The notes beneath the pieces were generated by a model, which worked only from the letters and a program-made list of their open reading frames with translations, was not told the origin of the DNA and made no database searches. The position numbers were made by a program, and so were the translations under genes. From IMG/VR virus record IMGVR_UViG_2522572160_000003: a stretch of 64,000 bases of DNA; one strand, written 5' to 3'. Below are positions 1-64,000 of the stretch, piece by piece. The number at the start of each line of letters is the position of its first letter. Positions within the stretch are counted from its first letter, which is position 1. Source of the stretch: a virus. Its lineage: Duplodnaviria; Caudoviricetes.

Positions 1-261
1 ATTAATGCTAAACTCCTGACGTGGAGCGGAGTCTCCATAATAAATAATGGTTTGATCAAAATACTTGTTTATCACATCGTACATGCCCTGGAGGACGCTA
101 TGGGCATGGTCCAGATTATCAATTCCAGCAGCGTTTTTCGCTTCTTTATCAAAAACTTTAGGCGCGCCGAAAAGCATGGCATATCTATTTCCGGCGTGAA
201 CCGTTGAAGTCAAAGCCATTGCCATAAAGATTATAGCAAATATGGCAGCTATTTTTCTCAT
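1..261 (-). CDS. Exported caspase-like (peptidase C14-like) protein, N-terminal part only (runs off window start)
   Basis: Not in ORF track. Translated by hand from ATG at 261: MRKIAAIFAIIFMAMALTSTVHA-GNRYAMLFG...NLDHAHSVLQGMYDVINKYF...YGDSAPRQEF. Signal peptide plus a pattern like the C14 N-terminus (RYALLIG...L..A..D..M...L...F). Catalytic His/Cys would lie outside the window. Confidence 0.5.
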   Translation of the reverse strand, partial: MRKIAAIFAIIFMAMALTSTVHAGNRYAMLFGAPKVFDKEAKNAAGIDNLDHAHSVLQGMYDVINKYFDQTIIYYGDSAPRQEFSIN

Positions 262-274
262 TTTAAACCCCCAA

Positions 275-1756
275 CTACCTAAAATTTATAGGTTTTGAAA
301 CGGCCAAAACACTTAGACCACCGTTACTAATTTCCCTGGTGATAAAATTAACACACTCGTTGTCACCATTGAGGCATGAAACCTGAAACCTATGCTCCAA
401 AAGATAGACTTTGAAGAACATATCAGATGGCGGCTTTACGCCCGCTTTTCCCCAATCAATGGTCAGGGTTTTTTTCTGGAACTTATCAATATAGGAATCG
501 TTGTGGCGTATTAGCGGATAGGGGTAATCAGGTTCATTTCCATAATCAACTTCTAGTAAAACGTACCCCTCATGGCTGGACTCCACTTCCAAAGAAATTT
601 TGTCATCTAAAAATCTTTTTGAAACAATGTTAATTGCTGGCTTTGACTGTTTATTATCTACCCAATAAATTTGGGACAAACAGTCAAACTCATCTCTTTT
701 ACCCAAGATAACTTTACCGTTTACTCGTTCCACCGAATGAAAGTTTACTATTAATCCCAAGGCCTCTAACTCACTATTACTTCTTATAATATCGCCTCTT
801 TTCACCAACATTGCGTGAGTGGCTGTTGCCGGCGCAAAAACGGCTTCACCATTATACAATTCGTTAAAAATTTTCCATGTTTCCACTCTGGGAATAACTG
901 AAACTTTGGTTCCCATACCAAAGAGATTGATCGCGTTCTCAATGTGATCAGGTAACTTAGATTTAATGTTTTCAGGCAATGATTCATCTATAATCATATC
1001 CAAAACCAACGGCCGCTCTGGATTTACAGCGTTATACCTACACAATAATGCAACGCCCATTATTCTTCCCAAAGATGCAGCATCGGCTGCTGGAGAGTCA
1101 GGGTAGCCTGAAATAAATTGGTAATCGCCTAACTTCCTTCCGCCATCTTTTGCGTAAAACTTATCGACGTTTCGATATTTTTCAGCCTTGAGAATTTTCT
1201 CGATTACACATGCTGCAGTATCAAAAGCTCCCTCTGCATTCCTTATCACCACTGTCAGTTTAACATCCTCATCGCTTTCACCGACATGGATATATCCAAT
1301 GGATCTGGGCGCAGTTCTGCAAGGAAGTTGAGGTTTAATTCCTGGAGGGGGTTGAACATAATAGACAATATCGGTGTTCCCAAAAACATATGGAAGCACA
1401 CCTTCGGCACCATCAGTTGTCTTTTGCGCCTCAATCATTCCGCTTTCCAATTGCTTTCTGAGGCCATTCATTAACGTTGTCGTCTTTCCATAAGGAATGC
1501 TAGGATAATCAGGGTTAGCAATAAGCAATAAAACCGGCAGGATATTCTCTGCCTTACAAACATCATATATTTCCTGGGCGCATTCCTGAATTTGTTCTTG
1601 ATCGTCCTTCCTGCATTGCCTTTCTTTTGAAGAGATGCTGGAATCCCCGGAAAGGGAGGCACAGCCTGAAACAAATAGGCATAAAGCCATCATAAATACT
1701 GCGCACATCATGGTAGCCAAGCATTCTTTTACCTTATGACTTTTTTTGAATTGCAT
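275..1756 (-). CDS. Large lipoprotein, possible CsgG/FlgO-like domain(s) and C-terminal DUF4384-like domain
   Basis: Hydrophobic N-terminus with lipobox VSG-C. VIPRVETWKIFNEL resembles the CsgG/FlgO helix. DKISLEVESSHEGYVLL..YPL resembles DUF4384. Domain calls are by eye. Confidence 0.45.
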   Translation of the reverse strand: MQFKKSHKVKECLATMMCAVFMMALCLFVSGCASLSGDSSISSKERQCRKDDQEQIQECAQEIYDVCKAENILPVLLLIANPDYPSIPYGKTTTLMNGLRKQLESGMIEAQKTTDGAEGVLPYVFGNTDIVYYVQPPPGIKPQLPCRTAPRSIGYIHVGESDEDVKLTVVIRNAEGAFDTAACVIEKILKAEKYRNVDKFYAKDGGRKLGDYQFISGYPDSPAADAASLGRIMGVALLCRYNAVNPERPLVLDMIIDESLPENIKSKLPDHIENAINLFGMGTKVSVIPRVETWKIFNELYNGEAVFAPATATHAMLVKRGDIIRSNSELEALGLIVNFHSVERVNGKVILGKRDEFDCLSQIYWVDNKQSKPAINIVSKRFLDDKISLEVESSHEGYVLLEVDYGNEPDYPYPLIRHNDSYIDKFQKKTLTIDWGKAGVKPPSDMFFKVYLLEHRFQVSCLNGDNECVNFITREISNGGLSVLAVSKPINFR

Positions 1757-1896
1757 GTCCTCCCTCCCTGCATGCCAACTATACTATTAACGCGAAAGAT
1801 CAGCTGTAACAGTTGAGTACTTGTTACACTCAGCAGAAGTCGCTTCTTCCAAATATAAACAAAACAGACACTACCCAAAATTACTGTTCATAGGTA

Positions 1897-2556
1897 TTAT
1901 AATTGATAATTCTGGTAAAACTCCAAACGCTCCTCGTCATTCTCAAAAATCTTAAAACTGGAAATGCTGTTAAGAGCTTTAATCATGTCCCTTAATTGGG
2001 GGGTAATGTCTAAATTGGGCGTGCCATTTTTCTTGATGACCTCAAGCATGTCTTTTCCTATAATAATTTTAACGTTGCTTTTAACTCTTGAACGCAATGC
2101 ATCAGAGATATTATTAGGATAGGTGTTGGCTTCAGGCCCCACGATTCCGGTATGGATCGGAATGTTCAAAACGACTCCTTTGTCGAAGACAATTTGCCCG
2201 GAAAAATCGTATTCCACTTTTCCTTCCCAATGTTTGGCGGTTTCGCCGTGGTAGGTGGTTGTCTTTTCAACTAATTCCTTTTCATCGAATTTTCCAGTCA
2301 GCTTTACCTCGAGAAGATCTAAATCCGAATTTTGCTTGTCTAATTCCCCCCTTAATTCCTCCGCGATTTCTTTTCCTATCTGGGAAATTACACTGTCTGG
2401 GTCCATGTCAAACCCGCCATGATTCAGGATGGGTTCCGTTTCGGCGCCTTTCATAGAGGAGGCCTTTTGCAGCGGGTCATTGGCATTAGTCGATTGAACC
2501 GCAATGATCATAAATGCTGAAATTAACAGTGATGTGATAAGTCTCATTTTGGTCAT
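1897..2556 (-). CDS. Exported hypothetical protein
   Basis: Start re-called at MTKMRLITSLL; signal peptide ending STNA; co-oriented in operon. Confidence 0.6.
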   Translation of the reverse strand: MTKMRLITSLLISAFMIIAVQSTNANDPLQKASSMKGAETEPILNHGGFDMDPDSVISQIGKEIAEELRGELDKQNSDLDLLEVKLTGKFDEKELVEKTTTYHGETAKHWEGKVEYDFSGQIVFDKGVVLNIPIHTGIVGPEANTYPNNISDALRSRVKSNVKIIIGKDMLEVIKKNGTPNLDITPQLRDMIKALNSISSFKIFENDEERLEFYQNYQL

Positions 2557-2558
2557 TC

Positions 2559-3317
2559 CTATGCAGAAAAGCCGTAGTCCTTTTTTAAAATGGTTGCATG
2601 CCGTAGGATGCGTTGGCAATAAACGTCCGGATCAATGGTTGTAGACCCATCTGTATAGTATATTTTACGCACGACCTTCTGGCCCTTAACGCCCTCCCTC
2701 CCTCTGTAGTAATATTGCAGGGCCATGCACCAGTCTTCATTTACTGATTTATCAAAATGTTGTTTTGGGTAGTCCTTAACTGACAAATCAAATTGCTTGC
2801 TTAGATAGTAGGCTCCTGCCATTATAGCCGTTTCCGGGTTGTTTCGGTTATCCCCAATATCTATGCCCCTTTCTTCTAACTCACATTGGATCTCCGTAAA
2901 AGTGGAATCTATAATTTGAGTCAGACCCTTGGCGGAAGACAATGGTTTTCCATTTTTGCCAATGGGAACGGCCTCAGGCCTACCTGAGGATTCCTGATAT
3001 ATCAACCCGGCGATGATAGAAGGGGGGACTTTAAAGGTACGGGCAGCTTGCCAAACTTCTTTTTTGTATGGCACTACTGCTTTGGATATTATTTCCTTGT
3101 ATTCTTTGGTGACGTTTTCAATGGGGCCGGTTTCGTTCTTGATGGAGTAATCTCTTTTATAAATCATCTCCCAGACCTCAAGATGTTTGCTGGCCTCCTT
3201 TAAAAGTTTCAATCCCTCTGACGCCGCAGCCATTCCGGAAAATATTATTGCCAGAATAATGAGCCAGCCCACACTATTTCCGAAATGTAAGATAAGTCGA
3301 GTTTTAATTTTACTCAT
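2559..3317 (-). CDS. Lytic transglycosylase (SLT domain), N-terminally anchored/exported
   Basis: SLT motifs IYQESSG (catalytic Glu), AKGLTQI, AGAYYL, ALQYYY; N-terminal hydrophobic helix. Confidence 0.85.
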   Translation of the reverse strand: MSKIKTRLILHFGNSVGWLIILAIIFSGMAAASEGLKLLKEASKHLEVWEMIYKRDYSIKNETGPIENVTKEYKEIISKAVVPYKKEVWQAARTFKVPPSIIAGLIYQESSGRPEAVPIGKNGKPLSSAKGLTQIIDSTFTEIQCELEERGIDIGDNRNNPETAIMAGAYYLSKQFDLSVKDYPKQHFDKSVNEDWCMALQYYYRGREGVKGQKVVRKIYYTDGSTTIDPDVYCQRILRHATILKKDYGFSA

Positions 3318-3332
3318 TTCATATCCTGTTTC

Positions 3333-3785
3333 TCACTTACTTTCCACAAATTGAACAGATACTCCGCATCTGTTTAATCTCCCAGTCAAATCCACGGCGT
3401 CCACTCCTGATATGGATTCGTCAGTAATGAGCACAAAAGCGGTAACATCCTCCTCTTTTACGCTGTCCGCATCATTAAGGGCTTTTCGCAGCCCGGAGAG
3501 ATCTGAATCATTCAGCCAAAAATGATCACCGTGAAATAATAATTCCACCTTTCCGCTACGTTTTACCGTTTTTACCACTAAAGATTTATCAACAACCTTA
3601 TTCGGATCAAGTATAGCGTTGGCTTCAACAGGGATGGCCGGCACCCCGCCGCCCCCGGGATGGATAGTCATTAAGGCAAATGAAAAAAGCAGCATAACCA
3701 TGAATAAATAGGCGAACAGGTCCTTGCCGGGATCCTGCAGCGCCAAAAAAGGATCTTCCCGCCTGCAGCCGAATCGCCTACCCAT
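3333..3785 (-). CDS. ExbD/TolR/MotB-like single-TM protein
   Basis: GAGGAG RBS before ATG 3785. TM helix beginning with Asp (PGKDLFAYLFMVMLLF), Pro-rich linker and C-terminal alpha/beta domain; overlaps the ExbB-like gene. Confidence 0.65.
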   Translation of the reverse strand: MGRRFGCRREDPFLALQDPGKDLFAYLFMVMLLFSFALMTIHPGGGGVPAIPVEANAILDPNKVVDKSLVVKTVKRSGKVELLFHGDHFWLNDSDLSGLRKALNDADSVKEEDVTAFVLITDESISGVDAVDLTGRLNRCGVSVQFVESK

Positions 3786-4374
3786 TATTTTTCTCCTCAA
3801 AAGCGGGATCTGGGTTTGCATCCGCTTCCATAAGGCATTTTAATAGGGAAGAGATTCTATGATTAATTTTTTTTTCAAATGCTTTGAGCCTTGGTTGTGT
3901 CCTTACAGCAAGAAAAAAGATAATAACGGCGCCTATAGCTGAGCTTAATAGTGACGTCAATAGAGCCGTGTTCAACCCCCCCTCAAAAGCCTGCGAAATA
4001 GCTTGCGTCGCTACCACATTCTGAGTGCTCAACGCCTTAGTCATCTCCTGAAACGCAAAAATGGTTCCATAGATCGTCCCAAAAAAACCCAAAAGAATGG
4101 CTGAATTGACTACGCCGCCAATGCTGGCGACCTGGCTTGATATTTCAGTCTCATATTCCAACCACACCTGGTCAACGCAAGAATCCACCCATGATTGATG
4201 ATAGTTTACGCCTGGCTCAATGGGCAATAAGTCATCGATCCATGTCATGTCTTCTCTGGCTCTCAATTCGCCCCACACCTTGATTATTTTATATAAGATT
4301 GCTATTGCCAAGCATACAAAAAGCAATACGAAAACCAGATCAAGGCTTTTGTATAGTTCAGACGGCGTCATCAC
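3778..4374 (-). CDS. MotA/TolQ/ExbB family proton-channel protein
   Basis: Three TM helices with LLGFFGTIYGTIFAF and GLNTALLTS signatures. Confidence 0.85.
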   Translation of the reverse strand: MMTPSELYKSLDLVFVLLFVCLAIAILYKIIKVWGELRAREDMTWIDDLLPIEPGVNYHQSWVDSCVDQVWLEYETEISSQVASIGGVVNSAILLGFFGTIYGTIFAFQEMTKALSTQNVVATQAISQAFEGGLNTALLTSLLSSAIGAVIIFFLAVRTQPRLKAFEKKINHRISSLLKCLMEADANPDPAFEEKNNG

Positions 4375-4548
4375 TTTCTACTTTCATTGTCTGTTGGACT
4401 AAGAGCGCTCTCAAAAAATCAATATGCACTTTAAGGACAATGCGTTGAGTTTGAATCCCAACCCCAAAGGGATATTCACTCTCGTATTAAAGGCACCGAT
4501 TTAAGGCGAGCTTTCTGAAAATAAAACTCTTGGTTCTGTTTTTGAAAC

Positions 4549-5253
4549 TTAAAGTCTGTTTACTATTTCGGGGTCAATGATTGTTTTATCCACTTGAGTG
4601 GGCGCATAACTGAGCCAAGCAAAAACCTGATCAATTCTGGAAACCATTTCATCAGGTACTAAGCCCATTTTTTCATTCTTTCTGTAGAGTTTCACTGCAT
4701 CACTGCTTAAAAAGTCTAACTTTTCCTTGACAAACGAAGTACTGCCTGTAAAAGAGTCCACTTTAAACGATGGCGGATACTTGATGTTTTCTCTGATTCT
4801 GTCGATTAACAAATCCACGCGCCCTATCCTGTCCTCCCATTTGCCGGCAGTTGAGTTGCTCAGTTCTTCAAATTCATCCTCTACGATTTGCTGGTCAGAC
4901 GTCAACAACAGTTGAGCTTCCTCAGCAGTCATTTCATTGGCGACCAGTTCTTTTTCATATTTGCGCTTTACCAGCATTTTCTCAACCGCAAGTTGCTTTC
5001 TAAGCGTTGCTTCATAATCCTTGTAAACAATGGACTTATTGGCATGATAAACGGCTTCTTTGCAATCATTAAAGATGGAATCCTGCACAAGAAGGCTAAT
5101 AATTTCTTTGTTGCTGATTTTGCTTGATTCTTCGTCAATCTCACGTTTAAGTTCCTTATTGCTTTCCTCATAGGATCCTGCAGAAGATTCCCCCACTTGA
5201 AAAGCCACTGCTAAAACCAATAACACACAAAAAACTATTCTATAATGGCGCAT
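4549..5253 (-). CDS. Exported alpha-helical/coiled-coil protein
   Basis: AGGGAG RBS before ATG 5253; signal peptide; charged helical composition. Confidence 0.6.
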   Translation of the reverse strand: MRHYRIVFCVLLVLAVAFQVGESSAGSYEESNKELKREIDEESSKISNKEIISLLVQDSIFNDCKEAVYHANKSIVYKDYEATLRKQLAVEKMLVKRKYEKELVANEMTAEEAQLLLTSDQQIVEDEFEELSNSTAGKWEDRIGRVDLLIDRIRENIKYPPSFKVDSFTGSTSFVKEKLDFLSSDAVKLYRKNEKMGLVPDEMVSRIDQVFAWLSYAPTQVDKTIIDPEIVNRL

Positions 5254-5312
5254 AATTATCTCCCTTACAAGATTACTCATCTAAGATGCCATTGTTATTG
5301 CCAAAAAGCCCT

Positions 5313-6323
5313 CTAATCCAAAGTTAACCCTTTGTAGCGGGCCAATCTTTCATCGTTGCTTTCTCCAACATTGATGTTGGGCATTCCGCTTGGATTGTTT
5401 TTGTACTTTTCATCTAGTATACGTAAAGATTCCAAGCCTTCGTCTCTCATTAGCTTGTTCACATTATCCATTGCGGCTCCTGTTTTATCCATAGCTAAAC
5501 TGAGATTCCTAAAAGCTATTATGCCTTCACGGAAAGACTTTGAGGCTATAATCATATCATCGCTGAAAGCCCCTGTATTCACCTGAGAAAACTTACGAAA
5601 TAAGCGAATAAAATGACTATGGAACTTATCAGCGGCAGGGAGAAAACTATTTTTCATCAACAAGGCATTATCCTTCATTACCTTGTTGAATTGTTCAAGA
5701 AACTCGTTCTCCACTTTCATACTTTCATAGCTGACAATAATATTTTCAATTCTATCAAACTTTCTATCTATCGTATTTTGTAGCCTCGCCTTGCAGGAAT
5801 CATTCCTACATCCTTTTTGTTCGTTAATAAGCCGTTTAATTTCTTTTTCTAAGGCTTCCTTGCCGCGAACCAGTTCACGACGCCTCTGTGGGATTTCGGC
5901 GTTCATTCCCCGCTCGGAAATGGCTTCAATCTCATCCACCCCTCTAATTACCATTTCTTTCAAGCTATTGACATTTTCAGTGGTGGATGAGGCATTCTTT
6001 GCCAAAGGGGAGTTCAACTTCACCACCGCAAGTCTAATTTTTAATGTGAGATTTTTACTCAAATCTTCAGGAACCTGGCCGTTGTAGCGGGATTCTGCCT
6101 CTTCCCATTCATTAATTATCTTGTCAATTTCAGTTTTGAATTCAACCATAGCCTTGGCAACTCCGTCTAACCCACTAACTGCATCCCCAGTAGCGTCTGT
6201 TATCCCCTTGATAGTTGTCACGGCTTGGTGAATGGATTCTTCCGTGGTGACTGCATGGCAAACAGGCGAAAACACCACTCCCATGAGCAGGATTGCCAAA
6301 AGAACTTTCCGTATTACTAACAT
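5313..6323 (-). CDS. Exported long coiled-coil protein
   Basis: AGGAGG RBS; signal peptide (VCHA); heptad-rich; CRNDSC pair at a probable hairpin tip. Confidence 0.65.
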   Translation of the reverse strand: MLVIRKVLLAILLMGVVFSPVCHAVTTEESIHQAVTTIKGITDATGDAVSGLDGVAKAMVEFKTEIDKIINEWEEAESRYNGQVPEDLSKNLTLKIRLAVVKLNSPLAKNASSTTENVNSLKEMVIRGVDEIEAISERGMNAEIPQRRRELVRGKEALEKEIKRLINEQKGCRNDSCKARLQNTIDRKFDRIENIIVSYESMKVENEFLEQFNKVMKDNALLMKNSFLPAADKFHSHFIRLFRKFSQVNTGAFSDDMIIASKSFREGIIAFRNLSLAMDKTGAAMDNVNKLMRDEGLESLRILDEKYKNNPSGMPNINVGESNDERLARYKGLTLD

Positions 6324-6364
6324 GCCTTCCTCCTTGATTAGTGGAAATATGGGCCTTTTACTAT

Positions 6365-6871
6365 TTATTGCTGCACATAACCAGGATCAACCTTTTTCAA
6401 CAGGCGTTTAGAGCAAAGCTCAACTTTTTTAGCCCGTCCGTCCATAGTTGAAAGGCTCCAGTCATAGATCGCGCGAAGAAACTCTTGGTCAGCCGCCCTC
6501 AGTTTCAATCTACCACCGGCTTGAGAATCTTCAATATTTGAAAAATATTGACATGAGGCCGCTACAAAATTCTCCATTTGGCTTTCCTTGTTAAAAGCCT
6601 TGATCGCTTCCACAAGCACGTCGTTGTCAACCCTCCGGTTGGCGTCAAGAATCTTGACAATCATAGCCATTCTGGCATCCGCATACCTGGAGTTGTCTTT
6701 AGTTTCGCGGAAAAACCTGTCAATTTCGGAATTTGACAACTCTGATACCGGCATAGTTTGCATTTGATCTACCGTCAAAGGGGCCGCCGATGGTTGGGGA
6801 GATTTTTCAACACACCCCGCCAATGATAAAGCCATAAGAACTGCTGCAATAATTGTCATCTTTCTCCTCAT
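6365..6871 (-). CDS. Lipoprotein, helical-repeat-like
   Basis: Canonical lipobox LAG-C; GGGGAG RBS. Confidence 0.75.
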   Translation of the reverse strand: MRRKMTIIAAVLMALSLAGCVEKSPQPSAAPLTVDQMQTMPVSELSNSEIDRFFRETKDNSRYADARMAMIVKILDANRRVDNDVLVEAIKAFNKESQMENFVAASCQYFSNIEDSQAGGRLKLRAADQEFLRAIYDWSLSTMDGRAKKVELCSKRLLKKVDPGYVQQ

Positions 6872-6927
6872 AGTATCTCCCCTTTCTGACCTTCTACATT
6901 GGGTGCTATAGTAAAAACGCCTATTAA

Positions 6928-8070
6928 CTATTTAACCTGTACTATGCCCTTTTCTATGAAAAACGCTGCATCAGGATCCTGATTTATTAAGTCGCCGGGC
7001 AACAATTTCCAACCCTGTCCATCATCATAATACAACGGTATGATAAACGCTTGGCCCCTGGAGTCCACACCTGCATTTGAAGTCAAACGCCCGGCCGCCA
7101 TTCTTACGGATAACATGCAATTAGGGGAATTCCTTTGGGACGTATGCCACTTTCGTACTGCATTTAATTTATTAAAAAAATAGCCGCAGTATTGTTTAGG
7201 AACAACGTAGTAGACGCGCTCAATTTTGCTTGAGCCAACTTCCTTGGAATACTTTTTTCGCCAAGCACGTAGTTCCTCTTCATGGTCATCCACGCAAGCC
7301 TCAATTTTAATCGGATACACAGCATCCAACTCGTCATCTTGAACCCAATCAAAATCACGAAAAGAACTCTTTATAAAAATACCGCCGTTGCTTGAAATCA
7401 GCGCCAACTTCATATTCAAATAGGGATAAAGAGTTTTTAACATGTATCCTCTCGAATTTTTTATCTCCCAGGAAACATTCCCATCCCCGTCCCAGGAGGC
7501 GCTGTTAAGATCGTTGTGCAAAGAAAAAAAATCGTTTTCTATGCTCTCCGAGGTTTCAACTCCCTGTACGGATGTGAGCGTTTCAAAAGCAGACGTCTTT
7601 TCCTCCTCCTTTTGATTTTCTTGCTCCTGCACTTCTTCTTTCTGGGGATCTGGCTTCATTTCGGGCTTAGCGTCATCACTGTCAGCATGTTCGTCAGCTG
7701 ATTCCCCTGCAGTCTGAGTTTCCTCTTCCTGCGGGCTTTCATCCTTCTCAATTCGTTTATCCGATTCCACCCCCAACGTGGTGGTTTCATCCATTGCACC
7801 ATCCGGCTTTTCACTCAGTTGTTCTGCACCGACATCTTTCGTATCTTTGGCCGCATTGGAATTATGATCTGTAGGTGTATTTGGAGAAGAGGGGGTTGGA
7901 GGCGTCGAACCGGGAAAAGGCTTTCCTGTCTCAACATATCCTGAAGAATCATCTGATTTTCCCCCGCCAACCAGGGGTGCGGCCATCTGCCATAAAAAGA
8001 GAATTATAGCCAAAATGACAACCGCAATCAGCAGGTAATTCAATTCCTTTCTCAACTTGTCCCTTTGCAT
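6928..8070 (-). CDS. Membrane-anchored protein with Pro/Glu-rich linker and C-terminal globular domain (TonB/TolA-like architecture)
   Basis: Single N-terminal TM, ~130-aa low-complexity acidic/Pro segment, then a folded domain; first gene of the operon. Confidence 0.55.
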   Translation of the reverse strand: MQRDKLRKELNYLLIAVVILAIILFLWQMAAPLVGGGKSDDSSGYVETGKPFPGSTPPTPSSPNTPTDHNSNAAKDTKDVGAEQLSEKPDGAMDETTTLGVESDKRIEKDESPQEEETQTAGESADEHADSDDAKPEMKPDPQKEEVQEQENQKEEEKTSAFETLTSVQGVETSESIENDFFSLHNDLNSASWDGDGNVSWEIKNSRGYMLKTLYPYLNMKLALISSNGGIFIKSSFRDFDWVQDDELDAVYPIKIEACVDDHEEELRAWRKKYSKEVGSSKIERVYYVVPKQYCGYFFNKLNAVRKWHTSQRNSPNCMLSVRMAAGRLTSNAGVDSRGQAFIIPLYYDDGQGWKLLPGDLINQDPDAAFFIEKGIVQVK

Positions 8071-8491
8071 TGACGCACCCTTCCGAAAAAAGTCACAAGA
8101 TTCAGTTTCTCACAAAATGACATGATAAGTTTAAGGTGTGCACCTTGCATTAAAAGGATAAAGACCGCATTGCACATATACTTCACTGCTCCCAAACTGA
8201 TTTGCAGAAATGAATCAAAAGGCCGGGGCCTATATGAAGATATTATCTTGTATTAGAGCGTCATACTAATTACCCTAACAAACAAAAGTCAAGTCAATTT
8301 TTAGATGTTTTTTTTATTGCTTTAGGGCAAAGAATTCGTCTTTGCCATTTTCGTTATCCCAAGCCTTCGGGAAAATGTGCGGATTAGGATTCTACGTGAT
8401 TTTTGATTGTTTAATGGATTATTTGGCCACTCACAACAATTTTTTAATTTGCATAAAATACAGATATTAGTTTGAAAGTTATTAGAATGAT

Positions 8492-8812
8492 TTAAAGGAC
8501 AATGCCAGAGGAGTACCTTTTGGGCAGGGCCAAGGGAGTAGCTGTCTCTGCTTGCGCAGAGGTCCCTTTTTCACCAAAATTGAAATCAGCGCTGACAATA
8601 TGAAGAAGCGGTCCGTTCTGGTAGTCCTTCGACATCAAAACTAATTCATTTCCAACAGAATGAATCTCCTTAATATTTAGCCGTTCTCTATTGGGATCGA
8701 TTATTCTTTTTAGCAGCGCATCATATGAACCCAAGAGATTATCCCCTTGTTCCAGTTGGCAAATCTCCCCCCCAGTTCGAGCCTTGTAAAAATAACTTCC
8801 ACACGCCGCCAC
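8492..8812 (-). CDS. Hypothetical protein or gene remnant
   Basis: 106-aa ORF with GTG start and no clear RBS. Confidence 0.25.
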   Translation of the reverse strand: MAACGSYFYKARTGGEICQLEQGDNLLGSYDALLKRIIDPNRERLNIKEIHSVGNELVLMSKDYQNGPLLHIVSADFNFGEKGTSAQAETATPLALPKRYSSGIVL

Positions 8813-9120
8813 AGCAAAGTCTCAACAAATGTGTCCCTAAAACACGGACTTTTCAATTATCAATTCTATGAACGAATACATACACCTATAGATATTAAAT
8901 GTCAATGAATAGAACTATGTTGGGTGCGCCGACGCTTAGCTCTATATGCTATAATTCCAAGAAGGTAAGACTCAAGCAAGCTCAAATTCCGGCACACTAA
9001 CCCCAGAGAAGAAGTGAAAAAGTTTGCGTATTTTGCATGTAGAGGCACGTACCTCAAAAAACTGGACAGGAAATTAAGGCTGACACTATATTAATCGAAA
9101 GGGAATATATTGTACAGGAT

Positions 9121-9729
9121 TTGGATATCTTAACAACCATGTGGATAAAACTGACAAAATCCAATAAGACCAAACTGTTCTTTACCTCTGATCATCATTT
9201 TGGTCATGAAGCTATCATTCGATTCTGCAATCGGCCTTTTGAGAGCCATGCAGAAATGGATGCAGAATTAATCCGTCGATGGAACGAGGTAGTTGATTTT
9301 GATGATGTAGTTTTTCATTTAGGGGATTTTACACTACGCAATAAAAAAGACGCTCGCCATTATTTTTCAAGGTTGAGAGGCAATATCAAAGTACTTGGGA
9401 ATCTCTGGCATCATGACAAAGGATGGCTCCCCAGAAAACCAGGCCCATCCGATCTGCAAAGCAGGAGCGGGACTCCCATAGAGATTCTACCACCCATAAT
9501 AGTTGTTGATATAAAAGGGTTAGTTGAAGACAATAAAAAACAACGTATTGTTTTATGTCATTATCCCCTTGCTGAATGGGATGCCATGCACTACGGGGCC
9601 TATCACCTGTATGGCCACACACATGGTAATCATGTTAACCTTGGCCTATCTTTTGATATCGGGGTCGATTGCACCAATTTTTATCCCATGGAATTTTCTG
9701 ATGTAGTAGAAAAATTCAATTGTTTTTAA
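9121..9729 (+). CDS. Calcineurin-like metallophosphoesterase (phage/MGE type)
   Basis: SDHHFGH, HLGDF, GN..HD, LCHYP and GHTH motifs. Confidence 0.85.
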   Translation: MDILTTMWIKLTKSNKTKLFFTSDHHFGHEAIIRFCNRPFESHAEMDAELIRRWNEVVDFDDVVFHLGDFTLRNKKDARHYFSRLRGNIKVLGNLWHHDKGWLPRKPGPSDLQSRSGTPIEILPPIIVVDIKGLVEDNKKQRIVLCHYPLAEWDAMHYGAYHLYGHTHGNHVNLGLSFDIGVDCTNFYPMEFSDVVEKFNCF

Positions 9730-9806
9730 CCTATTGCTAACCATTATATCAAAGGTTTTTTGGGAAAAATAAACGTCGGGGGCAACGGATAAATTCGGGA
9801 GATCCT

Positions 9807-10679
9807 ATGTTCAAAATTTTTAAAAGGTTAACTGCAATTTCGATCGTTTTCTTCCTTGTCCTGTTCATTTATGCTTCCATAGGTATTTCGGGCCAGGATG
9901 AGCTTCCCACCGGTCAGACGTTGAGCGAAGTTAAAACCCGGGTGTTGTCTACGCTGGAAAATGAGATGGAGAATGCAGGGTTTCGCTGGGGCGCACCCGT
10001 ATTTTTACGCATATTTAAGGATGTTAAGTTTCCAGGAGGATACAGGGCATATGGTCGAAGAAATAAGTCATACGGAGAAAACGGAGTATTGGAAGTTTGG
10101 GTGCAACGCAATGACCAATTCTGCCTTTTCAGGTCATATGCGGTTTGCTATTTCTCCGGAAGCCCGGGGCCCAAGACAGAGCAGGGGGACTACCAAAGCC
10201 CGAAGGGGTTTTATTTTGTCACTCCGCAGCGGATGAACCCATACAGCTCTTATCATTTAGCCTTTAACTTGGGCTATCCAAATGTTTATGATCGCGCGCA
10301 CGAGAGAACCGGAAGTGCTTTAATGGTCCACGGGAATTGCTGCTCAGTCGGTTGCTATGCCATGACAGACCCTAAAATTGAAGAAATATATTTGTTGGTT
10401 GAGGCTGCTCTTAGCGCAGGGCAGCCTTTCGTTCGCGTTCATATTTTTCCTTTTCCAATGACAGACGAAAACATGGAGGCGGCCGAAGGCTCACAATGGA
10501 TTGATTTCTGGAAGAACCTGAAAGAAGGATATGACTTTTTCGAGAATAATAAAGTTCCCCCAAACGTGGAAGTGAGCAACAGGCGATATATTTTTAAAGT
10601 GGAAGAAGTCGCCCCAGCTGCTTTTCCGGTGGCAGGGTCGCCTTCACCTCAAGCTCATCCTGGTGATGCTTTGGACTGA
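9807..10679 (+). CDS. L,D-transpeptidase-family protein, YafK/DpaA-like
   Basis: GPKTEQGDYQSP, NLGYPN, MVHGNCCSVGCYAM (His/Cys dyad), FPFPMT and FWKNLKEGYD match the YafK subfamily. Confidence 0.85.
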   Translation: MFKIFKRLTAISIVFFLVLFIYASIGISGQDELPTGQTLSEVKTRVLSTLENEMENAGFRWGAPVFLRIFKDVKFPGGYRAYGRRNKSYGENGVLEVWVQRNDQFCLFRSYAVCYFSGSPGPKTEQGDYQSPKGFYFVTPQRMNPYSSYHLAFNLGYPNVYDRAHERTGSALMVHGNCCSVGCYAMTDPKIEEIYLLVEAALSAGQPFVRVHIFPFPMTDENMEAAEGSQWIDFWKNLKEGYDFFENNKVPPNVEVSNRRYIFKVEEVAPAAFPVAGSPSPQAHPGDALD

Positions 10680-10691
10680 CATTAAATATAC

Positions 10692-11033
10692 ATGATAGAA
10701 TACAATGGCAGATTGATTCTTCGTAGAGGATGGAAATACATGGATGAAAAAAATGCTGCTTGGGTCCACTCCATTTCCAAAAAGGTTGACCCTATATATG
10801 AAATAGTCAACCGGCTGACAGGCTGGAAGGTTGTATTTGTTTTCTGGAAAATTACTTGTACGCAATGTCCATTTTTTAAAACGGAACCCGACTGGAGTGA
10901 TCTTGTCCGCCTTTTTGATATGGAAATTTTACCGGTCATGGATTGGCTTTTTAGAAACCTATCCCCTGCCGGTGAGGATTTTAAGTGGGCGGTTGAAACC
11001 TATCCGTGTCTTTATAAGGGGGAAAACGAATAA
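10692..11033 (+). CDS. Hypothetical protein
   Basis: ORF directly after the L,D-transpeptidase gene; no motif recognised. Confidence 0.35.
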   Translation: MIEYNGRLILRRGWKYMDEKNAAWVHSISKKVDPIYEIVNRLTGWKVVFVFWKITCTQCPFFKTEPDWSDLVRLFDMEILPVMDWLFRNLSPAGEDFKWAVETYPCLYKGENE

Positions 11034-11469
11034 ACATAGAACAGGTAGCATATTATCACTGCCAAGTGAAATTGCCCCCCCCAAGACAGGCGACCTAACA
11101 GCCGTAAATCTTCAGGCGCGATTTTATAATGGAGGTTTTTCAGACCTGTCATGCAACTCTAACGAGACAACAATAGACAGAAAATATTTATTGGAGATGG
11201 CCGAACAAGTTCGGGTGAGCATGAAAAAGGAATTGCGGTTGGATGAGTGGCAAAAAACAGTTTTATTAAAAGGACGAGAATATTTTTACCTTTTCGTCCA
11301 GTTGTTAAGCGGAGCCTTGGATGACGATGGAAAATAGATACAGGGCGCCAAAGCCAGGGACAAACTTCGATGCAGAGACTGGAAAATTTTACATTTTCCG
11401 GCCTAACAGCATCACCGTCATGAAGGCATGGCCTCCATTAGCCTGGAAGAAGACTTGAAGTCAACTTGC

Positions 11470-11730
11470 ATAGTCTCATTGTCGGCTTAGGAATTGGACT
11501 ATGTTTCCCAAGTCAGTTATTTTATGGGTTATTCCAGGTAGCAGTTTTATGAAATCCGCCGCAATTACCAGACCTATGGCGCCGAGAGGCTTGTTGACAA
11601 ACTGCCAGGCGTCAAAGGGTCTCACCCCCAACCGGGTAGCTCCCGAAGTGGGAAAGGCCATCCTGGAATACAGCGTCTGAAGCAGCCAGGCCAGGGATGT
11701 CTCGCAGCAGCCAAAAGCCTTTTATAAGCT
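11470..11730 (+). pseudogene. IS481-family transposase N-terminal remnant
   Basis: From 11524 reads MGYSR*QFYEIRRNYQTYGAERLVDKLPGVKGSHP, then (after an extra C) NRVAPEVGKAILEYS. Typical IS481 HTH region with an in-frame stop and a frameshift. Confidence 0.75.
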
Positions 11731-11808
11731 GCCGCGTGCCTCATATTTGTGGAGAAGCGATCATGTTGCTTTGACAAGCTAAAAAAATACTGACCAGGAT
11801 CAAAAAAT

Positions 11809-12585
11809 ATGGACCTTGATGAAAAAAATCAAAAGCATTTGGAACGTCAGCTAATTGCCTCGGAACGTAAACTGGGGCAGTACGACCCGCAAACAATAAG
11901 TGTCGGATTGAATCTTGCACGCATCTATGTAGAACAAGGCCGTTTTGACAAAGCGGAGCCTCTCTATCTGAGAGACTTGCATTTCTTTGAAAGAATGGAA
12001 GGCGAGGACGGCATTTGCGTTGCTTTTTCATGTTCAAGAATCGGAGCATTTTACGAAGCATACGGAAAATTTGATCAGGCAGAGGCTATGTACTTGCGAG
12101 AACTGAAGATCATTGCATGCATTGATGACAACTTCCTTCCAGTACGTATTGCAAAGCTGTTAAAGGTTTCCTTAAGCCAGGAGAATTTTTCCAAGGCTCA
12201 GAAATACTGTGATAGTCTCATGAATTTAATCATAACGATTTTGAGAGAGGATTATAATAACGATGATGATTACGTCTCGGACTTATCGGATTTACTAAAC
12301 GAAATGGCTTGGGCTTATCATGAGAAAGGCTGGAAAGAGCAGGCGCTGGGCTTGTATTTGAGGGGGATGGAGCTTTATGAGTTTTTTGGAGGAACGGATC
12401 AACCCATGATGGCATTCTTGTCTCATGGCATGGGGCTGTTTTGTAGAGAAGCAGGCCACTCGATTTTAGCCGGGAAGTATCTTAATCAAGCGGTTGAACT
12501 CGCCCAAATGCTTTGGGGGCCCGATGATCCGGACACGATTCGTTTTAAGAAAAATCTGACTGCTTTATCAATATTGCATCAATAA
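11809..12585 (+). CDS. Tetratricopeptide-repeat protein (kinesin-light-chain-type TPRs)
   Basis: LNLARIYVEQGRFDKAEPLY-type repeats; LWGPDDPDT. Confidence 0.8.
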   Translation: MDLDEKNQKHLERQLIASERKLGQYDPQTISVGLNLARIYVEQGRFDKAEPLYLRDLHFFERMEGEDGICVAFSCSRIGAFYEAYGKFDQAEAMYLRELKIIACIDDNFLPVRIAKLLKVSLSQENFSKAQKYCDSLMNLIITILREDYNNDDDYVSDLSDLLNEMAWAYHEKGWKEQALGLYLRGMELYEFFGGTDQPMMAFLSHGMGLFCREAGHSILAGKYLNQAVELAQMLWGPDDPDTIRFKKNLTALSILHQ

Positions 12586-12637
12586 ACTCCAAGAGACAAG
12601 CCGCCGGGGCATTATTGGGGGAAAATGGAGTGTTGTT

Positions 12638-13345
12638 ATGAAACTTCTGGGGGTGACATTCACTGGTGTGGATTCAACTATTGATTTAAGTGAACTAAAG
12701 AAAATTCAAGATAATTTTCCATGGGTTGAGTGGGGGATTCTTCTTTCAGACTTTTACATGGGGACTCAGCTTAGATTCCCTGGTGAGGGCTGGTTAGCAG
12801 GACTTCGTTCGTTTGCCACTCAAAATGAACTAAACCTGTCTGGCCACTACTGTGGACGATGGGCAAGGGATGTGATCAAGGGCCTAAAATCGCCATTCAC
12901 CAAGGAGGGTTTTAACCCTGATATTTTCAAAAGAATTCAGCTTAACACGAAAATTGATAAGCTACCGGTTCTCGATATTGTCGGATTGGCTAATACGATC
13001 AAAAGCATGGATCAAGAATTCATTTTTCAGTGCAACGGGGGGCTTAATGATGCGGTGGTACTTCTATTGAACAGGTCTGGGATTAATGTTTCTGGCCTGT
13101 TTGATCGATCTGGAGGACATGGGTTGGTACCAGATAATTGGCCAGAACCATATAAAAATATCAAAATGGGGTATGCTGGTGGACTGAACCCGATAAACCT
13201 TTCTTTAGAATTGGAAAAAATATCGGAAATCGTAGGGGAAGGAACTATTTGGATCGATATGGAAACAGGAATTCGGACGGATGATAAATTTGATTTGAAA
13301 AAAGTCTCCCTTTGCCTTGAAACCGCAGCCCCCTGGATCCAGTGA
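12638..13345 (+). CDS. TrpF/PRAI-like TIM-barrel protein of the type found in phages/MGEs
   Basis: TFTGVD, VEWGIL, LFDRSGGHG, GYAGGLNP and WIDMETG motifs. Confidence 0.7.
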   Translation: MKLLGVTFTGVDSTIDLSELKKIQDNFPWVEWGILLSDFYMGTQLRFPGEGWLAGLRSFATQNELNLSGHYCGRWARDVIKGLKSPFTKEGFNPDIFKRIQLNTKIDKLPVLDIVGLANTIKSMDQEFIFQCNGGLNDAVVLLLNRSGINVSGLFDRSGGHGLVPDNWPEPYKNIKMGYAGGLNPINLSLELEKISEIVGEGTIWIDMETGIRTDDKFDLKKVSLCLETAAPWIQ

Positions 13346-13475
13346 TTTGATGTCCTGGCACGTTTGCTGTTAAGGTGGGCGGAAATTACACAGAACCTTT
13401 ACTATGCTTAATACTATCTTTAATTTTGAATATTTCAGCCCAAAAACTTGTTCCGAGATTTTACAATTGTTAGGA

Positions 13476-13856
13476 TTAAAAGGGTATTTTTTCATCGTGA
13501 TAGTCAGCAGAGGAATAATCAGCGCTTTTTTTTCTCACTTCAGTAAACACTATCCTGAGCTCGCCTGCATTCTTCCCTCTCATTTTTGGACAAAGCACAG
13601 GTTCCATGAAAAGGTCATCGGGCCATGTATCCAGGCGAAAGATGATTCTTTCCTGAGTTCTGAGGATATAATCCAGCGCCCAGGCATGAAATTTCTTCTT
13701 TGTCCTGATTGTATTGATTAATTTTCCGGGTTCCCCGGATTCAGTAATTTGGTAGATGTGGTGTATGTATGGTTTCATTGCCGGTTTCTTATCCCCTTTC
13801 ACGATGGTATCTAAAAATGAACCACCAATTCGGGTAGTGTCCAGAATTTTTAGCAC
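13476..13856 (-). CDS. Hypothetical protein
   Basis: Follows 13865..14986 with an 8-bp gap. Confidence 0.45.
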   Translation of the reverse strand: MLKILDTTRIGGSFLDTIVKGDKKPAMKPYIHHIYQITESGEPGKLINTIRTKKKFHAWALDYILRTQERIIFRLDTWPDDLFMEPVLCPKMRGKNAGELRIVFTEVRKKSADYSSADYHDEKIPF

Positions 13857-13864
13857 TTTTGATT

Positions 13865-14986
13865 TTAAGTAGCCCCAACACCTGTTAAGACGATCATGCT
13901 TTTGTATTTATTCTCCAATTCTATGGAGGCTGGCGTTTCATCGTGCCGGCCAGTTTCAAATTTCGCACTAATAAGATATGGCCGTATTCGATTCTTGCGG
14001 CGATACTGATCCAATCCACGCTCCATATCCTCAATAAGGACAACTATCATGTCTGCAATGGGGAATATTTTTTTTACGCGCTGGTCCTGGCTTAGCCCTT
14101 TCAAATTCTTGCAACATCCTGGTTTAATGCTTAAAAAGTTGTCTTCCAACATCCGCCTACCAATACCGTCATAGTCAGCTTCATAAAAATATTTTCCGCA
14201 TGGAGACACCGCCATGTCTTCTGGAGCACTGAATATTTTAAAGCCATCACCTTTGCCAGTTCCTGTCCGTTCCTGTTCAGTGATCTCATATCGGCCCCCT
14301 GTTGTTATTTTCTCCAGCACACCAAATCGTCTATAGCCATAATGTGCTGTATCTCTACCGCTGGTGCTTCTCGGGTAGTAGGGACGGGTTTTAAAGATCA
14401 CTGTCAGAACATCTCCAAAAGGCACCATTTTGAGCACCTCGCCACAGTCTTCTATCCAACCAACAGGCTCCCTGGCCCACTCCTCATCTTGTTTCACAAC
14501 ATAAAGACGGTTTCCATTGGCATACAACAAGTCTTCATTCCAAATAACAAAACAGTTTACCGGCGAATAGCGATAATATTTTTGGCCCAATTCTATACGT
14601 TTGCGGCCATCGGAATAAAGAGGTATGGTATCAATTTGATTGCCTTCTATATCCCATTTAACAAAGGTTTCGTCTTCAAGGACCTGGGCTCCTATCCAAG
14701 ACGGGCCTACAATCAGGTGTTGTATATCCCCAATATGAATGCAGGTTGGTTGGTGCTCAATGTGGTGGGCAATTATGGCATCATCCCCATTTTTAAAGCG
14801 AGACCATGTAAATATGGTTCGACTGTCACCGTCATCTAAGACCTGTAAATCAATATGAGTTGCAACTTTTGGTAAGGTTTGAATCACATGCGAATCTTGG
14901 AGTTTTGATCCACGAAACATACTATAGTGAATGTCAGTGGACCTGTCCGGAATTCCAATAAGCCCAAAAGTGCAATCGAAATTCAT
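13865..14986 (-). CDS. Hypothetical beta-rich (possible propeller) protein
   Basis: GGAAGGAG RBS; 373-aa ORF; FSAPEDMAVSPCG resembles an NHL/propeller blade. Confidence 0.55.
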   Translation of the reverse strand: MNFDCTFGLIGIPDRSTDIHYSMFRGSKLQDSHVIQTLPKVATHIDLQVLDDGDSRTIFTWSRFKNGDDAIIAHHIEHQPTCIHIGDIQHLIVGPSWIGAQVLEDETFVKWDIEGNQIDTIPLYSDGRKRIELGQKYYRYSPVNCFVIWNEDLLYANGNRLYVVKQDEEWAREPVGWIEDCGEVLKMVPFGDVLTVIFKTRPYYPRSTSGRDTAHYGYRRFGVLEKITTGGRYEITEQERTGTGKGDGFKIFSAPEDMAVSPCGKYFYEADYDGIGRRMLEDNFLSIKPGCCKNLKGLSQDQRVKKIFPIADMIVVLIEDMERGLDQYRRKNRIRPYLISAKFETGRHDETPASIELENKYKSMIVLTGVGAT

Positions 14987-15297
14987 TTAATCTCCTTCCA
15001 TTGGGTTACGCCACATCCGTCCAAAACCGATTGTGTATCCAGCAGAACAGATTGAGCGTTGCAATCGCTCAATTTCCTTGTCAAGTTTGTACGCCAATTG
15101 TTTGGATTATTGATCAATAAATACCACGCACAAAATATTCTGGCAAGCTCTGACATGAACTATGCGCCATGTCTTTTCATGGGCCCATTATTCGCCAATG
15201 CAATTTTTAACAAAACTTATAGAGAAATAAATGTATTATGGAGGAGATGATTCTCAACAATAGGACGCTATTGTATTAAATTAGCTCCAATCCATTA

Positions 15298-15329
15298 CAA
15301 GAGACCGCATTCTCCAATGCGGTTTCTTG
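15298..15329 (+). promoter_or_regulatory. Hairpin at the start of the GC-rich cassette
   Basis: CAAGAGACCGCATT-CTCC-AATGCGGTTTCTTG inverted repeat. Confidence 0.5.
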
Positions 15330-15437
15330 CTTTAAGGGGCCGAACAATCCCTATTCCAATCACTCCGTCTTTCCCCTATTCCACTCATCCCGAGTGAATC
15401 CGTGATCCCAAACAATTCAAACCAAAGGAGTTTGCCT

Positions 15438-16871
15438 ATGATCAAGGAGTATTTGAAGGCCGGATATCCGGCCATATGCCTGTTGACGCAGGAGCCGCAC
15501 CGCGCAGAAGCGGTGTTGCCTTGCGAGGGCTGGAGATTCGTCTCCTGGGACTGCCTACAGGGCATCATTGACCTGGAAGCCAAAAAGGTCCTGGAAGAGA
15601 TCATCGACCCTGTCGAAGCCATTCGCTGGCTCGACAACTTCGGCGACACCGTGCTCATCGCCCACAACCTGCACCTGTTTCTCGAAGCCCCGGAGGTCGC
15701 CCAGGCCATCCAGAACGGCATTATCCGATGGAAAAGCATCGGCAGTGCGCTGGTCATGGTTTCCCCGGTGATCCAAATGCGGCCGGAGATCGAAAAGTAT
15801 TTCCATATCATCGATCTGGCCCTGCCTTCCGACGAAGACCTGTTCACAATCCAGATGGATTTCGCCAAGAAGCTCAACGTCAAACCCAACCGGAAGGCGG
15901 CCCGCGCCGCAAAAGGACTCACCGAATTCGAAACCGAAACAGCCTACGCCCTGTCCCTTGTGAAAAAGGGCTACTTTTCCACCCGGGTCGTCACTGAGAA
16001 CAAGGCTCAGATGATCCGCAAATCCGGCCTCATGGAGTTCTGGCAACCCGCAGACATTCAGGACGTGGGAGGATTGGACGCACTCAAATCGTTCATCGCC
16101 AACCGCATTCGAGCCTACGAATCGGACGGCGAATCCCTCCCCCGCCCCAAAGGAATATTGCTCTGCGGAGTTCCAGGGACTGGAAAATCTTTAACCTCCA
16201 AGGCAGTGGCATCATTGCTCAACTGGCCTCTCATCAAACTGGACATCGGCGCGTTGAAAAACTCTCTCGTAGGAGAATCCGAGCGCCGCATGCGCCAGGC
16301 AACCCAGGTGATCGACGCTTTCGGCGAAGCCATTATCTGGCTCGACGAGTGCGAAAAAATGTTCGCCGGGACCAAATCAAGCGGAGAAACCGACGCAGGC
16401 ACAACCGCCGGAATGTTCAGCCATTTCTTAAACTGGATGGCCGAAACCAATAATTCCGTATTGGTCATGTGCACTGCAAACAACATCTCCCAACTGCCGC
16501 CCGAGTTTCTGCGAGCCGGTCGATTCGACGCAACCTTCTTCGTGGATCTTCCCACCAAGGCGGAGCGCATCGAAATCATCAAAATCATGAACCGCAAGTA
16601 TAAAACCGACATCCCCCTATCATGGGCGGACCGGTTGACCGGGTTCACCGGCGCGGAAATCGAGCAACTGGCTAAAGACAGCCTGTTCGACGGCATAGAC
16701 GAAGCATTTCAAAACCTGGTTCCCATATCCCGGTCCATGCGCGAAGAAATCAACGCGCTCAGGGATTGGGCCAAGAACCGGGCTCGACTGGCGAACACGC
16801 CTGACAACCTCGAAACCGGTCAACGCAAACTGCGCACCGTTAAGAAGAAAGGAGGTGACACCAAGCATTGA
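15438..16871 (+). CDS. AAA+ ATPase, Ycf46/SpoVK-like
   Basis: AAGGAG RBS; DVGGLDALK, Walker A GVPGTGKS, Walker B IIWLDECEK, second region of homology TANN..LPPEFLRAGRFD. Confidence 0.85.
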   Translation: MIKEYLKAGYPAICLLTQEPHRAEAVLPCEGWRFVSWDCLQGIIDLEAKKVLEEIIDPVEAIRWLDNFGDTVLIAHNLHLFLEAPEVAQAIQNGIIRWKSIGSALVMVSPVIQMRPEIEKYFHIIDLALPSDEDLFTIQMDFAKKLNVKPNRKAARAAKGLTEFETETAYALSLVKKGYFSTRVVTENKAQMIRKSGLMEFWQPADIQDVGGLDALKSFIANRIRAYESDGESLPRPKGILLCGVPGTGKSLTSKAVASLLNWPLIKLDIGALKNSLVGESERRMRQATQVIDAFGEAIIWLDECEKMFAGTKSSGETDAGTTAGMFSHFLNWMAETNNSVLVMCTANNISQLPPEFLRAGRFDATFFVDLPTKAERIEIIKIMNRKYKTDIPLSWADRLTGFTGAEIEQLAKDSLFDGIDEAFQNLVPISRSMREEINALRDWAKNRARLANTPDNLETGQRKLRTVKKKGGDTKH

Positions 16872-17287
16872 GCCACATTTCCAAAATCGAGGTGAGGATC
16901 GACTCCCTCGACGCTCTGAAGCTCGCCTGCCATAGGCTGGGGTTCCAGTTCAACCAAAACCAGACCACGTACAAATGGTTCGGTCGATGGGTTGGAGACG
17001 AGCCCTTGCCCGAAGGCGTAAGCGAAGAAGAGCTTGGCAAATGCCATCACGCCATCATCGTGCCCGAATGCGAGTACGAAATCGGCGTGGTCAAACGCGA
17101 ATCCCATTACATCCTGTTGTGGGATTCATGGTATCGAGGCGGCTTGAAAAAGAAGATCGGCAAAAACGCCGGCATTCTCAAACAAGCCTACTCCATCGAA
17201 AAGATCAGGGCTGAAGCCCGCAAACGATCCTACCGCATCACCGAAAAACGGACGCCCCAAGGCATCCGCCTGACTCTCACCTGCTGA
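16868..17287 (+). CDS. DUF1257 (Ycf35-like) protein
   Basis: MSHISKIEVRIDSLDALKLACHRLG, YEIGV, Y.LLWD; GGAGGTG RBS with TTG start; canonical neighbour of the ATPase. Confidence 0.7.
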   Translation: MSHISKIEVRIDSLDALKLACHRLGFQFNQNQTTYKWFGRWVGDEPLPEGVSEEELGKCHHAIIVPECEYEIGVVKRESHYILLWDSWYRGGLKKKIGKNAGILKQAYSIEKIRAEARKRSYRITEKRTPQGIRLTLTC

Positions 17288-17295
17288 GGACAATC

Positions 17296-17493
17296 ATGAA
17301 ACAAATCATTTTGGACGTCTCCGACGACGGAGAGGTTCGCATTGAAACCCGAGGCTTTGCCGGAAAGGCTTGTCTGGAAGAGGCGCAGTTCATCAAGGAT
17401 CTGCTGGGTAAGGAGCTTACCCGCAACCTGACTCCCGCCTATTACCAGGACGCCAAAAAGAAGGCGAAGCGCTACCTTAACCTTTGCGGATAG
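17296..17493 (+). CDS. DUF2997 protein
   Basis: DGEVRIETRGFAGKAC...LG...TPAYY pattern. Confidence 0.75.
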   Translation: MKQIILDVSDDGEVRIETRGFAGKACLEEAQFIKDLLGKELTRNLTPAYYQDAKKKAKRYLNLCG

Positions 17494-17506
17494 AAAGGAA
17501 AACATT

Positions 17507-18370
17507 ATGGACGCCATTTTCAAGAAAGCATGTCTCGTACAATTCTCAGCCTCCGTGTGGCAGGGAACCCGCATGATCGATCCCGCCCTCATGGAAAGCC
17601 TGGGCCAGAACAGCGACTGGGTCAAAGCCCGCAAGAGGCTCATCAACCCCGAACTGTTAGGCCCCATCAAAACCGCCGTGCATCAGGCCCGAAACAACAT
17701 CCAGAAGCATGCATTGCCGTTTCCCATCACTGCGCTTTACCTGATTCCCAAGGAAAGCCTGACCATGATCGACGAAACCCTGCAGCAATTCAAGGAGCGT
17801 TTCTGGGCCAAGGTCAACGAGTTCGAGGCTCATTACGAAGAAGCCCGCGAGGAGGCGAAAGCCGTCCTGGGCGAATTGTGGAACGAAACCGACTACCCGA
17901 GCGACGTAACCGCCAAATTCAACTTTGAGTGGCGATTCCTCATCCTGGACGTCCCGAGCAAATCGAGCGTCCTGCCTCCCGAGGTATACGCCCGGGAAAA
18001 GGAGAAGTTCCAAAGCCTCATGGAAGAAACCCGTACTCTGGCCGCCGAAGCATTGGCCAAGGAGATGGGCGACATCGTCCATAATCTGTCGGAACGCTTA
18101 TCCGGCGGCAACAAGACCTTGTCATCCAACATGCTGAACAAGCTCAAGGAGTTCCTGGACGCCTTTGAAACCAAGAACATCTTTGAAAACGAACGCCTGA
18201 CGGAGCTGGTTACCCAAACCCGCGAGATCGTGGGCGGAGTCACTCCCTACGGACTTCGCTACAACGAATCCATCCGCCAGCGCATTTCAACTGACATGGC
18301 CAACCTGAAATCCGCCATTGACGAAGCCATCGAAGACCTGCCCAGGCGCAAGCTCCGCCTGGCTGCGTAA
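17507..18370 (+). CDS. DUF3150-like protein
   Basis: Helical protein with RLI.PE.L, LPFPI..LYLIP and DYPS...KF.F motifs, typical of ICE/prophage cassettes. Confidence 0.6.
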   Translation: MDAIFKKACLVQFSASVWQGTRMIDPALMESLGQNSDWVKARKRLINPELLGPIKTAVHQARNNIQKHALPFPITALYLIPKESLTMIDETLQQFKERFWAKVNEFEAHYEEAREEAKAVLGELWNETDYPSDVTAKFNFEWRFLILDVPSKSSVLPPEVYAREKEKFQSLMEETRTLAAEALAKEMGDIVHNLSERLSGGNKTLSSNMLNKLKEFLDAFETKNIFENERLTELVTQTREIVGGVTPYGLRYNESIRQRISTDMANLKSAIDEAIEDLPRRKLRLAA

Positions 18371-18427
18371 TTCCAAAGCGCATCCGATGCGTTTTCCATA
18401 CCTTATTAATAAGCAAAGGAGAAAACT

Positions 18428-18766
18428 ATGAACACCTGCATCATCAGCGGCAACCTGGGCGCGGACCCCGAATCCGTGTTCACCGCAGAAGGAACCCAAA
18501 TCGCATCCTTCAACATCGCTTTTAGATCCTCCAAGGACAAGACCTCCTGGGTCAAAGTGTCCTGCTTCAACCGATTGGCTGAAGTCGTGGACAAGTATCT
18601 CCACAAGGGCGCCAAAGTGGCCGTGGTCGGCATGCTGGATCAGGACAAGTGGGAGAAGGACGGGGCCACCCGCATCGCCCACAAGGTCATTGCCAACAGC
18701 ATCGAGTTCATCCGGACCGACGGACGCGGCTTTGACAACGGCGACGATGACGACATCCCCATCTAA
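18428..18766 (+). CDS. ssb: Single-stranded DNA-binding protein
   Basis: N.CIISGNLGADPE, YLHKGAKVAVVG, acidic tail DDDDIPI. Confidence 0.9.
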   Translation: MNTCIISGNLGADPESVFTAEGTQIASFNIAFRSSKDKTSWVKVSCFNRLAEVVDKYLHKGAKVAVVGMLDQDKWEKDGATRIAHKVIANSIEFIRTDGRGFDNGDDDDIPI

Positions 18767-18780
18767 CAAGGAGGTGAACC

Positions 18781-19446
18781 ATGGCTGAAAAACCCAAACT
18801 GGACGAACGCTTTATCATGCGCATCGAAGGCAAGGAGTTCGTGAAGTATCCCGGACTGCTGGACCTGGCGCATCAGAAAGGCATCGCCCAGATCGAAGTG
18901 GAGCCTTTGCAGTTCCCAACCGACGCCAACGGCATGTTCGCCATTTGCAAAGCGGTCGTCATAGCCAAAAACGGCGACAGCTTCAGCGATATCGGCGACG
19001 CCAATCCCAACAATGTCAACTCCCGGATAGCCAGGCACCTTTTGCGCATGGCATCCACAAGGGCTATTGCAAGGGCTCTTCGGAGCTTCACCAATATCGG
19101 CATGACCTGCCTGGAAGAGCTTGCAGACTTTGACGACGTCAAGGAGGAAAAACCTCCCAAGCAGACAACGGCAAAGAAGCAGACCAAGCCCAGGGCGGTC
19201 AAGAAGGAAGACAAACCGGTTGAAAAACCGGCTGAAAAGCCTGCCGATAAACCCAATGATAAGGCTGAAGATCGGCCCAGAATGAGCGAAGCTCAAAAGA
19301 AAGCCATCCACAACCTGGCTCAACGCCGGGGCATTGCTCCGGAAGAGTTGGATAAGATGGTTGAGGAAGCCTACGGCTCCGAGCTGTCTCACCTGACATC
19401 CACCGACGCATCCCAATTCATCCGCAGCCTGCAACAGGCCGCCTAA
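18781..19446 (+). CDS. Putative ssDNA-annealing protein (Rad52/RecT-like) with K/P-rich linker
   Basis: GDANP.NV...RMASTRAIARALR..TNIG; C-terminal SEAQKKAI...LTS.DASQ.I module; lies between ssb and the exonuclease. Confidence 0.5.
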   Translation: MAEKPKLDERFIMRIEGKEFVKYPGLLDLAHQKGIAQIEVEPLQFPTDANGMFAICKAVVIAKNGDSFSDIGDANPNNVNSRIARHLLRMASTRAIARALRSFTNIGMTCLEELADFDDVKEEKPPKQTTAKKQTKPRAVKKEDKPVEKPAEKPADKPNDKAEDRPRMSEAQKKAIHNLAQRRGIAPEELDKMVEEAYGSELSHLTSTDASQFIRSLQQAA

Positions 19447-19534
19447 CCCAACCCACAACCTTTTGCACCATCGGGGCGCTAAAAAAATGGGCGCACCGGA
19501 TAGGTGCGTCCATGCCCCGAAAAGGGGATTATCA

Positions 19535-20332
19535 ATGGATATAAAAGAGTTGAGGAAACAGCCGCATTTATCCGCATCCGGCGTCAACGCCTATGTGGAA
19601 TGCGGGCTCCAATACAAGTTCTCCCGTGTGGATCATCTCATCCCGGAATTTCGAACCGACGTGCTCGAGTTCGGATCATGCATTCACAAAGCCCTGGCTG
19701 ACTTCAACCAGGAGCGGATGCAAGGCAAAACGCCTGGCATCAAGGATTTGGAAGAATCCTTTGAGGAGCATTGGAATTGCATCGGCGAAAACGTGCAATA
19801 CGCCAAAGGCCGCAGTTTTGAAGATATGCTTGAGGAAGGCAAAGACCTGCTTCAGGCATCCTACGGCCACCTTATAGAAGATCCGTTCCAAATCATCGCC
19901 ATCGAAGAGCCTTTCGTGTTCCAGATGGACGGACTGCCGGTCCCATTGATCGGAGTCATGGACCTGGTTTGCGAAGACGCGGACGGGACCATCATCATCA
20001 TCGACTACAAAACCACCAGCCGCGCCTATAGCGGGCGCGAAGCCAACGGCAACTTCCAACTCACCGTCTATCACATGGCCGCCAAGGCCAACGGATACGC
20101 CGGCAGGGAAATCCTGCTCAGGCTGGACTGTCTGGTAAAGACCCGGACGCCGAAATTTGAACAACACTACACCACCCGCACTCGTAAAGACGAGAGCCGG
20201 GTGCTCCGGAAGATCCAGACGGTCTGGCAAGGAATCCAGGCCGGAATATTCGTACCCAACGACGCAAGCTGGAAATGCAACAACTGCGCTTACAAGCAGG
20301 CGTGCAATCAATGGCTTGAAGGAGGTGAATGA
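19535..20332 (+). CDS. PD-(D/E)XK nuclease, AddB/Cas4-like with Fe-S cysteines
   Basis: HLSAS...C, FGSCIH, IEEPF, GVMDLV, IIDYKT, QL.VY, CNNCAYKQAC. Confidence 0.85.
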   Translation: MDIKELRKQPHLSASGVNAYVECGLQYKFSRVDHLIPEFRTDVLEFGSCIHKALADFNQERMQGKTPGIKDLEESFEEHWNCIGENVQYAKGRSFEDMLEEGKDLLQASYGHLIEDPFQIIAIEEPFVFQMDGLPVPLIGVMDLVCEDADGTIIIIDYKTTSRAYSGREANGNFQLTVYHMAAKANGYAGREILLRLDCLVKTRTPKFEQHYTTRTRKDESRVLRKIQTVWQGIQAGIFVPNDASWKCNNCAYKQACNQWLEGGE

Positions 20333-20607
20333 TGACCAACCAAACCGCAAACGCAGCCCAGGAATTCCTGACCGTAAACCATGGCGATCGCCAGCATCAG
20401 ATCGTCAACATCGAACTCATGATGCGCAGGCATCAGCCTGAAGAGGTGGTGGACTTCCTGGTCCGCCTCTCCCTCCAATACAAGAAGACATTGGCCCGCA
20501 GTATCCGAAGGGATCGCTCCGACCCGTTCATCAACGAACTGGTGGCAAGGCGCTTTAGAATCCGCATGGCTATCAATACCATCCGAAAGGAGGTGCGAGC
20601 CGCATGA
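20329..20607 (+). CDS. Hypothetical protein
   Basis: Overlaps both neighbours by 4 bp; GGAGGTG RBS. Confidence 0.6.
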   Translation: MMTNQTANAAQEFLTVNHGDRQHQIVNIELMMRRHQPEEVVDFLVRLSLQYKKTLARSIRRDRSDPFINELVARRFRIRMAINTIRKEVRAA

Positions 20608-22433
20608 TTCAATTAAATCCCAAACAAAAGCAGGCCGCCGAATTTGTCTCCGGCATAGCCGCCGTAGTGGCTGTCCCGGGCTCCGGCAAGACGCTCACCA
20701 TGACAACCCGGATCGGCAATCTGGTCCTGCGTCATGGAGTGGCTCCGGAAAGCATCCTGGGGCTGACCTTCACCCGCAACGCCGCCCAGGCCATGCGGGA
20801 AAAATTAAAGCCCATTCTGGAAGATCGCGCATCCCGCGTGACCTTATCAACCATCCATGCATTCTGCCACAACCTGCTCAGGCAGGAAGGCAGAATCTTC
20901 GAGGTGCTTCACGGCAAGGAACAGATGATCCTCTTGAGAAAAATCATGTCCAAGGCCAAGGTGAAAAACCTGCCCACCGGCATGATCCTTCGGGAGATCA
21001 GCCTGGCTAAAAGCAACCTCGTGAGCGTGGAAGAGTTCGGAGCGCTGTACGAAGGCGACGAGACCATGCAGTCCATCGCCAAGGTATACGCCGCCTACGA
21101 TCTTGAAAAGCAAAAGAAAGGCATACTGGACTTTGACGACCTGTTGACCGAAACCTACCGATTGCTGGAGTCGGACATCGACGTTCTGGAAAAGCATCGA
21201 TCCTCCTACAAGCATGTCTTGGTGGACGAGTTCCAGGACACCAATCCGGCCCAGATGGCGATCCTCAGGCAACTCGTCGGCAAAAAGAACGGAGGCAGCT
21301 TCTGGGTATGCGGAGACGACTGGCAGAGCATCTATGCGTTCACCGGAGCGTCTGTGGGGAACATCCTGAACTTTGACAAGGCCTTCCCCAAGGCCTCCAG
21401 GTACGTGCTTAACACCAACTACCGCTCCACGCCCCAGATCCTGCAAGCCTGCCAAACCCTCATCAACCACAACATCCGAAAAATCGACAAAGCCCTGGCC
21501 ACCAACAACAAAGCCGGGGACGGGGTGATTGTGCTGACCTCAGTCAACGAGGAAAACGAAGCAACCCAGGTCGTGAACGAAATCCGCGATCTGGTGGATC
21601 AGCGCAATTACGCGCTCAAGGACATAGCCGTCCTCTACCGGGCTAACTTTCAATCCCGGGCCATTGAGGAGGCGTTTTCCCAGAACAAGATCCCGTACCA
21701 CATCGAAAAAGGGCACAACTTCTTCCAGAGGTTTGAGGTCAAGGTCTTGCTGGATTATCTCCGGCTGATCAAAGATCCCGATTCGGAAGAAGGAGACGAG
21801 GCCTTGCGCCAGGTTCTGAACGTGCCCAACCGGTACATCGGCAGAAAATTCATGGCCGACCTGGAGGAGCATTCAGGCAAGAAAGGCGTGCGCATGTACG
21901 AAGGATTGACCACCATGCGCGTCAGCCCGCCCTATCTGCGAAAAAACGTAGCCGAGTTCCTGGACATCGTGGACCCGCTGGTCGGCTCCAAGCTGGAGCC
22001 TCACGAGATCCTCATGATGTTGCGGGAATCTCTCGATTACGACCAGTTTATAGCAGAGGACGACGTTCCCAGCCCGGACGATTCCAAGCTGGCCAACGTG
22101 AATCAGTTGCAACTGGTGGCAAGCCGGTATCAGGATATCGGCTCGTTGCTGAACTATGCAGACACCTTCAAGGACGAATTGACCAACGACAAGGACGGCG
22201 TGGCTCTCATGACCATCCATAAATCCAAAGGGCTTGAGTTCCCTGCGGTATTCGTCATCGGCATGGTGGAGGGCATCCTCCCCAACCGAAACGGCGATAT
22301 CGAGGAGGAAAGAAGAATCGCCTTTGTCAGCATGTCCCGAGCCATGCGCCAGCTCTACCTGAGTTGGTCCCAGCATAGCTCCGGCCGGCCTGTCAAACGA
22401 TCATCCTTTATAGAAGAAGCTCTTGGCGAGTAA
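20604..22433 (+). CDS. UvrD/PcrA-family SF1 helicase
   Basis: PGSGKT, LTFT, VDEFQDT, GDDWQSIY, NYRST, MTIHKSKGLEF, EEERR..FV..SRA. Confidence 0.92.
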   Translation: MIQLNPKQKQAAEFVSGIAAVVAVPGSGKTLTMTTRIGNLVLRHGVAPESILGLTFTRNAAQAMREKLKPILEDRASRVTLSTIHAFCHNLLRQEGRIFEVLHGKEQMILLRKIMSKAKVKNLPTGMILREISLAKSNLVSVEEFGALYEGDETMQSIAKVYAAYDLEKQKKGILDFDDLLTETYRLLESDIDVLEKHRSSYKHVLVDEFQDTNPAQMAILRQLVGKKNGGSFWVCGDDWQSIYAFTGASVGNILNFDKAFPKASRYVLNTNYRSTPQILQACQTLINHNIRKIDKALATNNKAGDGVIVLTSVNEENEATQVVNEIRDLVDQRNYALKDIAVLYRANFQSRAIEEAFSQNKIPYHIEKGHNFFQRFEVKVLLDYLRLIKDPDSEEGDEALRQVLNVPNRYIGRKFMADLEEHSGKKGVRMYEGLTTMRVSPPYLRKNVAEFLDIVDPLVGSKLEPHEILMMLRESLDYDQFIAEDDVPSPDDSKLANVNQLQLVASRYQDIGSLLNYADTFKDELTNDKDGVALMTIHKSKGLEFPAVFVIGMVEGILPNRNGDIEEERRIAFVSMSRAMRQLYLSWSQHSSGRPVKRSSFIEEALGE

Positions 22434-22445
22434 TCCATCTAACCA

Positions 22446-22472
22446 GTGCCCGTTCCAAACGGAGCGGGCACT
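22446..22472. terminator. Hairpin between the convergent helicase and peptide genes
   Basis: AGTGCCCGTTC...GAGCGGGCACT inverted repeat. Confidence 0.55.
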
Positions 22473-22597
22473 CCAATAACCCTCTATTTTTTTGTAGATT
22501 TCATCACCCAAGGAGATAATTTTACCTATACAGTATACCCTTCCTGCAAGAGATTTTAATCTCCCAAAAACTCACATTAACCTTCATATGAAGGTGC

Positions 22598-22810
22598 TCA
22601 ATGAGCAGAACACACCACCCAAGGAGAATTCGGTCTGCAATTCTCGCCAGCAGGTTCCGATGTATCTGAGAATCTACTATGATAATCCACATAAGGCCTG
22701 CCGGACTCTTTAATACAGGCGTCATAGATCACATAGCCGATTCCAACTACAACAAGAATTCCCAAAGAAGTCGACGCTAAACTTGCCAATAACGCAAGTC
22801 CTTTAAACAT
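22598..22810 (-). CDS. Small (70 aa) peptide with hydrophobic N-terminus
   Basis: GAGGTG RBS 6 nt before the ATG; ~29-aa hydrophobic N-terminus then polar tail; 45 bp downstream of the HTH-TPR gene. Confidence 0.6.
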   Translation of the reverse strand: MFKGLALLASLASTSLGILVVVGIGYVIYDACIKESGRPYVDYHSRFSDTSEPAGENCRPNSPWVVCSAH

Positions 22811-22855
22811 TAGAACACCTCATCTATTTGTTATGACTCAAGGTTAAGAAAAAAC

Positions 22856-23944
22856 CTAACTACTCTCATCCGAATTATTAGTCATTAAATCCAGGGTTTT
22901 ATCAGGATTCCAGTAATCCTCGAAATCTTCATCCCATAGATAAAAATCTGGATACAGTTCTACCTCATAATTCGTTTTTATTGCAACCTCTTGATCTATC
23001 ACATAAAAGCATCCAATGTCGCCAACTAATTCCTTCACTTTCTCTTCATCAGCTTTTGCCTTTTCCGTTTCAGCCATAATTAGGTAAGTATTTTTTCTAC
23101 CAATATACGCAAGTTCAAACGTCATGTCAGCATCTATGGCTATGGAGTAATATTTTATCGCATCGGAATATTTCCGTATTCTTCCAAACAGTGCCGCAAT
23201 AAAATATGGAGGAACCGGGTCGTCAGGAGATATTTCCATAGCCCTTTCAAAATGTCTTAAAGCATGTTTCCAAGCATCTTGCTTTTTTTCGAGAAACTTA
23301 AATCCTAACAACATATGGGATATCTTATCAAAATGAGTTTTTGGAACCTGAAACTTTTTTAAGTATTTTAGCATTCTTCCGTTTGCATTCCCTCGCGTCA
23401 TGTACTCATAGAAAACTCTTCCGCGTAGTGAATTGAGGGCTTGCTCTATTTGTTCTTCACCCGACTTAGATTGAGTAGATTTTTCTAACAACATCAATAG
23501 TTTTTGTATCTCCTCAAGGATGTTTTCAGAGACATCTTTTGTATCTAACACTTGTTTGGCTATTTTGTTGACAATTCCATAACGCCTGATCTCACCTTCT
23601 TTGTCCGCGGGCATGATGCCCTTGTTCAAGTGCTCAAACAGCCCTTTATTTTGCTCAATTTCAATTTTAAAATCTTTTTCCGATACTGCTTTTTTTAGCC
23701 ATTCTTCGGGGATCCCAAAATCATTGATTAAAATCTGAATTTTCTCATCTGTAAATTTTCGACGTCCGTTTTCCAGACCTTCCAGATACTTGGGGCTAGT
23801 TGTTAGCTTTTGCCATAGCGGTTCCTGTACAGCCTCGCGGCGGGAGGTGTAATTGCACTCTTCTCTGATAATTCGTAACTTGGCTCCTAAAAGAGCCCAC
23901 TCTTTTGGGTCCGATGGACCTGGCATCGGTGTTCTAGGCATCAT
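22856..23944 (-). CDS. XRE-type HTH plus C-terminal TPR regulator
   Basis: GAKLRIIREE...YLEGLENGRRK (XRE HTH); TPRs ALRHFERAMEISPDD and AIKYYSIAIDAD..AYIGR. Confidence 0.75.
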   Translation of the reverse strand: MMPRTPMPGPSDPKEWALLGAKLRIIREECNYTSRREAVQEPLWQKLTTSPKYLEGLENGRRKFTDEKIQILINDFGIPEEWLKKAVSEKDFKIEIEQNKGLFEHLNKGIMPADKEGEIRRYGIVNKIAKQVLDTKDVSENILEEIQKLLMLLEKSTQSKSGEEQIEQALNSLRGRVFYEYMTRGNANGRMLKYLKKFQVPKTHFDKISHMLLGFKFLEKKQDAWKHALRHFERAMEISPDDPVPPYFIAALFGRIRKYSDAIKYYSIAIDADMTFELAYIGRKNTYLIMAETEKAKADEEKVKELVGDIGCFYVIDQEVAIKTNYEVELYPDFYLWDEDFEDYWNPDKTLDLMTNNSDESS

Positions 23945-23964
23945 CCATCCAAAAAATGATTAGG

Positions 23965-23998
23965 GTAGCATTAAGGTTCTAAAGTAGCATTTAAGTTC
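23965..23998. promoter_or_regulatory. Tandem candidate operator repeats in the divergent promoter region
   Basis: GTAGCATTAAGGTTC (23965-79) and GTAGCATTTAAGTTC (23984-98). Confidence 0.4.
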
Positions 23999-24121
23999 CT
24001 TGCTCTAATATCGGGTACGACTGTATACAAATCAACAATAGGTGTCTTGATTAAGACCCATTCCATCTGCCCCCTTATGCAACGGAGAGGCAACGATTTA
24101 GGATAACAGGAGGACTATATC

Positions 24122-24430
24122 ATGTCAAAGTCGAAAAATGCACACTGCCATAAAGGTTCTATTAAAAGGAACCCTATGCCCAGTAAAGGTGAACAAGTTG
24201 TTGAGCAAATAGCTCAGAGTTCTTTCCCTATTGTCGAAATCTTAGGATTTGGAAAAAGTTACCCGACGATATGGAAAAAGCGTAAGCGATCAGCGGAAAC
24301 CGCCATCATTAACGCCATTGATAAGAGCAGGAAAAATGGCGAACACACTCCGCTCTTCCTTGAACACAGACACAAACGAAAAAGACGCCGTGGACCTAAA
24401 TGCACAGTTTGGCGAAAGACTGACGCCTAA
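24122..24430 (+). CDS. Small basic hypothetical protein
   Basis: AGGAGG RBS; first gene divergent from the regulator. Confidence 0.5.
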   Translation: MSKSKNAHCHKGSIKRNPMPSKGEQVVEQIAQSSFPIVEILGFGKSYPTIWKKRKRSAETAIINAIDKSRKNGEHTPLFLEHRHKRKRRRGPKCTVWRKTDA

Positions 24431-24535
24431 CGATGGAGAGGCCCCACTTGTACGACCATTCATAGTAACTGCGTTACCCGCATAAAGACCCGTTCAACTA
24501 CAGACACGAAGAAAACTTATCAAGGTTTCATTTTT

Positions 24536-24730
24536 ATGGAGGTGTGTATGAAGAATTTAGTGAATTACTGTTTAGCTGCCCCAAACTACATCGATGTGAT
24601 GGAACTTCCGTCTATGGAAAAAATTCCAAGGCGTAATTACTCCTTGATGTCTGGAAATCAACAAAAGCAGAAAAGGCGGGACATGGCTAAAGACAGAAAA
24701 CGGAAGCCCAAATATAAGAGGCACCCTTAG
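24536..24730 (+). CDS. Small basic hypothetical protein
   Basis: GGAGG before the second ATG; K/R-rich tail. Confidence 0.35.
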   Translation: MEVCMKNLVNYCLAAPNYIDVMELPSMEKIPRRNYSLMSGNQQKQKRRDMAKDRKRKPKYKRHP

Positions 24731-24857
24731 CGCAATTAGAAGCGGAATTGGTGCGAAACTACCAATCCCTAAAAACAGGATATGCAACATCTACAACCCG
24801 TGCGGCGAACAAAGCGTTCGTCCCACGGGTTTTCAATTTATAAGAGCCCATATCGTC

Positions 24858-25181
24858 GTGTCAGGCGTTCCGAAAGGCAGCAAGGAGGTGCAATTGGAAG
24901 AGTTACTGACAGTTAGACAACTGGCAAAGCTAACAGGATACGCAGAGCAAACCGTATACAACAAGGTGTCTAAAGGCGAGTTTATTCTCGGCCGCCATTA
25001 TTACAAACCCACGCGGAAGAAAGTCCTTTTTATAAGAGCAGCCATTCAGGAATGGCTTATCAATGGCAGTACCCATAAAGCACCTGGCCCCAAAAAGGAA
25101 TCTGAACAAAGCAAACAAACTGTCGAGGGAACAAAATCGTCCCCCAGAGTTATCCCGCATCAAAGGCGCATCAAGATTTAA
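24858..25181 (+). CDS. Excisionase/recombination directionality factor (AlpA/HTH_17-like)
   Basis: LLTVRQLAKLTGYAEQTVYN...KVLF..AAIQEW; directly upstream of the integrase. True start probably ~24888-24894 after AAGGAGG. Confidence 0.75.
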   Translation: MSGVPKGSKEVQLEELLTVRQLAKLTGYAEQTVYNKVSKGEFILGRHYYKPTRKKVLFIRAAIQEWLINGSTHKAPGPKKESEQSKQTVEGTKSSPRVIPHQRRIKI

Positions 25182-25276
25182 CCCAAAGAACTTCCGACGG
25201 TGATTTCAGCGGCAAGTTCTGGTATAATAGCATGGTGAAATCAGCGAAAGGAGGTGGCATGTGAAAGGATGACTTA

Positions 25277-26599
25277 ATGAGAGAACTACACACGAATTCA
25301 GCGCAGGTTCTCAGGTTTCCGATAGCGGAAACGCCGAAGCCTAAGAGGTCGGCTCGCAAAGCCGGATTGAACAAGAACAAACAGGGTTCCGTACGAAATG
25401 TCCACGGCAAGGTTTACGCGGATTTCCCATATTTTGGTGAACGTGTTAGGGAAAACTCTGGCTTATCTTGGTCTGAACAAAATGCAAAAATAGTGCGAAA
25501 GCAACTTGACCGCATTATGCTTGCCATCGATGACGGCACATTCCGTTTTGCAGAAGTATTTCCCGAAAGTAAAAAAGCGGAGTATTTCACTAATCTCGAA
25601 ATCAAGCATCTTACCGGTCAGATGACAGCCCACGATTTGTTGATTCGAGACTACGCATGGGAATGGCATCGCCTTAAAGCCTCGACCGGGCGCGTCAGCG
25701 GGAGGACGCTTTTCGAGTATAAGAACTACCTGGAATTGTACATAATCCCTTATTTTGGGGAAATGTCATTCGGGCAACTGAATGCGGTTGTGCTTGAGGA
25801 ATTCGTGGCCTGGGCTAAAGAACGGAAGTTAAAAGGGAAAAATATCTCCAATGCTTCGGTAAACAAGTATTTGATTCCACTTAGGATGATATGCAAACAG
25901 GCTGCCATTAAGTACAACTGGGGAGTACTGTACAATCCGTTCCATGGCTTTAAAAAACTGGAAGAAGGCAGACGCAGAGACCAAGTTGTTCCGCTTTCGC
26001 TCAAGGACATCAGGCAGCTGCTTAAGGTTTTATCCCCTCATTGGCAGCCCTACTTTGAATTCGCTATATGGTCAGGATTGCGCCCAGGCGAGCAGATCGC
26101 CTTGAAGCCCAGTGATATCGACTGGGAAGGCCAGCGGATTTCCATCCGTAGGGCCATCACCAAGGATGCCGATGGAAAGCGTGTCGAGGGTCCTACAAAA
26201 AACAAGTACAGCCGCAGAACCTTCGACCTGACAGAGCCGATGCTTAAGGCGCTTAGAAGGCAAAAAAAGATATGGGAAGTCTTGAATTGCGAGTACTTTT
26301 TTTGTTCGCCAACCGGTTGCCCGATTAGATTGAATAATCTTCGCAACCAAGTATGGCGCCCAGCTTTAAAAAAGGCCAAGTTGGAACCTCGCGCACTCAA
26401 ACAGACCCGGCATACCTTCGCTACAATGGCTATTAGCTGTGGAGAGGATCCAGGATGGATAGCCGACACCATGGGGCATCGCGATTTGGAGATGGTCATC
26501 AAGGTATACACTCGCTTTGTTAAAGACAACCAAGGAACCGACAATGGCTCCCTCATGGTGCAGATGTATCGGCAGTCACTGGAGAGCGAAAATTGGTAA
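25277..26599 (+). CDS. int: Tyrosine integrase with N-terminal arm-binding (DUF3596-like) domain
   Basis: GLRPGE (R), PTKNK (K), KQTRH, MGH and KVY (catalytic Tyr); GTFRFAEVFP.SK arm-domain motif. Confidence 0.9.
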   Translation: MRELHTNSAQVLRFPIAETPKPKRSARKAGLNKNKQGSVRNVHGKVYADFPYFGERVRENSGLSWSEQNAKIVRKQLDRIMLAIDDGTFRFAEVFPESKKAEYFTNLEIKHLTGQMTAHDLLIRDYAWEWHRLKASTGRVSGRTLFEYKNYLELYIIPYFGEMSFGQLNAVVLEEFVAWAKERKLKGKNISNASVNKYLIPLRMICKQAAIKYNWGVLYNPFHGFKKLEEGRRRDQVVPLSLKDIRQLLKVLSPHWQPYFEFAIWSGLRPGEQIALKPSDIDWEGQRISIRRAITKDADGKRVEGPTKNKYSRRTFDLTEPMLKALRRQKKIWEVLNCEYFFCSPTGCPIRLNNLRNQVWRPALKKAKLEPRALKQTRHTFATMAISCGEDPGWIADTMGHRDLEMVIKVYTRFVKDNQGTDNGSLMVQMYRQSLESENW

Positions 26600-26645
26600 C
26601 GCGCGCGAGATTTGGGACTGAATTGCGCTACTTTTGGGACTAAGT
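26594..26645 (+). repeat. Candidate prophage right end: TG terminus with two TTTGGGACT repeats 22 bp apart
   Basis: TGGTAACGCGCGCGAGA-TTTGGGACT (26611) ... TTTGGGACT (26633). Confidence 0.5.
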
Positions 26646-26678
26646 GAAACAGTTTTTAACCCGCTTTTACCATTCATT

Positions 26679-26712
26679 AAACCCCCTTTGAATTGGTTTT
26701 CAAAGGGGGTTT
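26679..26712. terminator. Hairpin downstream of dam
   Basis: AAACCCCCTTTGAA...TTCAAAGGGGGTTT, 14-bp perfect stem. Confidence 0.6.
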
Positions 26713-26743
26713 TCAACTTGGTTGAAGGACGCTTCCAAACCTA

Positions 26744-27502
26744 CTAAAAATTCCTGATCAGCAGCTCTTTGCCGATGGTGGACTGCTTTTGAGACACCGA
26801 ATACTGGAGCGACACAGTCCCGATCTTGAAGGCCTTGAATATATCCCGCATCTCGGGCGCATCATTGATGCTTAGCAGGAACTTGCCCTTGACGCCCGCC
26901 AGGATATCGGCCATTTCGACATAGTCGGGCTTGGTCAGGTTGTGGTTATAGTAGGGCGCCAGGTAGTAGGGCGGGTCCAGATAAAAGAACGTCTGGGGCC
27001 GGTCGTATCGTTTGACGAAGTCCTGCCACGGCAAATGCTCGATCTGAACCCTGGCCAGCCTCAAGTGGACCTCTGACAGTTCTTCTTCAAACCGGATCAG
27101 GTTGATCCTTGGGCGCTGTAATGGTCCGCCTCCGAACGTCCTGGCCCTGACCCTGCCTCCAAAGCAAAGCCGTTGCAGATAATAATACCGGGCGGCCCTC
27201 TGGATCTCCGTGAGCCCGCCCGCATCCTGTTGCCTTTTGTAATCCTCGAACCATTCCCTTGAAGACAACAGCCACTTGAACTGCCTTATAAACTCTTCCA
27301 GGTGGTGTTGCAGTATCCTGTAAAAGGCGATCAGGTCGCTGTCCAGGTCGTTGATGGTTTCATACTTGCTTGGTTCCTTGCGGAATAAAACCCAGGCTGC
27401 CCCGGCGAAGACTTCACAATAGGCGTGATGTTGCGGCATCATGCTGATGATGGTTTGGGATAGTTTGCTTTTGCCTCCAATGTAAGCCAACGGGCTGTTC
27501 AT
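26744..27502 (-). CDS. DNA adenine methyltransferase (D12 class, Dam-like)
   Basis: YIGGKS, EVFAGAA, INDLD and YLDPPY; AGGAGG RBS; occupies the mom position. Confidence 0.92.
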   Translation of the reverse strand: MNSPLAYIGGKSKLSQTIISMMPQHHAYCEVFAGAAWVLFRKEPSKYETINDLDSDLIAFYRILQHHLEEFIRQFKWLLSSREWFEDYKRQQDAGGLTEIQRAARYYYLQRLCFGGRVRARTFGGGPLQRPRINLIRFEEELSEVHLRLARVQIEHLPWQDFVKRYDRPQTFFYLDPPYYLAPYYNHNLTKPDYVEMADILAGVKGKFLLSINDAPEMRDIFKAFKIGTVSLQYSVSQKQSTIGKELLIRNF

Positions 27503-27530
27503 GTGCCCCTCCTTGTGCTATACCCGTATG

Positions 27531-27673
27531 GCCCGCGCGGGCAAACGGGAGTAGCAGCTTTGCTGTGATCCGATGTTCCAGCATCGGGTCGGTGGAGGGG
27601 TTGCCGCCCCTTCGCCTACTCCTAATCAAGCGAGCCCCGCCTACCTTATATATAAGGGGAGGCGGGGTTTTTT
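27531..27673 (+). ncRNA. Putative structured antisense RNA upstream of dam
   Basis: Four-way junction at 27547-27623 with G-U pairs on the + strand; TGnTATACC upstream; terminator hairpin with T6 at 27633-27673. Confidence 0.55.
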
Positions 27674-28061
27674 ACTTTGGGTCCGGCAACTTCACCTTTT
27701 TCACGGCCAGATTCCGTTTGCTCCACCCGTCTTTGAGCTTTTCAAAGGCTTCGGGTGTGTAAAGCCGGTAATTATAGACTTCCCACGAGCCTTCATAGAC
27801 GTATCCGGCGCGGAATTGCAGCGGGATATATTTGCCGCCACGCACAACAACGGCTTGGCAATGGCGGCGGCCGTCCTTGTCGTAGCCGTCCGCGATCATC
27901 ACGGTTTCGCCCGTCGCATAGTTGACAACATCGGCGTTGCGCGGGGCCTCATTCCGGCACCATGTTTTATAAATCCTGGTGGAGCCGCATCCGCCCCACA
28001 TCATGCAGCCGATTGCCACGGCCAGGATGATCGCCATGGCTTCGAGGGTCCGGTTCTTCAT
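27672..28061 (-). CDS. Putative lipoprotein
   Basis: GGAGG RBS; hydrophobic leader ending WGG-C. Confidence 0.5.
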   Translation of the reverse strand: MKNRTLEAMAIILAVAIGCMMWGGCGSTRIYKTWCRNEAPRNADVVNYATGETVMIADGYDKDGRRHCQAVVVRGGKYIPLQFRAGYVYEGSWEVYNYRLYTPEAFEKLKDGWSKRNLAVKKVKLPDPK

Positions 28062-28279
28062 TCGCAATCCTCCCATGGGACGTTCCCCTTATTTTCGATC
28101 AATTCAAAACGCGGATCTGCGGCAAGGGCCGCGATGGCTTCCGGGGCGGCCTCGATCCACACAAGATCCGGGCCTGCCTTGGATGCGGAATGGCCGCACT
28201 CGACTTGCGATCCGTCCGCAAGGGTGAAATCGGTCCTACTGCCATCCAGAACCCGAAATAGTGCTTTGCTCGTCTCCAT
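28058..28279 (-). CDS. Small hypothetical protein (possible tail-fibre chaperone)
   Basis: AAGGAG RBS; directly after the receptor-binding protein gene. Confidence 0.5.
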   Translation of the reverse strand: METSKALFRVLDGSRTDFTLADGSQVECGHSASKAGPDLVWIEAAPEAIAALAADPRFELIENKGNVPWEDCE

Positions 28280-28288
28280 GATCGCTCC

Positions 28289-31200
28289 TTACCTGATATA
28301 AAGCCCGCTGGCGTATGAGTTGGGCCCGGTGCCCATGTATCCATGCCAATCCCCCAGGTTTGCGTTTATGATCTCCTGATCCGTGCCAACCTGGGCGAGG
28401 CTGTCCAGATCCGCGCCGTAGGAGAAGGTATAGACGTTCCCCACGCGTTCGATCTGAATGATCCCTCCGTCCACGTAGGAAATGGAGGATTCTATAATCG
28501 GCTGCCGCCAGCCTAACGCGGTGGTCACGGAATAGACTTTAAGACTATTGGCGTCGGCAGCATCGATAACGGCTGCAATGAAGTTTTGAGGATCGTCCGG
28601 ATCATCCAGGGCCATAATCAGGCCTGACAACTCATCATCCAGCGCGGTTATGGGCGCCTTGAGAATTCGCGTGTTCGGCGCTCGGGTGACGCAATACAGC
28701 GAGGATTGTTCAGGCTTCCTGACCGATACGTAGTCCAAGTATCCATCGGTCAGGTCTTGATACCCGTATAGAATGTATCCAGCCCCATAGCCCTTTGTGG
28801 GCATGAAATGCTTTGACACGGACTGCGATGGCGTGATTAACGTGCCGCCCTCAAATGCGGATAACGTGGACTGCCCGATCTTTAAATTGGACACGGCCCC
28901 GGCCTGAGCCAGAAGATAAAGTCCGTCGAACGATGGAGGCGACACGACTTCCAAATACTGATCCCCGCCGCCAGCCGTCACCGTGGCCCGGCCGTCTGAT
29001 ACATCCCAGGAAGCCCCGATGGTCCATGCAGTAGGATCGTCAAAGTGGGGATCTGGAATATACTCCGCCCCTTCCAGGATCTCCCGCGCCCATGCGTCAT
29101 CGTACCATGTGTCGCCGACGCCTGGCCCCCAGAACAAAAGCCGAACGGACGTGCAGCCTTCTGAGGCGGTGAAACAAAAATTAACGGGTTTATATGATGT
29201 GTCGGTTATGCCTGTTTCAATGGATGTTTGGATATATTCAGAATTTGCGCGGTCATAAAGCCCCCACCATCCAACCCCGGTCCCATCGCTGCGATTGTGA
29301 AACCCAACGGCGTAATGTTTTCCAGGTTCGACATCAAAGTTTTGGTATCTGTACGGGCTGGCTGCTCCGCCCCTGGTCAACTGGAGTGCATAGTCGCCAT
29401 AATGGGATGTGCCGCTGATGGTGTAACTGCCATCGCCATCGTCGCCTGGCCATCCTGTAATGTCCCCCGTTTCAAAACCTGGGTTGGTTTCAATCAGGTT
29501 GACAGCCCCAAGGCTTTGCTGCTTGCAGGAAATGGATCTGTACGTGATGTCGGTGGTCACCCCGTAGCGCCATAATTTTATTTGGGTTGATGTATCAACA
29601 GCAACAAAGTAATAGTAGTTTACCCCCGTTGTCCAATCCATGACAACTGCGCTCAAAATACCGTCGCTAATCTCAAGCCGGACACTTCCGGCATCTATAG
29701 AGCAATCTATTTCTAACTTGTATACTCCGCCCGCAACGGTTGTTAGTGTTTTATATATATTGACGTTTGCACTTGACCCAACCATCCTTATGCCGCCTGA
29801 ATCACCAGGCAAAACATAATTTGACGCATCCCGCTGATACATCAACCACCCATCCCACGAAACTTCCTTCAATTCGTAGCCGGGAATGACCGTTGCAGTG
29901 CTCGACGTGCAAACAAACCGGGTTCCGATCTCGTTGGAAGCGGCGCCCATCTCGGTGTAGTCGGGGCGGGGGAGGATTTGCTGGATGGCGGCTTCGTCGA
30001 AATAGGCTTTACCGCCTTCTGTCGAGGGGCATTTGAAATAGGGTGTAATGCGGGTACATCCATCGGGAATAGTGAATACAAAAGAAATTTTAGTCCAGGT
30101 AGTATCACTGACACCTGTACTTGTAGCCCCTACAATGTAAGTCCCACCAATATTGTTGTAAATGTAATACCTCCCGCCATAAGAACCATCCCCACAAGTC
30201 CAGAAAGACATCATATAGGATGCGCCAGGAATTACTGTGCGATTCGCTGACCCAACCCTGGTGTCCACACTTACTCCAGCTGTCAACTTGCAAGAATGAC
30301 TCCCGCTATAAACAATGATTGCCTCATTGTTTATAGCACCATCGCTTTTATACTCATCAAAATTTGCAAAAACATCATCCCCGCCAATCCCAGCATCCTC
30401 AAAATCTCCATTGGGAACGATGTTCTCACCAAGCGATTGCTGTTGAACGCTCACGCCGGTATAAGTAATATCGGTTGCGCCTGTGTTGTCACGGTAGAAA
30501 TAAACTCTTATGGACGTACATCCATCAGGCGCAACAAAGCAAAGCTCATTATCACCGCTTGACCATCCCATATTTGCGCTGGCGGAGATATCTTGTGAAT
30601 TGGTGACGTCATATAGCCCAAGCCTTACGTCCCCGGCGGCTATTGTGCAATTTACCAACAACCTTTGTACCGTTCCGGCAACAACGCTGATTTCTTTTCT
30701 GAAATACACCGCGCTTGTGTTGTCGGAGATTAAGCGTAGGCCTCCCGTCTCGCCGGGCTGGACGTAGTTGGAACCGTCTCGACCGTAAAGCGTTGTATCA
30801 TCCCAATAGGCCTCCTGAATGGAATCCGTGGCGGATAACGTGAGCGACGTCCCGTCCGCAATGAACCGGGTTCCCACGGCATTATCCGGCGCCCCGGCCA
30901 AGGTGAAATCCACGGAATCCTGGGCAGCGATCTCCACGTAATGCCCTGCATAGTCGGCCAGATCCCCGGACGTTATCTCCGATCCCAGGCTGGTAAGGGC
31001 GAAATTGCCGTTACTCACAAGCTCAATGGGCGCGTTCCCCTGGATCTCCATGTAGTGCCCGAGATAGGACGTCAAATCGCCGGAATTGATCTCCGGCCCC
31101 GTGGACGTTTCCGCAAACGTCCCGTTCGTCACCTGCTCGGGCGAGTAGAACGACGGCTGCACATGCAGGCCGTTGACGTCCACAAAGGCGCCGGCGCCGG

Positions 31201-31303
31201 ACAGCCAGTAGGGGATCTTGCCCGTGGAAAAGTCGGTCATGCGGGCGGCGTATTGCTGCTTCCAGCCCCCGAAACCGTTGTACTTGCTGAATCCTGATAG
31301 CAT
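28289..31303 (-). CDS. Putative receptor-binding protein with multiple CBM4/9-like jelly-roll modules
   Basis: Repeated NL..NG.FE...PG..Y..SFW...W....F.FT.P.GC...YFD modules; tail-distal position. Confidence 0.7.
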   Translation of the reverse strand: MLSGFSKYNGFGGWKQQYAARMTDFSTGKIPYWLSGAGAFVDVNGLHVQPSFYSPEQVTNGTFAETSTGPEINSGDLTSYLGHYMEIQGNAPIELVSNGNFALTSLGSEITSGDLADYAGHYVEIAAQDSVDFTLAGAPDNAVGTRFIADGTSLTLSATDSIQEAYWDDTTLYGRDGSNYVQPGETGGLRLISDNTSAVYFRKEISVVAGTVQRLLVNCTIAAGDVRLGLYDVTNSQDISASANMGWSSGDNELCFVAPDGCTSIRVYFYRDNTGATDITYTGVSVQQQSLGENIVPNGDFEDAGIGGDDVFANFDEYKSDGAINNEAIIVYSGSHSCKLTAGVSVDTRVGSANRTVIPGASYMMSFWTCGDGSYGGRYYIYNNIGGTYIVGATSTGVSDTTWTKISFVFTIPDGCTRITPYFKCPSTEGGKAYFDEAAIQQILPRPDYTEMGAASNEIGTRFVCTSSTATVIPGYELKEVSWDGWLMYQRDASNYVLPGDSGGIRMVGSSANVNIYKTLTTVAGGVYKLEIDCSIDAGSVRLEISDGILSAVVMDWTTGVNYYYFVAVDTSTQIKLWRYGVTTDITYRSISCKQQSLGAVNLIETNPGFETGDITGWPGDDGDGSYTISGTSHYGDYALQLTRGGAASPYRYQNFDVEPGKHYAVGFHNRSDGTGVGWWGLYDRANSEYIQTSIETGITDTSYKPVNFCFTASEGCTSVRLLFWGPGVGDTWYDDAWAREILEGAEYIPDPHFDDPTAWTIGASWDVSDGRATVTAGGGDQYLEVVSPPSFDGLYLLAQAGAVSNLKIGQSTLSAFEGGTLITPSQSVSKHFMPTKGYGAGYILYGYQDLTDGYLDYVSVRKPEQSSLYCVTRAPNTRILKAPITALDDELSGLIMALDDPDDPQNFIAAVIDAADANSLKVYSVTTALGWRQPIIESSISYVDGGIIQIERVGNVYTFSYGADLDSLAQVGTDQEIINANLGDWHGYMGTGPNSYASGLYIR

Positions 31304-31313
31304 GGGCGCCTCC

Positions 31314-31679
31314 TTACCGTGCGCCTACATAAAGGATAATGGTCACGGCGTCGCCGCCCGTTTCGCGCAGGCGCAGCTTGATTTCGGGCGCCACGGGCAT
31401 GCACTCCTGGTTGCTTTCGATAAGCACCACGCCGTCCTCATCCTCCCCGGACTCATCGGTCAGGCCCGTGGCCATGGAGATCTTTCCTTCGCCCATGCGG
31501 AAATTGGTCTTGCCGATGCTGCCCAGGATGTCCACGGCCACTTCGCCGTCGCCTGTGATGTGCAGCTCCGCGCCGATGATGCCGTCGCCGCGCCCCATGC
31601 CCATGGGGCTGGGCATGGTCCAACTGCCACCGGCTTCCAGGTTGATTGTGATGGGATCGTAATCGCGAAAATTAAGCAT
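31314..31679 (-). CDS. Hypothetical tail-associated protein
   Basis: AGGAGG RBS; beta-rich; located in the tail module. Confidence 0.6.
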   Translation of the reverse strand: MLNFRDYDPITINLEAGGSWTMPSPMGMGRGDGIIGAELHITGDGEVAVDILGSIGKTNFRMGEGKISMATGLTDESGEDEDGVVLIESNQECMPVAPEIKLRLRETGGDAVTIILYVGAR

Positions 31680-31688
31680 GCGAGCCTC

Positions 31689-34646
31689 CTATGTTGCGTT
31701 GTCTATGGCGATGATTTCCAGCCGGTCCATTTCCCTGGCCTTGGCCGATCCCAGGAAGTGGGTTGTCTTGAGCACTTCGGCCGTGAACCCGCTCATGGAG
31801 TCCAGGGGGTGGGTGATGGCGATGTAATCCCCCGGCTCCGCCTCCATGTTGTCCAAATACACGGAAAGGTCGGGCATTTTCCGGGGCCGTTTGTGCTGGG
31901 CCAGGTAAAAGGCGCCCACGTGGGCGGCCATGGTTTCGTCGCGGACCGCATCAAAGTAGAAGTCCGCTTCCCGGGTGGGGTTGCGTTCTCCGTAGGTGGA
32001 AATGGAAGCCGCGTCCGTGCAGGCCGCGGCGTCCAGGTAGTCTCCAGCCTGGCTTCCCCCGGCCGTCTGATCCTTGTCAAAATGCACGGTGAAGGCGTTG
32101 ATGAGGATGTCCACTGGCGTCCGGGAAATGGAAAGGGAATCCAGGACAATGGCCGAAGTTCCCACGGCCAAATCGGCGGATTGGGCGAGCTGGCGCGGCA
32201 AAAGCCGGGCTGTTCCGTAGGGCGTAAACCGGAAGAACGACCGGCATTGAAAGGCCAGCCGGGCCAGGAGGCTGGCGGCCTGTTCGGTCCGGGTAATGGC
32301 CAGGGCGAAAGCGTAGCTGTTTGTGCTGAAAAACGTCCCGGCTTCCGTGAATGCGGCCGCATCCAGCAAATCGGCGCCCATGCCCAGGCCGGTCATTAAA
32401 AGATGTTTGAACACGTGGTCCGGGCGTTCGATGATGGCGTTTGCCGTTCCCGTATAAGTCCCGGAGGCGTCGTCTTGATAGCCTTCCAGGTTTGCCGTGA
32501 CCTGGCCGCCTATGACGGTGTCGGCGCTGGAATTGCCGGTCAAGGTTACAAGCACCCCTTCGGCGGCGGATGCGATCACGCCAATGCCGTAGGTTGCCTC
32601 CACGGACACCTCGTAAATGCGGGTCGCTTTTCCGAGGAACAGGTCGTCGCAGTCGATGTACACGGTGAACGCCCAATCGTTCCGGGAAAAGTTCCGGTAA
32701 ACCGTGGCAACGTTGTCTACGCCGCCCGTGCCGGGAAGGTATTGCCGGGAGCTGCCGTCAATCCCCACCTTCAGATAATTGCTGCCCTCGCTGATATCCG
32801 TGGAATACACGATTTTAACGCGCAGGTTGGACACGGTCCCCAGGGAAGTGCGGGAAAAGGTGATTCCCAGGGGCTCGTTTTCGTCCATGGCGTTGTTGTA
32901 GGCGTAGGTGCTTTCATTCCCGTCCTTGGCGTTGGATTCGCTGTTCCAACTGCCCGATGAATCGCTCCAGCCGGTGGCCGGGATGGAAACCGTGGTGGAG
33001 CTGGAGGATTCGTGGGAGTGGTTTCCTTCGTCCACGTCCGCCGAAAGATTGACCTGCTTCACCACCGTGGGCAGGGCGGAAAAGGCGATCACGGCCTTGC
33101 CGGTGTAGCCGGTCAGCACGTCGCCTGTCTGGCCTGTGTAAGCCGTGTACCCGGATGTCTGGCGGACGCCGTCCACGAATACGTCGCCAATGCTTTTAAC
33201 CGGATGCCCGGCCAATAGATAAACGTATTGGGAAAGCACCTGGGCGGCGCTGGCGCCGGCGTCATGCAAGGACGCGTCCGTGCTATTCGCTCCCCGGGTG
33301 CAGCCGGTCAGGGCATCGCCGGATTTGCCGGTGTAGGTTATTTGCTCCGAGTCGATTTGCACGGTTCCGGATGTTGGAAACACGCTGGCGTCTGACAGGG
33401 TGATGGACGTCGCCGAAGCGGTCACGTCGCCAGGCAGGTTGGACATGGCCCCGGCCTTGACGGCCAGGCAGGGCAGGTTATCCACGGCGCCGTAAACAAT
33501 GGGCTGCATCTTGCCGATGGCGTCGGGGTCGGCGTTGGGGAAGTCGTCGTAGGTGACGGCCAGATCCCGGCCGATCAAACGGTCGTACTTGGCCCATAGG
33601 CCCTGGATAAGCAGGGTGCATGTCATGGAGTTGTATCCCGTGACCTCCCGGACGTAGCCCTGGAAGATGATTTCCTTTTCATCCCAGGCCAAGCCCTTGA
33701 ACCACTGATAAATCGTGACCGGCACGGACTCCACGGGCTCGGAATCAAACAGGCTGGAAAAAGGCGTATCCCCCGTGTTGGCCAGGGTCAGTTCCAGGTC
33801 GGGCGCCGTGACCGGCGAAATCAGATCCCGGGCCGCGTCCGTGGCCGAATCCACGTAGGACCAATCCGTGACCAGGCCGGATATGGAAATCGTGCTGGTT
33901 TCAATGGTCAAAGGCCCCACATATCCTGAAAACGGGTGCATGAGGCTATACCCTGTGCCGACCCTGCCGACCGCGTATAAATAGCGCATGGACAACGCGG
34001 CCGAGAGCGTGACGCTCAGGGTATCCACAAGCACGGTCCGGGCGGAATCGGAATAGATGGCGAATGTCAAAACCTTGGAGGCCGAATTGTAGGCGATGGT
34101 TGTATAGTAGGTTGCATCGGCGAGCAAGGCCGTGGTTTGGTCACTAACGCTCCATCCATCGCCCTTGGCTTTTAAATTCACCACTACCCCGGTCAATGAG
34201 TACAAGGCGGTTTCGGCGTATATTGAAGCATTAAGGGATGACATACCACTCGTTCCATCCATCGCCTCATCGGCCACGCCCCATATCCCCATCCAGGAAA
34301 GTGGAAATGAATCGGCGCTGTTCACCCGAAAGGATGACTGTTGCACGAAATCAGCAAGGCCAAAAGCTCCGTCCCCCATGTCGCAATAGCAATAGACATT
34401 TTCGGATGTGGTGCTTGCGGGCACAGCAATCTGGATGGAATCGGACGCAACCGTGAGCACGCCCGGATCGTCCCCCTCAACAAATTCCGTGAAGTCTTGC
34501 TCCGTAGGCGATTCCAGAGCGACGGACACGGCCAGATCCCGGTCCGAAACAAGCAAGGGCGTTGCAAAATCAAAGTCCACCAGGTTGACGGGCGCCGTCC
34601 CCCGTTTGGCCCTTTCCGCGTCGAATGCCGTGTTAAAATCGCGCAT
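31689..34646 (-). CDS. Tail tip/hub (Tal-like) protein with inserted domains
   Basis: FPNADPDAIGK.QPIVYG, YLLAGHP, SI..YG.R and EPGD.I.I motifs; follows Dit. Confidence 0.7.
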   Translation of the reverse strand: MRDFNTAFDAERAKRGTAPVNLVDFDFATPLLVSDRDLAVSVALESPTEQDFTEFVEGDDPGVLTVASDSIQIAVPASTTSENVYCYCDMGDGAFGLADFVQQSSFRVNSADSFPLSWMGIWGVADEAMDGTSGMSSLNASIYAETALYSLTGVVVNLKAKGDGWSVSDQTTALLADATYYTTIAYNSASKVLTFAIYSDSARTVLVDTLSVTLSAALSMRYLYAVGRVGTGYSLMHPFSGYVGPLTIETSTISISGLVTDWSYVDSATDAARDLISPVTAPDLELTLANTGDTPFSSLFDSEPVESVPVTIYQWFKGLAWDEKEIIFQGYVREVTGYNSMTCTLLIQGLWAKYDRLIGRDLAVTYDDFPNADPDAIGKMQPIVYGAVDNLPCLAVKAGAMSNLPGDVTASATSITLSDASVFPTSGTVQIDSEQITYTGKSGDALTGCTRGANSTDASLHDAGASAAQVLSQYVYLLAGHPVKSIGDVFVDGVRQTSGYTAYTGQTGDVLTGYTGKAVIAFSALPTVVKQVNLSADVDEGNHSHESSSSTTVSIPATGWSDSSGSWNSESNAKDGNESTYAYNNAMDENEPLGITFSRTSLGTVSNLRVKIVYSTDISEGSNYLKVGIDGSSRQYLPGTGGVDNVATVYRNFSRNDWAFTVYIDCDDLFLGKATRIYEVSVEATYGIGVIASAAEGVLVTLTGNSSADTVIGGQVTANLEGYQDDASGTYTGTANAIIERPDHVFKHLLMTGLGMGADLLDAAAFTEAGTFFSTNSYAFALAITRTEQAASLLARLAFQCRSFFRFTPYGTARLLPRQLAQSADLAVGTSAIVLDSLSISRTPVDILINAFTVHFDKDQTAGGSQAGDYLDAAACTDAASISTYGERNPTREADFYFDAVRDETMAAHVGAFYLAQHKRPRKMPDLSVYLDNMEAEPGDYIAITHPLDSMSGFTAEVLKTTHFLGSAKAREMDRLEIIAIDNAT

Positions 34647-35017
34647 CAGGCAACCTCCTCGCGAAGGGTGATCGTGCCCTTGTAGTAGGTGTTGGCCACA
34701 AGGCTTAACGGGTTCTCCACGTCCATAAGCCGGACCGTGTGATCGTCCCCGTCCTCATCCGTGAAAGTAAAGGTGTTCTTGGGGCCTACGGCGATGTTTT
34801 GGAGCCAGTCGGTGAAGTTCTCAAAGTCCGTCTGGGTCAACCGGGTGAAGACAAGCTGGAATTCCTGTTCCACCACGCCCTTGTCGTAAGCGTAAAGCTG
34901 CATGCCTTCGGTGTAGCCCGTGACCACGTTTACGGATACCGGATCATGGGCCGGAAGCGCACGGGCCTGGCTAAATGTGAATGTGTCCGAATCCTTGGTG
35001 AAGATGATGTTTGCCAC
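34646..35017 (-). CDS. Distal tail protein (Dit-like)
   Basis: Start re-called at GTG 35017 with GGAGG RBS; GPKNTFTFTD.DG; follows the tape measure gene. Confidence 0.65.
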   Translation of the reverse strand: MANIIFTKDSDTFTFSQARALPAHDPVSVNVVTGYTEGMQLYAYDKGVVEQEFQLVFTRLTQTDFENFTDWLQNIAVGPKNTFTFTDEDGDDHTVRLMDVENPLSLVANTYYKGTITLREEVA

Positions 35018-35059
35018 GGCCTGCCTCCTGTTTAAAAGCCGGTTTAACAACCTTTTAAA

Positions 35060-35134
35060 GATATTTTGCGGGGGACAACCTTTTGTGAACAAAAGGATTT
35101 TCCCCCACACCCCCTTTCCAAAAAACTTTTTAAA
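35060..35134. repeat. Palindromic intergenic element, family A
   Basis: GGGGGACAACCTTTTGTGAACAAAAGGATTTTCCCCCACACCCCCTTTCCAAAAAACTTTTTAAA; near-identical inverted copies at ~55820 and ~57337. Confidence 0.85.
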
Positions 35135-35160
35135 TCGTGTGAGCATGGGAGGCGTCCTTA

Positions 35161-37560
35161 TTAAGCCCTCTTAAACAGATTAAGCCGCACCAACTCAGGC
35201 CCCAGGACATTGCGGGCAAGAGACCGCATATCCTCGGGGGAATCCAATTTCGAGCCTTGCGGCATGTTGATGACAATGTCCCCGATGGAAACGCTGCCTC
35301 CCTGCGCCTGGGCCTGGTTTTTGGTCCTGACTTCCTCGCCCTTATGCAGCACATACAGGCCCGTCTGAGGCACAAACCGCGTCCCGCTGGCGTAAGAGCC
35401 CATGATGGAATTCGGGTCCGGCGTGGAGGCCTCGCCCGTGTAAACGTCCTTGTGAATCGTGGTGATGGTCACGGTTTTGTCGTGGAGGGCGTCCAGCTCC
35501 TTTTGGATCATGTCAATGACCGGGGTGGCCGCGTCCTTGCCCCGGATTTCGATCTCCGTTTCCATGGCCTCGATTTGTTCGGCCAGGCTGGCAGCCAGAT
35601 TGGAGAGATATTCAATCTCCATGGCCGCCTCCTGGGCCGTGGAGGCCAGGGAATCGGCCCAGGCCTGATCCGCCTGAATTTGCCGGGCCTTGGCCGACTC
35701 CATATCCCGGAAGGTGCGGTCGATAATCGCCCCGGCCCGTTCGATGTCGGAAACGGCCGCCGAAATCACGTCCTTGGAGGATACGACGGTTTGCTCAGTT
35801 GCCCGGCCCCAGGAAACCGTGGTTTGGGTCACGCCCTGGGAAAACTCCATGGCCAGGGAGGAAACCGCCTGTTGATAGGCTTGCAGGGCTTCCACTTGCT
35901 CTTGCCCTGACAGGCGCATGGCCTCCGCGAATTGCTGATTTAACGCGGACCTCCTGGACTCGTACTTTTCCATGGGGTCCATGGCGGTTTCGGCAAGGCC
36001 TTGAACCAAAGCGCCGGTTTGCTTGCTGGCGCTTGCCCGGGCCTTTTCCAGGGCCATCAACTCCTGGATGTGTTGGGCCTGTTGCTCCTTAGCCCGTTCG
36101 CTCATGGCCGTGACTTGAGAGTAAAAAGACTGATAAGCCGAAAGGCGTTTATTGACTGCCGCCAGATCGGCTTCGGCGGTTTTTAATATGGCTTTCACCA
36201 TATCTTCGGAAGCGCCCTGGACGGATTGGGCGATAATGACGTTGTTATGGCCGATATTGCTTGCGGCTTTATCTCCGGATTGGGCTATTTGGTCGGCGGC
36301 GGCATTGATTTTTCGTTGCAGATCATCGGTGAAGCCTTCCACCATAATGCCAAAGTCCATCCACTTTTCAGAGGCCTTGCCCGCTTCATCGGCGCTTGAA
36401 AACATGGCCGAACCGAAATACTCCAGGCCGTCGATGGCCGTATCGAGCCATTTTTTGGGGTTGATATCCATCCCCAGAAAATTGCCTATCTTGTCGATGA
36501 TTGCGTTTACCACCTTGAAAAACGGGGATTTGTCGGTCATAAACTTCCCGGCCTGTAAAACAGCTTGGCCGAAGGCCGTGACGCCCGCCAGCGCCGTGAA
36601 GATGGACTCCTTGACTGCATACCAGGCGGCCGGGATGTAACCGATGGCAGTGATGATCTTGGTGATGGTCGTGGCGATGACGGCCCCGGTTTTGGCGGCC
36701 CATTCGGCCAGGCGGCCGTCGTTGTACATCTCGCCGATGTAATCGCGGATCTTGCCCAGGGTTTCCTTCAGCACGGTAAAGGCGCCGGAGCCCATGACAA
36801 GCCTTTCAAACTCTTTCCAGTAGGCCTTCAGGCTTTCCATGATGCCCACCCAGGCGTATTGCAGCTTTTCGGACATGCCGCCAAAGCGTTCGTTCATGCC
36901 TTCCAGCAAAGCCGATATGGCCTGATTGGCCGTGACGCCCTGATTGCCCAAATCGCCCAATTGCTCCCCGGTCAGGCCCAGCTTTTCCCCAAGGATCTGA
37001 TACGCAGGCACGCCCCTTTCGGCCAGCTGCATGATTTCTTCGGCCGATGCCTTGCCCTTGGTCTGGATCTGGCCAAGGGCGCGGGCTATGCCTTCCAGGG
37101 CTTCCTCGCCGCCTCCTATGGCGGACATGGTGTCCACCAGCGTGGTCATCTGGTCGATGGTCGGTTCCAAGCCCATGGCCCGCATCATCTTGAAAGACTC
37201 AATGGCCTTTTGGGTGTTGACCGGCATGGTCATGGCCCAGGAATTGAGGGCGTCAAACCACTCCTGGCCGTGCCCCTGGGTGATTGTGTCCAGGGACATT
37301 TGCAACTGCTCCATGCTGTCGGCCACGCTGATAAGCTGCCCGGACAAGGCCGCCAGGCCCCACCCGACAAATGCCACTATGGCGATGTTGCGAAGGTTGA
37401 TCAGCTTTTTGATAAGCCCGCCGACATCCTTGTTCAACAGGCCCAGGGTGCGCCGGGACTTTTTGGAGGACTTCTCCACGGCATCCCCAAACTTGGTGAT
37501 AACCGGGGAGCCCTTATCATCCACGCCGATCTCAATTTTTAGGGTGGCTTCGTTTGCCAT
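35161..37560 (-). CDS. Tail tape measure protein
   Basis: Tape-measure motif ALGQIQTKGKASAEEIMQLAERGVP; Ala-rich helical; C-terminal YASGTRFVP...LHKGE.V. Confidence 0.9.
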   Translation of the reverse strand: MANEATLKIEIGVDDKGSPVITKFGDAVEKSSKKSRRTLGLLNKDVGGLIKKLINLRNIAIVAFVGWGLAALSGQLISVADSMEQLQMSLDTITQGHGQEWFDALNSWAMTMPVNTQKAIESFKMMRAMGLEPTIDQMTTLVDTMSAIGGGEEALEGIARALGQIQTKGKASAEEIMQLAERGVPAYQILGEKLGLTGEQLGDLGNQGVTANQAISALLEGMNERFGGMSEKLQYAWVGIMESLKAYWKEFERLVMGSGAFTVLKETLGKIRDYIGEMYNDGRLAEWAAKTGAVIATTITKIITAIGYIPAAWYAVKESIFTALAGVTAFGQAVLQAGKFMTDKSPFFKVVNAIIDKIGNFLGMDINPKKWLDTAIDGLEYFGSAMFSSADEAGKASEKWMDFGIMVEGFTDDLQRKINAAADQIAQSGDKAASNIGHNNVIIAQSVQGASEDMVKAILKTAEADLAAVNKRLSAYQSFYSQVTAMSERAKEQQAQHIQELMALEKARASASKQTGALVQGLAETAMDPMEKYESRRSALNQQFAEAMRLSGQEQVEALQAYQQAVSSLAMEFSQGVTQTTVSWGRATEQTVVSSKDVISAAVSDIERAGAIIDRTFRDMESAKARQIQADQAWADSLASTAQEAAMEIEYLSNLAASLAEQIEAMETEIEIRGKDAATPVIDMIQKELDALHDKTVTITTIHKDVYTGEASTPDPNSIMGSYASGTRFVPQTGLYVLHKGEEVRTKNQAQAQGGSVSIGDIVINMPQGSKLDSPEDMRSLARNVLGPELVRLNLFKRA

Positions 37561-37570
37561 ATCAAAACCC

Positions 37571-37731
37571 TTAAAGGCTTTTGCGAGAGGGACACTTTTC
37601 TGAAAAAAAGGCCGCTGAGCGGCATCTTATCGGTTCAGCTTGTGCGGCCTCTCAATGTCATTCGCCAAAAATGATTTCCCCATTTAATGACAATTTATTG
37701 TCCCTCGCGCTCCCCCTTCAAAAGACTTTAA
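37571..37731. repeat. Expanded family-A-like palindromic element
   Basis: TAAAGGCTTTTGCGAGAGGGACA...TGTCCCTCGCGCTCCCCCTTCAAAAGACTTTA flanking internal hairpins. Confidence 0.5.
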
Positions 37732-37732
37732 A

Positions 37733-38011
37733 TCATGTCGTCTTAGGGGGAGACGAGTTGATCCATACTTCAATCACCGCCAGGTCAAGCCATTCTTCCA
37801 AGGTCAAGTCGTTGGCCCTGAACGGATATCCGGCCTTTTGCAGGGCGCGGATTCTAAAGAGTTTTTGCGTGTACGGGTGAAGGTCTTCTTCCCGGGCCTT
37901 GTGGCATTTGCCGCAGGCCCAGGAAAGATGATCGCCGAATTCGGCCCGGCACTTGGCTTCCTCCGCCTGGCCGCATATCCCGGCGCGGATCGCGGCCAGG
38001 TCGTCGCTCAG
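37733..38011 (-). CDS. Frameshift extension (gpT-like) of the tail assembly chaperone
   Basis: -1 frame after A AAA AAC reads LSDDLAAIRAGICGQ...WACGKC...QKAGYPFRANDLTLEEWLDLAVIE...KTT*; no ATG of its own. Confidence 0.75.
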   Translation of the reverse strand: MSDDLAAIRAGICGQAEEAKCRAEFGDHLSWACGKCHKAREEDLHPYTQKLFRIRALQKAGYPFRANDLTLEEWLDLAVIEVWINSSPPKTT

Positions 38012-38427
38012 TTTTTTTCCGCGTCCTCACCGATTTCGGGTTCGTCGTCTTCCTCCACTTCGGCGGAAGAGTCGAACACATGCCCGGCCAACAGCATGAC
38101 CAGATCGGCGGCGTTTTTCATGACCTGGTCTTTCCAGTCCTCAACGTAATTGGGAGACGAGGGATAGCTGGCCATGGGAACCGCTTTTCCATTTTCTTCC
38201 CGGGCGAAGTCGCCGTCCCGGAAGCCCACCAGGATCTTTTCGCCGTATTTCAGCCGGGCCTGGGAGATCCGCACCTCCACTTTTTTGCCCTTGCGGCGGA
38301 CCGTCTCGTTTTGGTACGCGGCCCGCTCCGCGGTGGTGGGGTTGCGATAGAACAGGACGATTTTCGAGTTGGAAACGTTGTCCTGAAGGGTCAGTTTATT
38401 GGGTTCGTCGCTGAATACTCTTGCCAT
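38008..38427 (-). CDS. Tail assembly chaperone (gpG-like)
   Basis: Start re-called at MARVFSD with GGAG RBS; lies between tail tube and tape measure; ends ...AEKN on the slippery heptamer. Confidence 0.8.
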   Translation of the reverse strand: MARVFSDEPNKLTLQDNVSNSKIVLFYRNPTTAERAAYQNETVRRKGKKVEVRISQARLKYGEKILVGFRDGDFAREENGKAVPMASYPSSPNYVEDWKDQVMKNAADLVMLLAGHVFDSSAEVEEDDEPEIGEDAEKN

Positions 38428-38517
38428 TTTCTCCATCCTTTCGTTTTTGTTCATTGGGCATGAAAACCATGCCCCTACGTTAAATTGTGTCGTCGTTTCG
38501 GCCCCTCCTCCCATTCG

Positions 38518-38590
38518 GGGTTTTCTTTGGGAGGGGGTTTGGGGGAACCCTTTCTTTTTTCCCTTCAAAAGAAAGGGTTCCCCCAAGAAT
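38518..38590. repeat. Palindromic element, family A variant
   Basis: GGGAGGGGGTTTGGGGGAACCCTTTCTTTT...AAAAGAAAGGGTTCCCCCAA. Confidence 0.7.
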
Positions 38591-38602
38591 CTTTTCCCGC
38601 TC

Positions 38603-39877
38603 CTACGCGGCGTAGCCGGATTGCAGGTTTTTGACTTTGACGATCACGGAGCCATACGTGTCGTCTTCAAGCACGGTCAGGTCGCCAGCTTCGGCCATGC
38701 GTTTGCCGTTGACGTTCAGGGGCGCCGAAAGCACTCCCAGCCTGGGAAAGATCAGCTCCACCTGAAACTTGTGGGGATCGTCGTAAACATCGCCCTGGCA
38801 AAGCAGATGCAGGCCGATGGTTTCGTTTGCGTCCATGTATTGCTGGACTATGTATTCCCGGAATTCCCTATCCAGCTTGACGGCCTGGGTGCGGCCTTCC
38901 CGGAAAGCCCGGGAGGCGTAGGCGTCCGCCGCGCCCGGCACGAATTCCACGGCCAGGTTGTTTTGCAGGGACCATTCAATGGAGTTGATTTCGGCGTCCA
39001 GGGTGCGGCCTCCCTGGAATGCGGAGCCGTCCCATGCGCCGCCTATGACCACGGCAAGCTGAGACACCCGAAGCGGGGATTCAGACACCCGGGATGGGAA
39101 GGTGCACCAACCGGCCTCGGTGGGCACGTACAGCACCTTGTAATTGACCGTGGCGCCTGCGCCGCCCGGATCGGTGATGGTAATCACGGCCGGGGTGGCA
39201 TCGGACACGGCGGAGAATTCCACCTCGGTCCATTCGCCCGTATCCAGCTCCACCTTGATCTGGTGGACGTTGTCCAGGCGATCCTGGGCCGAAGAGCCGT
39301 GCACGCCGTTGGCGGCCAGGGTCAGGCTTTCGGCGTTGTCCAGGGCTTCTATTGTTTCCTGGATCACGTTGTCCGTGGCCTTGCCCGTCCCCACCAGGTC
39401 CGCGTTGATGCTGACCCAGGAATCCGCCGAAAAATTGGCGGTGATGGACTCCACAAACAGGGAGGCGAACCGGCGCTTTAAAACGCCTGCGAACTTCTCG
39501 GCCCCTGTGAAAGAGGGGTTGCTACGGGCGCCGTCCAGGTCGTTATCAATGGGCGTGATGGTGTGCTGATAGCCGGTCCCGGCCGCAGCCGAAGCGCACA
39601 CGCCCAGGCCGTAGGCGCACAAAAAGGCGAAATGCTGGGGCTGGGCCTTGGGAAATGTGAACGTCGCTTCGGCGGTCCGGCCCAGGTCGTAAATGGTGTC
39701 CGGCTCCTCCTTGCCCGTGAGCTCCTCCGCGTTGCTCTCCCTGCGCGGAGTCAGGTTGATCACATTATCCAGGCCGCACAACAGAGCCAGGTCCAAGGTT
39801 TGCTCGGTGTTGATGGCGGTTTCCGCGTTGGCCGCACTCACGGCGATTGCATTATGTCTGGCCCTCGATGATCTCAT
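38603..39877 (-). CDS. Major tail tube protein
   Basis: Position, beta-rich composition, YQHTITP...PSFT motif; no sheath gene in the module. Confidence 0.7.
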   Translation of the reverse strand: MRSSRARHNAIAVSAANAETAINTEQTLDLALLCGLDNVINLTPRRESNAEELTGKEEPDTIYDLGRTAEATFTFPKAQPQHFAFLCAYGLGVCASAAAGTGYQHTITPIDNDLDGARSNPSFTGAEKFAGVLKRRFASLFVESITANFSADSWVSINADLVGTGKATDNVIQETIEALDNAESLTLAANGVHGSSAQDRLDNVHQIKVELDTGEWTEVEFSAVSDATPAVITITDPGGAGATVNYKVLYVPTEAGWCTFPSRVSESPLRVSQLAVVIGGAWDGSAFQGGRTLDAEINSIEWSLQNNLAVEFVPGAADAYASRAFREGRTQAVKLDREFREYIVQQYMDANETIGLHLLCQGDVYDDPHKFQVELIFPRLGVLSAPLNVNGKRMAEAGDLTVLEDDTYGSVIVKVKNLQSGYAA

Positions 39878-40308
39878 GGCCTTTCCTCCTCAAAAGTATA
39901 GGTAAATATAAGTTCCTGCCTTTGCCATTGGGCGGTTTTGGTAAACGCCATTTCGCTGGGCGAGTCGTTGGGGCAAAAGCCGTCGATGCAATTAGCCAGG
40001 CTCAGGCGGTTTTCATCCAGCAATGCCTGAATCAATCCGGACAAAGCCAAAACGCCCCCGGAGCCCATGACGGCTTTTTCCGGGTCGATCACACGCACCC
40101 ACGGGATAACCATCACGGCCCGGGCCACCTCCACCATGTTTCCCGAAAGCTCCCTGCGGCGCGATCCATGGTCCTTAATCCCGATGGCCGGGCTTTTGGC
40201 CGCTTCGGGCAGGTACAATTCAAACGGCGCTATAAAAATATCCCGGTCCCGGACGTCCGTTAATCCGGCCTTTAAGGCTGTTTGAACCGCTGTTAAAAGA
40301 GATTTCAT
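39874..40308 (-). CDS. Tail terminator/completion protein (gp37-like)
   Basis: Located between gp36 and the tail tube; PAIGI motif. Confidence 0.55.
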   Translation of the reverse strand: MKSLLTAVQTALKAGLTDVRDRDIFIAPFELYLPEAAKSPAIGIKDHGSRRRELSGNMVEVARAVMVIPWVRVIDPEKAVMGSGGVLALSGLIQALLDENRLSLANCIDGFCPNDSPSEMAFTKTAQWQRQELIFTYTFEEERP

Positions 40309-40319
40309 AAGCGATTATT

Positions 40320-40485
40320 CCCGGGGGGAACTTTTTGAAAAAAGTTTCCCCCGGACCCCCTTCAAAAACTTTTTAAACTGGGCCGTCTCCCAGGTTGCTT
40401 TAGCCGATACCCCCCTATTTAAAGTTTTTTGGGGGGAGGGTTTGGGAGGGGGGCTTTTTTTCAAAAAAGGCCCTCTCCCAAGAAA
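40320..40485. repeat. Inverted doublet of family A elements (REPIN-like)
   Basis: CCGGGGGGAACTTTTTGAAAAAAGTTTCCCCCGGACCCCCTTCAAAAACTTT...AAAGTTTTTTGGGGGAGGGTTTGGGAGGGGGCTTTTTTTCAAAAAAGGCCCTCTCCCAA. Confidence 0.75.
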
Positions 40486-40489
40486 TCAG

Positions 40490-40918
40490 TTAAAAATTCG
40501 CCAAGGTGGTCGCGGTAAAAACGCGATCGTCTTTATCGGTTGTGGACTGAGGCCCGCTTGACGATTGCGGCTCCGGCGCGCTGGCGCCCAGCGTGACCTT
40601 GCCGGACGAAACATCCCGCAAAAACCGCACGGCGTTGTTGTAGCGTTTTTCCACGTTTTCGGGCGGCCCCATGGAGCGGCGGCCGTACAGGTTGTATATG
40701 GCGATGTCCACGCTGATTTTGCGGATCATCCCCGGCGCCGGCGACAGCGGGATGTCGTAGCGTGTGCCGCAGTACGAATCGATTTCCGAATCCGCGTCCG
40801 CGATCGCCCCTGCCAGAACCACGGCGTCCACGGCCCCGGAATCGTCGTCGTCGGTCAGTTGGATCAGGATGTCCTGATCCAACTGTTTTTCAATGTCCGT
40901 TTGGGTGGAGTAGGCCAT
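40490..40918 (-). CDS. Mu gp36-like (DUF1320) head-tail adaptor
   Basis: MAYST..D...LIQLTD...AIADA..EIDSY...RY..PL...DIAIY.L...RY..A..FL..V..G. Confidence 0.88.
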   Translation of the reverse strand: MAYSTQTDIEKQLDQDILIQLTDDDDSGAVDAVVLAGAIADADSEIDSYCGTRYDIPLSPAPGMIRKISVDIAIYNLYGRRSMGPPENVEKRYNNAVRFLRDVSSGKVTLGASAPEPQSSSGPQSTTDKDDRVFTATTLANF

Positions 40919-41868
40919 TATCCGAACGCCTCGCTGATCAGGTAAGCCATGTCGGAGCACACGGCCTTTTCCACGATGCTGGTTTCGACCTCGATCACTT
41001 CGCCGCCGCCGCCGCGATCCTCATCCCGCCAGGTGCGGACTTTGTATCCCTGGGGCGCCGCCATCTGCTTCCAGACGAAAGACTTGCTCCAGGAGACGCC
41101 TTCCAGCTCCGCATTGGGATCAATGTAAGCCAGCACAATGGACTTGGGCCAGACGTAGCTGAAGCTGGCCGCCTGTTTTTTATTGGCCGTGTTGTATTTG
41201 GCCGCGCCGATGTGGATGTGTTCCACCCCGAAGATTTCCTTCATGACGTCGATGGTAACCTGGGCCGGTGCGCTGCTGGTGGCGCCGCCCTTGACGAAGT
41301 CCAAAAGCTGGGGATGGCGTTTAAGCACGTCGTATCCGGGCTTGCTCAGGATCATGGTGTTGGGTTCGTAAAAACAAGCGGACTTACCCGTATCGATCAC
41401 GCCGATGGGGTCGGAGTTATCGTAGTCGCTGAGCTGGCTCGTGCCGGAAAGGGTGATCTTGTATGCGGCGCCGAAATTGGCCGCCGTGGTGGCGAAGTTC
41501 TTCACCCGGATCTCGCGATCCAACAGGATGAGGTCCGTCACGGTTTCCGTGGTTTTGGTCCTGGGCCTTAAGGGCATGTCGGAGTTGGCCACCACGGAGT
41601 CCGGGAGAAAGCTCTTAAGGGCCTTATCGTTGCAGGAGTATTCCGCCTGAGACACGTTCCAATCCACTTCATTGGCGGAATCCTTGGGGCCGCGATCGGT
41701 CTTGGCCGGGGTGAAGCGATCCTTTTTGTCATAGACAAAATACTTGTCGCTTTTCTTGGGCACCAACACCATGGGACAAACCCCGTCCGCGATGAACTTT
41801 CTGTTTCTGTATTCCACGGCGACGTTGGATAATACCGAATCGACATGGACGTTTTGCACTGCTGGCAT
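40918..41868 (-). CDS. Major capsid protein
   Basis: HVD.VLSNVAV.YRN..FIAD..CP.V.V.KKSDKY, ILLDRE.RV and SDPI motifs. Confidence 0.85.
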   Translation of the reverse strand: MPAVQNVHVDSVLSNVAVEYRNRKFIADGVCPMVLVPKKSDKYFVYDKKDRFTPAKTDRGPKDSANEVDWNVSQAEYSCNDKALKSFLPDSVVANSDMPLRPRTKTTETVTDLILLDREIRVKNFATTAANFGAAYKITLSGTSQLSDYDNSDPIGVIDTGKSACFYEPNTMILSKPGYDVLKRHPQLLDFVKGGATSSAPAQVTIDVMKEIFGVEHIHIGAAKYNTANKKQAASFSYVWPKSIVLAYIDPNAELEGVSWSKSFVWKQMAAPQGYKVRTWRDEDRGGGGEVIEVETSIVEKAVCSDMAYLISEAFG

Positions 41869-41900
41869 AGTTCGCCTCCTTTTATTGGGTCAGTAGGTGG

Positions 41901-42308
41901 TTATTCTGCGTCAACGCCCAGGTAACGAGGCCCAAGCAGCTTGACTTCGATCAGGTCGCCGTCCGCCGTGGAGGGCTCCAGGGCGATGCAGAAATACTGC
42001 GCGTTGTCCGTGGTCACCTTGACGCCATGGTAGTTGCTGTTGGAGCCCAGGGGATCGCCTGCGGCGATGTTCACGCTGTTTCCGTCCACCACAAGCAGGC
42101 TGGTGCCTTCGGTCGCGATTTCGGCGACTTCGCCCTGGGCTTCGGGAGCGTTTTGCAAGACGCCCAGGACCGTGGTCCCGGCCGAAGAATCGCCGTAGTC
42201 GAACTCTTCGTCGCTTGCGATGGCGGCCGCGTGATACTGATTGTCGGAAAGATCCCGGGCCGCTGGCCTGCTTATGGTTCCTGCCGGTTTGGATTGTACG
42301 CCTGCCAT
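41901..42308 (-). CDS. Capsid cement/decoration protein (DUF2190-like)
   Basis: GVLQN.P..GE.A, IAAGD and GDLIEV.L motifs. Confidence 0.75.
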   Translation of the reverse strand: MAGVQSKPAGTISRPAARDLSDNQYHAAAIASDEEFDYGDSSAGTTVLGVLQNAPEAQGEVAEIATEGTSLLVVDGNSVNIAAGDPLGSNSNYHGVKVTTDNAQYFCIALEPSTADGDLIEVKLLGPRYLGVDAE

Positions 42309-42343
42309 AATTCACCTCCGTGTTTGCAAGTTTTAGGGCGGAC

Positions 42344-43522
42344 TTATTTGACCAGCCCGGGGTTTTCCTTGGCGACTTCCAGCAGGGCCTCGCTAAAGGA
42401 GATTCCATCTTCCTTGGCCCGCTTCCTGGCCATGGCCGCGATCTTTTCGTCATCGCCGCCCGGATGCACATCCTTGTCCGGCCCGGCGATTTCGGAGAAG
42501 TCGATGAGCTTGGGCAGATCCGCGAGAAACCCCTGGAACCAATCAGCCGGGGTTTGCTTGGCCTGGCCTTCGGCGAACTCGATCTCGGTTCCGGCGTCCA
42601 GCCCTTCCATGAATTCCTGGATGCCAGCGTCTTTCCATGCCGGGGCGATGGTTCCGTCCTTGATCCCGGCTTCCACAAATGCGGCGATTGCCTTTTTGCG
42701 GGTTTCCTTGGCCTCCTTGGCCTGTTGTTCCGCGAATTCCGCCTCCGCCTGTTCGCGGGCTTCCTTGGCCGCCTTGTCGGCCGCTTCCTTTCGGGCCTGG
42801 TTAATGTCCGCTTCCGAAAAGCTGACTGCGGTTCCTGCGGGTTCGCCTTCGGGCATGTCGTCAACCGCTTTGCCGAAAGCCTCTTTTACTTTGTCTTTCC
42901 AACTCATGGCCTTGCCTCCTGTGTTAGTGGGGTCTGAAAACATCGGTTCATCAAGAGGGGATGCAAGCACTTCCTCGATTTCCCATTCGGGAACGATGCC
43001 GTCTGCGGCGTCCTTGCCTTCCTTTTCGATGATCCATTCGCGCAATCTTCTAAAAATCCTTGCCAGGGACTTCATTTTGTACGAGTCGATCTCCTGGCCG
43101 AATTCAATGGTTATGGATTCCTGATCCCCGGAAAACTCGATATTTTTGAGCCCCTTGATTGCCGGGGGAACGGCGCCCAAAAAGCCCACGTGCTTTAAGG
43201 AGCCGTCCGGGTAAAAGGAAGCCGAGCGTTTTTTGTACAGGCCCTTTTCCACCAGGTCGGCGAACTCGGGCTGCACCTGGTTGAATGTCGCCTCCAGGAT
43301 CTTGGCTCCGTTTTTGTCCACAGCCCGCAGGGCGGACACCCAGCCGAAAGCCGGGGCGTTGGTCTTGGGATGCCCGCACACGATGGGCGGCTCGTGTTCG
43401 GCCAGGTCAAAAGAGGCCACGGCCTTTTCGATGAGCTTGTTCACGTCCTGCTCCCGGCCTTTGCTGTCCCGGTGAGTTCCCCCCCTGGCTATTTCCACCC
43501 AACCGCTTAATCCCTTTTTCAT
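42344..43522 (-). CDS. Prohead protease/scaffold (Mu I/Z-like)
   Basis: WVEI..GG, PIVCGHP...APAFGWV, YKKRSAS and HVGFLGA.PPAIKGL; C-terminal coiled coil. Confidence 0.85.
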   Translation of the reverse strand: MKKGLSGWVEIARGGTHRDSKGREQDVNKLIEKAVASFDLAEHEPPIVCGHPKTNAPAFGWVSALRAVDKNGAKILEATFNQVQPEFADLVEKGLYKKRSASFYPDGSLKHVGFLGAVPPAIKGLKNIEFSGDQESITIEFGQEIDSYKMKSLARIFRRLREWIIEKEGKDAADGIVPEWEIEEVLASPLDEPMFSDPTNTGGKAMSWKDKVKEAFGKAVDDMPEGEPAGTAVSFSEADINQARKEAADKAAKEAREQAEAEFAEQQAKEAKETRKKAIAAFVEAGIKDGTIAPAWKDAGIQEFMEGLDAGTEIEFAEGQAKQTPADWFQGFLADLPKLIDFSEIAGPDKDVHPGGDDEKIAAMARKRAKEDGISFSEALLEVAKENPGLVK

Positions 43523-43538
43523 GCCGCCTCTCCTTGCC

Positions 43539-43599
43539 CTCGTTCCCATGCTGTGCGTGGGAATGTTTTCATCTCGTTCCCATGCTGTGCGTGGGAATG
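43539..43599 (+). repeat. Tandem pair of 27-bp REP-like palindromes, family B
   Basis: CTCGTTCCCATGCTGTGCGTGGGAATG at 43539 and 43573. Confidence 0.85.
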
Positions 43600-43714
43600 C
43601 TTCCCGGCCCGCCTTATTTCGATTCTAAGCCCCCGCATCCTGAACCCGCCCTGTCATGCGGCCGGGCCTTGTTTAAAAAGACACGGGCGTTTTTAAACGT
43701 GTTCTGAAAGCCCT

Positions 43715-44245
43715 TTAAGCCTGCTCCAGGATGTCCACGAGCGACTCCCTGATTTCGCCCCAATCCTCGGGCTGCACCATCATGAACGGCCGGGCCGGGA
43801 TGTCGCCCCATGGCAGGGTTGTTTTCCTGTTGTGCGAACTCACCTTGACGCCGTCCCTGCGGGTGAACGATTTCACCCGGACAACCTTTTGCCCGAACTG
43901 TCCTTTCCTGGCGCCGAAATGGAGCGTGGCCGCCTTGATGCTGTTGGCCGAAAGCACCACCTTGTCCGGGAAGGCCTGGTAGGAAATGCTCCGCATGAGT
44001 TCCCCGGACCTGACCAGGATCTGGCCGGGCCATTTTTTTTCTGCAATGCGCCGGGAGATGGTGACGTCCGAAAGCCCCTGCCACGCTGGGCGGCCGCCGA
44101 CCTCGAAGTTCCGCAGAATGCTTGCGTGGACGATTTCGCCGATGACTTCCATGACCGGCGTCAGATCGCCCAGGCGCTGAAGCAGCTTGCCAAGCAGGCC
44201 AGCGACCTCCGCGTCATCCACGGATATGACCTGATTCACGCCCAT
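43715..44245 (-). CDS. Virion morphogenesis protein (Mu gpG-like)
   Basis: DLTPVM..IG, W..LS..T, IL..SG.L..SI, HFG and IPARPF motifs. Confidence 0.88.
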   Translation of the reverse strand: MGVNQVISVDDAEVAGLLGKLLQRLGDLTPVMEVIGEIVHASILRNFEVGGRPAWQGLSDVTISRRIAEKKWPGQILVRSGELMRSISYQAFPDKVVLSANSIKAATLHFGARKGQFGQKVVRVKSFTRRDGVKVSSHNRKTTLPWGDIPARPFMMVQPEDWGEIRESLVDILEQA

Positions 44246-46483
44246 TTACGCGGCCTCCTTGAAAGGCATGTTCGCCCATCCCGGATCGGGGATGAGATAC
44301 CGGGCGGGCATGGTGTGGCCGGTGGCCGGGTCCACGGGTTCGATCAGGGTGTTGGTGGGGTCCACCGTTTCGACCTTCCACTTGTTGCGGGCGATCTCCC
44401 GGGCGGACACAGCCACGACCGTGCAGCGGCAGTTAAAGCCGTTGGGCGGATACCACTTTTCCCAGACAGGGTGATCCCACCGGAATATCTTGCCGTGCAT
44501 GGCCGCGTGCTCCGGCCGGGAGCTTGCGTCCAGGACGGCCATATACCGCCAATAAGGCCGGGCCGCCTTCATGGCCGGGGTGGTCAACTGCCTAAACCGC
44601 CCGCCCTGATAGCTGACCTGCATGTTCGTGCGCCAGATGGTGTTCACCCGCCAGGGCCTCAATGCCTTGTAGCCCTTGCTTTCAAAAAGGGCCGGCATGG
44701 CCTTCATGAAATTTTCCAGGGTGGAGCCTTCCTCCATGGCCTTGAGGATTTCGGCCTTGACCATGGCCAGCAAATCGGCGCTGGCCACGCCCGCGATGCG
44801 GAAAGCCTTGTCCCGGAAGTAGTCCATGGCTTCCTTGAAAGGAGTCCCCGGCCCCCATTCCGCCTCGGAAAAATCGGCCTCGGATTCCACGGATTCAACG
44901 CCCAGGGCGTCGGCTTCCATCAGGGACGCGGCCAGGGCTTCGGCAATGGATGCGGAGTCCATGGACAGGGAGTCTATTTTGGCGGCCGCCTTCTTGAGGG
45001 AACCGGCCCCACGGACAAACCCGGAAATCTGCCCGAGCCAGGCTTCCATCAGGGACGCGGCTTCCTTCACGCGGGAATCCGCCCTGGCGTCCAGATCCCG
45101 CTGGAAACTTTCCTCCGACAACTCGATCACGGCCTCGGCGAATTCCGCGGCGCCGTTCTGTTTTTCGGCCTCCGCCATAATGCCTTGCATGGCTTCGGGC
45201 GTGATCAGCTCATCGCCGCCCGGCCTTGGCTCCAGGCCCAGGCGATCGCGGGCTTCGTTTTTGCTGATCGTGCCGTACTTGAAGTGGTACTCATACAAGG
45301 GGCTCTGGGCGTCCTTGGCGTTTTCGGGCCTGGGCAGGTTGTAGGTTTCGTACCAGTAATCGTCATCAACCCGGACGCCGATTTCCTTGGTCAGCGTCTT
45401 GTCCCGTTCGGCCAGGGCTTTCAAATCCTGCTCGGGCTCCACCCGGAACCACATCCGGGGATATTCGGTGACGCCGGAATAGTTGTAGTCCACCATCCAG
45501 GGGATGAGGCTTTCGTTCAGGCATTCGGCCAAAAGATCCGCGTCCGCCTTCAGGATGTCCTGGCGGACCGCTTCCTGGGAATCCTCATTGCCCAGCTTGC
45601 CGGGGGTGCCTTCGGTGGATGCGGTCTGGCCCAGGACCGCCTTGGAAATCTGCTTGTCCATGTATTCGCACACGGTTTCATACGTGACCTTGCCGCCCCG
45701 CTTGGCCTCCAGGAATTCCGCCGCCATGCCCTCCGGGATGGTGATGCAGGTTTCGTTTTGGATGGCGTCCAGGGTGGCAAGCAGCTTGTCCTTGGCGTCC
45801 TGGTCGGCGTTGGGCGGGTATTTGCCAACGGCCGTGGGCATGCCGAATTTTTCCAGGAAAACCATCCAGTATTTGATGCCGTGCTTTTTAAACCAGACGC
45901 TCCACCAGAGCTTTTGGCCCAGGCCCTTGCCGTAAGGCGAGTCGGAATCGCCGTAACAGAAAACCAGGAATTTGCGGTCGGGAACCGGCTCGCCGTCCAT
46001 CATGTTTTCCGGGGTGAGAAGCCGCAGCTCCCGTTCGTCGGTAAAGGCGAAGCGGCGCGGGTGCTTGCCGATGATCTTTTTCGGGAGCCATTTGCCGCCA
46101 CGGTTGGTCCACATGATTTCTCCCACGCGGAACCCGAAAAGCACGGCCTGCATCAACTCCTGGATGGCCTGGGTGAAGTTAAACCCGCCCAGGGCTTCCT
46201 GGACAAAGTCCGCTATTTCCTGGCCGCGTTCATCATCCGAGCCTGGCCTGACCTCAAGCTCGCACCCGGCAACGGCCAGGGCGCGGGTTTGCAAAACGCT
46301 GGAGGCGTGGGAGTCGCGGTCCACCTCATCGTACAGCCGGATGCCTTTGCCCCCCGCCTGGGTGCGCAAGACAGGGTCCGGGTTTTCCAAATGCCCGAAC
46401 CATCCCGCAAAAAGGTCGATGTCCTTTTTGATGGAGGCTACTTCATTTTTCTCGGGCTTTTTAGTGACTTGTTCCTCTGTCAT
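44246..46483 (-). CDS. Portal (Mu gp29/DUF935) fused to Mu gpF/gp30-like head morphogenesis domain
   Basis: N-terminal FLEKFGMP..VGKYP and ISKAVLGQT; C-terminal TIWRTN..SY..GR, AVLD..R..H and PPNGFNCRC. Confidence 0.88.
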   Translation of the reverse strand: MTEEQVTKKPEKNEVASIKKDIDLFAGWFGHLENPDPVLRTQAGGKGIRLYDEVDRDSHASSVLQTRALAVAGCELEVRPGSDDERGQEIADFVQEALGGFNFTQAIQELMQAVLFGFRVGEIMWTNRGGKWLPKKIIGKHPRRFAFTDERELRLLTPENMMDGEPVPDRKFLVFCYGDSDSPYGKGLGQKLWWSVWFKKHGIKYWMVFLEKFGMPTAVGKYPPNADQDAKDKLLATLDAIQNETCITIPEGMAAEFLEAKRGGKVTYETVCEYMDKQISKAVLGQTASTEGTPGKLGNEDSQEAVRQDILKADADLLAECLNESLIPWMVDYNYSGVTEYPRMWFRVEPEQDLKALAERDKTLTKEIGVRVDDDYWYETYNLPRPENAKDAQSPLYEYHFKYGTISKNEARDRLGLEPRPGGDELITPEAMQGIMAEAEKQNGAAEFAEAVIELSEESFQRDLDARADSRVKEAASLMEAWLGQISGFVRGAGSLKKAAAKIDSLSMDSASIAEALAASLMEADALGVESVESEADFSEAEWGPGTPFKEAMDYFRDKAFRIAGVASADLLAMVKAEILKAMEEGSTLENFMKAMPALFESKGYKALRPWRVNTIWRTNMQVSYQGGRFRQLTTPAMKAARPYWRYMAVLDASSRPEHAAMHGKIFRWDHPVWEKWYPPNGFNCRCTVVAVSAREIARNKWKVETVDPTNTLIEPVDPATGHTMPARYLIPDPGWANMPFKEAA

Positions 46484-46486
46484 GGT

Positions 46487-47998
46487 TTACCCCATAAACC
46501 CGTCCATGCGGGTGGATGCGCGTTTTTTGCCGGTGGAGTTGAAGTCGATTTCCACGCCGTCGATATTCTGGACGGCGTACCAGGCCATGCACCCGGCTAT
46601 GGCCGAATCCCCGTGGCGCTGCCCTCCGTCCGAGCCTTTCGTCCGGTAATCGTCCGGCACCTTGGCCACGCCTTTTCTCATCTTTACGGACCGATGATCC
46701 TCCAGGATGTCCGAGTCCCTGGGGATAAGGATTTCCTTGTCTTCAAAGGCCTTTTTGTATTTGGGCATGGTTTCCTGATACCAGCCCTGGGACGGACTAA
46801 CCATGTGGATGCGTGCGGAGCCGTAGCGCTGCATGGCCACTTCGGCCAGGTATTGGCCGTTGCCCCGTGAGTCCAGGGCGCCGCCCGTAAAACGCGGCAG
46901 CCTGTCCACGATGTAAAAAAGCACATGCCTTTGCTGCTCAAACGGGACGTTTCTCAAGTCCGCAACAAAGGGCGCGTGGTATTTCAGGCCGGGCTGTTCC
47001 TGTAATGGGAAGATGTCGGTCAAGTCGCCTGTCCGGCCGAAGTCCTCTCCAAAGTAGGTTTTCAAGTATGGGTCCAGCCGATCCAAATGCGGCTTAAGGT
47101 TTTCCTCGCACCATTCCCTTGCCGCCTTTTCCCGGACGAATTCATGCTCGTGGACGAAAGAGTCCTTGCACTTCCAGCGATAAACCGGGATGTCCGGGCT
47201 CATGCACGAAAGGACCAAAGTCCGGGCCAGGTAGATATCCGCGCCATGGGCCGGGATCACGAACAATTCCTCGTCTGCGTCGTCGCCGTAATTGTCCACA
47301 ACGTCCTTGCGCCAGGCGTCCTGGCCTTCCTGGGTCCATTCGATGCCGCGCCGCAGGCAAACGCGGCCGTAAAGTCCGTCCGCCAAGGCGTCGTCAAATG
47401 TGGTGGTGTGGAGGGAATAAGGCTTTTTCCCCGCCTTGATAGCCTCGATCAACTCGTTGAATGGGTTGTCCACGCCGTTATGGGTGGAAATGATAACCAC
47501 GCGGCCGCCCCAAATCAGCATGGCCATGGCGGCCTTGATAAGCCCGGCCAGGTCGTCGTGAAAGGCCGCCTCGTCTATAACGATCTTCCCCTGCTTGCCG
47601 CGCAGGTTGGCGGGCCTGGAGGATAAGGCGACAATCTTGTGCCCGGAATGAAACCGGATGCGAAAGGCCAGGATGCTTTTCTTTTCGTCGGCTTCGTCGT
47701 CAAACAGGAATTCCTCAATCTCCCCGGCCGCCTCGTTGTAAAACCGCGCCCAATCCGCGCAATCCTCTATGAACTCCTGGGCCATGTCCTTGTTGTAGCC
47801 GATGTAAAACACGTCCATGCCATTCTCGGAAGCGGCAAGGAGGGTGTCTTCTCCGGCTTCGCCCCAGGAGGCGCCGATCCGCCTGGATTTCTCCCACAGT
47901 TTGACCTGGGCCTGATCCTTGGCCCATTCTTGCTGGTAGCCAAGAAACACAGCCGGAGTGCGGTGGGAGCGGTCTTCTTTTCCAGGGTGGCCTTTCAT
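46487..47998 (-). CDS. Terminase large subunit (Mu gp28-like)
   Basis: EKSRRIGASW, LSSRPANLRG.QG, IDEAAFH, IISTHNG and HGDSA motifs. Confidence 0.93.
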   Translation of the reverse strand: MKGHPGKEDRSHRTPAVFLGYQQEWAKDQAQVKLWEKSRRIGASWGEAGEDTLLAASENGMDVFYIGYNKDMAQEFIEDCADWARFYNEAAGEIEEFLFDDEADEKKSILAFRIRFHSGHKIVALSSRPANLRGKQGKIVIDEAAFHDDLAGLIKAAMAMLIWGGRVVIISTHNGVDNPFNELIEAIKAGKKPYSLHTTTFDDALADGLYGRVCLRRGIEWTQEGQDAWRKDVVDNYGDDADEELFVIPAHGADIYLARTLVLSCMSPDIPVYRWKCKDSFVHEHEFVREKAAREWCEENLKPHLDRLDPYLKTYFGEDFGRTGDLTDIFPLQEQPGLKYHAPFVADLRNVPFEQQRHVLFYIVDRLPRFTGGALDSRGNGQYLAEVAMQRYGSARIHMVSPSQGWYQETMPKYKKAFEDKEILIPRDSDILEDHRSVKMRKGVAKVPDDYRTKGSDGGQRHGDSAIAGCMAWYAVQNIDGVEIDFNSTGKKRASTRMDGFMG

Positions 47999-48522
47999 CA
48001 GTTGGCAATCCCCAATATCTTGCGTTTGATTTTGTCGGCAGCGTCATCGGACAGGCCGCTCTTTTTCACGGCGTCCGCCACTTCGCCAGCCACCTTTTTG
48101 ACCCGGGCGGCCAGGTCGGCTTTCAACTTTTCCCGGGCCACGGAAGAGGCTTGCAGCTTGGCCACGTCCGAAATCAGCCGGGGAATCTCCAAAATGTCCG
48201 CCTCCCCGGAAACCAGCCCGGCCATGACCTTTTGCAGCATCATCTTGGAGGTGGCTTCCTCCAAGGTCAGGCCTTCGCCCACCTCGGACTTCAAGGCCTG
48301 GGCCTGGTCTTCAAACTGTTTGACGGCCTGATAAGCCTCGAAAAACGTCTTGCCGTACCGGCCCATGGACGAACGGCTGATGTCATGGCCGCGATCCTTG
48401 CAATACTGGCAGGCTTCCTCGTAGGTGGCCCCTTCCAGGAGGATGCGGTGCAGTTCTTCCCGGAGATCCCGGGGAAGCTCCGTCTCGATCCGGGAGCGTT
48501 TCCTGATTTTGGCGTGGCCCAT
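47998..48522 (-). CDS. Terminase small subunit (Mu gp27/DUF3486-like)
   Basis: RS.IE..LP, ISRSSMGRY and GLSDD....IKRKILGI motifs. Confidence 0.85.
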   Translation of the reverse strand: MGHAKIRKRSRIETELPRDLREELHRILLEGATYEEACQYCKDRGHDISRSSMGRYGKTFFEAYQAVKQFEDQAQALKSEVGEGLTLEEATSKMMLQKVMAGLVSGEADILEIPRLISDVAKLQASSVAREKLKADLAARVKKVAGEVADAVKKSGLSDDAADKIKRKILGIAN

Positions 48523-48771
48523 TTATTCCAACTCACTTTCCAGGGCGGCGATCTTCCCGCAGGTTTCCAGGTATTCGGCTTTCAGGGAGGCGGCTTCCGA
48601 CAAATGAACGGCCGCGCCTTCAATGTCCAATTGCTCGATGGACGTCACCGTGCTGGCGGCCAGGGTGTTTTTGACGGCCCGCAAATTGGCCGCGATCCGG
48701 CCTGCAAGCTCAATCTTTTTGGGTTTCAGGTCGGCGATGTGTCCTTTGATGATGGCCCTTTGCGTATTCAT
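48523..48771 (-). CDS. Hypothetical coiled-coil protein
   Basis: Tightly coupled within the late operon. Confidence 0.65.
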   Translation of the reverse strand: MNTQRAIIKGHIADLKPKKIELAGRIAANLRAVKNTLAASTVTSIEQLDIEGAAVHLSEAASLKAEYLETCGKIAALESELE

Positions 48772-49082
48772 TGACCGGTCTCCTTTCTGACCATGGGGCA
48801 GAAGGTGTTGTTTTTGATGGCGTTCACCAGGTTGGTTTGGGCCTGGGTGTTCAGGTGGATGATTTCGGCCAGCTCGTTGGCCAGCTTCTGGTAATTGGTC
48901 ACAAGCTCCACGTTGTTTTCGTAGAACTTGGCCAGGGTGGCCATGTCGTTTTTGTACTCCGCCAAAATCCGTTCGGTGCGGCGCTGATCCACATACCAGA
49001 CGATAAAAATCAGGCCTGGCAGACCCAAAACGCTGGCGATCACCCCAATTGTCGAAGCCGGTATGGTTTCAAGGATTCCCAT
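48768..49082 (-). CDS. Small membrane protein (TM plus coiled coil), possibly lysis-associated
   Basis: GGAGG RBS; N-terminal TM LGLPGLIFIVWY. Confidence 0.6.
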   Translation of the reverse strand: MGILETIPASTIGVIASVLGLPGLIFIVWYVDQRRTERILAEYKNDMATLAKFYENNVELVTNYQKLANELAEIIHLNTQAQTNLVNAIKNNTFCPMVRKETGQ

Positions 49083-49301
49083 TTATCCTCCCGTGGTTTT
49101 ATGGAGCCGTTCGTATTCTTCCTGACAGTCAATGCATCTTTCACAGCCGGGTACGGCTTGCCGCCTGGCCAGGGGGATGGGGTCTCCGCAATCCCGGCAT
49201 GTTTCGTATGTGCGTATGCCCGGCCTTGTCCTTGCCGCCGCTATGGCCTGGCGGGTGAAATCTGCCTCTTTCTCTTGGGCCATGTCCGTGGCGTCTGGCA
49301 T
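49083..49301 (-). CDS. TraR/DksA C4 zinc-finger protein
   Basis: MPD..D.A...CRDCGDPIP.ARRQAVPGCERCIDCQ. Confidence 0.9.
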   Translation of the reverse strand: MPDATDMAQEKEADFTRQAIAAARTRPGIRTYETCRDCGDPIPLARRQAVPGCERCIDCQEEYERLHKTTGG

Positions 49302-49305
49302 GCGC

Positions 49306-49878
49306 TTATCCTTGGCCGCGTATGGCTGACACGACGCTGGACACAATGCCTGGCTTTGCCACTTCGCCAGCCTTGGCGCGTTTCTCCTTGCCGCGATCCC
49401 AGGTTGTGACGCCCAGGATCGCCCCGAAGGATAGCCATATCCAGTCCGGAACGTTCGGCACCTCGCAATGCGCCAGGGGTAAAATTACGTAAACAGCCAA
49501 GGCTGTGACTGGAAAACAGAAGCCGATAAAGGGCCGCCATGAGTATTGAATCCAATGCTCGGACTTCCCTTCTGTCCGCATAGTCGAGTTGACTTCCTGG
49601 ATAGTCGTCACACGTTCGGCCGATTCAATGCGGGCGTTTTCCACCACCAGCTTTTGGAGTTCCAGGGTGTTTTGTAGTTCCAGTTCCCGGAGCTTGAGAG
49701 CGGCTTCCGGGTCGGCGTTTATGGCGGCTTCCAGGGCCTCGGGATCGTCGGGATCTGTCCCGAACAGGGAGGCAACCAGGGTTCCAAGTGCTGCGCCTCC
49801 GGCCGGGCCTGCCACGGCTGTTCCGAGTAAGGGCGCTCCCACCTTGGCGATCGTCTTGCCAACTGATTTCCAATCCAT
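49306..49878 (-). CDS. Holin (3TM/GTA-type)
   Basis: Start re-called at MDWKSVG; E.KSEHW...SWRPFIG and ILGV..W.R..EK; next to the M23 gene. Confidence 0.75.
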   Translation of the reverse strand: MDWKSVGKTIAKVGAPLLGTAVAGPAGGAALGTLVASLFGTDPDDPEALEAAINADPEAALKLRELELQNTLELQKLVVENARIESAERVTTIQEVNSTMRTEGKSEHWIQYSWRPFIGFCFPVTALAVYVILPLAHCEVPNVPDWIWLSFGAILGVTTWDRGKEKRAKAGEVAKPGIVSSVVSAIRGQG

Positions 49879-49882
49879 GCGT

Positions 49883-50281
49883 TTATTCCCCCATGAACAA
49901 CGCCGGGTCGGCGTGCTCGATCTGCAAATGCACGTGGGGCTGCATGTCCGGGTGGTTGTACCGTTGGGTGATGTCCTGGGCCGTGCCGATGACTTCGCCC
50001 TGTTCAACGCGATCGCCAGGGCGTTCGGTGACGTCCACATAAAACATCTTGACCGCGACCTTATCGCCCTGGATAAGTACGCCGCTGTATGGCCCTTGGG
50101 CGTATGGCCTGGCCAGCCGGATAACGCGGCCTGTAATGGGGGAGACAACGTCCTGGCCGGGTTCACAAAGGAAGTCCATGCCTTCGTGGATGCGTCCGCC
50201 TCGGGAGGCTCCGTAAAAACCGGCGCCGGCCGCATCGCTTCTCATGCACTTTCCGGTGGGGCTGATGATGATTTTTTCCAT
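49883..50281 (-). CDS. M23 peptidase-fold putative endolysin, LECT2-like
   Basis: HEGMD (HxxxD) and HVH zinc motifs; first gene of the late operon, upstream of the holin. Confidence 0.8.
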   Translation of the reverse strand: MEKIIISPTGKCMRSDAAGAGFYGASRGGRIHEGMDFLCEPGQDVVSPITGRVIRLARPYAQGPYSGVLIQGDKVAVKMFYVDVTERPGDRVEQGEVIGTAQDITQRYNHPDMQPHVHLQIEHADPALFMGE

Positions 50282-50293
50282 ATCGTTTTCCCT

Positions 50294-50417
50294 CTCGTTC
50301 CCATGCTCCGCGTGGGAATGCATACGATTGTCCGTCATTCCCGAATGTCCCTATCGGGAACCCAGCGTCGTTGTATTTCTCCCTCCCCCTTGACGGGGGA
50401 GGGCCGGGGTGGGGGTG
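50294..50417 (+). repeat. Cluster of three different REP-like palindromes
   Basis: Family B at 50294-50321; GTCATTCCCGA...TCGGGAACCC at 50334-50363; CCCTCCCCCTTGACGGGGGAGGGCCGGGGTGGGGGTG at 50381-50417. Confidence 0.75.
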
Positions 50418-50651
50418 ATTCCCCGCGCCATTTAGCCGCCGGGCTTCCCGGCCTCCGTCGCTCCCTCCCCCACTGCCACGTTGAAGGGAGGGAGCTTTCG
50501 GATGGAGTGATACTGATGGCCTACTGCTATGGCCCGGCAAGTGGGGGCTTGCAGGGCAAATCATGGGGCCTACTTTATGGGAAATATAGAGGGGAAGTCG
50601 CGCCGGTTTGTCCGGGTTTGTCCGCTTAATTTGATAAGTTGTGAAAAACTT

Positions 50652-50969
50652 TTAGATATCGAACAGGGAGAGTTGCTGGGGTTGCTCCGCATTGATGCGG
50701 GCGTAGGTTTGGTTGCGGATGAGGTAGGCCACAAGCTCGTCGTGTCTGACGCGCTTATGACCTCCTGTCGAGTAGGTATCGATGCATTCCGGGTCCATGG
50801 GGGTGGTTTCGCTGGGTCCGGGTTCGTAGGTGTTTGCGCGGCGGCGGAAAGTCCGGTCGGATATGCCCAGGATGCGGCACACGTCGCCCGGAGTATAGGA
50901 CGGCTTGGCCGGGATCTTCGCGACATCAAGCATGCCCTTCAACTGCATTTCCGCCGTTTTAACGTCCAT
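50652..50969 (-). CDS. MerR/Xis-like HTH protein, candidate late-gene activator
   Basis: YTPGDVCRILGISDRTFRR and T.GGHKR motifs; last early/middle gene before the lysis operon. Confidence 0.6.
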   Translation of the reverse strand: MDVKTAEMQLKGMLDVAKIPAKPSYTPGDVCRILGISDRTFRRRANTYEPGPSETTPMDPECIDTYSTGGHKRVRHDELVAYLIRNQTYARINAEQPQQLSLFDI

Positions 50970-50980
50970 TTAAAACCTCT

Positions 50981-51448
50981 TTAAAACACGTATTCAACCA
51001 GCGCCAAGATCCCAAAGATTATTAAGACCGCAATAACCAGAATGCCCGGAACCGCCCACGTGTTGTCCGTAGGGGCAGGGTTTCCCTGCCCGTCTTTTGT
51101 AGCGGCGGGCCCCTGTGCCTGCCCCTCGTTCCCATGGTCCCCGTGGGAATGCATACCGGCGTCCATTCCATGGATTTCCCTCCATTTTTTTGACGCTTCC
51201 GGGCCGAAGCCTCTTTCCAGGCCGCGCTCCAAAATCTCTTGTTTCATGTAAACTGCCAGGTCCAGTACTTCCTGGTACGCATCCAAAAGGGCGTCCCGCC
51301 CGTTATGGGTGGTCAAAGGTTCGCCGTATTTTTTAATGCCAACCTGGATGCGCGCTTCCAGATCTTTAATCACTTCCGGCAATACCTCCACGCCCGGCCT
51401 TTCGCGGGTGGGCTTGGGTTGTCTGATTGCTGCTTTGCGTTCGCTCAT
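50981..51448 (-). CDS. Phage hypothetical protein (all-alpha, possibly MazG-like) with REP-derived linker and C-terminal TM
   Basis: R..VG.KKYG..L...NGRDAL.DAYQE.LD..VY; three palindromes in frame at 51069-51156. Confidence 0.55.
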   Translation of the reverse strand: MSERKAAIRQPKPTRERPGVEVLPEVIKDLEARIQVGIKKYGEPLTTHNGRDALLDAYQEVLDLAVYMKQEILERGLERGFGPEASKKWREIHGMDAGMHSHGDHGNEGQAQGPAATKDGQGNPAPTDNTWAVPGILVIAVLIIFGILALVEYVF

Positions 51449-52173
51449 TAGATGTTCCTCAATGATTTCTTTTCGGTGTAGTCCACGTCCAGCTCCAGGC
51501 ACAGCATGCCCAGCTCACGGCGGAAATCATGCCAATGGATGCGGCTTTCCCGTTCTTTGTCGTGGTTGATTTTGCCGACTTTGTAGTGATCCACATACTT
51601 GTGGGTGGCGCGGATCACGGCCAGAGCCTGGGCGGGGTCTATGACCGGCTCCAAGGATATCCAGGTTTTTATGCCCATGGCCTTGGCGGTTTTTATGGCC
51701 GCTATTCTGCTTTTCACCGTGGCTGCAAACGGCTCCCAACGGTTGACCGAGCCTTGCTTGATCCATACAAGGGAGGTTCCGAAAGAGCATTTGTCGTACC
51801 CTTTCAACAAATGGAAATCCTTGATCGCTCTTAGCCCGCCCTTGGTCAAAACCGTAAATCTTAATTTATGATGAATTAAGATTTTGATTGCTTCGCGGGT
51901 GGCTTCCCCGCCCATCCACGGGTAAGGATCGCCGATGAATGACAAAAGGATTTCTCGGTCGTCGCCTTTGGCTTCCACCCTGGCCGCGTCATGTTCCAGC
52001 CTTTCCAGGGCGTTCTTTTTCAGTTGGGCCGGTTGGTTGAATGCTTCGCGCGCCTTCCTGGTGGCGCCGGGGGCGTAGCAGTACAGACACCCGTGCGGGC
52101 ATGTCGTGTACAGGTTGCAGGCAAGAGGCGCGTATTCCCTGGCCGCCCCTTTTGGTTCGTAAATTATTTTCAT
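51448..52173 (-). CDS. Radical SAM protein (spore-photoproduct-lyase-like, phage type)
   Basis: CPHGCLYC (CxxxCxxC), DPY, VLTK and WISLEP motifs. Confidence 0.85.
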   Translation of the reverse strand: MKIIYEPKGAAREYAPLACNLYTTCPHGCLYCYAPGATRKAREAFNQPAQLKKNALERLEHDAARVEAKGDDREILLSFIGDPYPWMGGEATREAIKILIHHKLRFTVLTKGGLRAIKDFHLLKGYDKCSFGTSLVWIKQGSVNRWEPFAATVKSRIAAIKTAKAMGIKTWISLEPVIDPAQALAVIRATHKYVDHYKVGKINHDKERESRIHWHDFRRELGMLCLELDVDYTEKKSLRNI

Positions 52174-52691
52174 TTTTTCAGACCCTTTTTAAAGTCCTCA
52201 TAGATGCTTTTGCCGATGTCTTTGCTCAGGCTTTCGCCGTATCCTGCGGCGCGTGCTGCCTGGGCTGTGCCGTCGTTTTCGGCCTGGTTGCGTTCTTTTT
52301 CGATGATGACGGATTCCTCTTTGGCGATGGAGTAGGCGATGGCCCGCAGGTAGTTGTGTGAGTCGAGAGGAAGATCCGAGGGCGGCCTGGCAATCATGCG
52401 TTCGATGGCCCTGGCCCAGATTTCCGGGCGGTTTTGGAGCACCCGGTTGTTTTTCCATCCGATTTCAGCGGCCATGGCCAGGGAGTTTAATTCCTGGATC
52501 AGGCGGAGGGCCTTTTTCCATTGGAGTCCCCGGCCTGATGCAGGCCGGAAAAATCCCAGGTACGAAAGCGCCACGGGCGCCACGGCCTTGTTCATTTTGG
52601 CGACGATGCCCAGGCATTGCCGGGCGTCGGCGTCATTCTCCCACGCCTCCGCGCTATGGATTGCCCCGCATGACGGACAGACCATTTTCAT
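52170..52691 (-). CDS. Mu-like hypothetical protein with N-terminal CxxC
   Basis: MKMVCPSCGA..S.EA, YL..FRP..RGL.W and PL..HNYL motifs. Confidence 0.7.
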   Translation of the reverse strand: MKMVCPSCGAIHSAEAWENDADARQCLGIVAKMNKAVAPVALSYLGFFRPASGRGLQWKKALRLIQELNSLAMAAEIGWKNNRVLQNRPEIWARAIERMIARPPSDLPLDSHNYLRAIAYSIAKEESVIIEKERNQAENDGTAQAARAAGYGESLSKDIGKSIYEDFKKGLKK

Positions 52692-52693
52692 GC

Positions 52694-53071
52694 TCACCAC
52701 CTTATCAACACGCCCTCAAAGGGCAGGCCGTAGTTTTGACGGAAAAAATCGACAAACTTTTCGGTCAAGGGGAATCCATCATCCTGGGCCAGCTTGAAAG
52801 CGGCTTCTCCATTCAATTCCTTGCCGTCCAGGACCACGCTTTCATCCGTATTAATTCGGATCGGCTGCACAGACTGGCACACGGCCTCCCGAAGAAAGAT
52901 GCGTTTGCCAGGCTTATAAGGCCCGGTATACATGCGCAGGATGTCGCCCGGCTTGATGGGCCGTTTCCGTTCCTTGCGGATGGTTTGATTCTTTAGTTCC
53001 GCCTTGACCATTGGCGCGAACTGTTTTTTGAACCCGACCACATGCTTGATTTGTTTTTTCTGTCCCGTCAT
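52694..53071 (-). CDS. ASCH/PUA-like domain protein
   Basis: K.QTIR, PGD.L..YTG, LAQDDGF and F.G.LIRW motifs. Confidence 0.8.
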   Translation of the reverse strand: MTGQKKQIKHVVGFKKQFAPMVKAELKNQTIRKERKRPIKPGDILRMYTGPYKPGKRIFLREAVCQSVQPIRINTDESVVLDGKELNGEAAFKLAQDDGFPLTEKFVDFFRQNYGLPFEGVLIRW

Positions 53072-53074
53072 GAA

Positions 53075-53770
53075 TTACCCTCCAATCAGGTCTTGTTCGC
53101 CCTTGGAATTGACGCCGTGCCTCACGTACACCTGTGACCCGGCTTCGCTTCCGTCCATCATGGCCTGGACGTCGTGGATGCTGACATTATGCTTTTTGCG
53201 CGGCTTGGAATCGACCAGGGCGGGATATTTTTGATCCATATAAGCTGTGATCAGCCTGTCCTCTTCCTCGGTAAGCGGAGGCTTGGGCAGGTTTTTAAAA
53301 GCGGCAAGCACCCACATTTCAGACCAAAGATCCGCCCGCTTTGTTTTGGTGGCCCTTTTCAGGCGTTTGGGCAGGCTGGCCATGTAGGCTTTGCGCCCGG
53401 CGACCAGGCGGCGGCGGAGCACGTCAAAGGTGTAGGCGGCAATCTCGGGATTGGGCGTGCGGCCTATAAAGTCCACGGCGAATGTGTAGTTTCGCCCGTC
53501 CCATCCGGGCAGGGAAACCGTGGAGCAGCGGAACAGCGCCCTCACTTTGTCGATCAAAAAGCCAATGTGCCGTGGGGGATTGTTCGCCCCCTGGGCCTCC
53601 TGGGTTTTTTGCCCGCTGATGTCGGACATGGCCACTTCATCCATGGAGATGTTGTACTTTTCCATCATGGCCTGGGCGTGGCGCAATGCGGACGCCGCCT
53701 CGTTGACGTTGGAGCTCCGCCCCAAAGCCAGGCACTTTTTGATTTTTTCGATGATTTGAGAATGATCCAT
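53075..53770 (-). CDS. DUF2786-domain protein
   Basis: IIEKIKKCLAL..S.N.NEA..A...AQ.MM.KYNI. Confidence 0.85.
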   Translation of the reverse strand: MDHSQIIEKIKKCLALGRSSNVNEAASALRHAQAMMEKYNISMDEVAMSDISGQKTQEAQGANNPPRHIGFLIDKVRALFRCSTVSLPGWDGRNYTFAVDFIGRTPNPEIAAYTFDVLRRRLVAGRKAYMASLPKRLKRATKTKRADLWSEMWVLAAFKNLPKPPLTEEEDRLITAYMDQKYPALVDSKPRKKHNVSIHDVQAMMDGSEAGSQVYVRHGVNSKGEQDLIGG

Positions 53771-54225
53771 TACGCCTCCTTATCCCTTCCATGCCTTTGG
53801 GCGTCTTTCCGCAGGGCGGTTATAATCTTGTACAGGTCCTTGGTATCCACCCATGCGATGCGGTCCACCTTGCATATGCGTTTTGCCATGGAGTCCGCAT
53901 AGGCCCACGGCCTCCCGGCTTCGGCCAGATAGGCCTCGATCTTTTTAAGCTGCGCGGATCTGCTGGACTTCGAGTCCATGTTTTTGGGGCGGCCCGGGTA
54001 AGAGTTGCGTTTTTTGCGAGTCGCCTTGAATCCGCAGTTTGCCAGGTGCTCTAAAACGGCGCGAAAGCCGTTAGCGTCCAAGTCCTTGGAGCTTTTGACC
54101 TTCGCGACGTTATGCAGCATCTCGCGGTACGTTGTTTCATCCATGCCAAGCTGATCCTTGGCTATATGGATTTTCGCCAGTTGCTTTTTGCGCCATACGG
54201 CGTAGTTATTGGGCTGATTGGTCAT
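53770..54225 (-). CDS. gemA: GemA/gp16 (DUF1018) regulatory protein
   Basis: LAKIHIAK.QLGMDE.TYR.ML...SSKDL and W.YAD.MAKR motifs. Confidence 0.85.
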   Translation of the reverse strand: MTNQPNNYAVWRKKQLAKIHIAKDQLGMDETTYREMLHNVAKVKSSKDLDANGFRAVLEHLANCGFKATRKKRNSYPGRPKNMDSKSSRSAQLKKIEAYLAEAGRPWAYADSMAKRICKVDRIAWVDTKDLYKIITALRKDAQRHGRDKEA

Positions 54226-54506
54226 GCCGCTTTTGCCTCCTTGCGGATATTCCTGATTTTCGTGAGGTGCGGGCATTCCCCCAGGCGGACGCTCATGGGT
54301 ACGTCCAAGTGGCTTCGCAGGGCTTGCATCATGCGTTTGGCCGATGCTTTGCTTTCGTGGGTGCAATGGGGTTCGGTGCCGAATTGTTTTTTGAGTTCCT
54401 GCCTGATTTCGTAGCCGCCTTTTGTTTGCCAGTACCACCAGTCGCACAGCGGCACGGGTTCTTCGTCCATATCCTCGATGATTACGACGTGGCATTTTAA
54501 AGCCAT
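54222..54506 (-). CDS. Hypothetical protein
   Basis: Coupled within the early operon. Confidence 0.6.
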   Translation of the reverse strand: MALKCHVVIIEDMDEEPVPLCDWWYWQTKGGYEIRQELKKQFGTEPHCTHESKASAKRMMQALRSHLDVPMSVRLGECPHLTKIRNIRKEAKAA

Positions 54507-54509
54507 GAT

Positions 54510-54716
54510 TTAAACCTCCATCCGATAAAGCCATTTTCCGCCGTCACGACGGCAATGGATAACGCGGCCATTTTCCCGCAGCTCGGCCACAATGGAATTG
54601 ACCGCGCACACATTGGCCTGGGCTATGATTGCCATGGTGGAGAATTCCAGGCCCGAGGAAAGCAGGGCGTCCACCTTTTGAAGCCGTTCGCTTTTTTGTA
54701 TGTCTGCCGCGTTCAT
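54510..54716 (-). CDS. Small winged-helix protein
   Basis: S.RLQ.V..LL...STM.I...A.VCAVNS.VAELR.NG; GGAGG RBS. Confidence 0.65.
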   Translation of the reverse strand: MNAADIQKSERLQKVDALLSSGLEFSTMAIIAQANVCAVNSIVAELRENGRVIHCRRDGGKWLYRMEV

Positions 54717-54765
54717 TGCCGCCTCCGTTGGTTGGTAATGGCGGGCCTGGCAGCCCGCCTTCGGT

Positions 54766-55287
54766 TTACGCCGCCCTGTCCGTCAATTTGGTTTCGTCTG
54801 GCTCTATCCAGAACGTGTCTTTCTCCACGATCCGGGCGTCCACCATGGCCAGGCGTTCCTCGGGCCAATCCCGGAGAACGTCCTTGTTCACGGTTTCCTT
54901 GACGCGGATGCCTTCCGAAAAGCCCAGGGATTTCAATTTTTCAAGAATCGACGCCAGGGTCTTTTTGGGCTGGGCCTTGACTTCCTTGGAACGGCGAAAC
55001 CCGATGCTTCCAAAATCCAGATCCACCGAGCGCTTTTTAGCGAACAGGGAGTCCTTGTTCATTTCAGCATAGGCCAGGAGCCCGTTTTCAATGGCCTCCA
55101 TTTTTGTTTGCCACGGGGCGGCTGCGACCTCCGCGTCCGCTTTGGCCTGGTCGATGCGATCATTCATGTTCGCGTTGACGGCCTCGATCTCGCGTTTGAT
55201 GGCGGCGATTTCCCGCAGGGCTTCGTTTGCTTCTTTCAGATCGCGTACAGGGTACAAGCTGTTTTTGTTGGGTTTTTTCCTTGCCAT
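54766..55287 (-). CDS. gam: Host-nuclease inhibitor Gam
   Basis: EA..AL.EIA...R...K.SV.L.FG.IGFR and IRVKE.VNK motifs. Confidence 0.9.
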   Translation of the reverse strand: MARKKPNKNSLYPVRDLKEANEALREIAAIKREIEAVNANMNDRIDQAKADAEVAAAPWQTKMEAIENGLLAYAEMNKDSLFAKKRSVDLDFGSIGFRRSKEVKAQPKKTLASILEKLKSLGFSEGIRVKETVNKDVLRDWPEERLAMVDARIVEKDTFWIEPDETKLTDRAA

Positions 55288-55374
55288 TTAAACCTCCATT
55301 TCGTTTGCGCGTAGCGCCATTTTGAAGTTCTTTGCGGAGCTTTCTTTCAAGAAAGCGACTCGCCGAAGGCTCTT

Positions 55375-55806
55375 TTAAGCCGCCGCATTCCCGCGTTTCA
55401 GAGGCACTATCCTGGCGACGTTGGCGAACACATTAATGCCGTCGCCGTTTTTAAGAGCCTCTTCCATGGCCTGGGCTTTGGCGTCGTAAAAGTCAGAGCA
55501 GGCCGCATACTGTTCAAATGTGATACCCAGGCGCCTTCCATATTTACGGTCGACAAAGCGGTCCGCCTTTTTATCCAGGCATTCATACAGGCTGATTATC
55601 GCCCTGCGTTTGCGTCCGGCTGGCATGGGTTCCGGGAAGGTCCACACGCCCCCGCCTTGACTCGCAGGCCCTGTTATGCGCCATGTCATGGCGTCGGATA
55701 TAATGCTGTTGTTTTCCTCCTGGGCGCTCATAACCATGGATGCCGCAGCCACGCTCAGCGCCGCTACGATCCCGACCGCCGCTAATGTCAAAACTATTTC
55801 AATCAT
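55375..55806 (-). CDS. Hypothetical protein with N-terminal TM
   Basis: GGGGAG RBS; hydrophobic N-terminus. Confidence 0.55.
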   Translation of the reverse strand: MIEIVLTLAAVGIVAALSVAAASMVMSAQEENNSIISDAMTWRITGPASQGGGVWTFPEPMPAGRKRRAIISLYECLDKKADRFVDRKYGRRLGITFEQYAACSDFYDAKAQAMEEALKNGDGINVFANVARIVPLKRGNAAA

Positions 55807-55819
55807 CGTTTATCTCCCC

Positions 55820-55890
55820 ATTTAAAAAGTTTTTTGGAAAGGGGGTCCGGGGGAAAATCCTTTTGTTCACAAAAGGTTGTCCCCCGGCGC
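55820..55890. repeat. Palindromic element, family A
   Basis: AAAAAGTTTTTTGGAAAGGGGGTCCGGGGGAAAATCCTTTTGTTCACAAAAGGTTGTCCCCCGG. Confidence 0.85.
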
Positions 55891-55893
55891 TTT

Positions 55894-56196
55894 TTATGCT
55901 TGCCCGCATTCCCGGCAGGCGCGCCAAAGACGCGCCCTGACAGGGCTTGACGGGGCGAATGGTTTTTTCCGTTCGGCAGCGCACCGGGACAAAGGGATTT
56001 CTCCCAGGACCGGGCAGTCAACCGTTCCCGTGCCGTAAACCTCCGCCACCCGCTGCATGATTCCGTCCGCGTTTCCCCGGTATTTGCCTTTAAGCACCTG
56101 GTTGACTGCGGAGGGCGAGTATCCGATTTGACGGGCTACGGCGCTTTGTCCGTGGGCTTCCACGGCCTCGTTGAGCAATGCCATGTGATCAGTCAT
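55894..56196 (-). CDS. XRE-like HTH protein with C-terminal cysteines
   Basis: QSAVARQIGYSPSAVNQVLKGKY and V.CP.LG motifs. Confidence 0.8.
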   Translation of the reverse strand: MTDHMALLNEAVEAHGQSAVARQIGYSPSAVNQVLKGKYRGNADGIMQRVAEVYGTGTVDCPVLGEIPLSRCAAERKKPFAPSSPVRARLWRACRECGQA

Positions 56197-56524
56197 TATC
56201 CGCCTCCTTGGGCCTGCATTCCTTGGCCGTCAAGGGCTGGTCGCATTTGTCGCAATAGACCGGATGATTCGGGCCGTTATCCCTGACCAGGCGGTAATTC
56301 CTGGCGCTGCCCGGGCGGCCGCCCTTGTACTCCCCGACCTCCGCAACAAAGCCATGGATCAGCAATTGCCGCAGGTAGCGCTGGAGGTTGTTCAGCCCGG
56401 CTCCGGATGTGCGGCACAGATCCGGGATGGTAAAGCGGCGCAGGATGCGCATGCTTTGCCACGCCTTGGACCTGGCGTTTCCCTTGGTGCTTTTTCTACG
56501 CTGCATCCCTTTGACTCCCGGCAT
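56189..56524 (-). CDS. Winged-helix hypothetical protein
   Basis: AWQSMRILRRFT..DL and YRLVRDNGP; typical after transposase B in B3/BcepMu-like phages. Confidence 0.7.
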   Translation of the reverse strand: MPGVKGMQRRKSTKGNARSKAWQSMRILRRFTIPDLCRTSGAGLNNLQRYLRQLLIHGFVAEVGEYKGGRPGSARNYRLVRDNGPNHPVYCDKCDQPLTAKECRPKEADND

Positions 56525-57246
56525 TATTTCCCCCTCTTGGTAAAGTCGGGTTGATCGTAGAACAAAGGCCTGTCCCCCCAATGATCCATGGTCACAAGGC
56601 CCATGCCGTTGGTCTTGCCGAAGGTTTCCACCTTGCTTAGGGCCGTGGACATGCGGCCTATGTTGGCGCAGGCCTCCTTGTGGATGTAAGCCAGCAGGAC
56701 GTCATCGATGCCCACCTCGCACATGGTGTCCGCCAAAACGCGGGCGTCCGCCAGGTCGATGCCTTTAAACTCGATCCATTGGGTGATGCGCCTTGCAAAC
56801 CGGCCGTTTGTGCGGATTTTACGGGCCATAAGCTCCATGCCGATCAGGATCACCGGAGAGCCGGTCACGTCGTAAATGTCCCGCAAGGTGTCCACCATTT
56901 GAGGCTGGCGAAACAGGTAATCCGCCTCATCCACGAATATGGGCCGGGGTTCCTCCATCAGGGCCTGGGTGACGGTGTTGGCCATGGGGGCGATGCGGTA
57001 GAGCGGCTCGTATCCAAGCTCCACCATCAAGGCGCCCATCATGGTTGTGACTGTCCAGGAACTCATGGCCCGGACGAAAATCCCGTTCATGGCGTTGGTG
57101 GCGTAGGCCACGGTGGTGGACTTGCCCTCCCCGGGAATGCCGAAAAGCAGCCCCATGCCCTCAACGCCGAAAGGGCGGTCCCGCAGCTCGTGAACCGCCG
57201 CCAAAAACCGCCGCACATTCTTGGTCATTGCCATTTTGTGTTGCAT
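56524..57246 (-). CDS. Transposition ATPase (MuB-like, short form)
   Basis: GIPGEGKS, IFVDEAD, LRDIYD and ILIGM motifs. Confidence 0.88.
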   Translation of the reverse strand: MQHKMAMTKNVRRFLAAVHELRDRPFGVEGMGLLFGIPGEGKSTTVAYATNAMNGIFVRAMSSWTVTTMMGALMVELGYEPLYRIAPMANTVTQALMEEPRPIFVDEADYLFRQPQMVDTLRDIYDVTGSPVILIGMELMARKIRTNGRFARRITQWIEFKGIDLADARVLADTMCEVGIDDVLLAYIHKEACANIGRMSTALSKVETFGKTNGMGLVTMDHWGDRPLFYDQPDFTKRGK

Positions 57247-57336
57247 CTGATACCTCCTGTTTAGTGTTTAGTTTTTCCGGGGGAGCGCGTCCGCATAACG
57301 CCTTCCCCGGACCCTCTTTAGCCTCATGCCCCCTAT

Positions 57337-57400
57337 TTAAAGTTTTTTGGAAAGGGGGTTTGGGGGAAAATCCTTTTGTTCACAAAAGGTTTGCCCCCAA
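57337..57400. repeat. Palindromic element, family A
   Basis: AAAGTTTTTTGGAAAGGGGGTTTGGGGGAAAATCCTTTTGTTCACAAAAGGTTTGCCCCCAA. Confidence 0.85.
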
Positions 57401-57405
57401 GGTCT

Positions 57406-59733
57406 TTACATGGCCGCCCGTTTGTTCCGTTCGGCGAACGGCGCCCAGCCCGCCTTATGCAGGCCGCGCTTTTTGCCGGTTTCCATGCAGTGTTCAAAAT
57501 CATCCACCCATTGCTGCTCCTGGGCCGTGAGTTCGGCGCCGGCCCGGATTTCGTCCGTAAGCCACTCGTAAGCCTCGAAATCATCAGAAGGATAGCGGCG
57601 CTGGGCCTGCTTGCGTTCGGCCAGTTCGATCACCTTGGCGGCGGCTTGATCCTGGGCGGGCGTCAATTCCGGGACTATCGGCGCCACGTCGATCACGCCC
57701 CGGCGTTCGGCTTCGATTTCCGCAAGCTGGTTTTCCTTGAGCTTGGCGCGGCGGGCGGCGCGCTGATCAATGCATTGTTCCTCAACGGATTTCGGGAACC
57801 ACCGCTTTTCATTGGCCCTAAACCGGGCGATGCAGATCAGGCTTTCGTCCTGATCGCGCACCCACACGCGGTCGGGATCGTGCCAGTCGTAATGCACAAA
57901 CACCTTTTGGCCGTGGAAGTGCTCCAACTCCGGGTCGTAGTATGGGTTGCCGAAAACCGTCACCTGGGCGCGCCTGGTCGTAACCATGATGCAGGGCCGG
58001 AAAAGGTCGGTCAGTTCGTGTTCTTCCAGAATTACGGGCCGCCATCCTTCGGCAAGATAAGAGCCCCACATTTCCATGGGCGTCATGTGGCGGCGGCGGC
58101 CTGTTTTCGGGTCCGTAACCTTGGGAAGGTGGGTGTGGGGCCGATTGTTGTATCTGTCCACGGTGTCCCGGCACAGGTCCAAAAACTGCTTCCAGGTGGG
58201 CAGCAAATCGCTCCGTCCCATGGTGCGGACGTCCTTTTCCACCTGCAAATACACCTTGCGGGCCACGGTTTTATCCATGTCCTTGTGGGTGCATGTGGGC
58301 AGCTTTTTGGCGGCCCGTATCCACAAGGGCTTGTTCAATTGCTCCACGATTCCACGGGCCTGGGCGTTGCCAGGGATGCCCACCTTTTGGGTGGTCCCGA
58401 TGCGGGCCAGGAGTCCGGTCACATCATCCGAAATCACCTTGGCCATGTTGCCCGCGCCGCGATCGCTGTAAAATATGGCCGGGACGCCGCCAATCAGCTT
58501 TTTCTCATTTACTGTCACGCCGTGACGCAGGGCGTCCGCCACTGTTTTGGCGGATTCGGCCAGGCCAACGCTCCACCCCACGCACACCCGCGTTGCAACA
58601 TCAATGACGGCGCAGCACTCGGGATGGAAGGCCCCGCCATGTGCGGGATGGGCCACCCTGGCCTTGAAGGAATGGCCGTCGCACACGTAAATGGATGTCG
58701 GCATAAGATCGGAATCGTCGCGGATGATGTGGCCGCGAATGGACCGAAGCTGCTGGGGGCTCATGCGGCCCTTGTTCCGGTCCTTGACCGAAATCTTTTT
58801 CAAAAAGCGGTAGGCTTGATCCCGGGTGGGAATAGGAAAACCCGGGGGCGCTTCGTCCTGCATTTCCTCCAAAGCGGCCGGAACGGAGGGCTTTGCAGCT
58901 TTGCGGTAGCACTCCATGAACAACCCCGCCCAGGCTGGCAGATCCTTTGGGTCCGCCTTCTTGGGGGCCAGAGCCGTAAGCCCGGACTTGACGTCCTTTT
59001 TCCAACGGAAAAGGGTTGTCCGGGAGAGGGTCCGCTTGCCGTCCTTGCCTTTACGGGCGTTGGCAACGGAAATGAGCCCTTGAAGATGTTCCGGCAAAAC
59101 GCCGCACTCCGCTTCTTCTATGAGGGATTGGGCCGCCTGATTGGCGCCCATGGTTTCCGCCCGATTGTTCCACTCCTGGATGATTGCCAGCCGGGCTTCC
59201 ATGGTTTTCCGTTGCCAGCCCTTCAAATCCTCCGGCTTTTGCTTTACCTGCTTGGCCGGAGCCTGGGCCTTGGGCCTGGGCGCAAGGGCGTGCATCCAAT
59301 CCTGTTCCGGCAAGCCTGTCACCTTGTTAAGCCACCGGTAAATATTGGATTCGCTGTGTCCGGCCTGTTTGCCGACCACCTCAATGGCGCTGGCCTGGGT
59401 AGCCCCAAGATTCATGTGGCCGTAAACCGCCTGGACGGCAAGCAGGCGTCTGGCCGCCGTCGCCTGGATTTCCAGAGCTTCCGGCGACGTCCCGGAGCAA
59501 ACCGGCGCGGGCAGGTTTTCATCAGCCTTTACTTGGCCTTCAAAAAGCTGGATTTGGGCCTGGATGGGCTTGGGAAGCAGGGAATACAAATAACATTTTT
59601 TCCTTGTGCCGTTATCCACCCGGACAACATAACTCCAGCTTTCATTTGTCGCCCGCTTGCGGATCGCCCTGTCTCCAACTCCAGTGATTTTTGATAATTC
59701 CAGGGCGGTATAATATGGTTGAACCTGGATCAT
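57406..59733 (-). CDS. DDE transposase (MuA-like)
   Basis: N-terminal Mu HTH; VCDGH, YSDRG and ARGIVE (DDE); YNNRPH; C-terminal YD..D..RVWV. Confidence 0.93.
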   Translation of the reverse strand: MIQVQPYYTALELSKITGVGDRAIRKRATNESWSYVVRVDNGTRKKCYLYSLLPKPIQAQIQLFEGQVKADENLPAPVCSGTSPEALEIQATAARRLLAVQAVYGHMNLGATQASAIEVVGKQAGHSESNIYRWLNKVTGLPEQDWMHALAPRPKAQAPAKQVKQKPEDLKGWQRKTMEARLAIIQEWNNRAETMGANQAAQSLIEEAECGVLPEHLQGLISVANARKGKDGKRTLSRTTLFRWKKDVKSGLTALAPKKADPKDLPAWAGLFMECYRKAAKPSVPAALEEMQDEAPPGFPIPTRDQAYRFLKKISVKDRNKGRMSPQQLRSIRGHIIRDDSDLMPTSIYVCDGHSFKARVAHPAHGGAFHPECCAVIDVATRVCVGWSVGLAESAKTVADALRHGVTVNEKKLIGGVPAIFYSDRGAGNMAKVISDDVTGLLARIGTTQKVGIPGNAQARGIVEQLNKPLWIRAAKKLPTCTHKDMDKTVARKVYLQVEKDVRTMGRSDLLPTWKQFLDLCRDTVDRYNNRPHTHLPKVTDPKTGRRRHMTPMEMWGSYLAEGWRPVILEEHELTDLFRPCIMVTTRRAQVTVFGNPYYDPELEHFHGQKVFVHYDWHDPDRVWVRDQDESLICIARFRANEKRWFPKSVEEQCIDQRAARRAKLKENQLAEIEAERRGVIDVAPIVPELTPAQDQAAAKVIELAERKQAQRRYPSDDFEAYEWLTDEIRAGAELTAQEQQWVDDFEHCMETGKKRGLHKAGWAPFAERNKRAAM

Positions 59734-59742
59734 GGTTACCCC

Positions 59743-60414
59743 CTAATTCGCTGCTACAACCGTTTTCAGGGCGTCCAGGTGGCGTGTGATGGCTTCCTTG
59801 GACGTTTCCTTAAAGCCGCCCTCCTTGGCCTTCTCGATCTCGATTAGAAAAGCGTCAAAGGCCCCTTTAAACTCGGGCGAATACAATTCATCCTTGTTTA
59901 GCCCTTCCCTGATTTTTTTCACGGTCTGCTGGACCGTTTCACCCTTGATTTTCTTGACCGTGTCCGACACATGGCGGGCCGTGATCTTCCCCTCGGGCGC
60001 CGTCTTCAACGCTTCAAACCAGGCCCCGGGCCTATCCTCCACGGGCAGCTTGCTTAAGGGGCGAACCTGGGCTTCGTTGGCCGGGACAGGATGTTGCCAA
60101 TTGGCAACATTTTGCCGCCCATCGTCGAAGTCAACAGGGTCGATGCCCTCGTTGGAAATCAACCGGACCGTGTCGGCGGCGTCTATTAAGCGCAATGCGT
60201 AGGATCTTGATATCTCAAAGAAATCCCGAATATAGGCTTCCCAGGTTGGATGGGTGGAGCGGTAAAGCCTGGACTCCAACATCTCCTTGAGAGCCAGGCC
60301 AACAGCGATAAATCCGGCCATATTCCGTTTGATGATGCCTTCCAAGGCATCCCGCCTGTCCTGCTCAAATTCAGTCAATTCCTCGGGTTCAAACACTTCA
60401 ACTTGATTTTTCAT
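59743..60414 (-). CDS. DUF3102-like helical DNA-binding protein
   Basis: FI.VG.AL.E....LYR...TWE.Y....F.ISRSYA.RLI and NEAQVRPL motifs. Confidence 0.6.
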   Translation of the reverse strand: MKNQVEVFEPEELTEFEQDRRDALEGIIKRNMAGFIAVGLALKEMLESRLYRSTHPTWEAYIRDFFEISRSYALRLIDAADTVRLISNEGIDPVDFDDGRQNVANWQHPVPANEAQVRPLSKLPVEDRPGAWFEALKTAPEGKITARHVSDTVKKIKGETVQQTVKKIREGLNKDELYSPEFKGAFDAFLIEIEKAKEGGFKETSKEAITRHLDALKTVVAAN

Positions 60415-60461
60415 GGGTCACCCTCTATGTAAGAAGCCATTCCTTTTGGAGGTCAAAACCT

Positions 60462-60929
60462 ATGGACATTACCGGTTACGCTGAACAGACACGGGAGCTT
60501 TCCGAGACAATCCTCCATCATCTTGACCAGGAGGACACGGACGCTTTGTTTGCTGATCTGAAAGGGCGGTCTTTTTTGGATTGGGTTGATCAAATAGATT
60601 TCGACCGCGAAGAGATTTACGGCTTAATTCTCGCTCTTCTAAAGCACGGCGAACCACGTCTCCTGGGCAGTAACCCGAAGCAACGGCGCTTCCTGCTTTT
60701 GAAGGCCTACCACCTTTGTATACAGGCCCACACCCTGCTTGAAATTCATGATCATATCCGGTGGCTTGAGATCGGGGAGCAGCATCACGGCCTGTTTGAA
60801 GTGATCTGTAAGGCCTCCGATGCTTATGACCTGCTCTTGCGTACACAAATCCATCAATGGCCGTTAGGGCCTGAATCGCCGTTTGCAAACAACGGGAAAC
60901 CATCCCAGCCAGACGAACCCGATAAGTAG
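60462..60929 (+). CDS. Hypothetical protein (moron, opposite strand)
   Basis: GGAGG RBS; fills the gap between two minus-strand genes. Confidence 0.55.
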   Translation: MDITGYAEQTRELSETILHHLDQEDTDALFADLKGRSFLDWVDQIDFDREEIYGLILALLKHGEPRLLGSNPKQRRFLLLKAYHLCIQAHTLLEIHDHIRWLEIGEQHHGLFEVICKASDAYDLLLRTQIHQWPLGPESPFANNGKPSQPDEPDK

Positions 60930-60944
60930 CTTGCATATCCTTCA

Positions 60945-61448
60945 TCATTCACCCCCTGCGGTCTTTATCAGCACGGACATGGTCCGTTTTTGGCTGCTCA
61001 GCCGTTTGATTTCTTCCTCGATCTTTTGCATCTGGGCGCGGAGGGCGTCCTGGCCCGGCATGGCAAAACAGCCCGATGCCTCCGCCAGCAGCTCCAACGG
61101 TTCCGTGTTGTCCGTCACCCGGCAGAACGCTGGCAGGTATTCAGCCGGAAACCGGTGGCCTTCCTTGGATTCCGCCGTCCATGTGTCCAGCATATATCTG
61201 GATATTTCCACGTCGCCCAATAAATGGGACATCTCCCCGGCCACCTGGACCCTGGAAAGGGGGCATTGCTTCAAGGCGTGCTTGATGCTTATTCTTAATT
61301 TCTCCCGGACGTTCGCCGTCCCTTCCGTGGACGGCGCGGACTTTAAAGCCCGGACCTTTGCCGCCACCGCCTCCACCTGCCGGTAGTCGAAATCCAGGGC
61401 CATTTGTTGAGGCCCCTTGGCGTCTGTTTTTTTCCGAACTTTAGGCAT
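60945..61448 (-). CDS. Phage regulatory protein (CII-like)
   Basis: LSR.QVA.EMS.LLG..IS..MLD.WTAES..HRFP..YLPAFC. Confidence 0.7.
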   Translation of the reverse strand: MPKVRKKTDAKGPQQMALDFDYRQVEAVAAKVRALKSAPSTEGTANVREKLRISIKHALKQCPLSRVQVAGEMSHLLGDVEISRYMLDTWTAESKEGHRFPAEYLPAFCRVTDNTEPLELLAEASGCFAMPGQDALRAQMQKIEEEIKRLSSQKRTMSVLIKTAGGE

Positions 61449-61487
61449 TGCTTAAACCCTCACAAGTTTGATAAGGTTCACAATACG

Positions 61488-61766
61488 TTAGCGTTGCTCT
61501 TTGACTGCGACCGCACGCAGGCCGCTTAACGGCCTGTTGTCCGCGTCGTAACGGCTGGGCCAGATGTCCCAGGGCTCCACGCCTAAAATATCGGCGATGA
61601 TGCGCTCCATGCGCGGCAAGGGCCTCCGAAACACATCGTATGCGGACGTTTCGGCGTACCCGTTATCCGGGCCAAGCAGATGCAGATTCGTGCCCCGCAT
61701 TTCCAGGGCCGCTTTGATTTGCGCTTTGTGCCAATCCCGGGGCTCTTTGCGTTTCGTTTGCGCCAT
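61488..61766 (-). CDS. ner: Ner/Nlp-like regulator
   Basis: DWH.A.IKAAL..RG..L...P.MERIIA..LGV.P..IWPSRY. Confidence 0.9.
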   Translation of the reverse strand: MAQTKRKEPRDWHKAQIKAALEMRGTNLHLLGPDNGYAETSAYDVFRRPLPRMERIIADILGVEPWDIWPSRYDADNRPLSGLRAVAVKEQR

Positions 61767-61796
61767 ATGATTCATCTCTTGTTTTAAGGAGTTGGT

Positions 61797-62192
61797 ATGC
61801 CAGAAGATTCCGGTATTACAGCCGTACAACTTGGGAACCTGTGGATGTCCTTTGTCACTAACAAGCTCGAAGGCGTCTTGGGCCTGAACCGCCAGGACGT
61901 CAAGGACGCCTTGCTCAACCTGGATGACTCGGGTGAACTCCAGAGCATTCGCGATAAACATCGGCAAGAGACCGATCTCTTAATTGACCGGATCTTTGAT
62001 TGTAGTCATGAGCAACTTCTTGCATTAGGCAAAGAAGCTGATCCCATGACATTAGCTCTTGTTCTGGATCGGGTGTATGCTGGGGTTGAAACGATTGGAG
62101 CCCTTGCAAAGCAGCAAACTCCTCTTCCAAAGCCTCCGCAAGGGTTTGACGATTTTTTTCGAATCTTGATGAAGCAAAAGTTTCACTCATGA
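61797..62192 (+). CDS. Hypothetical protein between ner and the repressor
   Basis: AAGGAG RBS; followed by a hairpin with T-run at ~62218-62242. Confidence 0.55.
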   Translation: MPEDSGITAVQLGNLWMSFVTNKLEGVLGLNRQDVKDALLNLDDSGELQSIRDKHRQETDLLIDRIFDCSHEQLLALGKEADPMTLALVLDRVYAGVETIGALAKQQTPLPKPPQGFDDFFRILMKQKFHS

Positions 62193-62299
62193 TCCAGCTC
62201 CTTTTCGGCTAAGGTCCCCGGCCCTGCCAGGCCGGTTTTTTTAGACTGTCTACTTCCTAATGTTTGGACTGACAATGGTTATAAGCCAATATCTCTTGG

Positions 62300-62434
62300 T
62301 ATGTCAATAAGAAATCTTGGTTCCAGCGTAAGATAGGTTTGTTTTCTGACAAAGAGTTCTTAACTATATGGAAAAGCAAGATAATCAAATGGGTTCCGGC
62401 GACCAAGTAATATTCCGGCGTTAGTTCCGGCGTG
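62300..62434. promoter_or_regulatory. Repressor/ner divergent promoter-operator region
   Basis: TTCCGGCG three times in ~62394-62431 plus TTCCAGCG at ~62321. Confidence 0.4.
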
Positions 62435-62444
62435 GAGGCATGAT

Positions 62445-63143
62445 ATGTGGGACCAACAACTGTTTAGTGTACGTATCAAGGAGCGGCGCCTTTCGCTTTC
62501 CATGACCCAAGAAGACTTGGCTAATTTGGTTGGTGTCTCGAAAACGACCATCCAGAATTATGAAGCAGGGGCTTCACCGAAAGCTGAATTTATAGCCTCC
62601 CTGTCAATGGCCCTGGACTGCGAGATAGCGTGGCTCCTAACAGGCGAAGGCCCCATGAAGCGCGGCGAGGCGGCGCCCGCGCCCAACCTGGACCCGGAAG
62701 GCGGCCTGGATCTGGACGAATTCGACTATCTGCCCATGACCCATGCGGAATTGGCGGCCGGGGACGGCCGGGTGGTGCTTGAGGAAGGCTATAAGAACAG
62801 GTTCGCATTCAGGCGCGATTGGCTGCGGCGTGTTGGCCTTAACAAATCCCACGCCGTCTTGATGGTGGTTCGCGGCGACTCCATGCTGCCCACGCTCGAG
62901 GATCACGATACGGTCATCGTTGACCTCAAACGAACGCGCATTGACACCGGCCACATTTACGCGGTAAACATTGGCGACGATATGTTAAGCATAAAAAGGC
63001 TTGAGTCTCGCGGGGCAAGGGTTCGCGTCATCAGCGACAATAAAGAGCTTTACGAACCATACGAAATGAACTCAAGCGACATTCGCATCATCGGCCAGGT
63101 CGTCTGGTTTTCCCGCCAACTCGTTTGGAACAATAACGACTAA
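62445..63143 (+). CDS. CI/LexA-type repressor (XRE HTH plus S24 peptidase)
   Basis: MTQEDLA..VGVSK.TI.NYE.G; LAAG cleavage site; GDSM.P and IKRL catalytic motifs. Confidence 0.92.
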   Translation: MWDQQLFSVRIKERRLSLSMTQEDLANLVGVSKTTIQNYEAGASPKAEFIASLSMALDCEIAWLLTGEGPMKRGEAAPAPNLDPEGGLDLDEFDYLPMTHAELAAGDGRVVLEEGYKNRFAFRRDWLRRVGLNKSHAVLMVVRGDSMLPTLEDHDTVIVDLKRTRIDTGHIYAVNIGDDMLSIKRLESRGARVRVISDNKELYEPYEMNSSDIRIIGQVVWFSRQLVWNNND

Positions 63144-63148
63144 ATCCC

Positions 63149-64000
63149 ATGGAGGGGAAAATGAGAAAAATATCTATAGCCGCATTGATAATTGGTTTCT
63201 TTTTTTTCGCGGCTTGTTCTCCCGGGATGGATACGCCTATAAAAGCGTCTTCAGAAGAAGAACTTGAAAATTCCATAAAGAGCCTTTCAAAAAATATTAC
63301 CCAGGATGAAAAAAAGACTCTCATGGAGGCAATGTTTTTCCTTGCTATAAAGGACGAAGATATCTTTTCCCTTCTGACGCCAACAGATCCTGACAGCTAC
63401 AATAAAAAGATGTACGGCCTCTGGGACGGAAAGACTCCGAACGAAATAATCAAAGAAGCAAACAAGGAGCGTTTGGATAGGAAAACCAAGGAACTGGACA
63501 ATATTCGTGGGGAAATCCATGAACTCAAATTGAAAAAGGTGATGCATGACGCGAACAAGCAGGAACTCGACAGTATAATAATTTCTAATGCGCGTTTTTA
63601 TCACAGAGAAGGAATGCTTTTTAATCAACCAATTATTGAATTTGATATCGAAAATCTTTCAAGCATGTCTTTAGCCCGCATCTTTTGTCATGGGGTAGTA
63701 TCCACCCCTGGCAGATCGGTCCCGTGGATTTCCGAAGATTTTAACCATCCTATTTCCGGCGGAATCGAACCCGGAGAAAAATTGCATTTGACGCTTGCCC
63801 CGAATATGTTCAGCGAATGGGGCGATAAGGATGCGGAAAACAGAACCGACACGATACTAACCGTGGAACTGGTCAACATTGAAGGCCCAGATGGAGAGAA
63901 GGTTGTTCCTCCCTTCAGTAATTACGATCAGAAACGGCTGGCTTCTCTTCTTGAAAACGAAAACACGTTACTGGAAGAAATTGAAAAGTTGTCCGTTTAA
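63149..64000 (+). CDS. Lipoprotein co-transcribed with the repressor
   Basis: Lipobox FAA-C; coiled coil plus Ig-like domain (TPGRSVPW, GGIEPGE..L.LAPN). Confidence 0.7.
   Translation: MEGKMRKISIAALIIGFFFFAACSPGMDTPIKASSEEELENSIKSLSKNITQDEKKTLMEAMFFLAIKDEDIFSLLTPTDPDSYNKKMYGLWDGKTPNEIIKEANKERLDRKTKELDNIRGEIHELKLKKVMHDANKQELDSIIISNARFYHREGMLFNQPIIEFDIENLSSMSLARIFCHGVVSTPGRSVPWISEDFNHPISGGIEPGEKLHLTLAPNMFSEWGDKDAENRTDTILTVELVNIEGPDGEKVVPPFSNYDQKRLASLLENENTLLEEIEKLSV

What the first reader, a model, noticed from the sequence alone, without database searches (positions are those of the whole stretch)
1..8070. Candidate undescribed envelope machine: ExbB/ExbD-like motor with lytic transglycosylase, coiled coils, lipoproteins and a caspase-like protein
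Seen: ten co-oriented, mostly tightly spaced AT-rich genes, each with a signal peptide, lipobox or TM anchor. Known: MotA/TolQ/ExbB plus partner pairs are ion-driven motors (Ton, Tol-Pal, Mot, AglRQS, ZorAB). None of the diagnostic partners is recognisable in the visible part: no TonB-dependent receptor, TolB/Pal, OmpA-type domain on the B subunit, long ZorA tail or ZorC/D/E. Instead an SLT gene lies 15 bp after the ExbD-like gene. Inference: a mobile, motor-energised trans-envelope complex that opens peptidoglycan and couples to an exported protease (defence, contact killing, or secretion/uptake).
Basis: partly seen in the sequence, partly recalled or inferred. Interest (0 to 1): 0.82.

Follow-up and report, generated by a model that had tools for sequence, protein, structure and literature searches.

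The report
Orphan Ton/Tol-like motor cassette with transglycosylase
The ten envelope genes are real, but they are two separate, unnamed gene cassettes placed side by side on a genomic island: a very divergent proton-motor (ExbB/ExbD-type) operon with its own cell-wall cutter that also exists in another bacterial class, and the start of a second cassette built around an exported caspase-like protein and a peptide-type importer.

Summary
Observation confirmed. All ten minus-strand genes carry an export signal, lipobox or membrane anchor. MotA/ExbB and SLT pass Pfam's cut-offs. The ExbD-like and caspase-like calls get indirect support only.

Interpretation partly supported. The window shows the first third of a ~28-kb, 19-gene operon on an AT-rich island of at least 66 kb, with an integrase at its right edge. 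The genes fall into two independently conserved cassettes.

Cassette A (2559-8070) has seven genes: a TolA/TonB-shaped anchored protein, a lipoprotein, two periplasmic helical proteins, ExbB-like, ExbD-like and SLT. The same set and nearly the same order occur as a chromosomal operon in 11 of 20 genomes of another family (f95) of the same phylum. There it lies beside a divergent sigma-70 gene and lacks cassette B.

Cassette B starts at window 261 and runs leftwards: caspase-like protein with tandem repeats, possible propeller, SBP5-like protein, two permeases, double-NBD ABC ATPase, vWA protein. It recurs in three metagenomic lineages. Cassette A is absent from the two whose DNA could be read.

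No TonB-dependent receptor, Pal or Zorya partner is present. Two genes (1897-2619, 275-1756) have no relative anywhere searched.

Best reading: an undescribed Ton/Tol-type proton-driven force transducer with a dedicated lytic transglycosylase. Coupling to the caspase cassette is unproven. This scan noted the same cassette family before on other DNA (e1-1385112).

The parts
6928..8070 (-). Cassette A gene 1: 380-aa inner-membrane-anchored protein. It has one TM segment (residues 13-31), an acidic, Pro/Glu/Lys-rich spacer of about 150 aa, and a C-terminal domain of about 200 aa of unknown fold. The shape is TonB/TolA-like.
   Evidence: Sequence and hydropathy. No Pfam, NCBIfam, PDB or Atlas match. 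The f95 operons carry a 462-529-aa protein of the same architecture directly upstream of the ExbB-like gene. Sequence homology to it is not significant (hhalign P 0.03).
6365..6871 (-). Cassette A gene 2: 168-aa lipoprotein (LAGC lipobox).
   Evidence: Lipobox. Homologous to the first gene of the f95 operon: hmmsearch 2.7e-12; hhalign probability 96.5%, 150 columns.
5313..6323 (-). Cassette A gene 3: 336-aa exported protein that reads as coiled coil.
   Evidence: Signal peptide. A weak PADLOC match to the ZorA coiled-coil tail region (1.5e-4) is read as compositional. It has the same position and size as the f95 356-396-aa protein, but similarity is not significant.
4549..5280 (-). Cassette A gene 4: 243-aa exported protein that reads as helical.
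   Evidence: Signal peptide. Homologous to the f95 237-aa protein: hhalign probability 60%, E 8.7e-5, 158 columns.
3778..4374 (-). Cassette A gene 5: 198-aa ExbB/TolQ-type subunit with three hydrophobic segments.
   Evidence: Pfam PF01618 25.1 bits against a cut-off of 22.9. NCBIfam exbB 7.9e-5 and tolQ 5.6e-4. PADLOC ZorA core 7.7e-5. One 71%-identical relative on a 664-bp NCBI contig. f95 orthologues at 2e-22. The motifs GFxGTIxGxIxAF and GLxTALxTSL are conserved in all six sequences.
3333..3821 (-). Cassette A gene 6: ExbD/TolR-like subunit, 162 aa, with one TM segment. The true start is probably the ATG at 3785.
   Evidence: No PF02472 hit even at E 10. f95 orthologues at 1.6e-9, always directly after the ExbB-like gene. 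The motif DPGKDLFAYLF is invariant. In hhalign its second Asp aligns with the Asp at the start of the TM helix in ExbD/TolR sequences (P 0.014, 108 columns). The AF2 model (pLDDT 51) has the order beta-beta-beta-alpha-beta-alpha-beta. VIA Z is 7.5 to the E. coli ExbD periplasmic domain, with 73 of 74 residues aligned, tied with ASKHA subdomains.
2559..3317 (-). Cassette A gene 7: 252-aa membrane-anchored or exported SLT-family lytic transglycosylase.
   Evidence: Pfam SLT 4.5e-13. The E-S motif (QESSG) is present here and as VESGG in f95. f95 orthologues at 1.9e-32.
1897..2619 (-). Exported protein of about 217 aa (240-aa ORF; the likely start is the ATG at 2553). Orphan, cassette affiliation unknown.
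   Evidence: Signal-like segment. No family hit. No similarity to the f95 eighth gene or to the relatives of cassette B.
275..1756 (-). 493-aa lipoprotein (VSGC lipobox). Orphan, cassette affiliation unknown.
   Evidence: It matched only itself in the 5.8-billion-protein search. None in 40 related genomes. No family hit.
1..261 (-). N-terminus of the 1099-aa exported protein (full gene L005:2962-6261:-). This is the first gene of cassette B. It has a caspase-like (clan CD) N-domain, two tandem ~150-aa repeats and a C-terminal domain.
   Evidence: Atlas language-model hit 0.93 to C13/C14 clusters. His128 and Cys178 are conserved with P0005. The AF2 model is low confidence (pLDDT 42), yet Foldseek's top hits are MALT1, legumain and caspase-1, and all 50 top VIA rows are caspases, metacaspase or paracaspase (Z 8.2-9.1). 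Relative P0011 has Pfam Peptidase_C14 at 8.6e-4, below the cut-off, and the positional equivalent in L010 has PASTA at 2.7e-15. The internal repeat scores E 4e-24.
8263..8292 (-). Promoter-like site (TTGACT, 18 nt, TAGTAT) about 190 nt upstream of the first gene.
   Evidence: Consensus scan only. Such sites are not enriched over shuffled sequence.

Best explanation
The ten genes belong to one long co-oriented operon, but they are two independently conserved cassettes joined on a horizontally acquired island.

Cassette A (window 2559-8070) is a divergent member of an unnamed seven-gene Ton/Tol-type system. By analogy with ExbB5-ExbD2 and TolQ5-TolR2, the ExbB-like and ExbD-like proteins form a proton-conducting stator in the inner membrane. 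The conserved Asp at the cytoplasmic end of the ExbD-like helix would be the proton carrier. The motor would pull on the membrane-anchored, TolA/TonB-shaped 380-aa protein. Its long spacer reaches across the periplasm, and its unknown C-terminal domain would engage an envelope partner. The cassette's own lipoprotein and the two helical periplasmic proteins are the candidate partners. The SLT enzyme would cut glycan strands locally so the assembly can span or remodel the peptidoglycan.

Shown here: the family assignments of the ExbB-like and SLT genes, the export signals, and the conservation of the gene set in another class. Inferred: stoichiometry, proton coupling, the transducer role of the 380-aa protein, and the target.

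Cassette B begins with the caspase-like gene at window 261 and continues outside the window. It is a separate peptide-type ABC importer module with an exported clan-CD-like protein. Any functional coupling to cassette A in this genome is possible but unproven.
For: Operon extent and island. The 493-aa gene and the ExbB-like gene were not found in same-genus genomes.

Motor pair: PF01618 above cut-off, three hydrophobic segments and conserved TM2/TM3 motifs. For the ExbD-like protein, the gene order is conserved in ten f95 loci, the motif DPGKDLFAYLF is invariant, the full-length hhalign alignment to 32 canonical ExbD/TolR sequences is collinear with Asp on Asp (P 0.014), and VIA Z is 7.5 over 73 of 74 residues of the E. 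coli ExbD periplasmic domain.

Cassette A is conserved elsewhere: ExbB 2e-22, SLT 1.9e-32, lipoprotein 2.7e-12, ExbD 1.6e-9, and the 243-aa protein at hhalign probability 60%, E 8.7e-5. It is present in 11 of 20 f95 genomes and in all three genera. The chromosomal flanks are syntenic across two genera. The f95 operon also holds a TM + spacer + C-domain protein directly upstream of the ExbB-like gene.

Cassette B is independent: eight genes are syntenic in L006, seven in L010 before the locus ends, and a matching gene order is seen on the P0005 contig. No cassette A homologue is present in L006 or L010 at E <= 1. The cassette B binding protein found no match in the 20 f95 genomes.

The host has six canonical MotA/ExbB and three canonical ExbD genes elsewhere, so this copy is supernumerary.
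Against: The ExbD/TolR Pfam model does not hit the 162-aa protein. The hhalign probability is only 3%. The AF2 model is low confidence, and its fold match ties with unrelated ASKHA subdomains.

The ExbB-like profile finds no solved ExbB, TolQ, MotA or ZorA chain by sequence.

The 380-aa protein has no TonB_C or TolA domain, and its membrane helix lacks the Ser-x3-His motif of TonB and TolA. Its homology to the f95 495-aa protein is not significant.

No outer-membrane component was identified.

Tight spacing (13 nt between the 493-aa and 1099-aa genes) is compatible with co-transcription of both cassettes, so functional coupling cannot be excluded.

The empty search had no positive control in that run.
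Confidence: 0.58

Rival explanations
1. This is a single integrated machine. The ExbB/ExbD-like motor energises the whole 19-gene complex. The SLT enzyme and the exported caspase-like protein (whose relative carries PASTA domains) would cleave peptidoglycan, and the Opp-like ABC importer would take up the resulting peptides. Alternatively the complex secretes or takes up something else.
For: All 19 genes are co-oriented with short gaps, including 13 nt between the 493-aa lipoprotein gene and the caspase-like gene. There is a peptidoglycan theme: SLT, true PASTA domains in a positional equivalent of the 1099-aa protein, a LysM protein upstream in L006, and a YkuD-like gene at window 9807-10679. 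A possible TolB-like propeller in cassette B would complete a Tol-like parts list (weak PD40 hit in a homologue).
Against: The two cassettes are found apart in every other genome or contig that could be examined. No outer-membrane channel was identified.
Confidence: 0.2
2. Cassette A is simply an extra, very divergent TonB-ExbB-ExbD set. It would energise TonB-dependent receptors encoded elsewhere in the genome, and SLT would be an accessory.
For: In f95 the gene order is TonB-shaped protein, ExbB-like, ExbD-like, which is the classic tonB-exbB-exbD order. The best NCBIfam hit of the ExbB-like protein is exbB. Bacteria often carry several Ton sets.
Against: No TonB_C domain was found. The C-terminal domain is about 200 aa, against about 90 aa in TonB. 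No receptor is linked in any of the eleven loci. Four further conserved envelope genes and SLT are not part of any described Ton set.
Confidence: 0.12
3. This is a Zorya-like anti-phage defence or conflict system: a membrane motor that senses envelope perturbation, carried on a defence island.
For: The island also carries helicase/nuclease-type genes (UvrD-like at window 20604-22433; AAA_11/AAA_12 helicase with REase domain in L003). PADLOC gives weak ZorA hits for the ExbB-like core and for the 336-aa coiled-coil protein.
Against: No ZorB, ZorC, ZorD or ZorE, and no other PADLOC hit, in the window or in f95. The ExbB-like protein is 198 aa with no long tail. The coiled-coil protein has a signal peptide, so it is periplasmic rather than cytoplasmic. 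There is no nuclease effector. In f95 the operon has conserved chromosomal flanks that include pdxJ, acpS and an epimerase gene.
Confidence: 0.06

Closest known systems
Ton system (ExbB-ExbD-TonB)
   Same: A MotA/TolQ/ExbB-family protein with three hydrophobic segments is followed by a small single-pass protein with an Asp at the cytoplasmic end of its helix. An anchored protein with a Pro-rich periplasm-spanning spacer is present. In f95 the order is transducer, ExbB-like, ExbD-like.
   Different: The ExbD and TonB_C Pfam models do not match. The Ser-x3-His motif is absent from the anchor helix. The C-terminal domain is about 200 aa and of unknown fold. No TonB-dependent receptor is linked. 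SLT, a lipoprotein and two helical periplasmic proteins are fixed members of the operon.
Tol-Pal system (TolQ-TolR-TolA-TolB-Pal-CpoB)
   Same: The parts list is similar in kind: a stator pair, a TolA-shaped protein, a lipoprotein, periplasmic proteins that read as coiled coil (compare the CpoB N-domain), and a link to glycan-strand cleavage. In this genome a possible beta-propeller gene lies a few genes downstream.
   Different: No OmpA/Pal domain and no TolA domain III. TolB is not part of cassette A, and the propeller call is weak. Sequence similarity is limited to the ExbB-like core. The host keeps canonical copies elsewhere.
Zorya (ZorAB with ZorC/D, ZorE or ZorF/G)
   Same: A MotA-family core with weak PADLOC ZorA hits, and an island location in this genome.
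   Different: No ZorA tail, no peptidoglycan-binding ZorB domain and no cytoplasmic effectors. All accessory proteins are exported.
Opp/Dpp-type ABC importers (comparison for cassette B only)
   Same: An SBP_bac_5 hit in the equivalent gene of the P0005 contig, two permeases and two ABC_tran domains.
   Different: The two nucleotide-binding domains are fused in one protein. The window's own binding protein and permeases are barely recognisable. The module is always linked to an exported caspase/PASTA-type protein, a possible propeller protein and a 265-319-aa anchored protein, and to a vWA-like protein where the contig reaches that far.

Membership tests
MotA/TolQ/ExbB (PF01618) | Pfam model at or above the gathering score | tested here: met
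   25.1 bits against a cut-off of 22.9; 24.8 bits in the six-frame genome scan. The f95 orthologue scores 20.1, just below the cut-off.
MotA/TolQ/ExbB (PF01618) | Three (ExbB/TolQ) or four (MotA) transmembrane helices, with conserved Gly/Thr-rich motifs in the last two | tested here: met
   Hydrophobic segments at residues 13-31, 83-106 and 139-157. GFxGTIxGxIxAF and GLxTALxTSL are invariant in six sequences.
ExbD/TolR (PF02472) | Pfam model match | tested here: not met
   No hit at E <= 0.1 by hmmscan, and none at E <= 10 in the six-frame genome scan, which found the three canonical copies.
ExbD/TolR (PF02472) | Single N-terminal TM helix with a conserved Asp near its cytoplasmic end, encoded directly after the A subunit | tested here: met
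   TM at residues 35-53. DPGKD is invariant in five sequences. Asp aligns on Asp in hhalign. The gene order holds in all ten f95 loci.
ExbD/TolR (PF02472) | Periplasmic beta-beta-beta-alpha-beta-alpha-beta domain | tested here: inconclusive
   The AF2 model is low confidence (pLDDT 51). VIA Z is 7.5, rmsd 2.5 A, with 73 of 74 residues of E. coli ExbD (8p9r) aligned, tied with ASKHA subdomains. Foldseek gives TolR (5by4) E 6e-3.
TonB / TolA | TonB_C or TolA C-terminal domain; Ser-x3-His motif in the anchor helix | tested here: not met
   No Pfam or NCBIfam hit for the 380-aa protein or the f95 495-aa protein. The anchor helix (residues 13-31, LLIAVVILAIILFLWQMAA) has no Ser or His. Only the TM + spacer + C-domain architecture is shared.
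TonB-dependent uptake locus | Linked TonB-dependent receptor (PF00593 / PF07715) | tested here: not met
   No hit in any of the 19 operon genes or in the f95 loci proteins tested.
Tol-Pal | Pal lipoprotein with OmpA domain, and TolB propeller, in the cluster | tested here: not met
   No OmpA hit. There is only a weak PD40 hit (E 0.0021, below cut-off) in the L006 homologue of the 438-aa protein, which belongs to cassette B.
Zorya | ZorA with a long C-terminal tail, ZorB with a peptidoglycan-binding domain, and ZorC/D, ZorE or ZorF/G | tested here: not met
   PADLOC gives only a weak match to the ZorA core (7.7e-5) for the 198-aa protein. No ZorB to ZorG hits in the window or in the f95 cassette.
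SLT lytic transglycosylase (PF01464) | Pfam model above cut-off and the catalytic Glu-Ser motif | tested here: met
   49.2 bits against a cut-off of 21.3. QESSG in the window and VESGG in f95.
Clan CD cysteine peptidases (caspase C14 / legumain C13) | Caspase-haemoglobinase fold with His after strand 3 and Cys after strand 4, or a Pfam C14/C13 match | tested here: inconclusive
   No Pfam hit on the window's own protein. Atlas features score 0.93 to C13/C14 clusters. His128 and Cys178 are conserved, 50 residues apart, each following a predicted strand. All 50 top VIA rows are caspases, metacaspase or paracaspase, at Z 8.2-9.1, on a model of pLDDT 42. Relative P0011 gives Peptidase_C14 at 19.5 bits, below the 21.4 cut-off.

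The most novel reading that the evidence does not exclude
Cassette A is a further functional class of ExbBD/TolQR-type 5:2 motors, distinct from Ton, Tol-Pal, Agl-Glt, GldLM and Zorya. It would have its own TolA-shaped transducer of new fold, dedicated periplasmic partners and a built-in lytic transglycosylase. On this island it would have been recruited to energise a second undescribed module: an exported caspase-like protein (whose relative carries PASTA domains), a possible propeller, a vWA protein and an Opp-like importer that together process and import cell-wall peptides.
Probability: 0.22. Interest if true: 0.8.

Novelty: new variant of a known kind. Interest (0 to 1): 0.6.

Why it matters
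Ion-driven 5:2 motors are known to power only a handful of envelope processes: flagella, Ton uptake, Tol-Pal division, gliding and type IX secretion, and Zorya defence. A recent survey of MotAB homologues notes non-flagellar members of unknown function but does not mention a transglycosylase anywhere in its text (PMC12505986).

Here a seven-gene set built round such a motor is conserved across two classes of one phylum. Five of its seven proteins match no curated family. That defines a concrete, testable candidate for a new use of the proton-motive force in the periplasm.

The split into two cassettes also tells experimenters what to clone together (2559-8070). It also shows that the caspase-like gene should be studied with the ABC importer module rather than with the motor.

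Tried and rejected
- Two genome-contig scans (ExbB-like and SBP-like alignments) returned no relative. The patterns picked in the first scan were N-terminal and poor.
- The metagenome-contig scan returned only the contig already held.
- tblastn of the ExbB-like and SBP-like proteins against 72,556 plasmids gave no match.
- PDB sequence searches were empty or noise, both with single proteins and with five- or six-sequence profiles.
- The ESM Atlas model of the 380-aa protein has pLDDT 0.43 and no usable neighbour.
- Both AF2 jobs gave low-confidence models (pLDDT 51 and 42). I therefore use their fold matches only as supporting leads.
- hhalign of 380 against the f95 495-aa family, 336 against the 356-aa family, and 240 or 493 against the f95 eighth gene was not significant.
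- No DNA could be fetched for the ENA contig with P0005 or for GCA_024449895.1. So the genes upstream of the caspase-like homologue, and the context of the 71% ExbB-like relative, stay unknown.
- Sequencing-run search: only the probable source run holds the stretch, and no RNA holder is listed.
- Organism names are withheld for this genome.
- A homologue of the f95 sigma factor was sought in the own genome. The only matches are on other contigs, none on this island.
- Two literature searches found no paper describing this gene set.

Full report
**Where the finding sits.** The window is G000:C9:40004-104003. I fetched the 40 kb to its left. The ten minus-strand genes of the finding are the 5' third of a run of 19 co-oriented genes. 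That run extends from window 8070 down to L002:775, about 28 kb. The region has about 40% GC against about 56% in the host part of the window. A tyrosine integrase lies at window 25277-26599, where GC rises. The AT-rich stretch reaches the contig start, so the island is at least 66 kb. Same-genus genomes gave no match to the 493-aa gene or the ExbB-like gene.

**Checking the observation.** Every product has an N-terminal hydrophobic segment. Two have lipoboxes. The ExbB-like protein has three hydrophobic segments and the ExbD-like protein has one.
- Pfam gives MotA_ExbB at 25.1 bits (cut-off 22.9) and SLT at 4.5e-13.
- NCBIfam places the ExbB-like protein nearest exbB and tolQ. PADLOC gives only a weak match to the ZorA core.
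- Nothing in the 19 genes matches a TonB-dependent receptor, Plug, OmpA/Pal, TolA, TonB_C or ZorB-G.
- The genome has six canonical MotA/ExbB genes and three canonical ExbD genes elsewhere.

**The ExbD-like gene.** The Pfam ExbD model does not see it. The support is indirect.
- It overlaps the end of the ExbB-like gene, and this order holds in ten loci of another family.
- The motif DPGKDLFAYLF at the start of the single TM helix is invariant between lineages whose ExbB-like proteins are about 29% identical.
- hhalign of the five-sequence profile against 32 canonical ExbD/TolR proteins gives a collinear 108-column alignment with Asp on Asp. The score is weak (P 0.014, probability 3%).
- A single-sequence AF2 model is poor (pLDDT 51) but has the order beta-beta-beta-alpha-beta-alpha-beta. 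It aligns to 73 of 74 residues of the E. coli ExbD periplasmic domain at Z 7.5, tied with ASKHA subdomains of the same topology. Foldseek lists TolR at E 6e-3.

I rate it about 80% likely to be a TolR/ExbD-type B subunit.

**Cassette A is conserved elsewhere.** A profile of the ExbB-like protein and its one close relative (71% identity, on a 664-bp NCBI contig) was run over 400 genomes of the phylum. It hit four genomes of a single family, f95, at 1e-15 to 1e-19. Within f95, 11 of 20 genomes and all three genera have it. None of seven genomes of the sister family do.

The f95 loci show a fixed operon: lipoprotein, 356-aa protein that reads as coiled coil, 237-aa protein, a 462-529-aa protein with TM + Pro/Glu/Lys-rich spacer + C-domain, ExbB-like, ExbD-like, SLT. 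An extra lipoprotein follows in six of ten loci. Similarity to the window's genes is as follows.

| Window gene | f95 counterpart | Result |
|---|---|---|
| SLT (252 aa) | SLT | hmmsearch 1.9e-32 |
| ExbB-like (198 aa) | ExbB-like | hmmsearch 2e-22 |
| Lipoprotein (168 aa) | first gene | hmmsearch 2.7e-12 |
| ExbD-like (162 aa) | ExbD-like | hmmsearch 1.6e-9 |
| 243-aa protein | 237-aa protein | hhalign probability 60%, E 8.7e-5, 158 columns |
| 336-aa protein | 356-aa protein | size, position and architecture only |
| 380-aa protein | 462-529-aa protein | architecture only; it heads the operon here but precedes the ExbB-like gene in f95 |

The f95 operon has the same flanks in two genera. These include pdxJ, acpS, a YchJ-like gene and an epimerase gene. 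A divergently transcribed sigma-70 gene with regions 2, 3 and 4, followed by two unknown genes, lies upstream. So in f95 the operon behaves as a chromosomal, vertically inherited unit. The island in G000 has no homologue of that sigma factor. None of the unknown f95 proteins matches NCBIfam, PADLOC or a solved structure by sequence.

**Cassette B is a different unit.** The gene whose first 87 codons lie at window 1-261 encodes a 1099-aa exported protein. An exhaustive HMMER search of 1.84 billion representatives found only four relatives. Their contigs show the same downstream order:
- this protein or its C-terminal part;
- a ~430-aa protein, with a weak PD40 hit in one homologue;
- a ~265-320-aa anchored protein;
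- an SBP-like protein, which hits SBP_bac_5 in one relative;
- two permeases;
- a fused double-NBD ABC ATPase;
- a vWA-like protein.

phmmer values run from 1e-11 to 1e-96. None of the nine upstream genes of the finding has a homologue in L006 or L010, even at E <= 1. Those contigs carry other genes upstream: LysM and PepSY-like proteins in one, a 1595-aa WD40 protein in the other. The 20 f95 genomes gave no match to the cassette B binding protein (no positive control in that run).

The caspase-like call is reasonably supported. Atlas features score 0.93 to C13/C14 clusters. His128 and Cys178 are conserved, 50 residues apart, each after a predicted strand. Foldseek's top hits are MALT1, legumain and caspase-1. 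All 50 top VIA rows are caspases, metacaspase or paracaspase at Z 8.2-9.1, on a low-confidence model. Relative P0011 gives a near-threshold Peptidase_C14 hit, and the positional equivalent in L010 has true PASTA domains. The protein holds a tandem ~150-aa repeat (E 4e-24).

**The two genes between the cassettes.** The products of 1897-2619 and 275-1756 have no relative anywhere searched. I cannot assign them to either cassette.

**Mechanism.** I commit to cassette A being a Ton/Tol-type proton-motive-force transducer. An ExbB-like/ExbD-like stator would drive a TolA-shaped anchored protein, whose new C-terminal domain acts on an envelope partner. The SLT would open or remodel peptidoglycan locally. 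Only the family assignments, the export signals and the conservation are shown here. Stoichiometry, coupling and the target are inferred from ExbBD, TolQR and MotAB. A single machine joined to the caspase cassette, an extra Ton set serving distant receptors, and a Zorya-like defence role remain as rivals with lower weight.

**Known or new.** No paper found describes this gene set. A 2025 survey of MotAB homologues mentions non-flagellar members of unknown function and contains no occurrence of 'transglycosylase'. Earlier notes of this scan describe what appears to be the same cassette family on other DNA. Note e1-1385112 shares sequence words with the f95 ExbB-like protein and reports a seven-gene operon with its own sigma factor, which I saw independently. 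Note e1-1438261 describes a similar eight-gene set. I therefore rate this a new variant of a known kind. The window adds a very divergent, island-borne copy, fused in one operon to a second rare cassette.

Noticed in passing
L002:775-16960 (G000:C9:20778-36963), left of the window: Cassette B continues here: a possible propeller (438 aa), an anchored 319-aa protein, an SBP5-like 546-aa protein, two barely recognisable permeases, a 601-aa protein with two ABC_tran domains, and an 810-aa exported protein with a vWA-like DxSxS motif. Two paralogous exported proteins of 1124 and 774 aa that read as helical follow (E 1e-32 to each other).
   Followed up: partly
L003:7563-17170 (G000:C9:7563-17170): Further along the same strand lies a cluster of five radical-SAM genes (two with SPASM, one with a B12-binding domain), a 660-aa metallo-beta-lactamase-fold protein and a GT2 glycosyltransferase. 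This looks like a peptide or sugar modification cluster. No precursor gene was sought.
   Followed up: no
L003:417-5529: An 1159-aa AAA_11/AAA_12 helicase with a C-terminal REase_MTES_1575/DUF559 nuclease domain is followed by a 553-aa coiled-coil protein. This looks like defence-type cargo at the far end of the island.
   Followed up: no
window 15402-22433: A GC-rich insert (54-56% GC, strong AT skew) sits inside the AT-rich island. It starts with an AAA ATPase and ends with a UvrD-type helicase, and is probably a separately acquired cassette.
   Followed up: no
window 9807-10679 and 11809-12585: A YkuD-like L,D-transpeptidase gene (E 4.8e-5) and a TPR protein are transcribed divergently from the operon. 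This adds another peptidoglycan-related gene next to cassette A.
   Followed up: no
L049:2726-5451 (family f95): A sigma-70 gene with regions 2, 3 and 4 (249 aa) plus two unknown genes (192 and 451 aa) lie divergent from the f95 cassette and are conserved with it in two genera. This may be a dedicated regulator. No counterpart exists on the G000 island.
   Followed up: partly
L010:1-3481: In one relative of cassette B, a 1595-aa WD40-repeat protein and a 303-aa protein occupy the place taken by cassette A in the window.
   Followed up: no

Follow-up and report, generated by a model that had tools for sequence, protein, structure and literature searches.

A LECT2-type M23 peptidase gene, putatively encoding an endolysin, in the lysis cassette of a Mu-like prophage

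M23 domains are established phage lysins. In classical M23 proteins, including LytM, lysostaphin, ShyA/MepM, StM23, the M23 domain of phage 2638A and LysTt72, the second catalytic histidine lies in a W-Y-x-H strand, and for LytM and lysostaphin this mid-domain histidine is considered essential; most of the classical M23 lysins carry additional wall-binding or other domains. In phage Mu (gene lys) and Mu-like phages, the first lysis gene, located ahead of the genes of the terminase subunits TerS and TerL, encodes a lysozyme of the glycosidase type.

LECT2, which has been reported to lack enzymatic activity (PMC9662197, PMC8174566), is described in a review of the M23 family (PMC9662197) as the sole mammalian M23 protein and as having a degenerate fold. 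It is an animal protein that is secreted, has receptor-mediated functions and contains three disulfides; it consists of a single M23 domain of ~130 residues. Its N-terminal loop is said to block the groove, according to the passages on the LECT2 structure in PMC9662197, PMC8039541 and PMC8174566.

In the prophage described here, the place of the Mu lysozyme gene is taken by the gene of a single-domain protein of the M23 zinc peptidase type, unrelated to the Mu-type lysozymes in fold and chemistry. The window, that is, the whole analysed stretch of 64,000 nucleotides, contains a Mu-like transposable prophage with genes for Mu transposase, AAA ATPase (in the position of MuB), Gam and GemA, as well as genes for a virion morphogenesis protein, protease, major head protein, gp36, tape measure protein, tail proteins and D12 methylase. 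The lysis cassette is organized in the order M23 protein, three-transmembrane (3TM) holin, DksA-type zinc-finger protein, 104-aa membrane protein, 82-aa protein, TerS, TerL. The main features are as follows (L051 and L054 are syntenic viral contigs):

26744..63143, minus strand: Mu-like transposable prophage, approximate extent, ~36 kb
50290..50296, minus strand: Shine–Dalgarno-like GAGAGGG, 8 nt before the ATG at 50281
49883..50281, minus strand: gene of LECT2-type M23 zinc peptidase, putative endolysin, 132 aa, then TAA
49306..49878, minus strand: gene of holin, 190 aa, GTA_holin_3TM (PF11351, 1.3e-9; phrog_3427 holin, 4.9e-8)
49083..49346, minus strand: gene of DksA/TraR-type zinc-finger protein, 87 aa, also present after the holin gene in L051 and L054
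48768..49082, minus strand: gene of 104-aa protein (N-terminal membrane segment, helical tail), resembling an i-spanin in shape only
48523..48771, minus strand: gene of 82-aa protein between the lysis genes and TerS
47998..48522, minus strand: gene of terminase small subunit (phrog_426)
46487..47998, minus strand: gene of terminase large subunit, 57–62% identical to TerL of L051 and L054

The 132-aa protein belongs to Peptidase_M23 (Pfam PF01551, E 6.4e-11, 42.7 bits against a gathering cut-off of 28.7), and the start of the holin gene lies 4 nt past its stop codon. No rival lysin was found when almost all ORFs of the prophage with at least 100 aa were scanned against Pfam or PHROG, and a six-frame genome search for Phage_lysozyme, SLT, Amidase_2 and Peptidase_M15_4 revealed none of them inside the prophage; the sole SLT of the contig is located at ~2787–3050 of the window, outside the prophage. 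The preliminary description, which had reported a 132-aa M23 protein directly upstream of a holin as the only muralytic candidate of the prophage, thus agrees with the ORF, the Pfam assignments, the 4-nt gap and the outcome of both kinds of search. No lipobox ORF for an o-spanin was found in 47900–50400, a negative result that weighs against the reading of the M23 protein as the endolysin.

Two longer in-frame starts, giving 146 and 151 aa, are available to the M23 ORF. The start giving 132 aa is preferred, because the sequence GAGAGGG lies 8 nt upstream of it and because the resulting N-terminus, M(I)ISPTG, is the start common to most relatives. The protein carries no export signal or signal peptide, and its release therefore depends on the holin.

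In the middle region of the prophage, a gene for a radical SAM protein of 241 aa (51448–52173, minus strand) separates the early genes from the lysis cassette. A single ORF of 745 aa (44246–46483, minus strand) combines Portal_Mu with the Mu F-like head morphogenesis domain (Mu_F); portal and F are encoded by separate genes in Mu.

Repeats are present near the lysis gene and elsewhere in the prophage. One copy of a palindromic repeat is located just before the M23 start:

50291..50325, no strand assigned: palindromic repeat CATTCCCACG-N5-CATGGGAACGAG, genome-wide and not phage-specific

Four copies are found in the prophage, at 43536–43604 (two in tandem before the protease gene), 50291–50325 and 51122–51156. 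The repeat occurs 67 times in the genome and not once in the reversed control, and is thus a dispersed repeat of the host, present in the prophage as well. The idea that the 35-nt repeat preceding the M23 and protease genes serves as a Mu C-type late promoter or an RNA element was rejected, since the core of the repeat is found 67 times genome-wide and its folding is no better than that of shuffled sequences. The promoter and terminator scan yielded nothing above chance. A second repeat family, CCCC-TATTTAAAGTTTTTTGG-GGGGG, 49–70 nt long, is represented at 55803–55885, 57316–57398 and 40398–40446, within gaps between early-region genes and ahead of the gp36 gene; these repeats may be terminators or regulatory sites.

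Comparison with viral contigs identified by a holin-based search showed what occupies the position of the M23 gene in related phages. Nine contigs were obtained, four of which (L050, L051, L052 and L054) are syntenic and encode a homologous 3TM holin with 40–44% identity. TerL is common to the prophage and L050, L051 and L054 (37–62% identity); the DksA-like gene is also present in L051 and L054, TerS in L054, and a 176-aa early protein in L052. Immediately upstream of the holin gene, L050, L052 and L054 contain a gene for a GH108+PG_binding_3 protein (E 3e-22 to 8e-25), and L051 contains a gene for a GH24 Phage_lysozyme (8e-8). In these syntenic relatives the slot upstream of the holin holds the only lysozyme gene seen within the stretches fetched. 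Proteins of 157–159 aa encoded upstream of the holin in L047 and L048, and one gene further upstream in L049, have no Pfam match and were not counted as lysins. The prophage and its syntenic relatives thus have the same cassette, with the lysin exchanged; among the lines of evidence for the M23 protein as the predicted endolysin, this is the strongest.

LECT2-type genes occupy comparable surroundings in other phages. The genome of the cultured Salicola phage CGphi29, which is complete, encodes a LECT2-type protein with a Cys pair (66.8 bits to LECT2); it matched no classical M23 protein below E 0.005. It is the only protein with a peptidoglycan-hydrolase Pfam domain among 48 proteins scanned, namely, the unnamed proteins and four small or structural genes, and the annotation of the remaining 16 includes no lysin. 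Its gene is in the terminal part of the late operon, with an annotated Rz-like spanin gene three genes further on. In about 23 non-redundant IMG/VR loci, a gene for a small membrane protein adjoins the LECT2-type gene (within one gene on either side) in eight cases and lies within three genes of it in about 15. Two loci in a same-order genome have the order membrane protein, M23 protein, lipoprotein. In one locus of a same-order genome (L041:5083-7611, G145:C11), a 77-aa membrane protein is encoded upstream of the LECT2-type gene, while a lipoprotein and then a Peptidase_C92 protein (permuted papain-like amidase) are encoded downstream, with tail-fibre-like genes adjoining.

The prophage protein is of the LECT2 type rather than an ordinary M23 protein, LECT2 being its closest solved relative by sequence, by Foldseek and by VIA-align. 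Human LECT2 is the top sequence match in PDB (E 1.7e-16, 63.5 bits, residues 14–129 against 17–132), while the next-best M23 protein has E 1.8e-4 and 24.6 bits. With a profile of 56 family members, LECT2 scores 100.3 bits (7e-28) versus 37.5 bits for the best classical M23 protein. The AF2 model of the prophage protein (pLDDT 96.4) matches LECT2 (5B0H) in Foldseek with E 1e-9, TM 0.77 and 34% identity, and in VIA-align with Z 17.6 and rmsd 1.7 Å over 118 residues. The two proteins share the organization in a single domain, 32–34% identity, the HxGxD + HxH zinc site and the N-terminal loop R-x-D-x2-G-x-G-x5-R before HxGxD, and the mid-domain catalytic histidine is missing from both. In this loop, residues R14, D16, G19, G21 and R27 do not vary within the family and are shared by LECT2; R14 and D16 belong to the loop said to block the LECT2 groove. 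The prophage protein differs from LECT2 in its cytoplasmic location, the absence of the C-x4-C pair and the place of its gene in a lysis cassette.

The zinc ligands of the prophage protein are H32, D36 and H118 (H32-E-G-M-D36 and H116-V-H118); H116, the first histidine of HxH, is not a metal ligand. The hallmark residues of the LECT2-type family, R14, D16, R27, R55, Y60, Y81 and Q102, are all present. Classical M23 proteins share with this family the fold (Z 9–14), the zinc ligands, the HxH motif and the arginine of FG-x-R before the first histidine; they differ in the W-Y-x-H strand, where the LECT2-type family is variable. In HMMER alignments, Tyr81 corresponds to the tyrosine of W-Y-x-H in LytM, LytU and lysostaphin, and the classical catalytic histidine (H260 of LytM) falls two residues further, at Asp83 in the prophage protein and Lys88 in LECT2. 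Among 213 family sequences, only 2 have a histidine there. The initial recognition of a LECT2 look-alike along the whole length is therefore borne out by the near full-length PDB alignment, in which the listed motifs are matched columns, and by the difference of 63.5 versus 24.6 bits that places the protein with LECT2 and not with ordinary M23 peptidases. The accompanying statement that a tyrosine replaces the catalytic histidine holds as regards the missing histidine, but not as regards the tyrosine, which pairs with that of W-Y-x-H.

Relatives of the prophage protein are numerous: when 1.84 billion cluster representatives (clusters at 50% identity) were searched exhaustively with HMMER, 1804 matched at E ≤ 1e-3, of which 801 reached E ≤ 1e-10, and almost all were 125–220 aa long. 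The family is mostly viral, and its nearest ESM Atlas clusters are 72–100% viral and named M23 metallopeptidase; in the sources, the members are annotated solely as “M23 family metallopeptidase”, no NCBIfam model fits the family and PHROG matches are weak. The gene was found in 4 of 401 sampled genomes of the phylum of the window and is absent from a genome of the same genus, a pattern that fits a mobile gene. A single-protein query for related loci in the genome-contig collection found none. A match in cyanophage P-RSM1 was set aside, being weak (32% identity) and located inside an 879-aa protein. Three longer members (P0185, P0203 and P0170) contain fused segments similar to PG_binding_3 or PG_binding_1 (E ~1e-3, below the Pfam cut-off), which lend weak support to the endolysin reading, as do the largely viral ESM Atlas clusters.

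In 214 members, the positions conserved in at least 95% are R14, D16, G19, G21, R27, H32, G34, D36, P48, Y60, Y81, H116 and H118, and LECT2 retains all 13. It departs from the family at 4 of the 13 positions conserved in 85–95%, where R55 is replaced by Gly, I98 by Leu and A101-Q102 by Leu-Leu. The zinc site is nearly invariant: H32 and H116 are present in 212 of 214 members each, and D36 and H118 in all 214.

A role of the prophage M23 protein as the endolysin is thus well supported, as far as comparative context can indicate it. The gene probably encodes the endolysin of an intact-looking Mu-like prophage, a LECT2-type M23 protein that would be released by the holin and would cut the wall. 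When the lytic cycle ends, the neighbouring 3TM holin would open the inner membrane, and the cytoplasmic M23 protein would reach the peptidoglycan, where it would most likely cut peptide cross-links, as other M23 DD-endopeptidases do. Zinc would be held by H32, D36 and H118, with H116 acting on the zinc-bound water. Because H116 is nearly invariant though not a metal ligand, and is accompanied by the three ligands, the site is better read as catalytic than as a structural zinc site. Since the second catalytic histidine is absent family-wide, another conserved residue would have to complete catalysis in its place, the candidates being R14, D16, R55 and Q102.

The missing mid-domain histidine, as it appears in the alignments, nevertheless speaks against the reading of the LECT2-type family as hydrolases, and in the literature searched, no assay of any phage or bacterial member of this subfamily was found. 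The protein might instead aid lysis without hydrolysis, in the manner of EnvC and NlpD, by binding peptidoglycan or over-activating host amidases; the reported inactivity of LECT2 (PMC9662197) points the same way, as does the EnvC LytM domain as the second-best structural match (Z 13.7). Such a role is unlikely. The degenerate LytM factors EnvC, NlpD and DipM resemble the LECT2-type family in the M23 fold, an incomplete catalytic set and Z of ~13, but these amidase activators have lost the zinc ligands, and regulators of the EnvC/NlpD type are described as devoid of them (PMC9662197), whereas the three ligands and H116 are each present in at least 212 of the 214 family members. The EnvC match is, moreover, no better than those of the active enzymes StM23 (Z 13.6) and ShyA (Z 13.0), and in CGphi29 the LECT2-type protein is the only one found with a domain of the muralytic type.

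With the protein read as a hydrolase, its place in lysis may still be weighed against that of an auxiliary wall enzyme, the true endolysin being an unrecognised protein encoded elsewhere in the prophage. In one viral locus (L031:6004-7285), the LECT2-type M23 gene is followed by genes of a T5-type L-Ala-D-Glu peptidase (1e-9 to PDB 2mxz), of the M15 type, and of a GTA_holin_3TM holin (7.7e-20). With two peptidoglycan peptidases, this locus indicates that the LECT2-type family can coexist with a second lysin, and the LECT2-type protein may be auxiliary there. Several prophage ORFs also have no family match; these, however, sit in the early or tail modules, the six-frame searches were negative for lysozyme, SLT, Amidase_2 and M15_4, and the same position in the syntenic relatives holds the only lysozyme gene of the stretches fetched, so that an auxiliary function is quite improbable for the prophage copy. 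A moron function apart from lysis, for example as an antibacterial effector against competitors, for which exported relatives in Flavobacterium, Bacteroidia and Verrucomicrobia might speak, is highly improbable for a protein with no export signal encoded 4 nt from a holin gene, in the place that lys has in a Mu-type late operon.

The family as a whole comprises both cytoplasmic and exported forms. An N-terminal hydrophobic segment is present in about a quarter of the members, and signal-peptide-bearing relatives were found in bacterial genomes of Flavobacterium, Bacteroidia and Verrucomicrobia. The C-x4-C pair (CDxxGCG), which matches Cys18-Cys23 of LECT2, occurs in 21 of 48 members with a hydrophobic leader and in 5 of 130 leaderless ones. 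The prophage protein has S15 and A20 at these positions; its C39 matches C42 of LECT2, the partner of which is not conserved. Exported members score slightly higher against LECT2 (69–76 bits), and a profile search with them retrieved bacterial and metagenomic proteins only. Owing to the enrichment of the Cys pair and the higher scores, LECT2 looks most like the exported branch, and its C-x4-C pair is shared with exported phage and bacterial members and with the protein of phage CGphi29.

A bearing of the prophage protein on the origin of LECT2 is plausible. Because the protein belongs to a large phage family, the features that make LECT2 look like a dead enzyme probably represent the standard architecture of a cell-wall enzyme of phages. 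A more specific scenario is put forward only tentatively and is itself rather doubtful: the two features read as degeneration of LECT2, namely, the lack of the catalytic histidine and the N-terminal loop above the groove, would be the ancestral, functional design of a large family of phage lysins with a one-histidine catalytic set, completed by R14/D16 or R55/Q102; LECT2 would derive, probably through horizontal transfer, from a bacterial or phage member that was exported and carried disulfides; and activity would have been lost only afterwards, by changes such as R55G and Q102L. A full-text literature search found no paper linking LECT2 to phage lysins or to horizontal transfer.

The peculiarities of LECT2 in sequence and structure are thus common to hundreds of phage and bacterial clusters, the proteins of which occur in endolysin positions and have a nearly invariant zinc site. 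Should these LECT2-type proteins prove inactive, phages would lyse cells with the aid of an M23 factor that is not a hydrolase, and this too would be new. Should they be active, M23 catalysis would not need the second histidine, and a class of compact single-domain lysins of ~130 residues for Gram-negative hosts would be at hand; LECT2 would then have a concrete microbial ancestry, and positions R55 and Q102 may explain its loss of activity.
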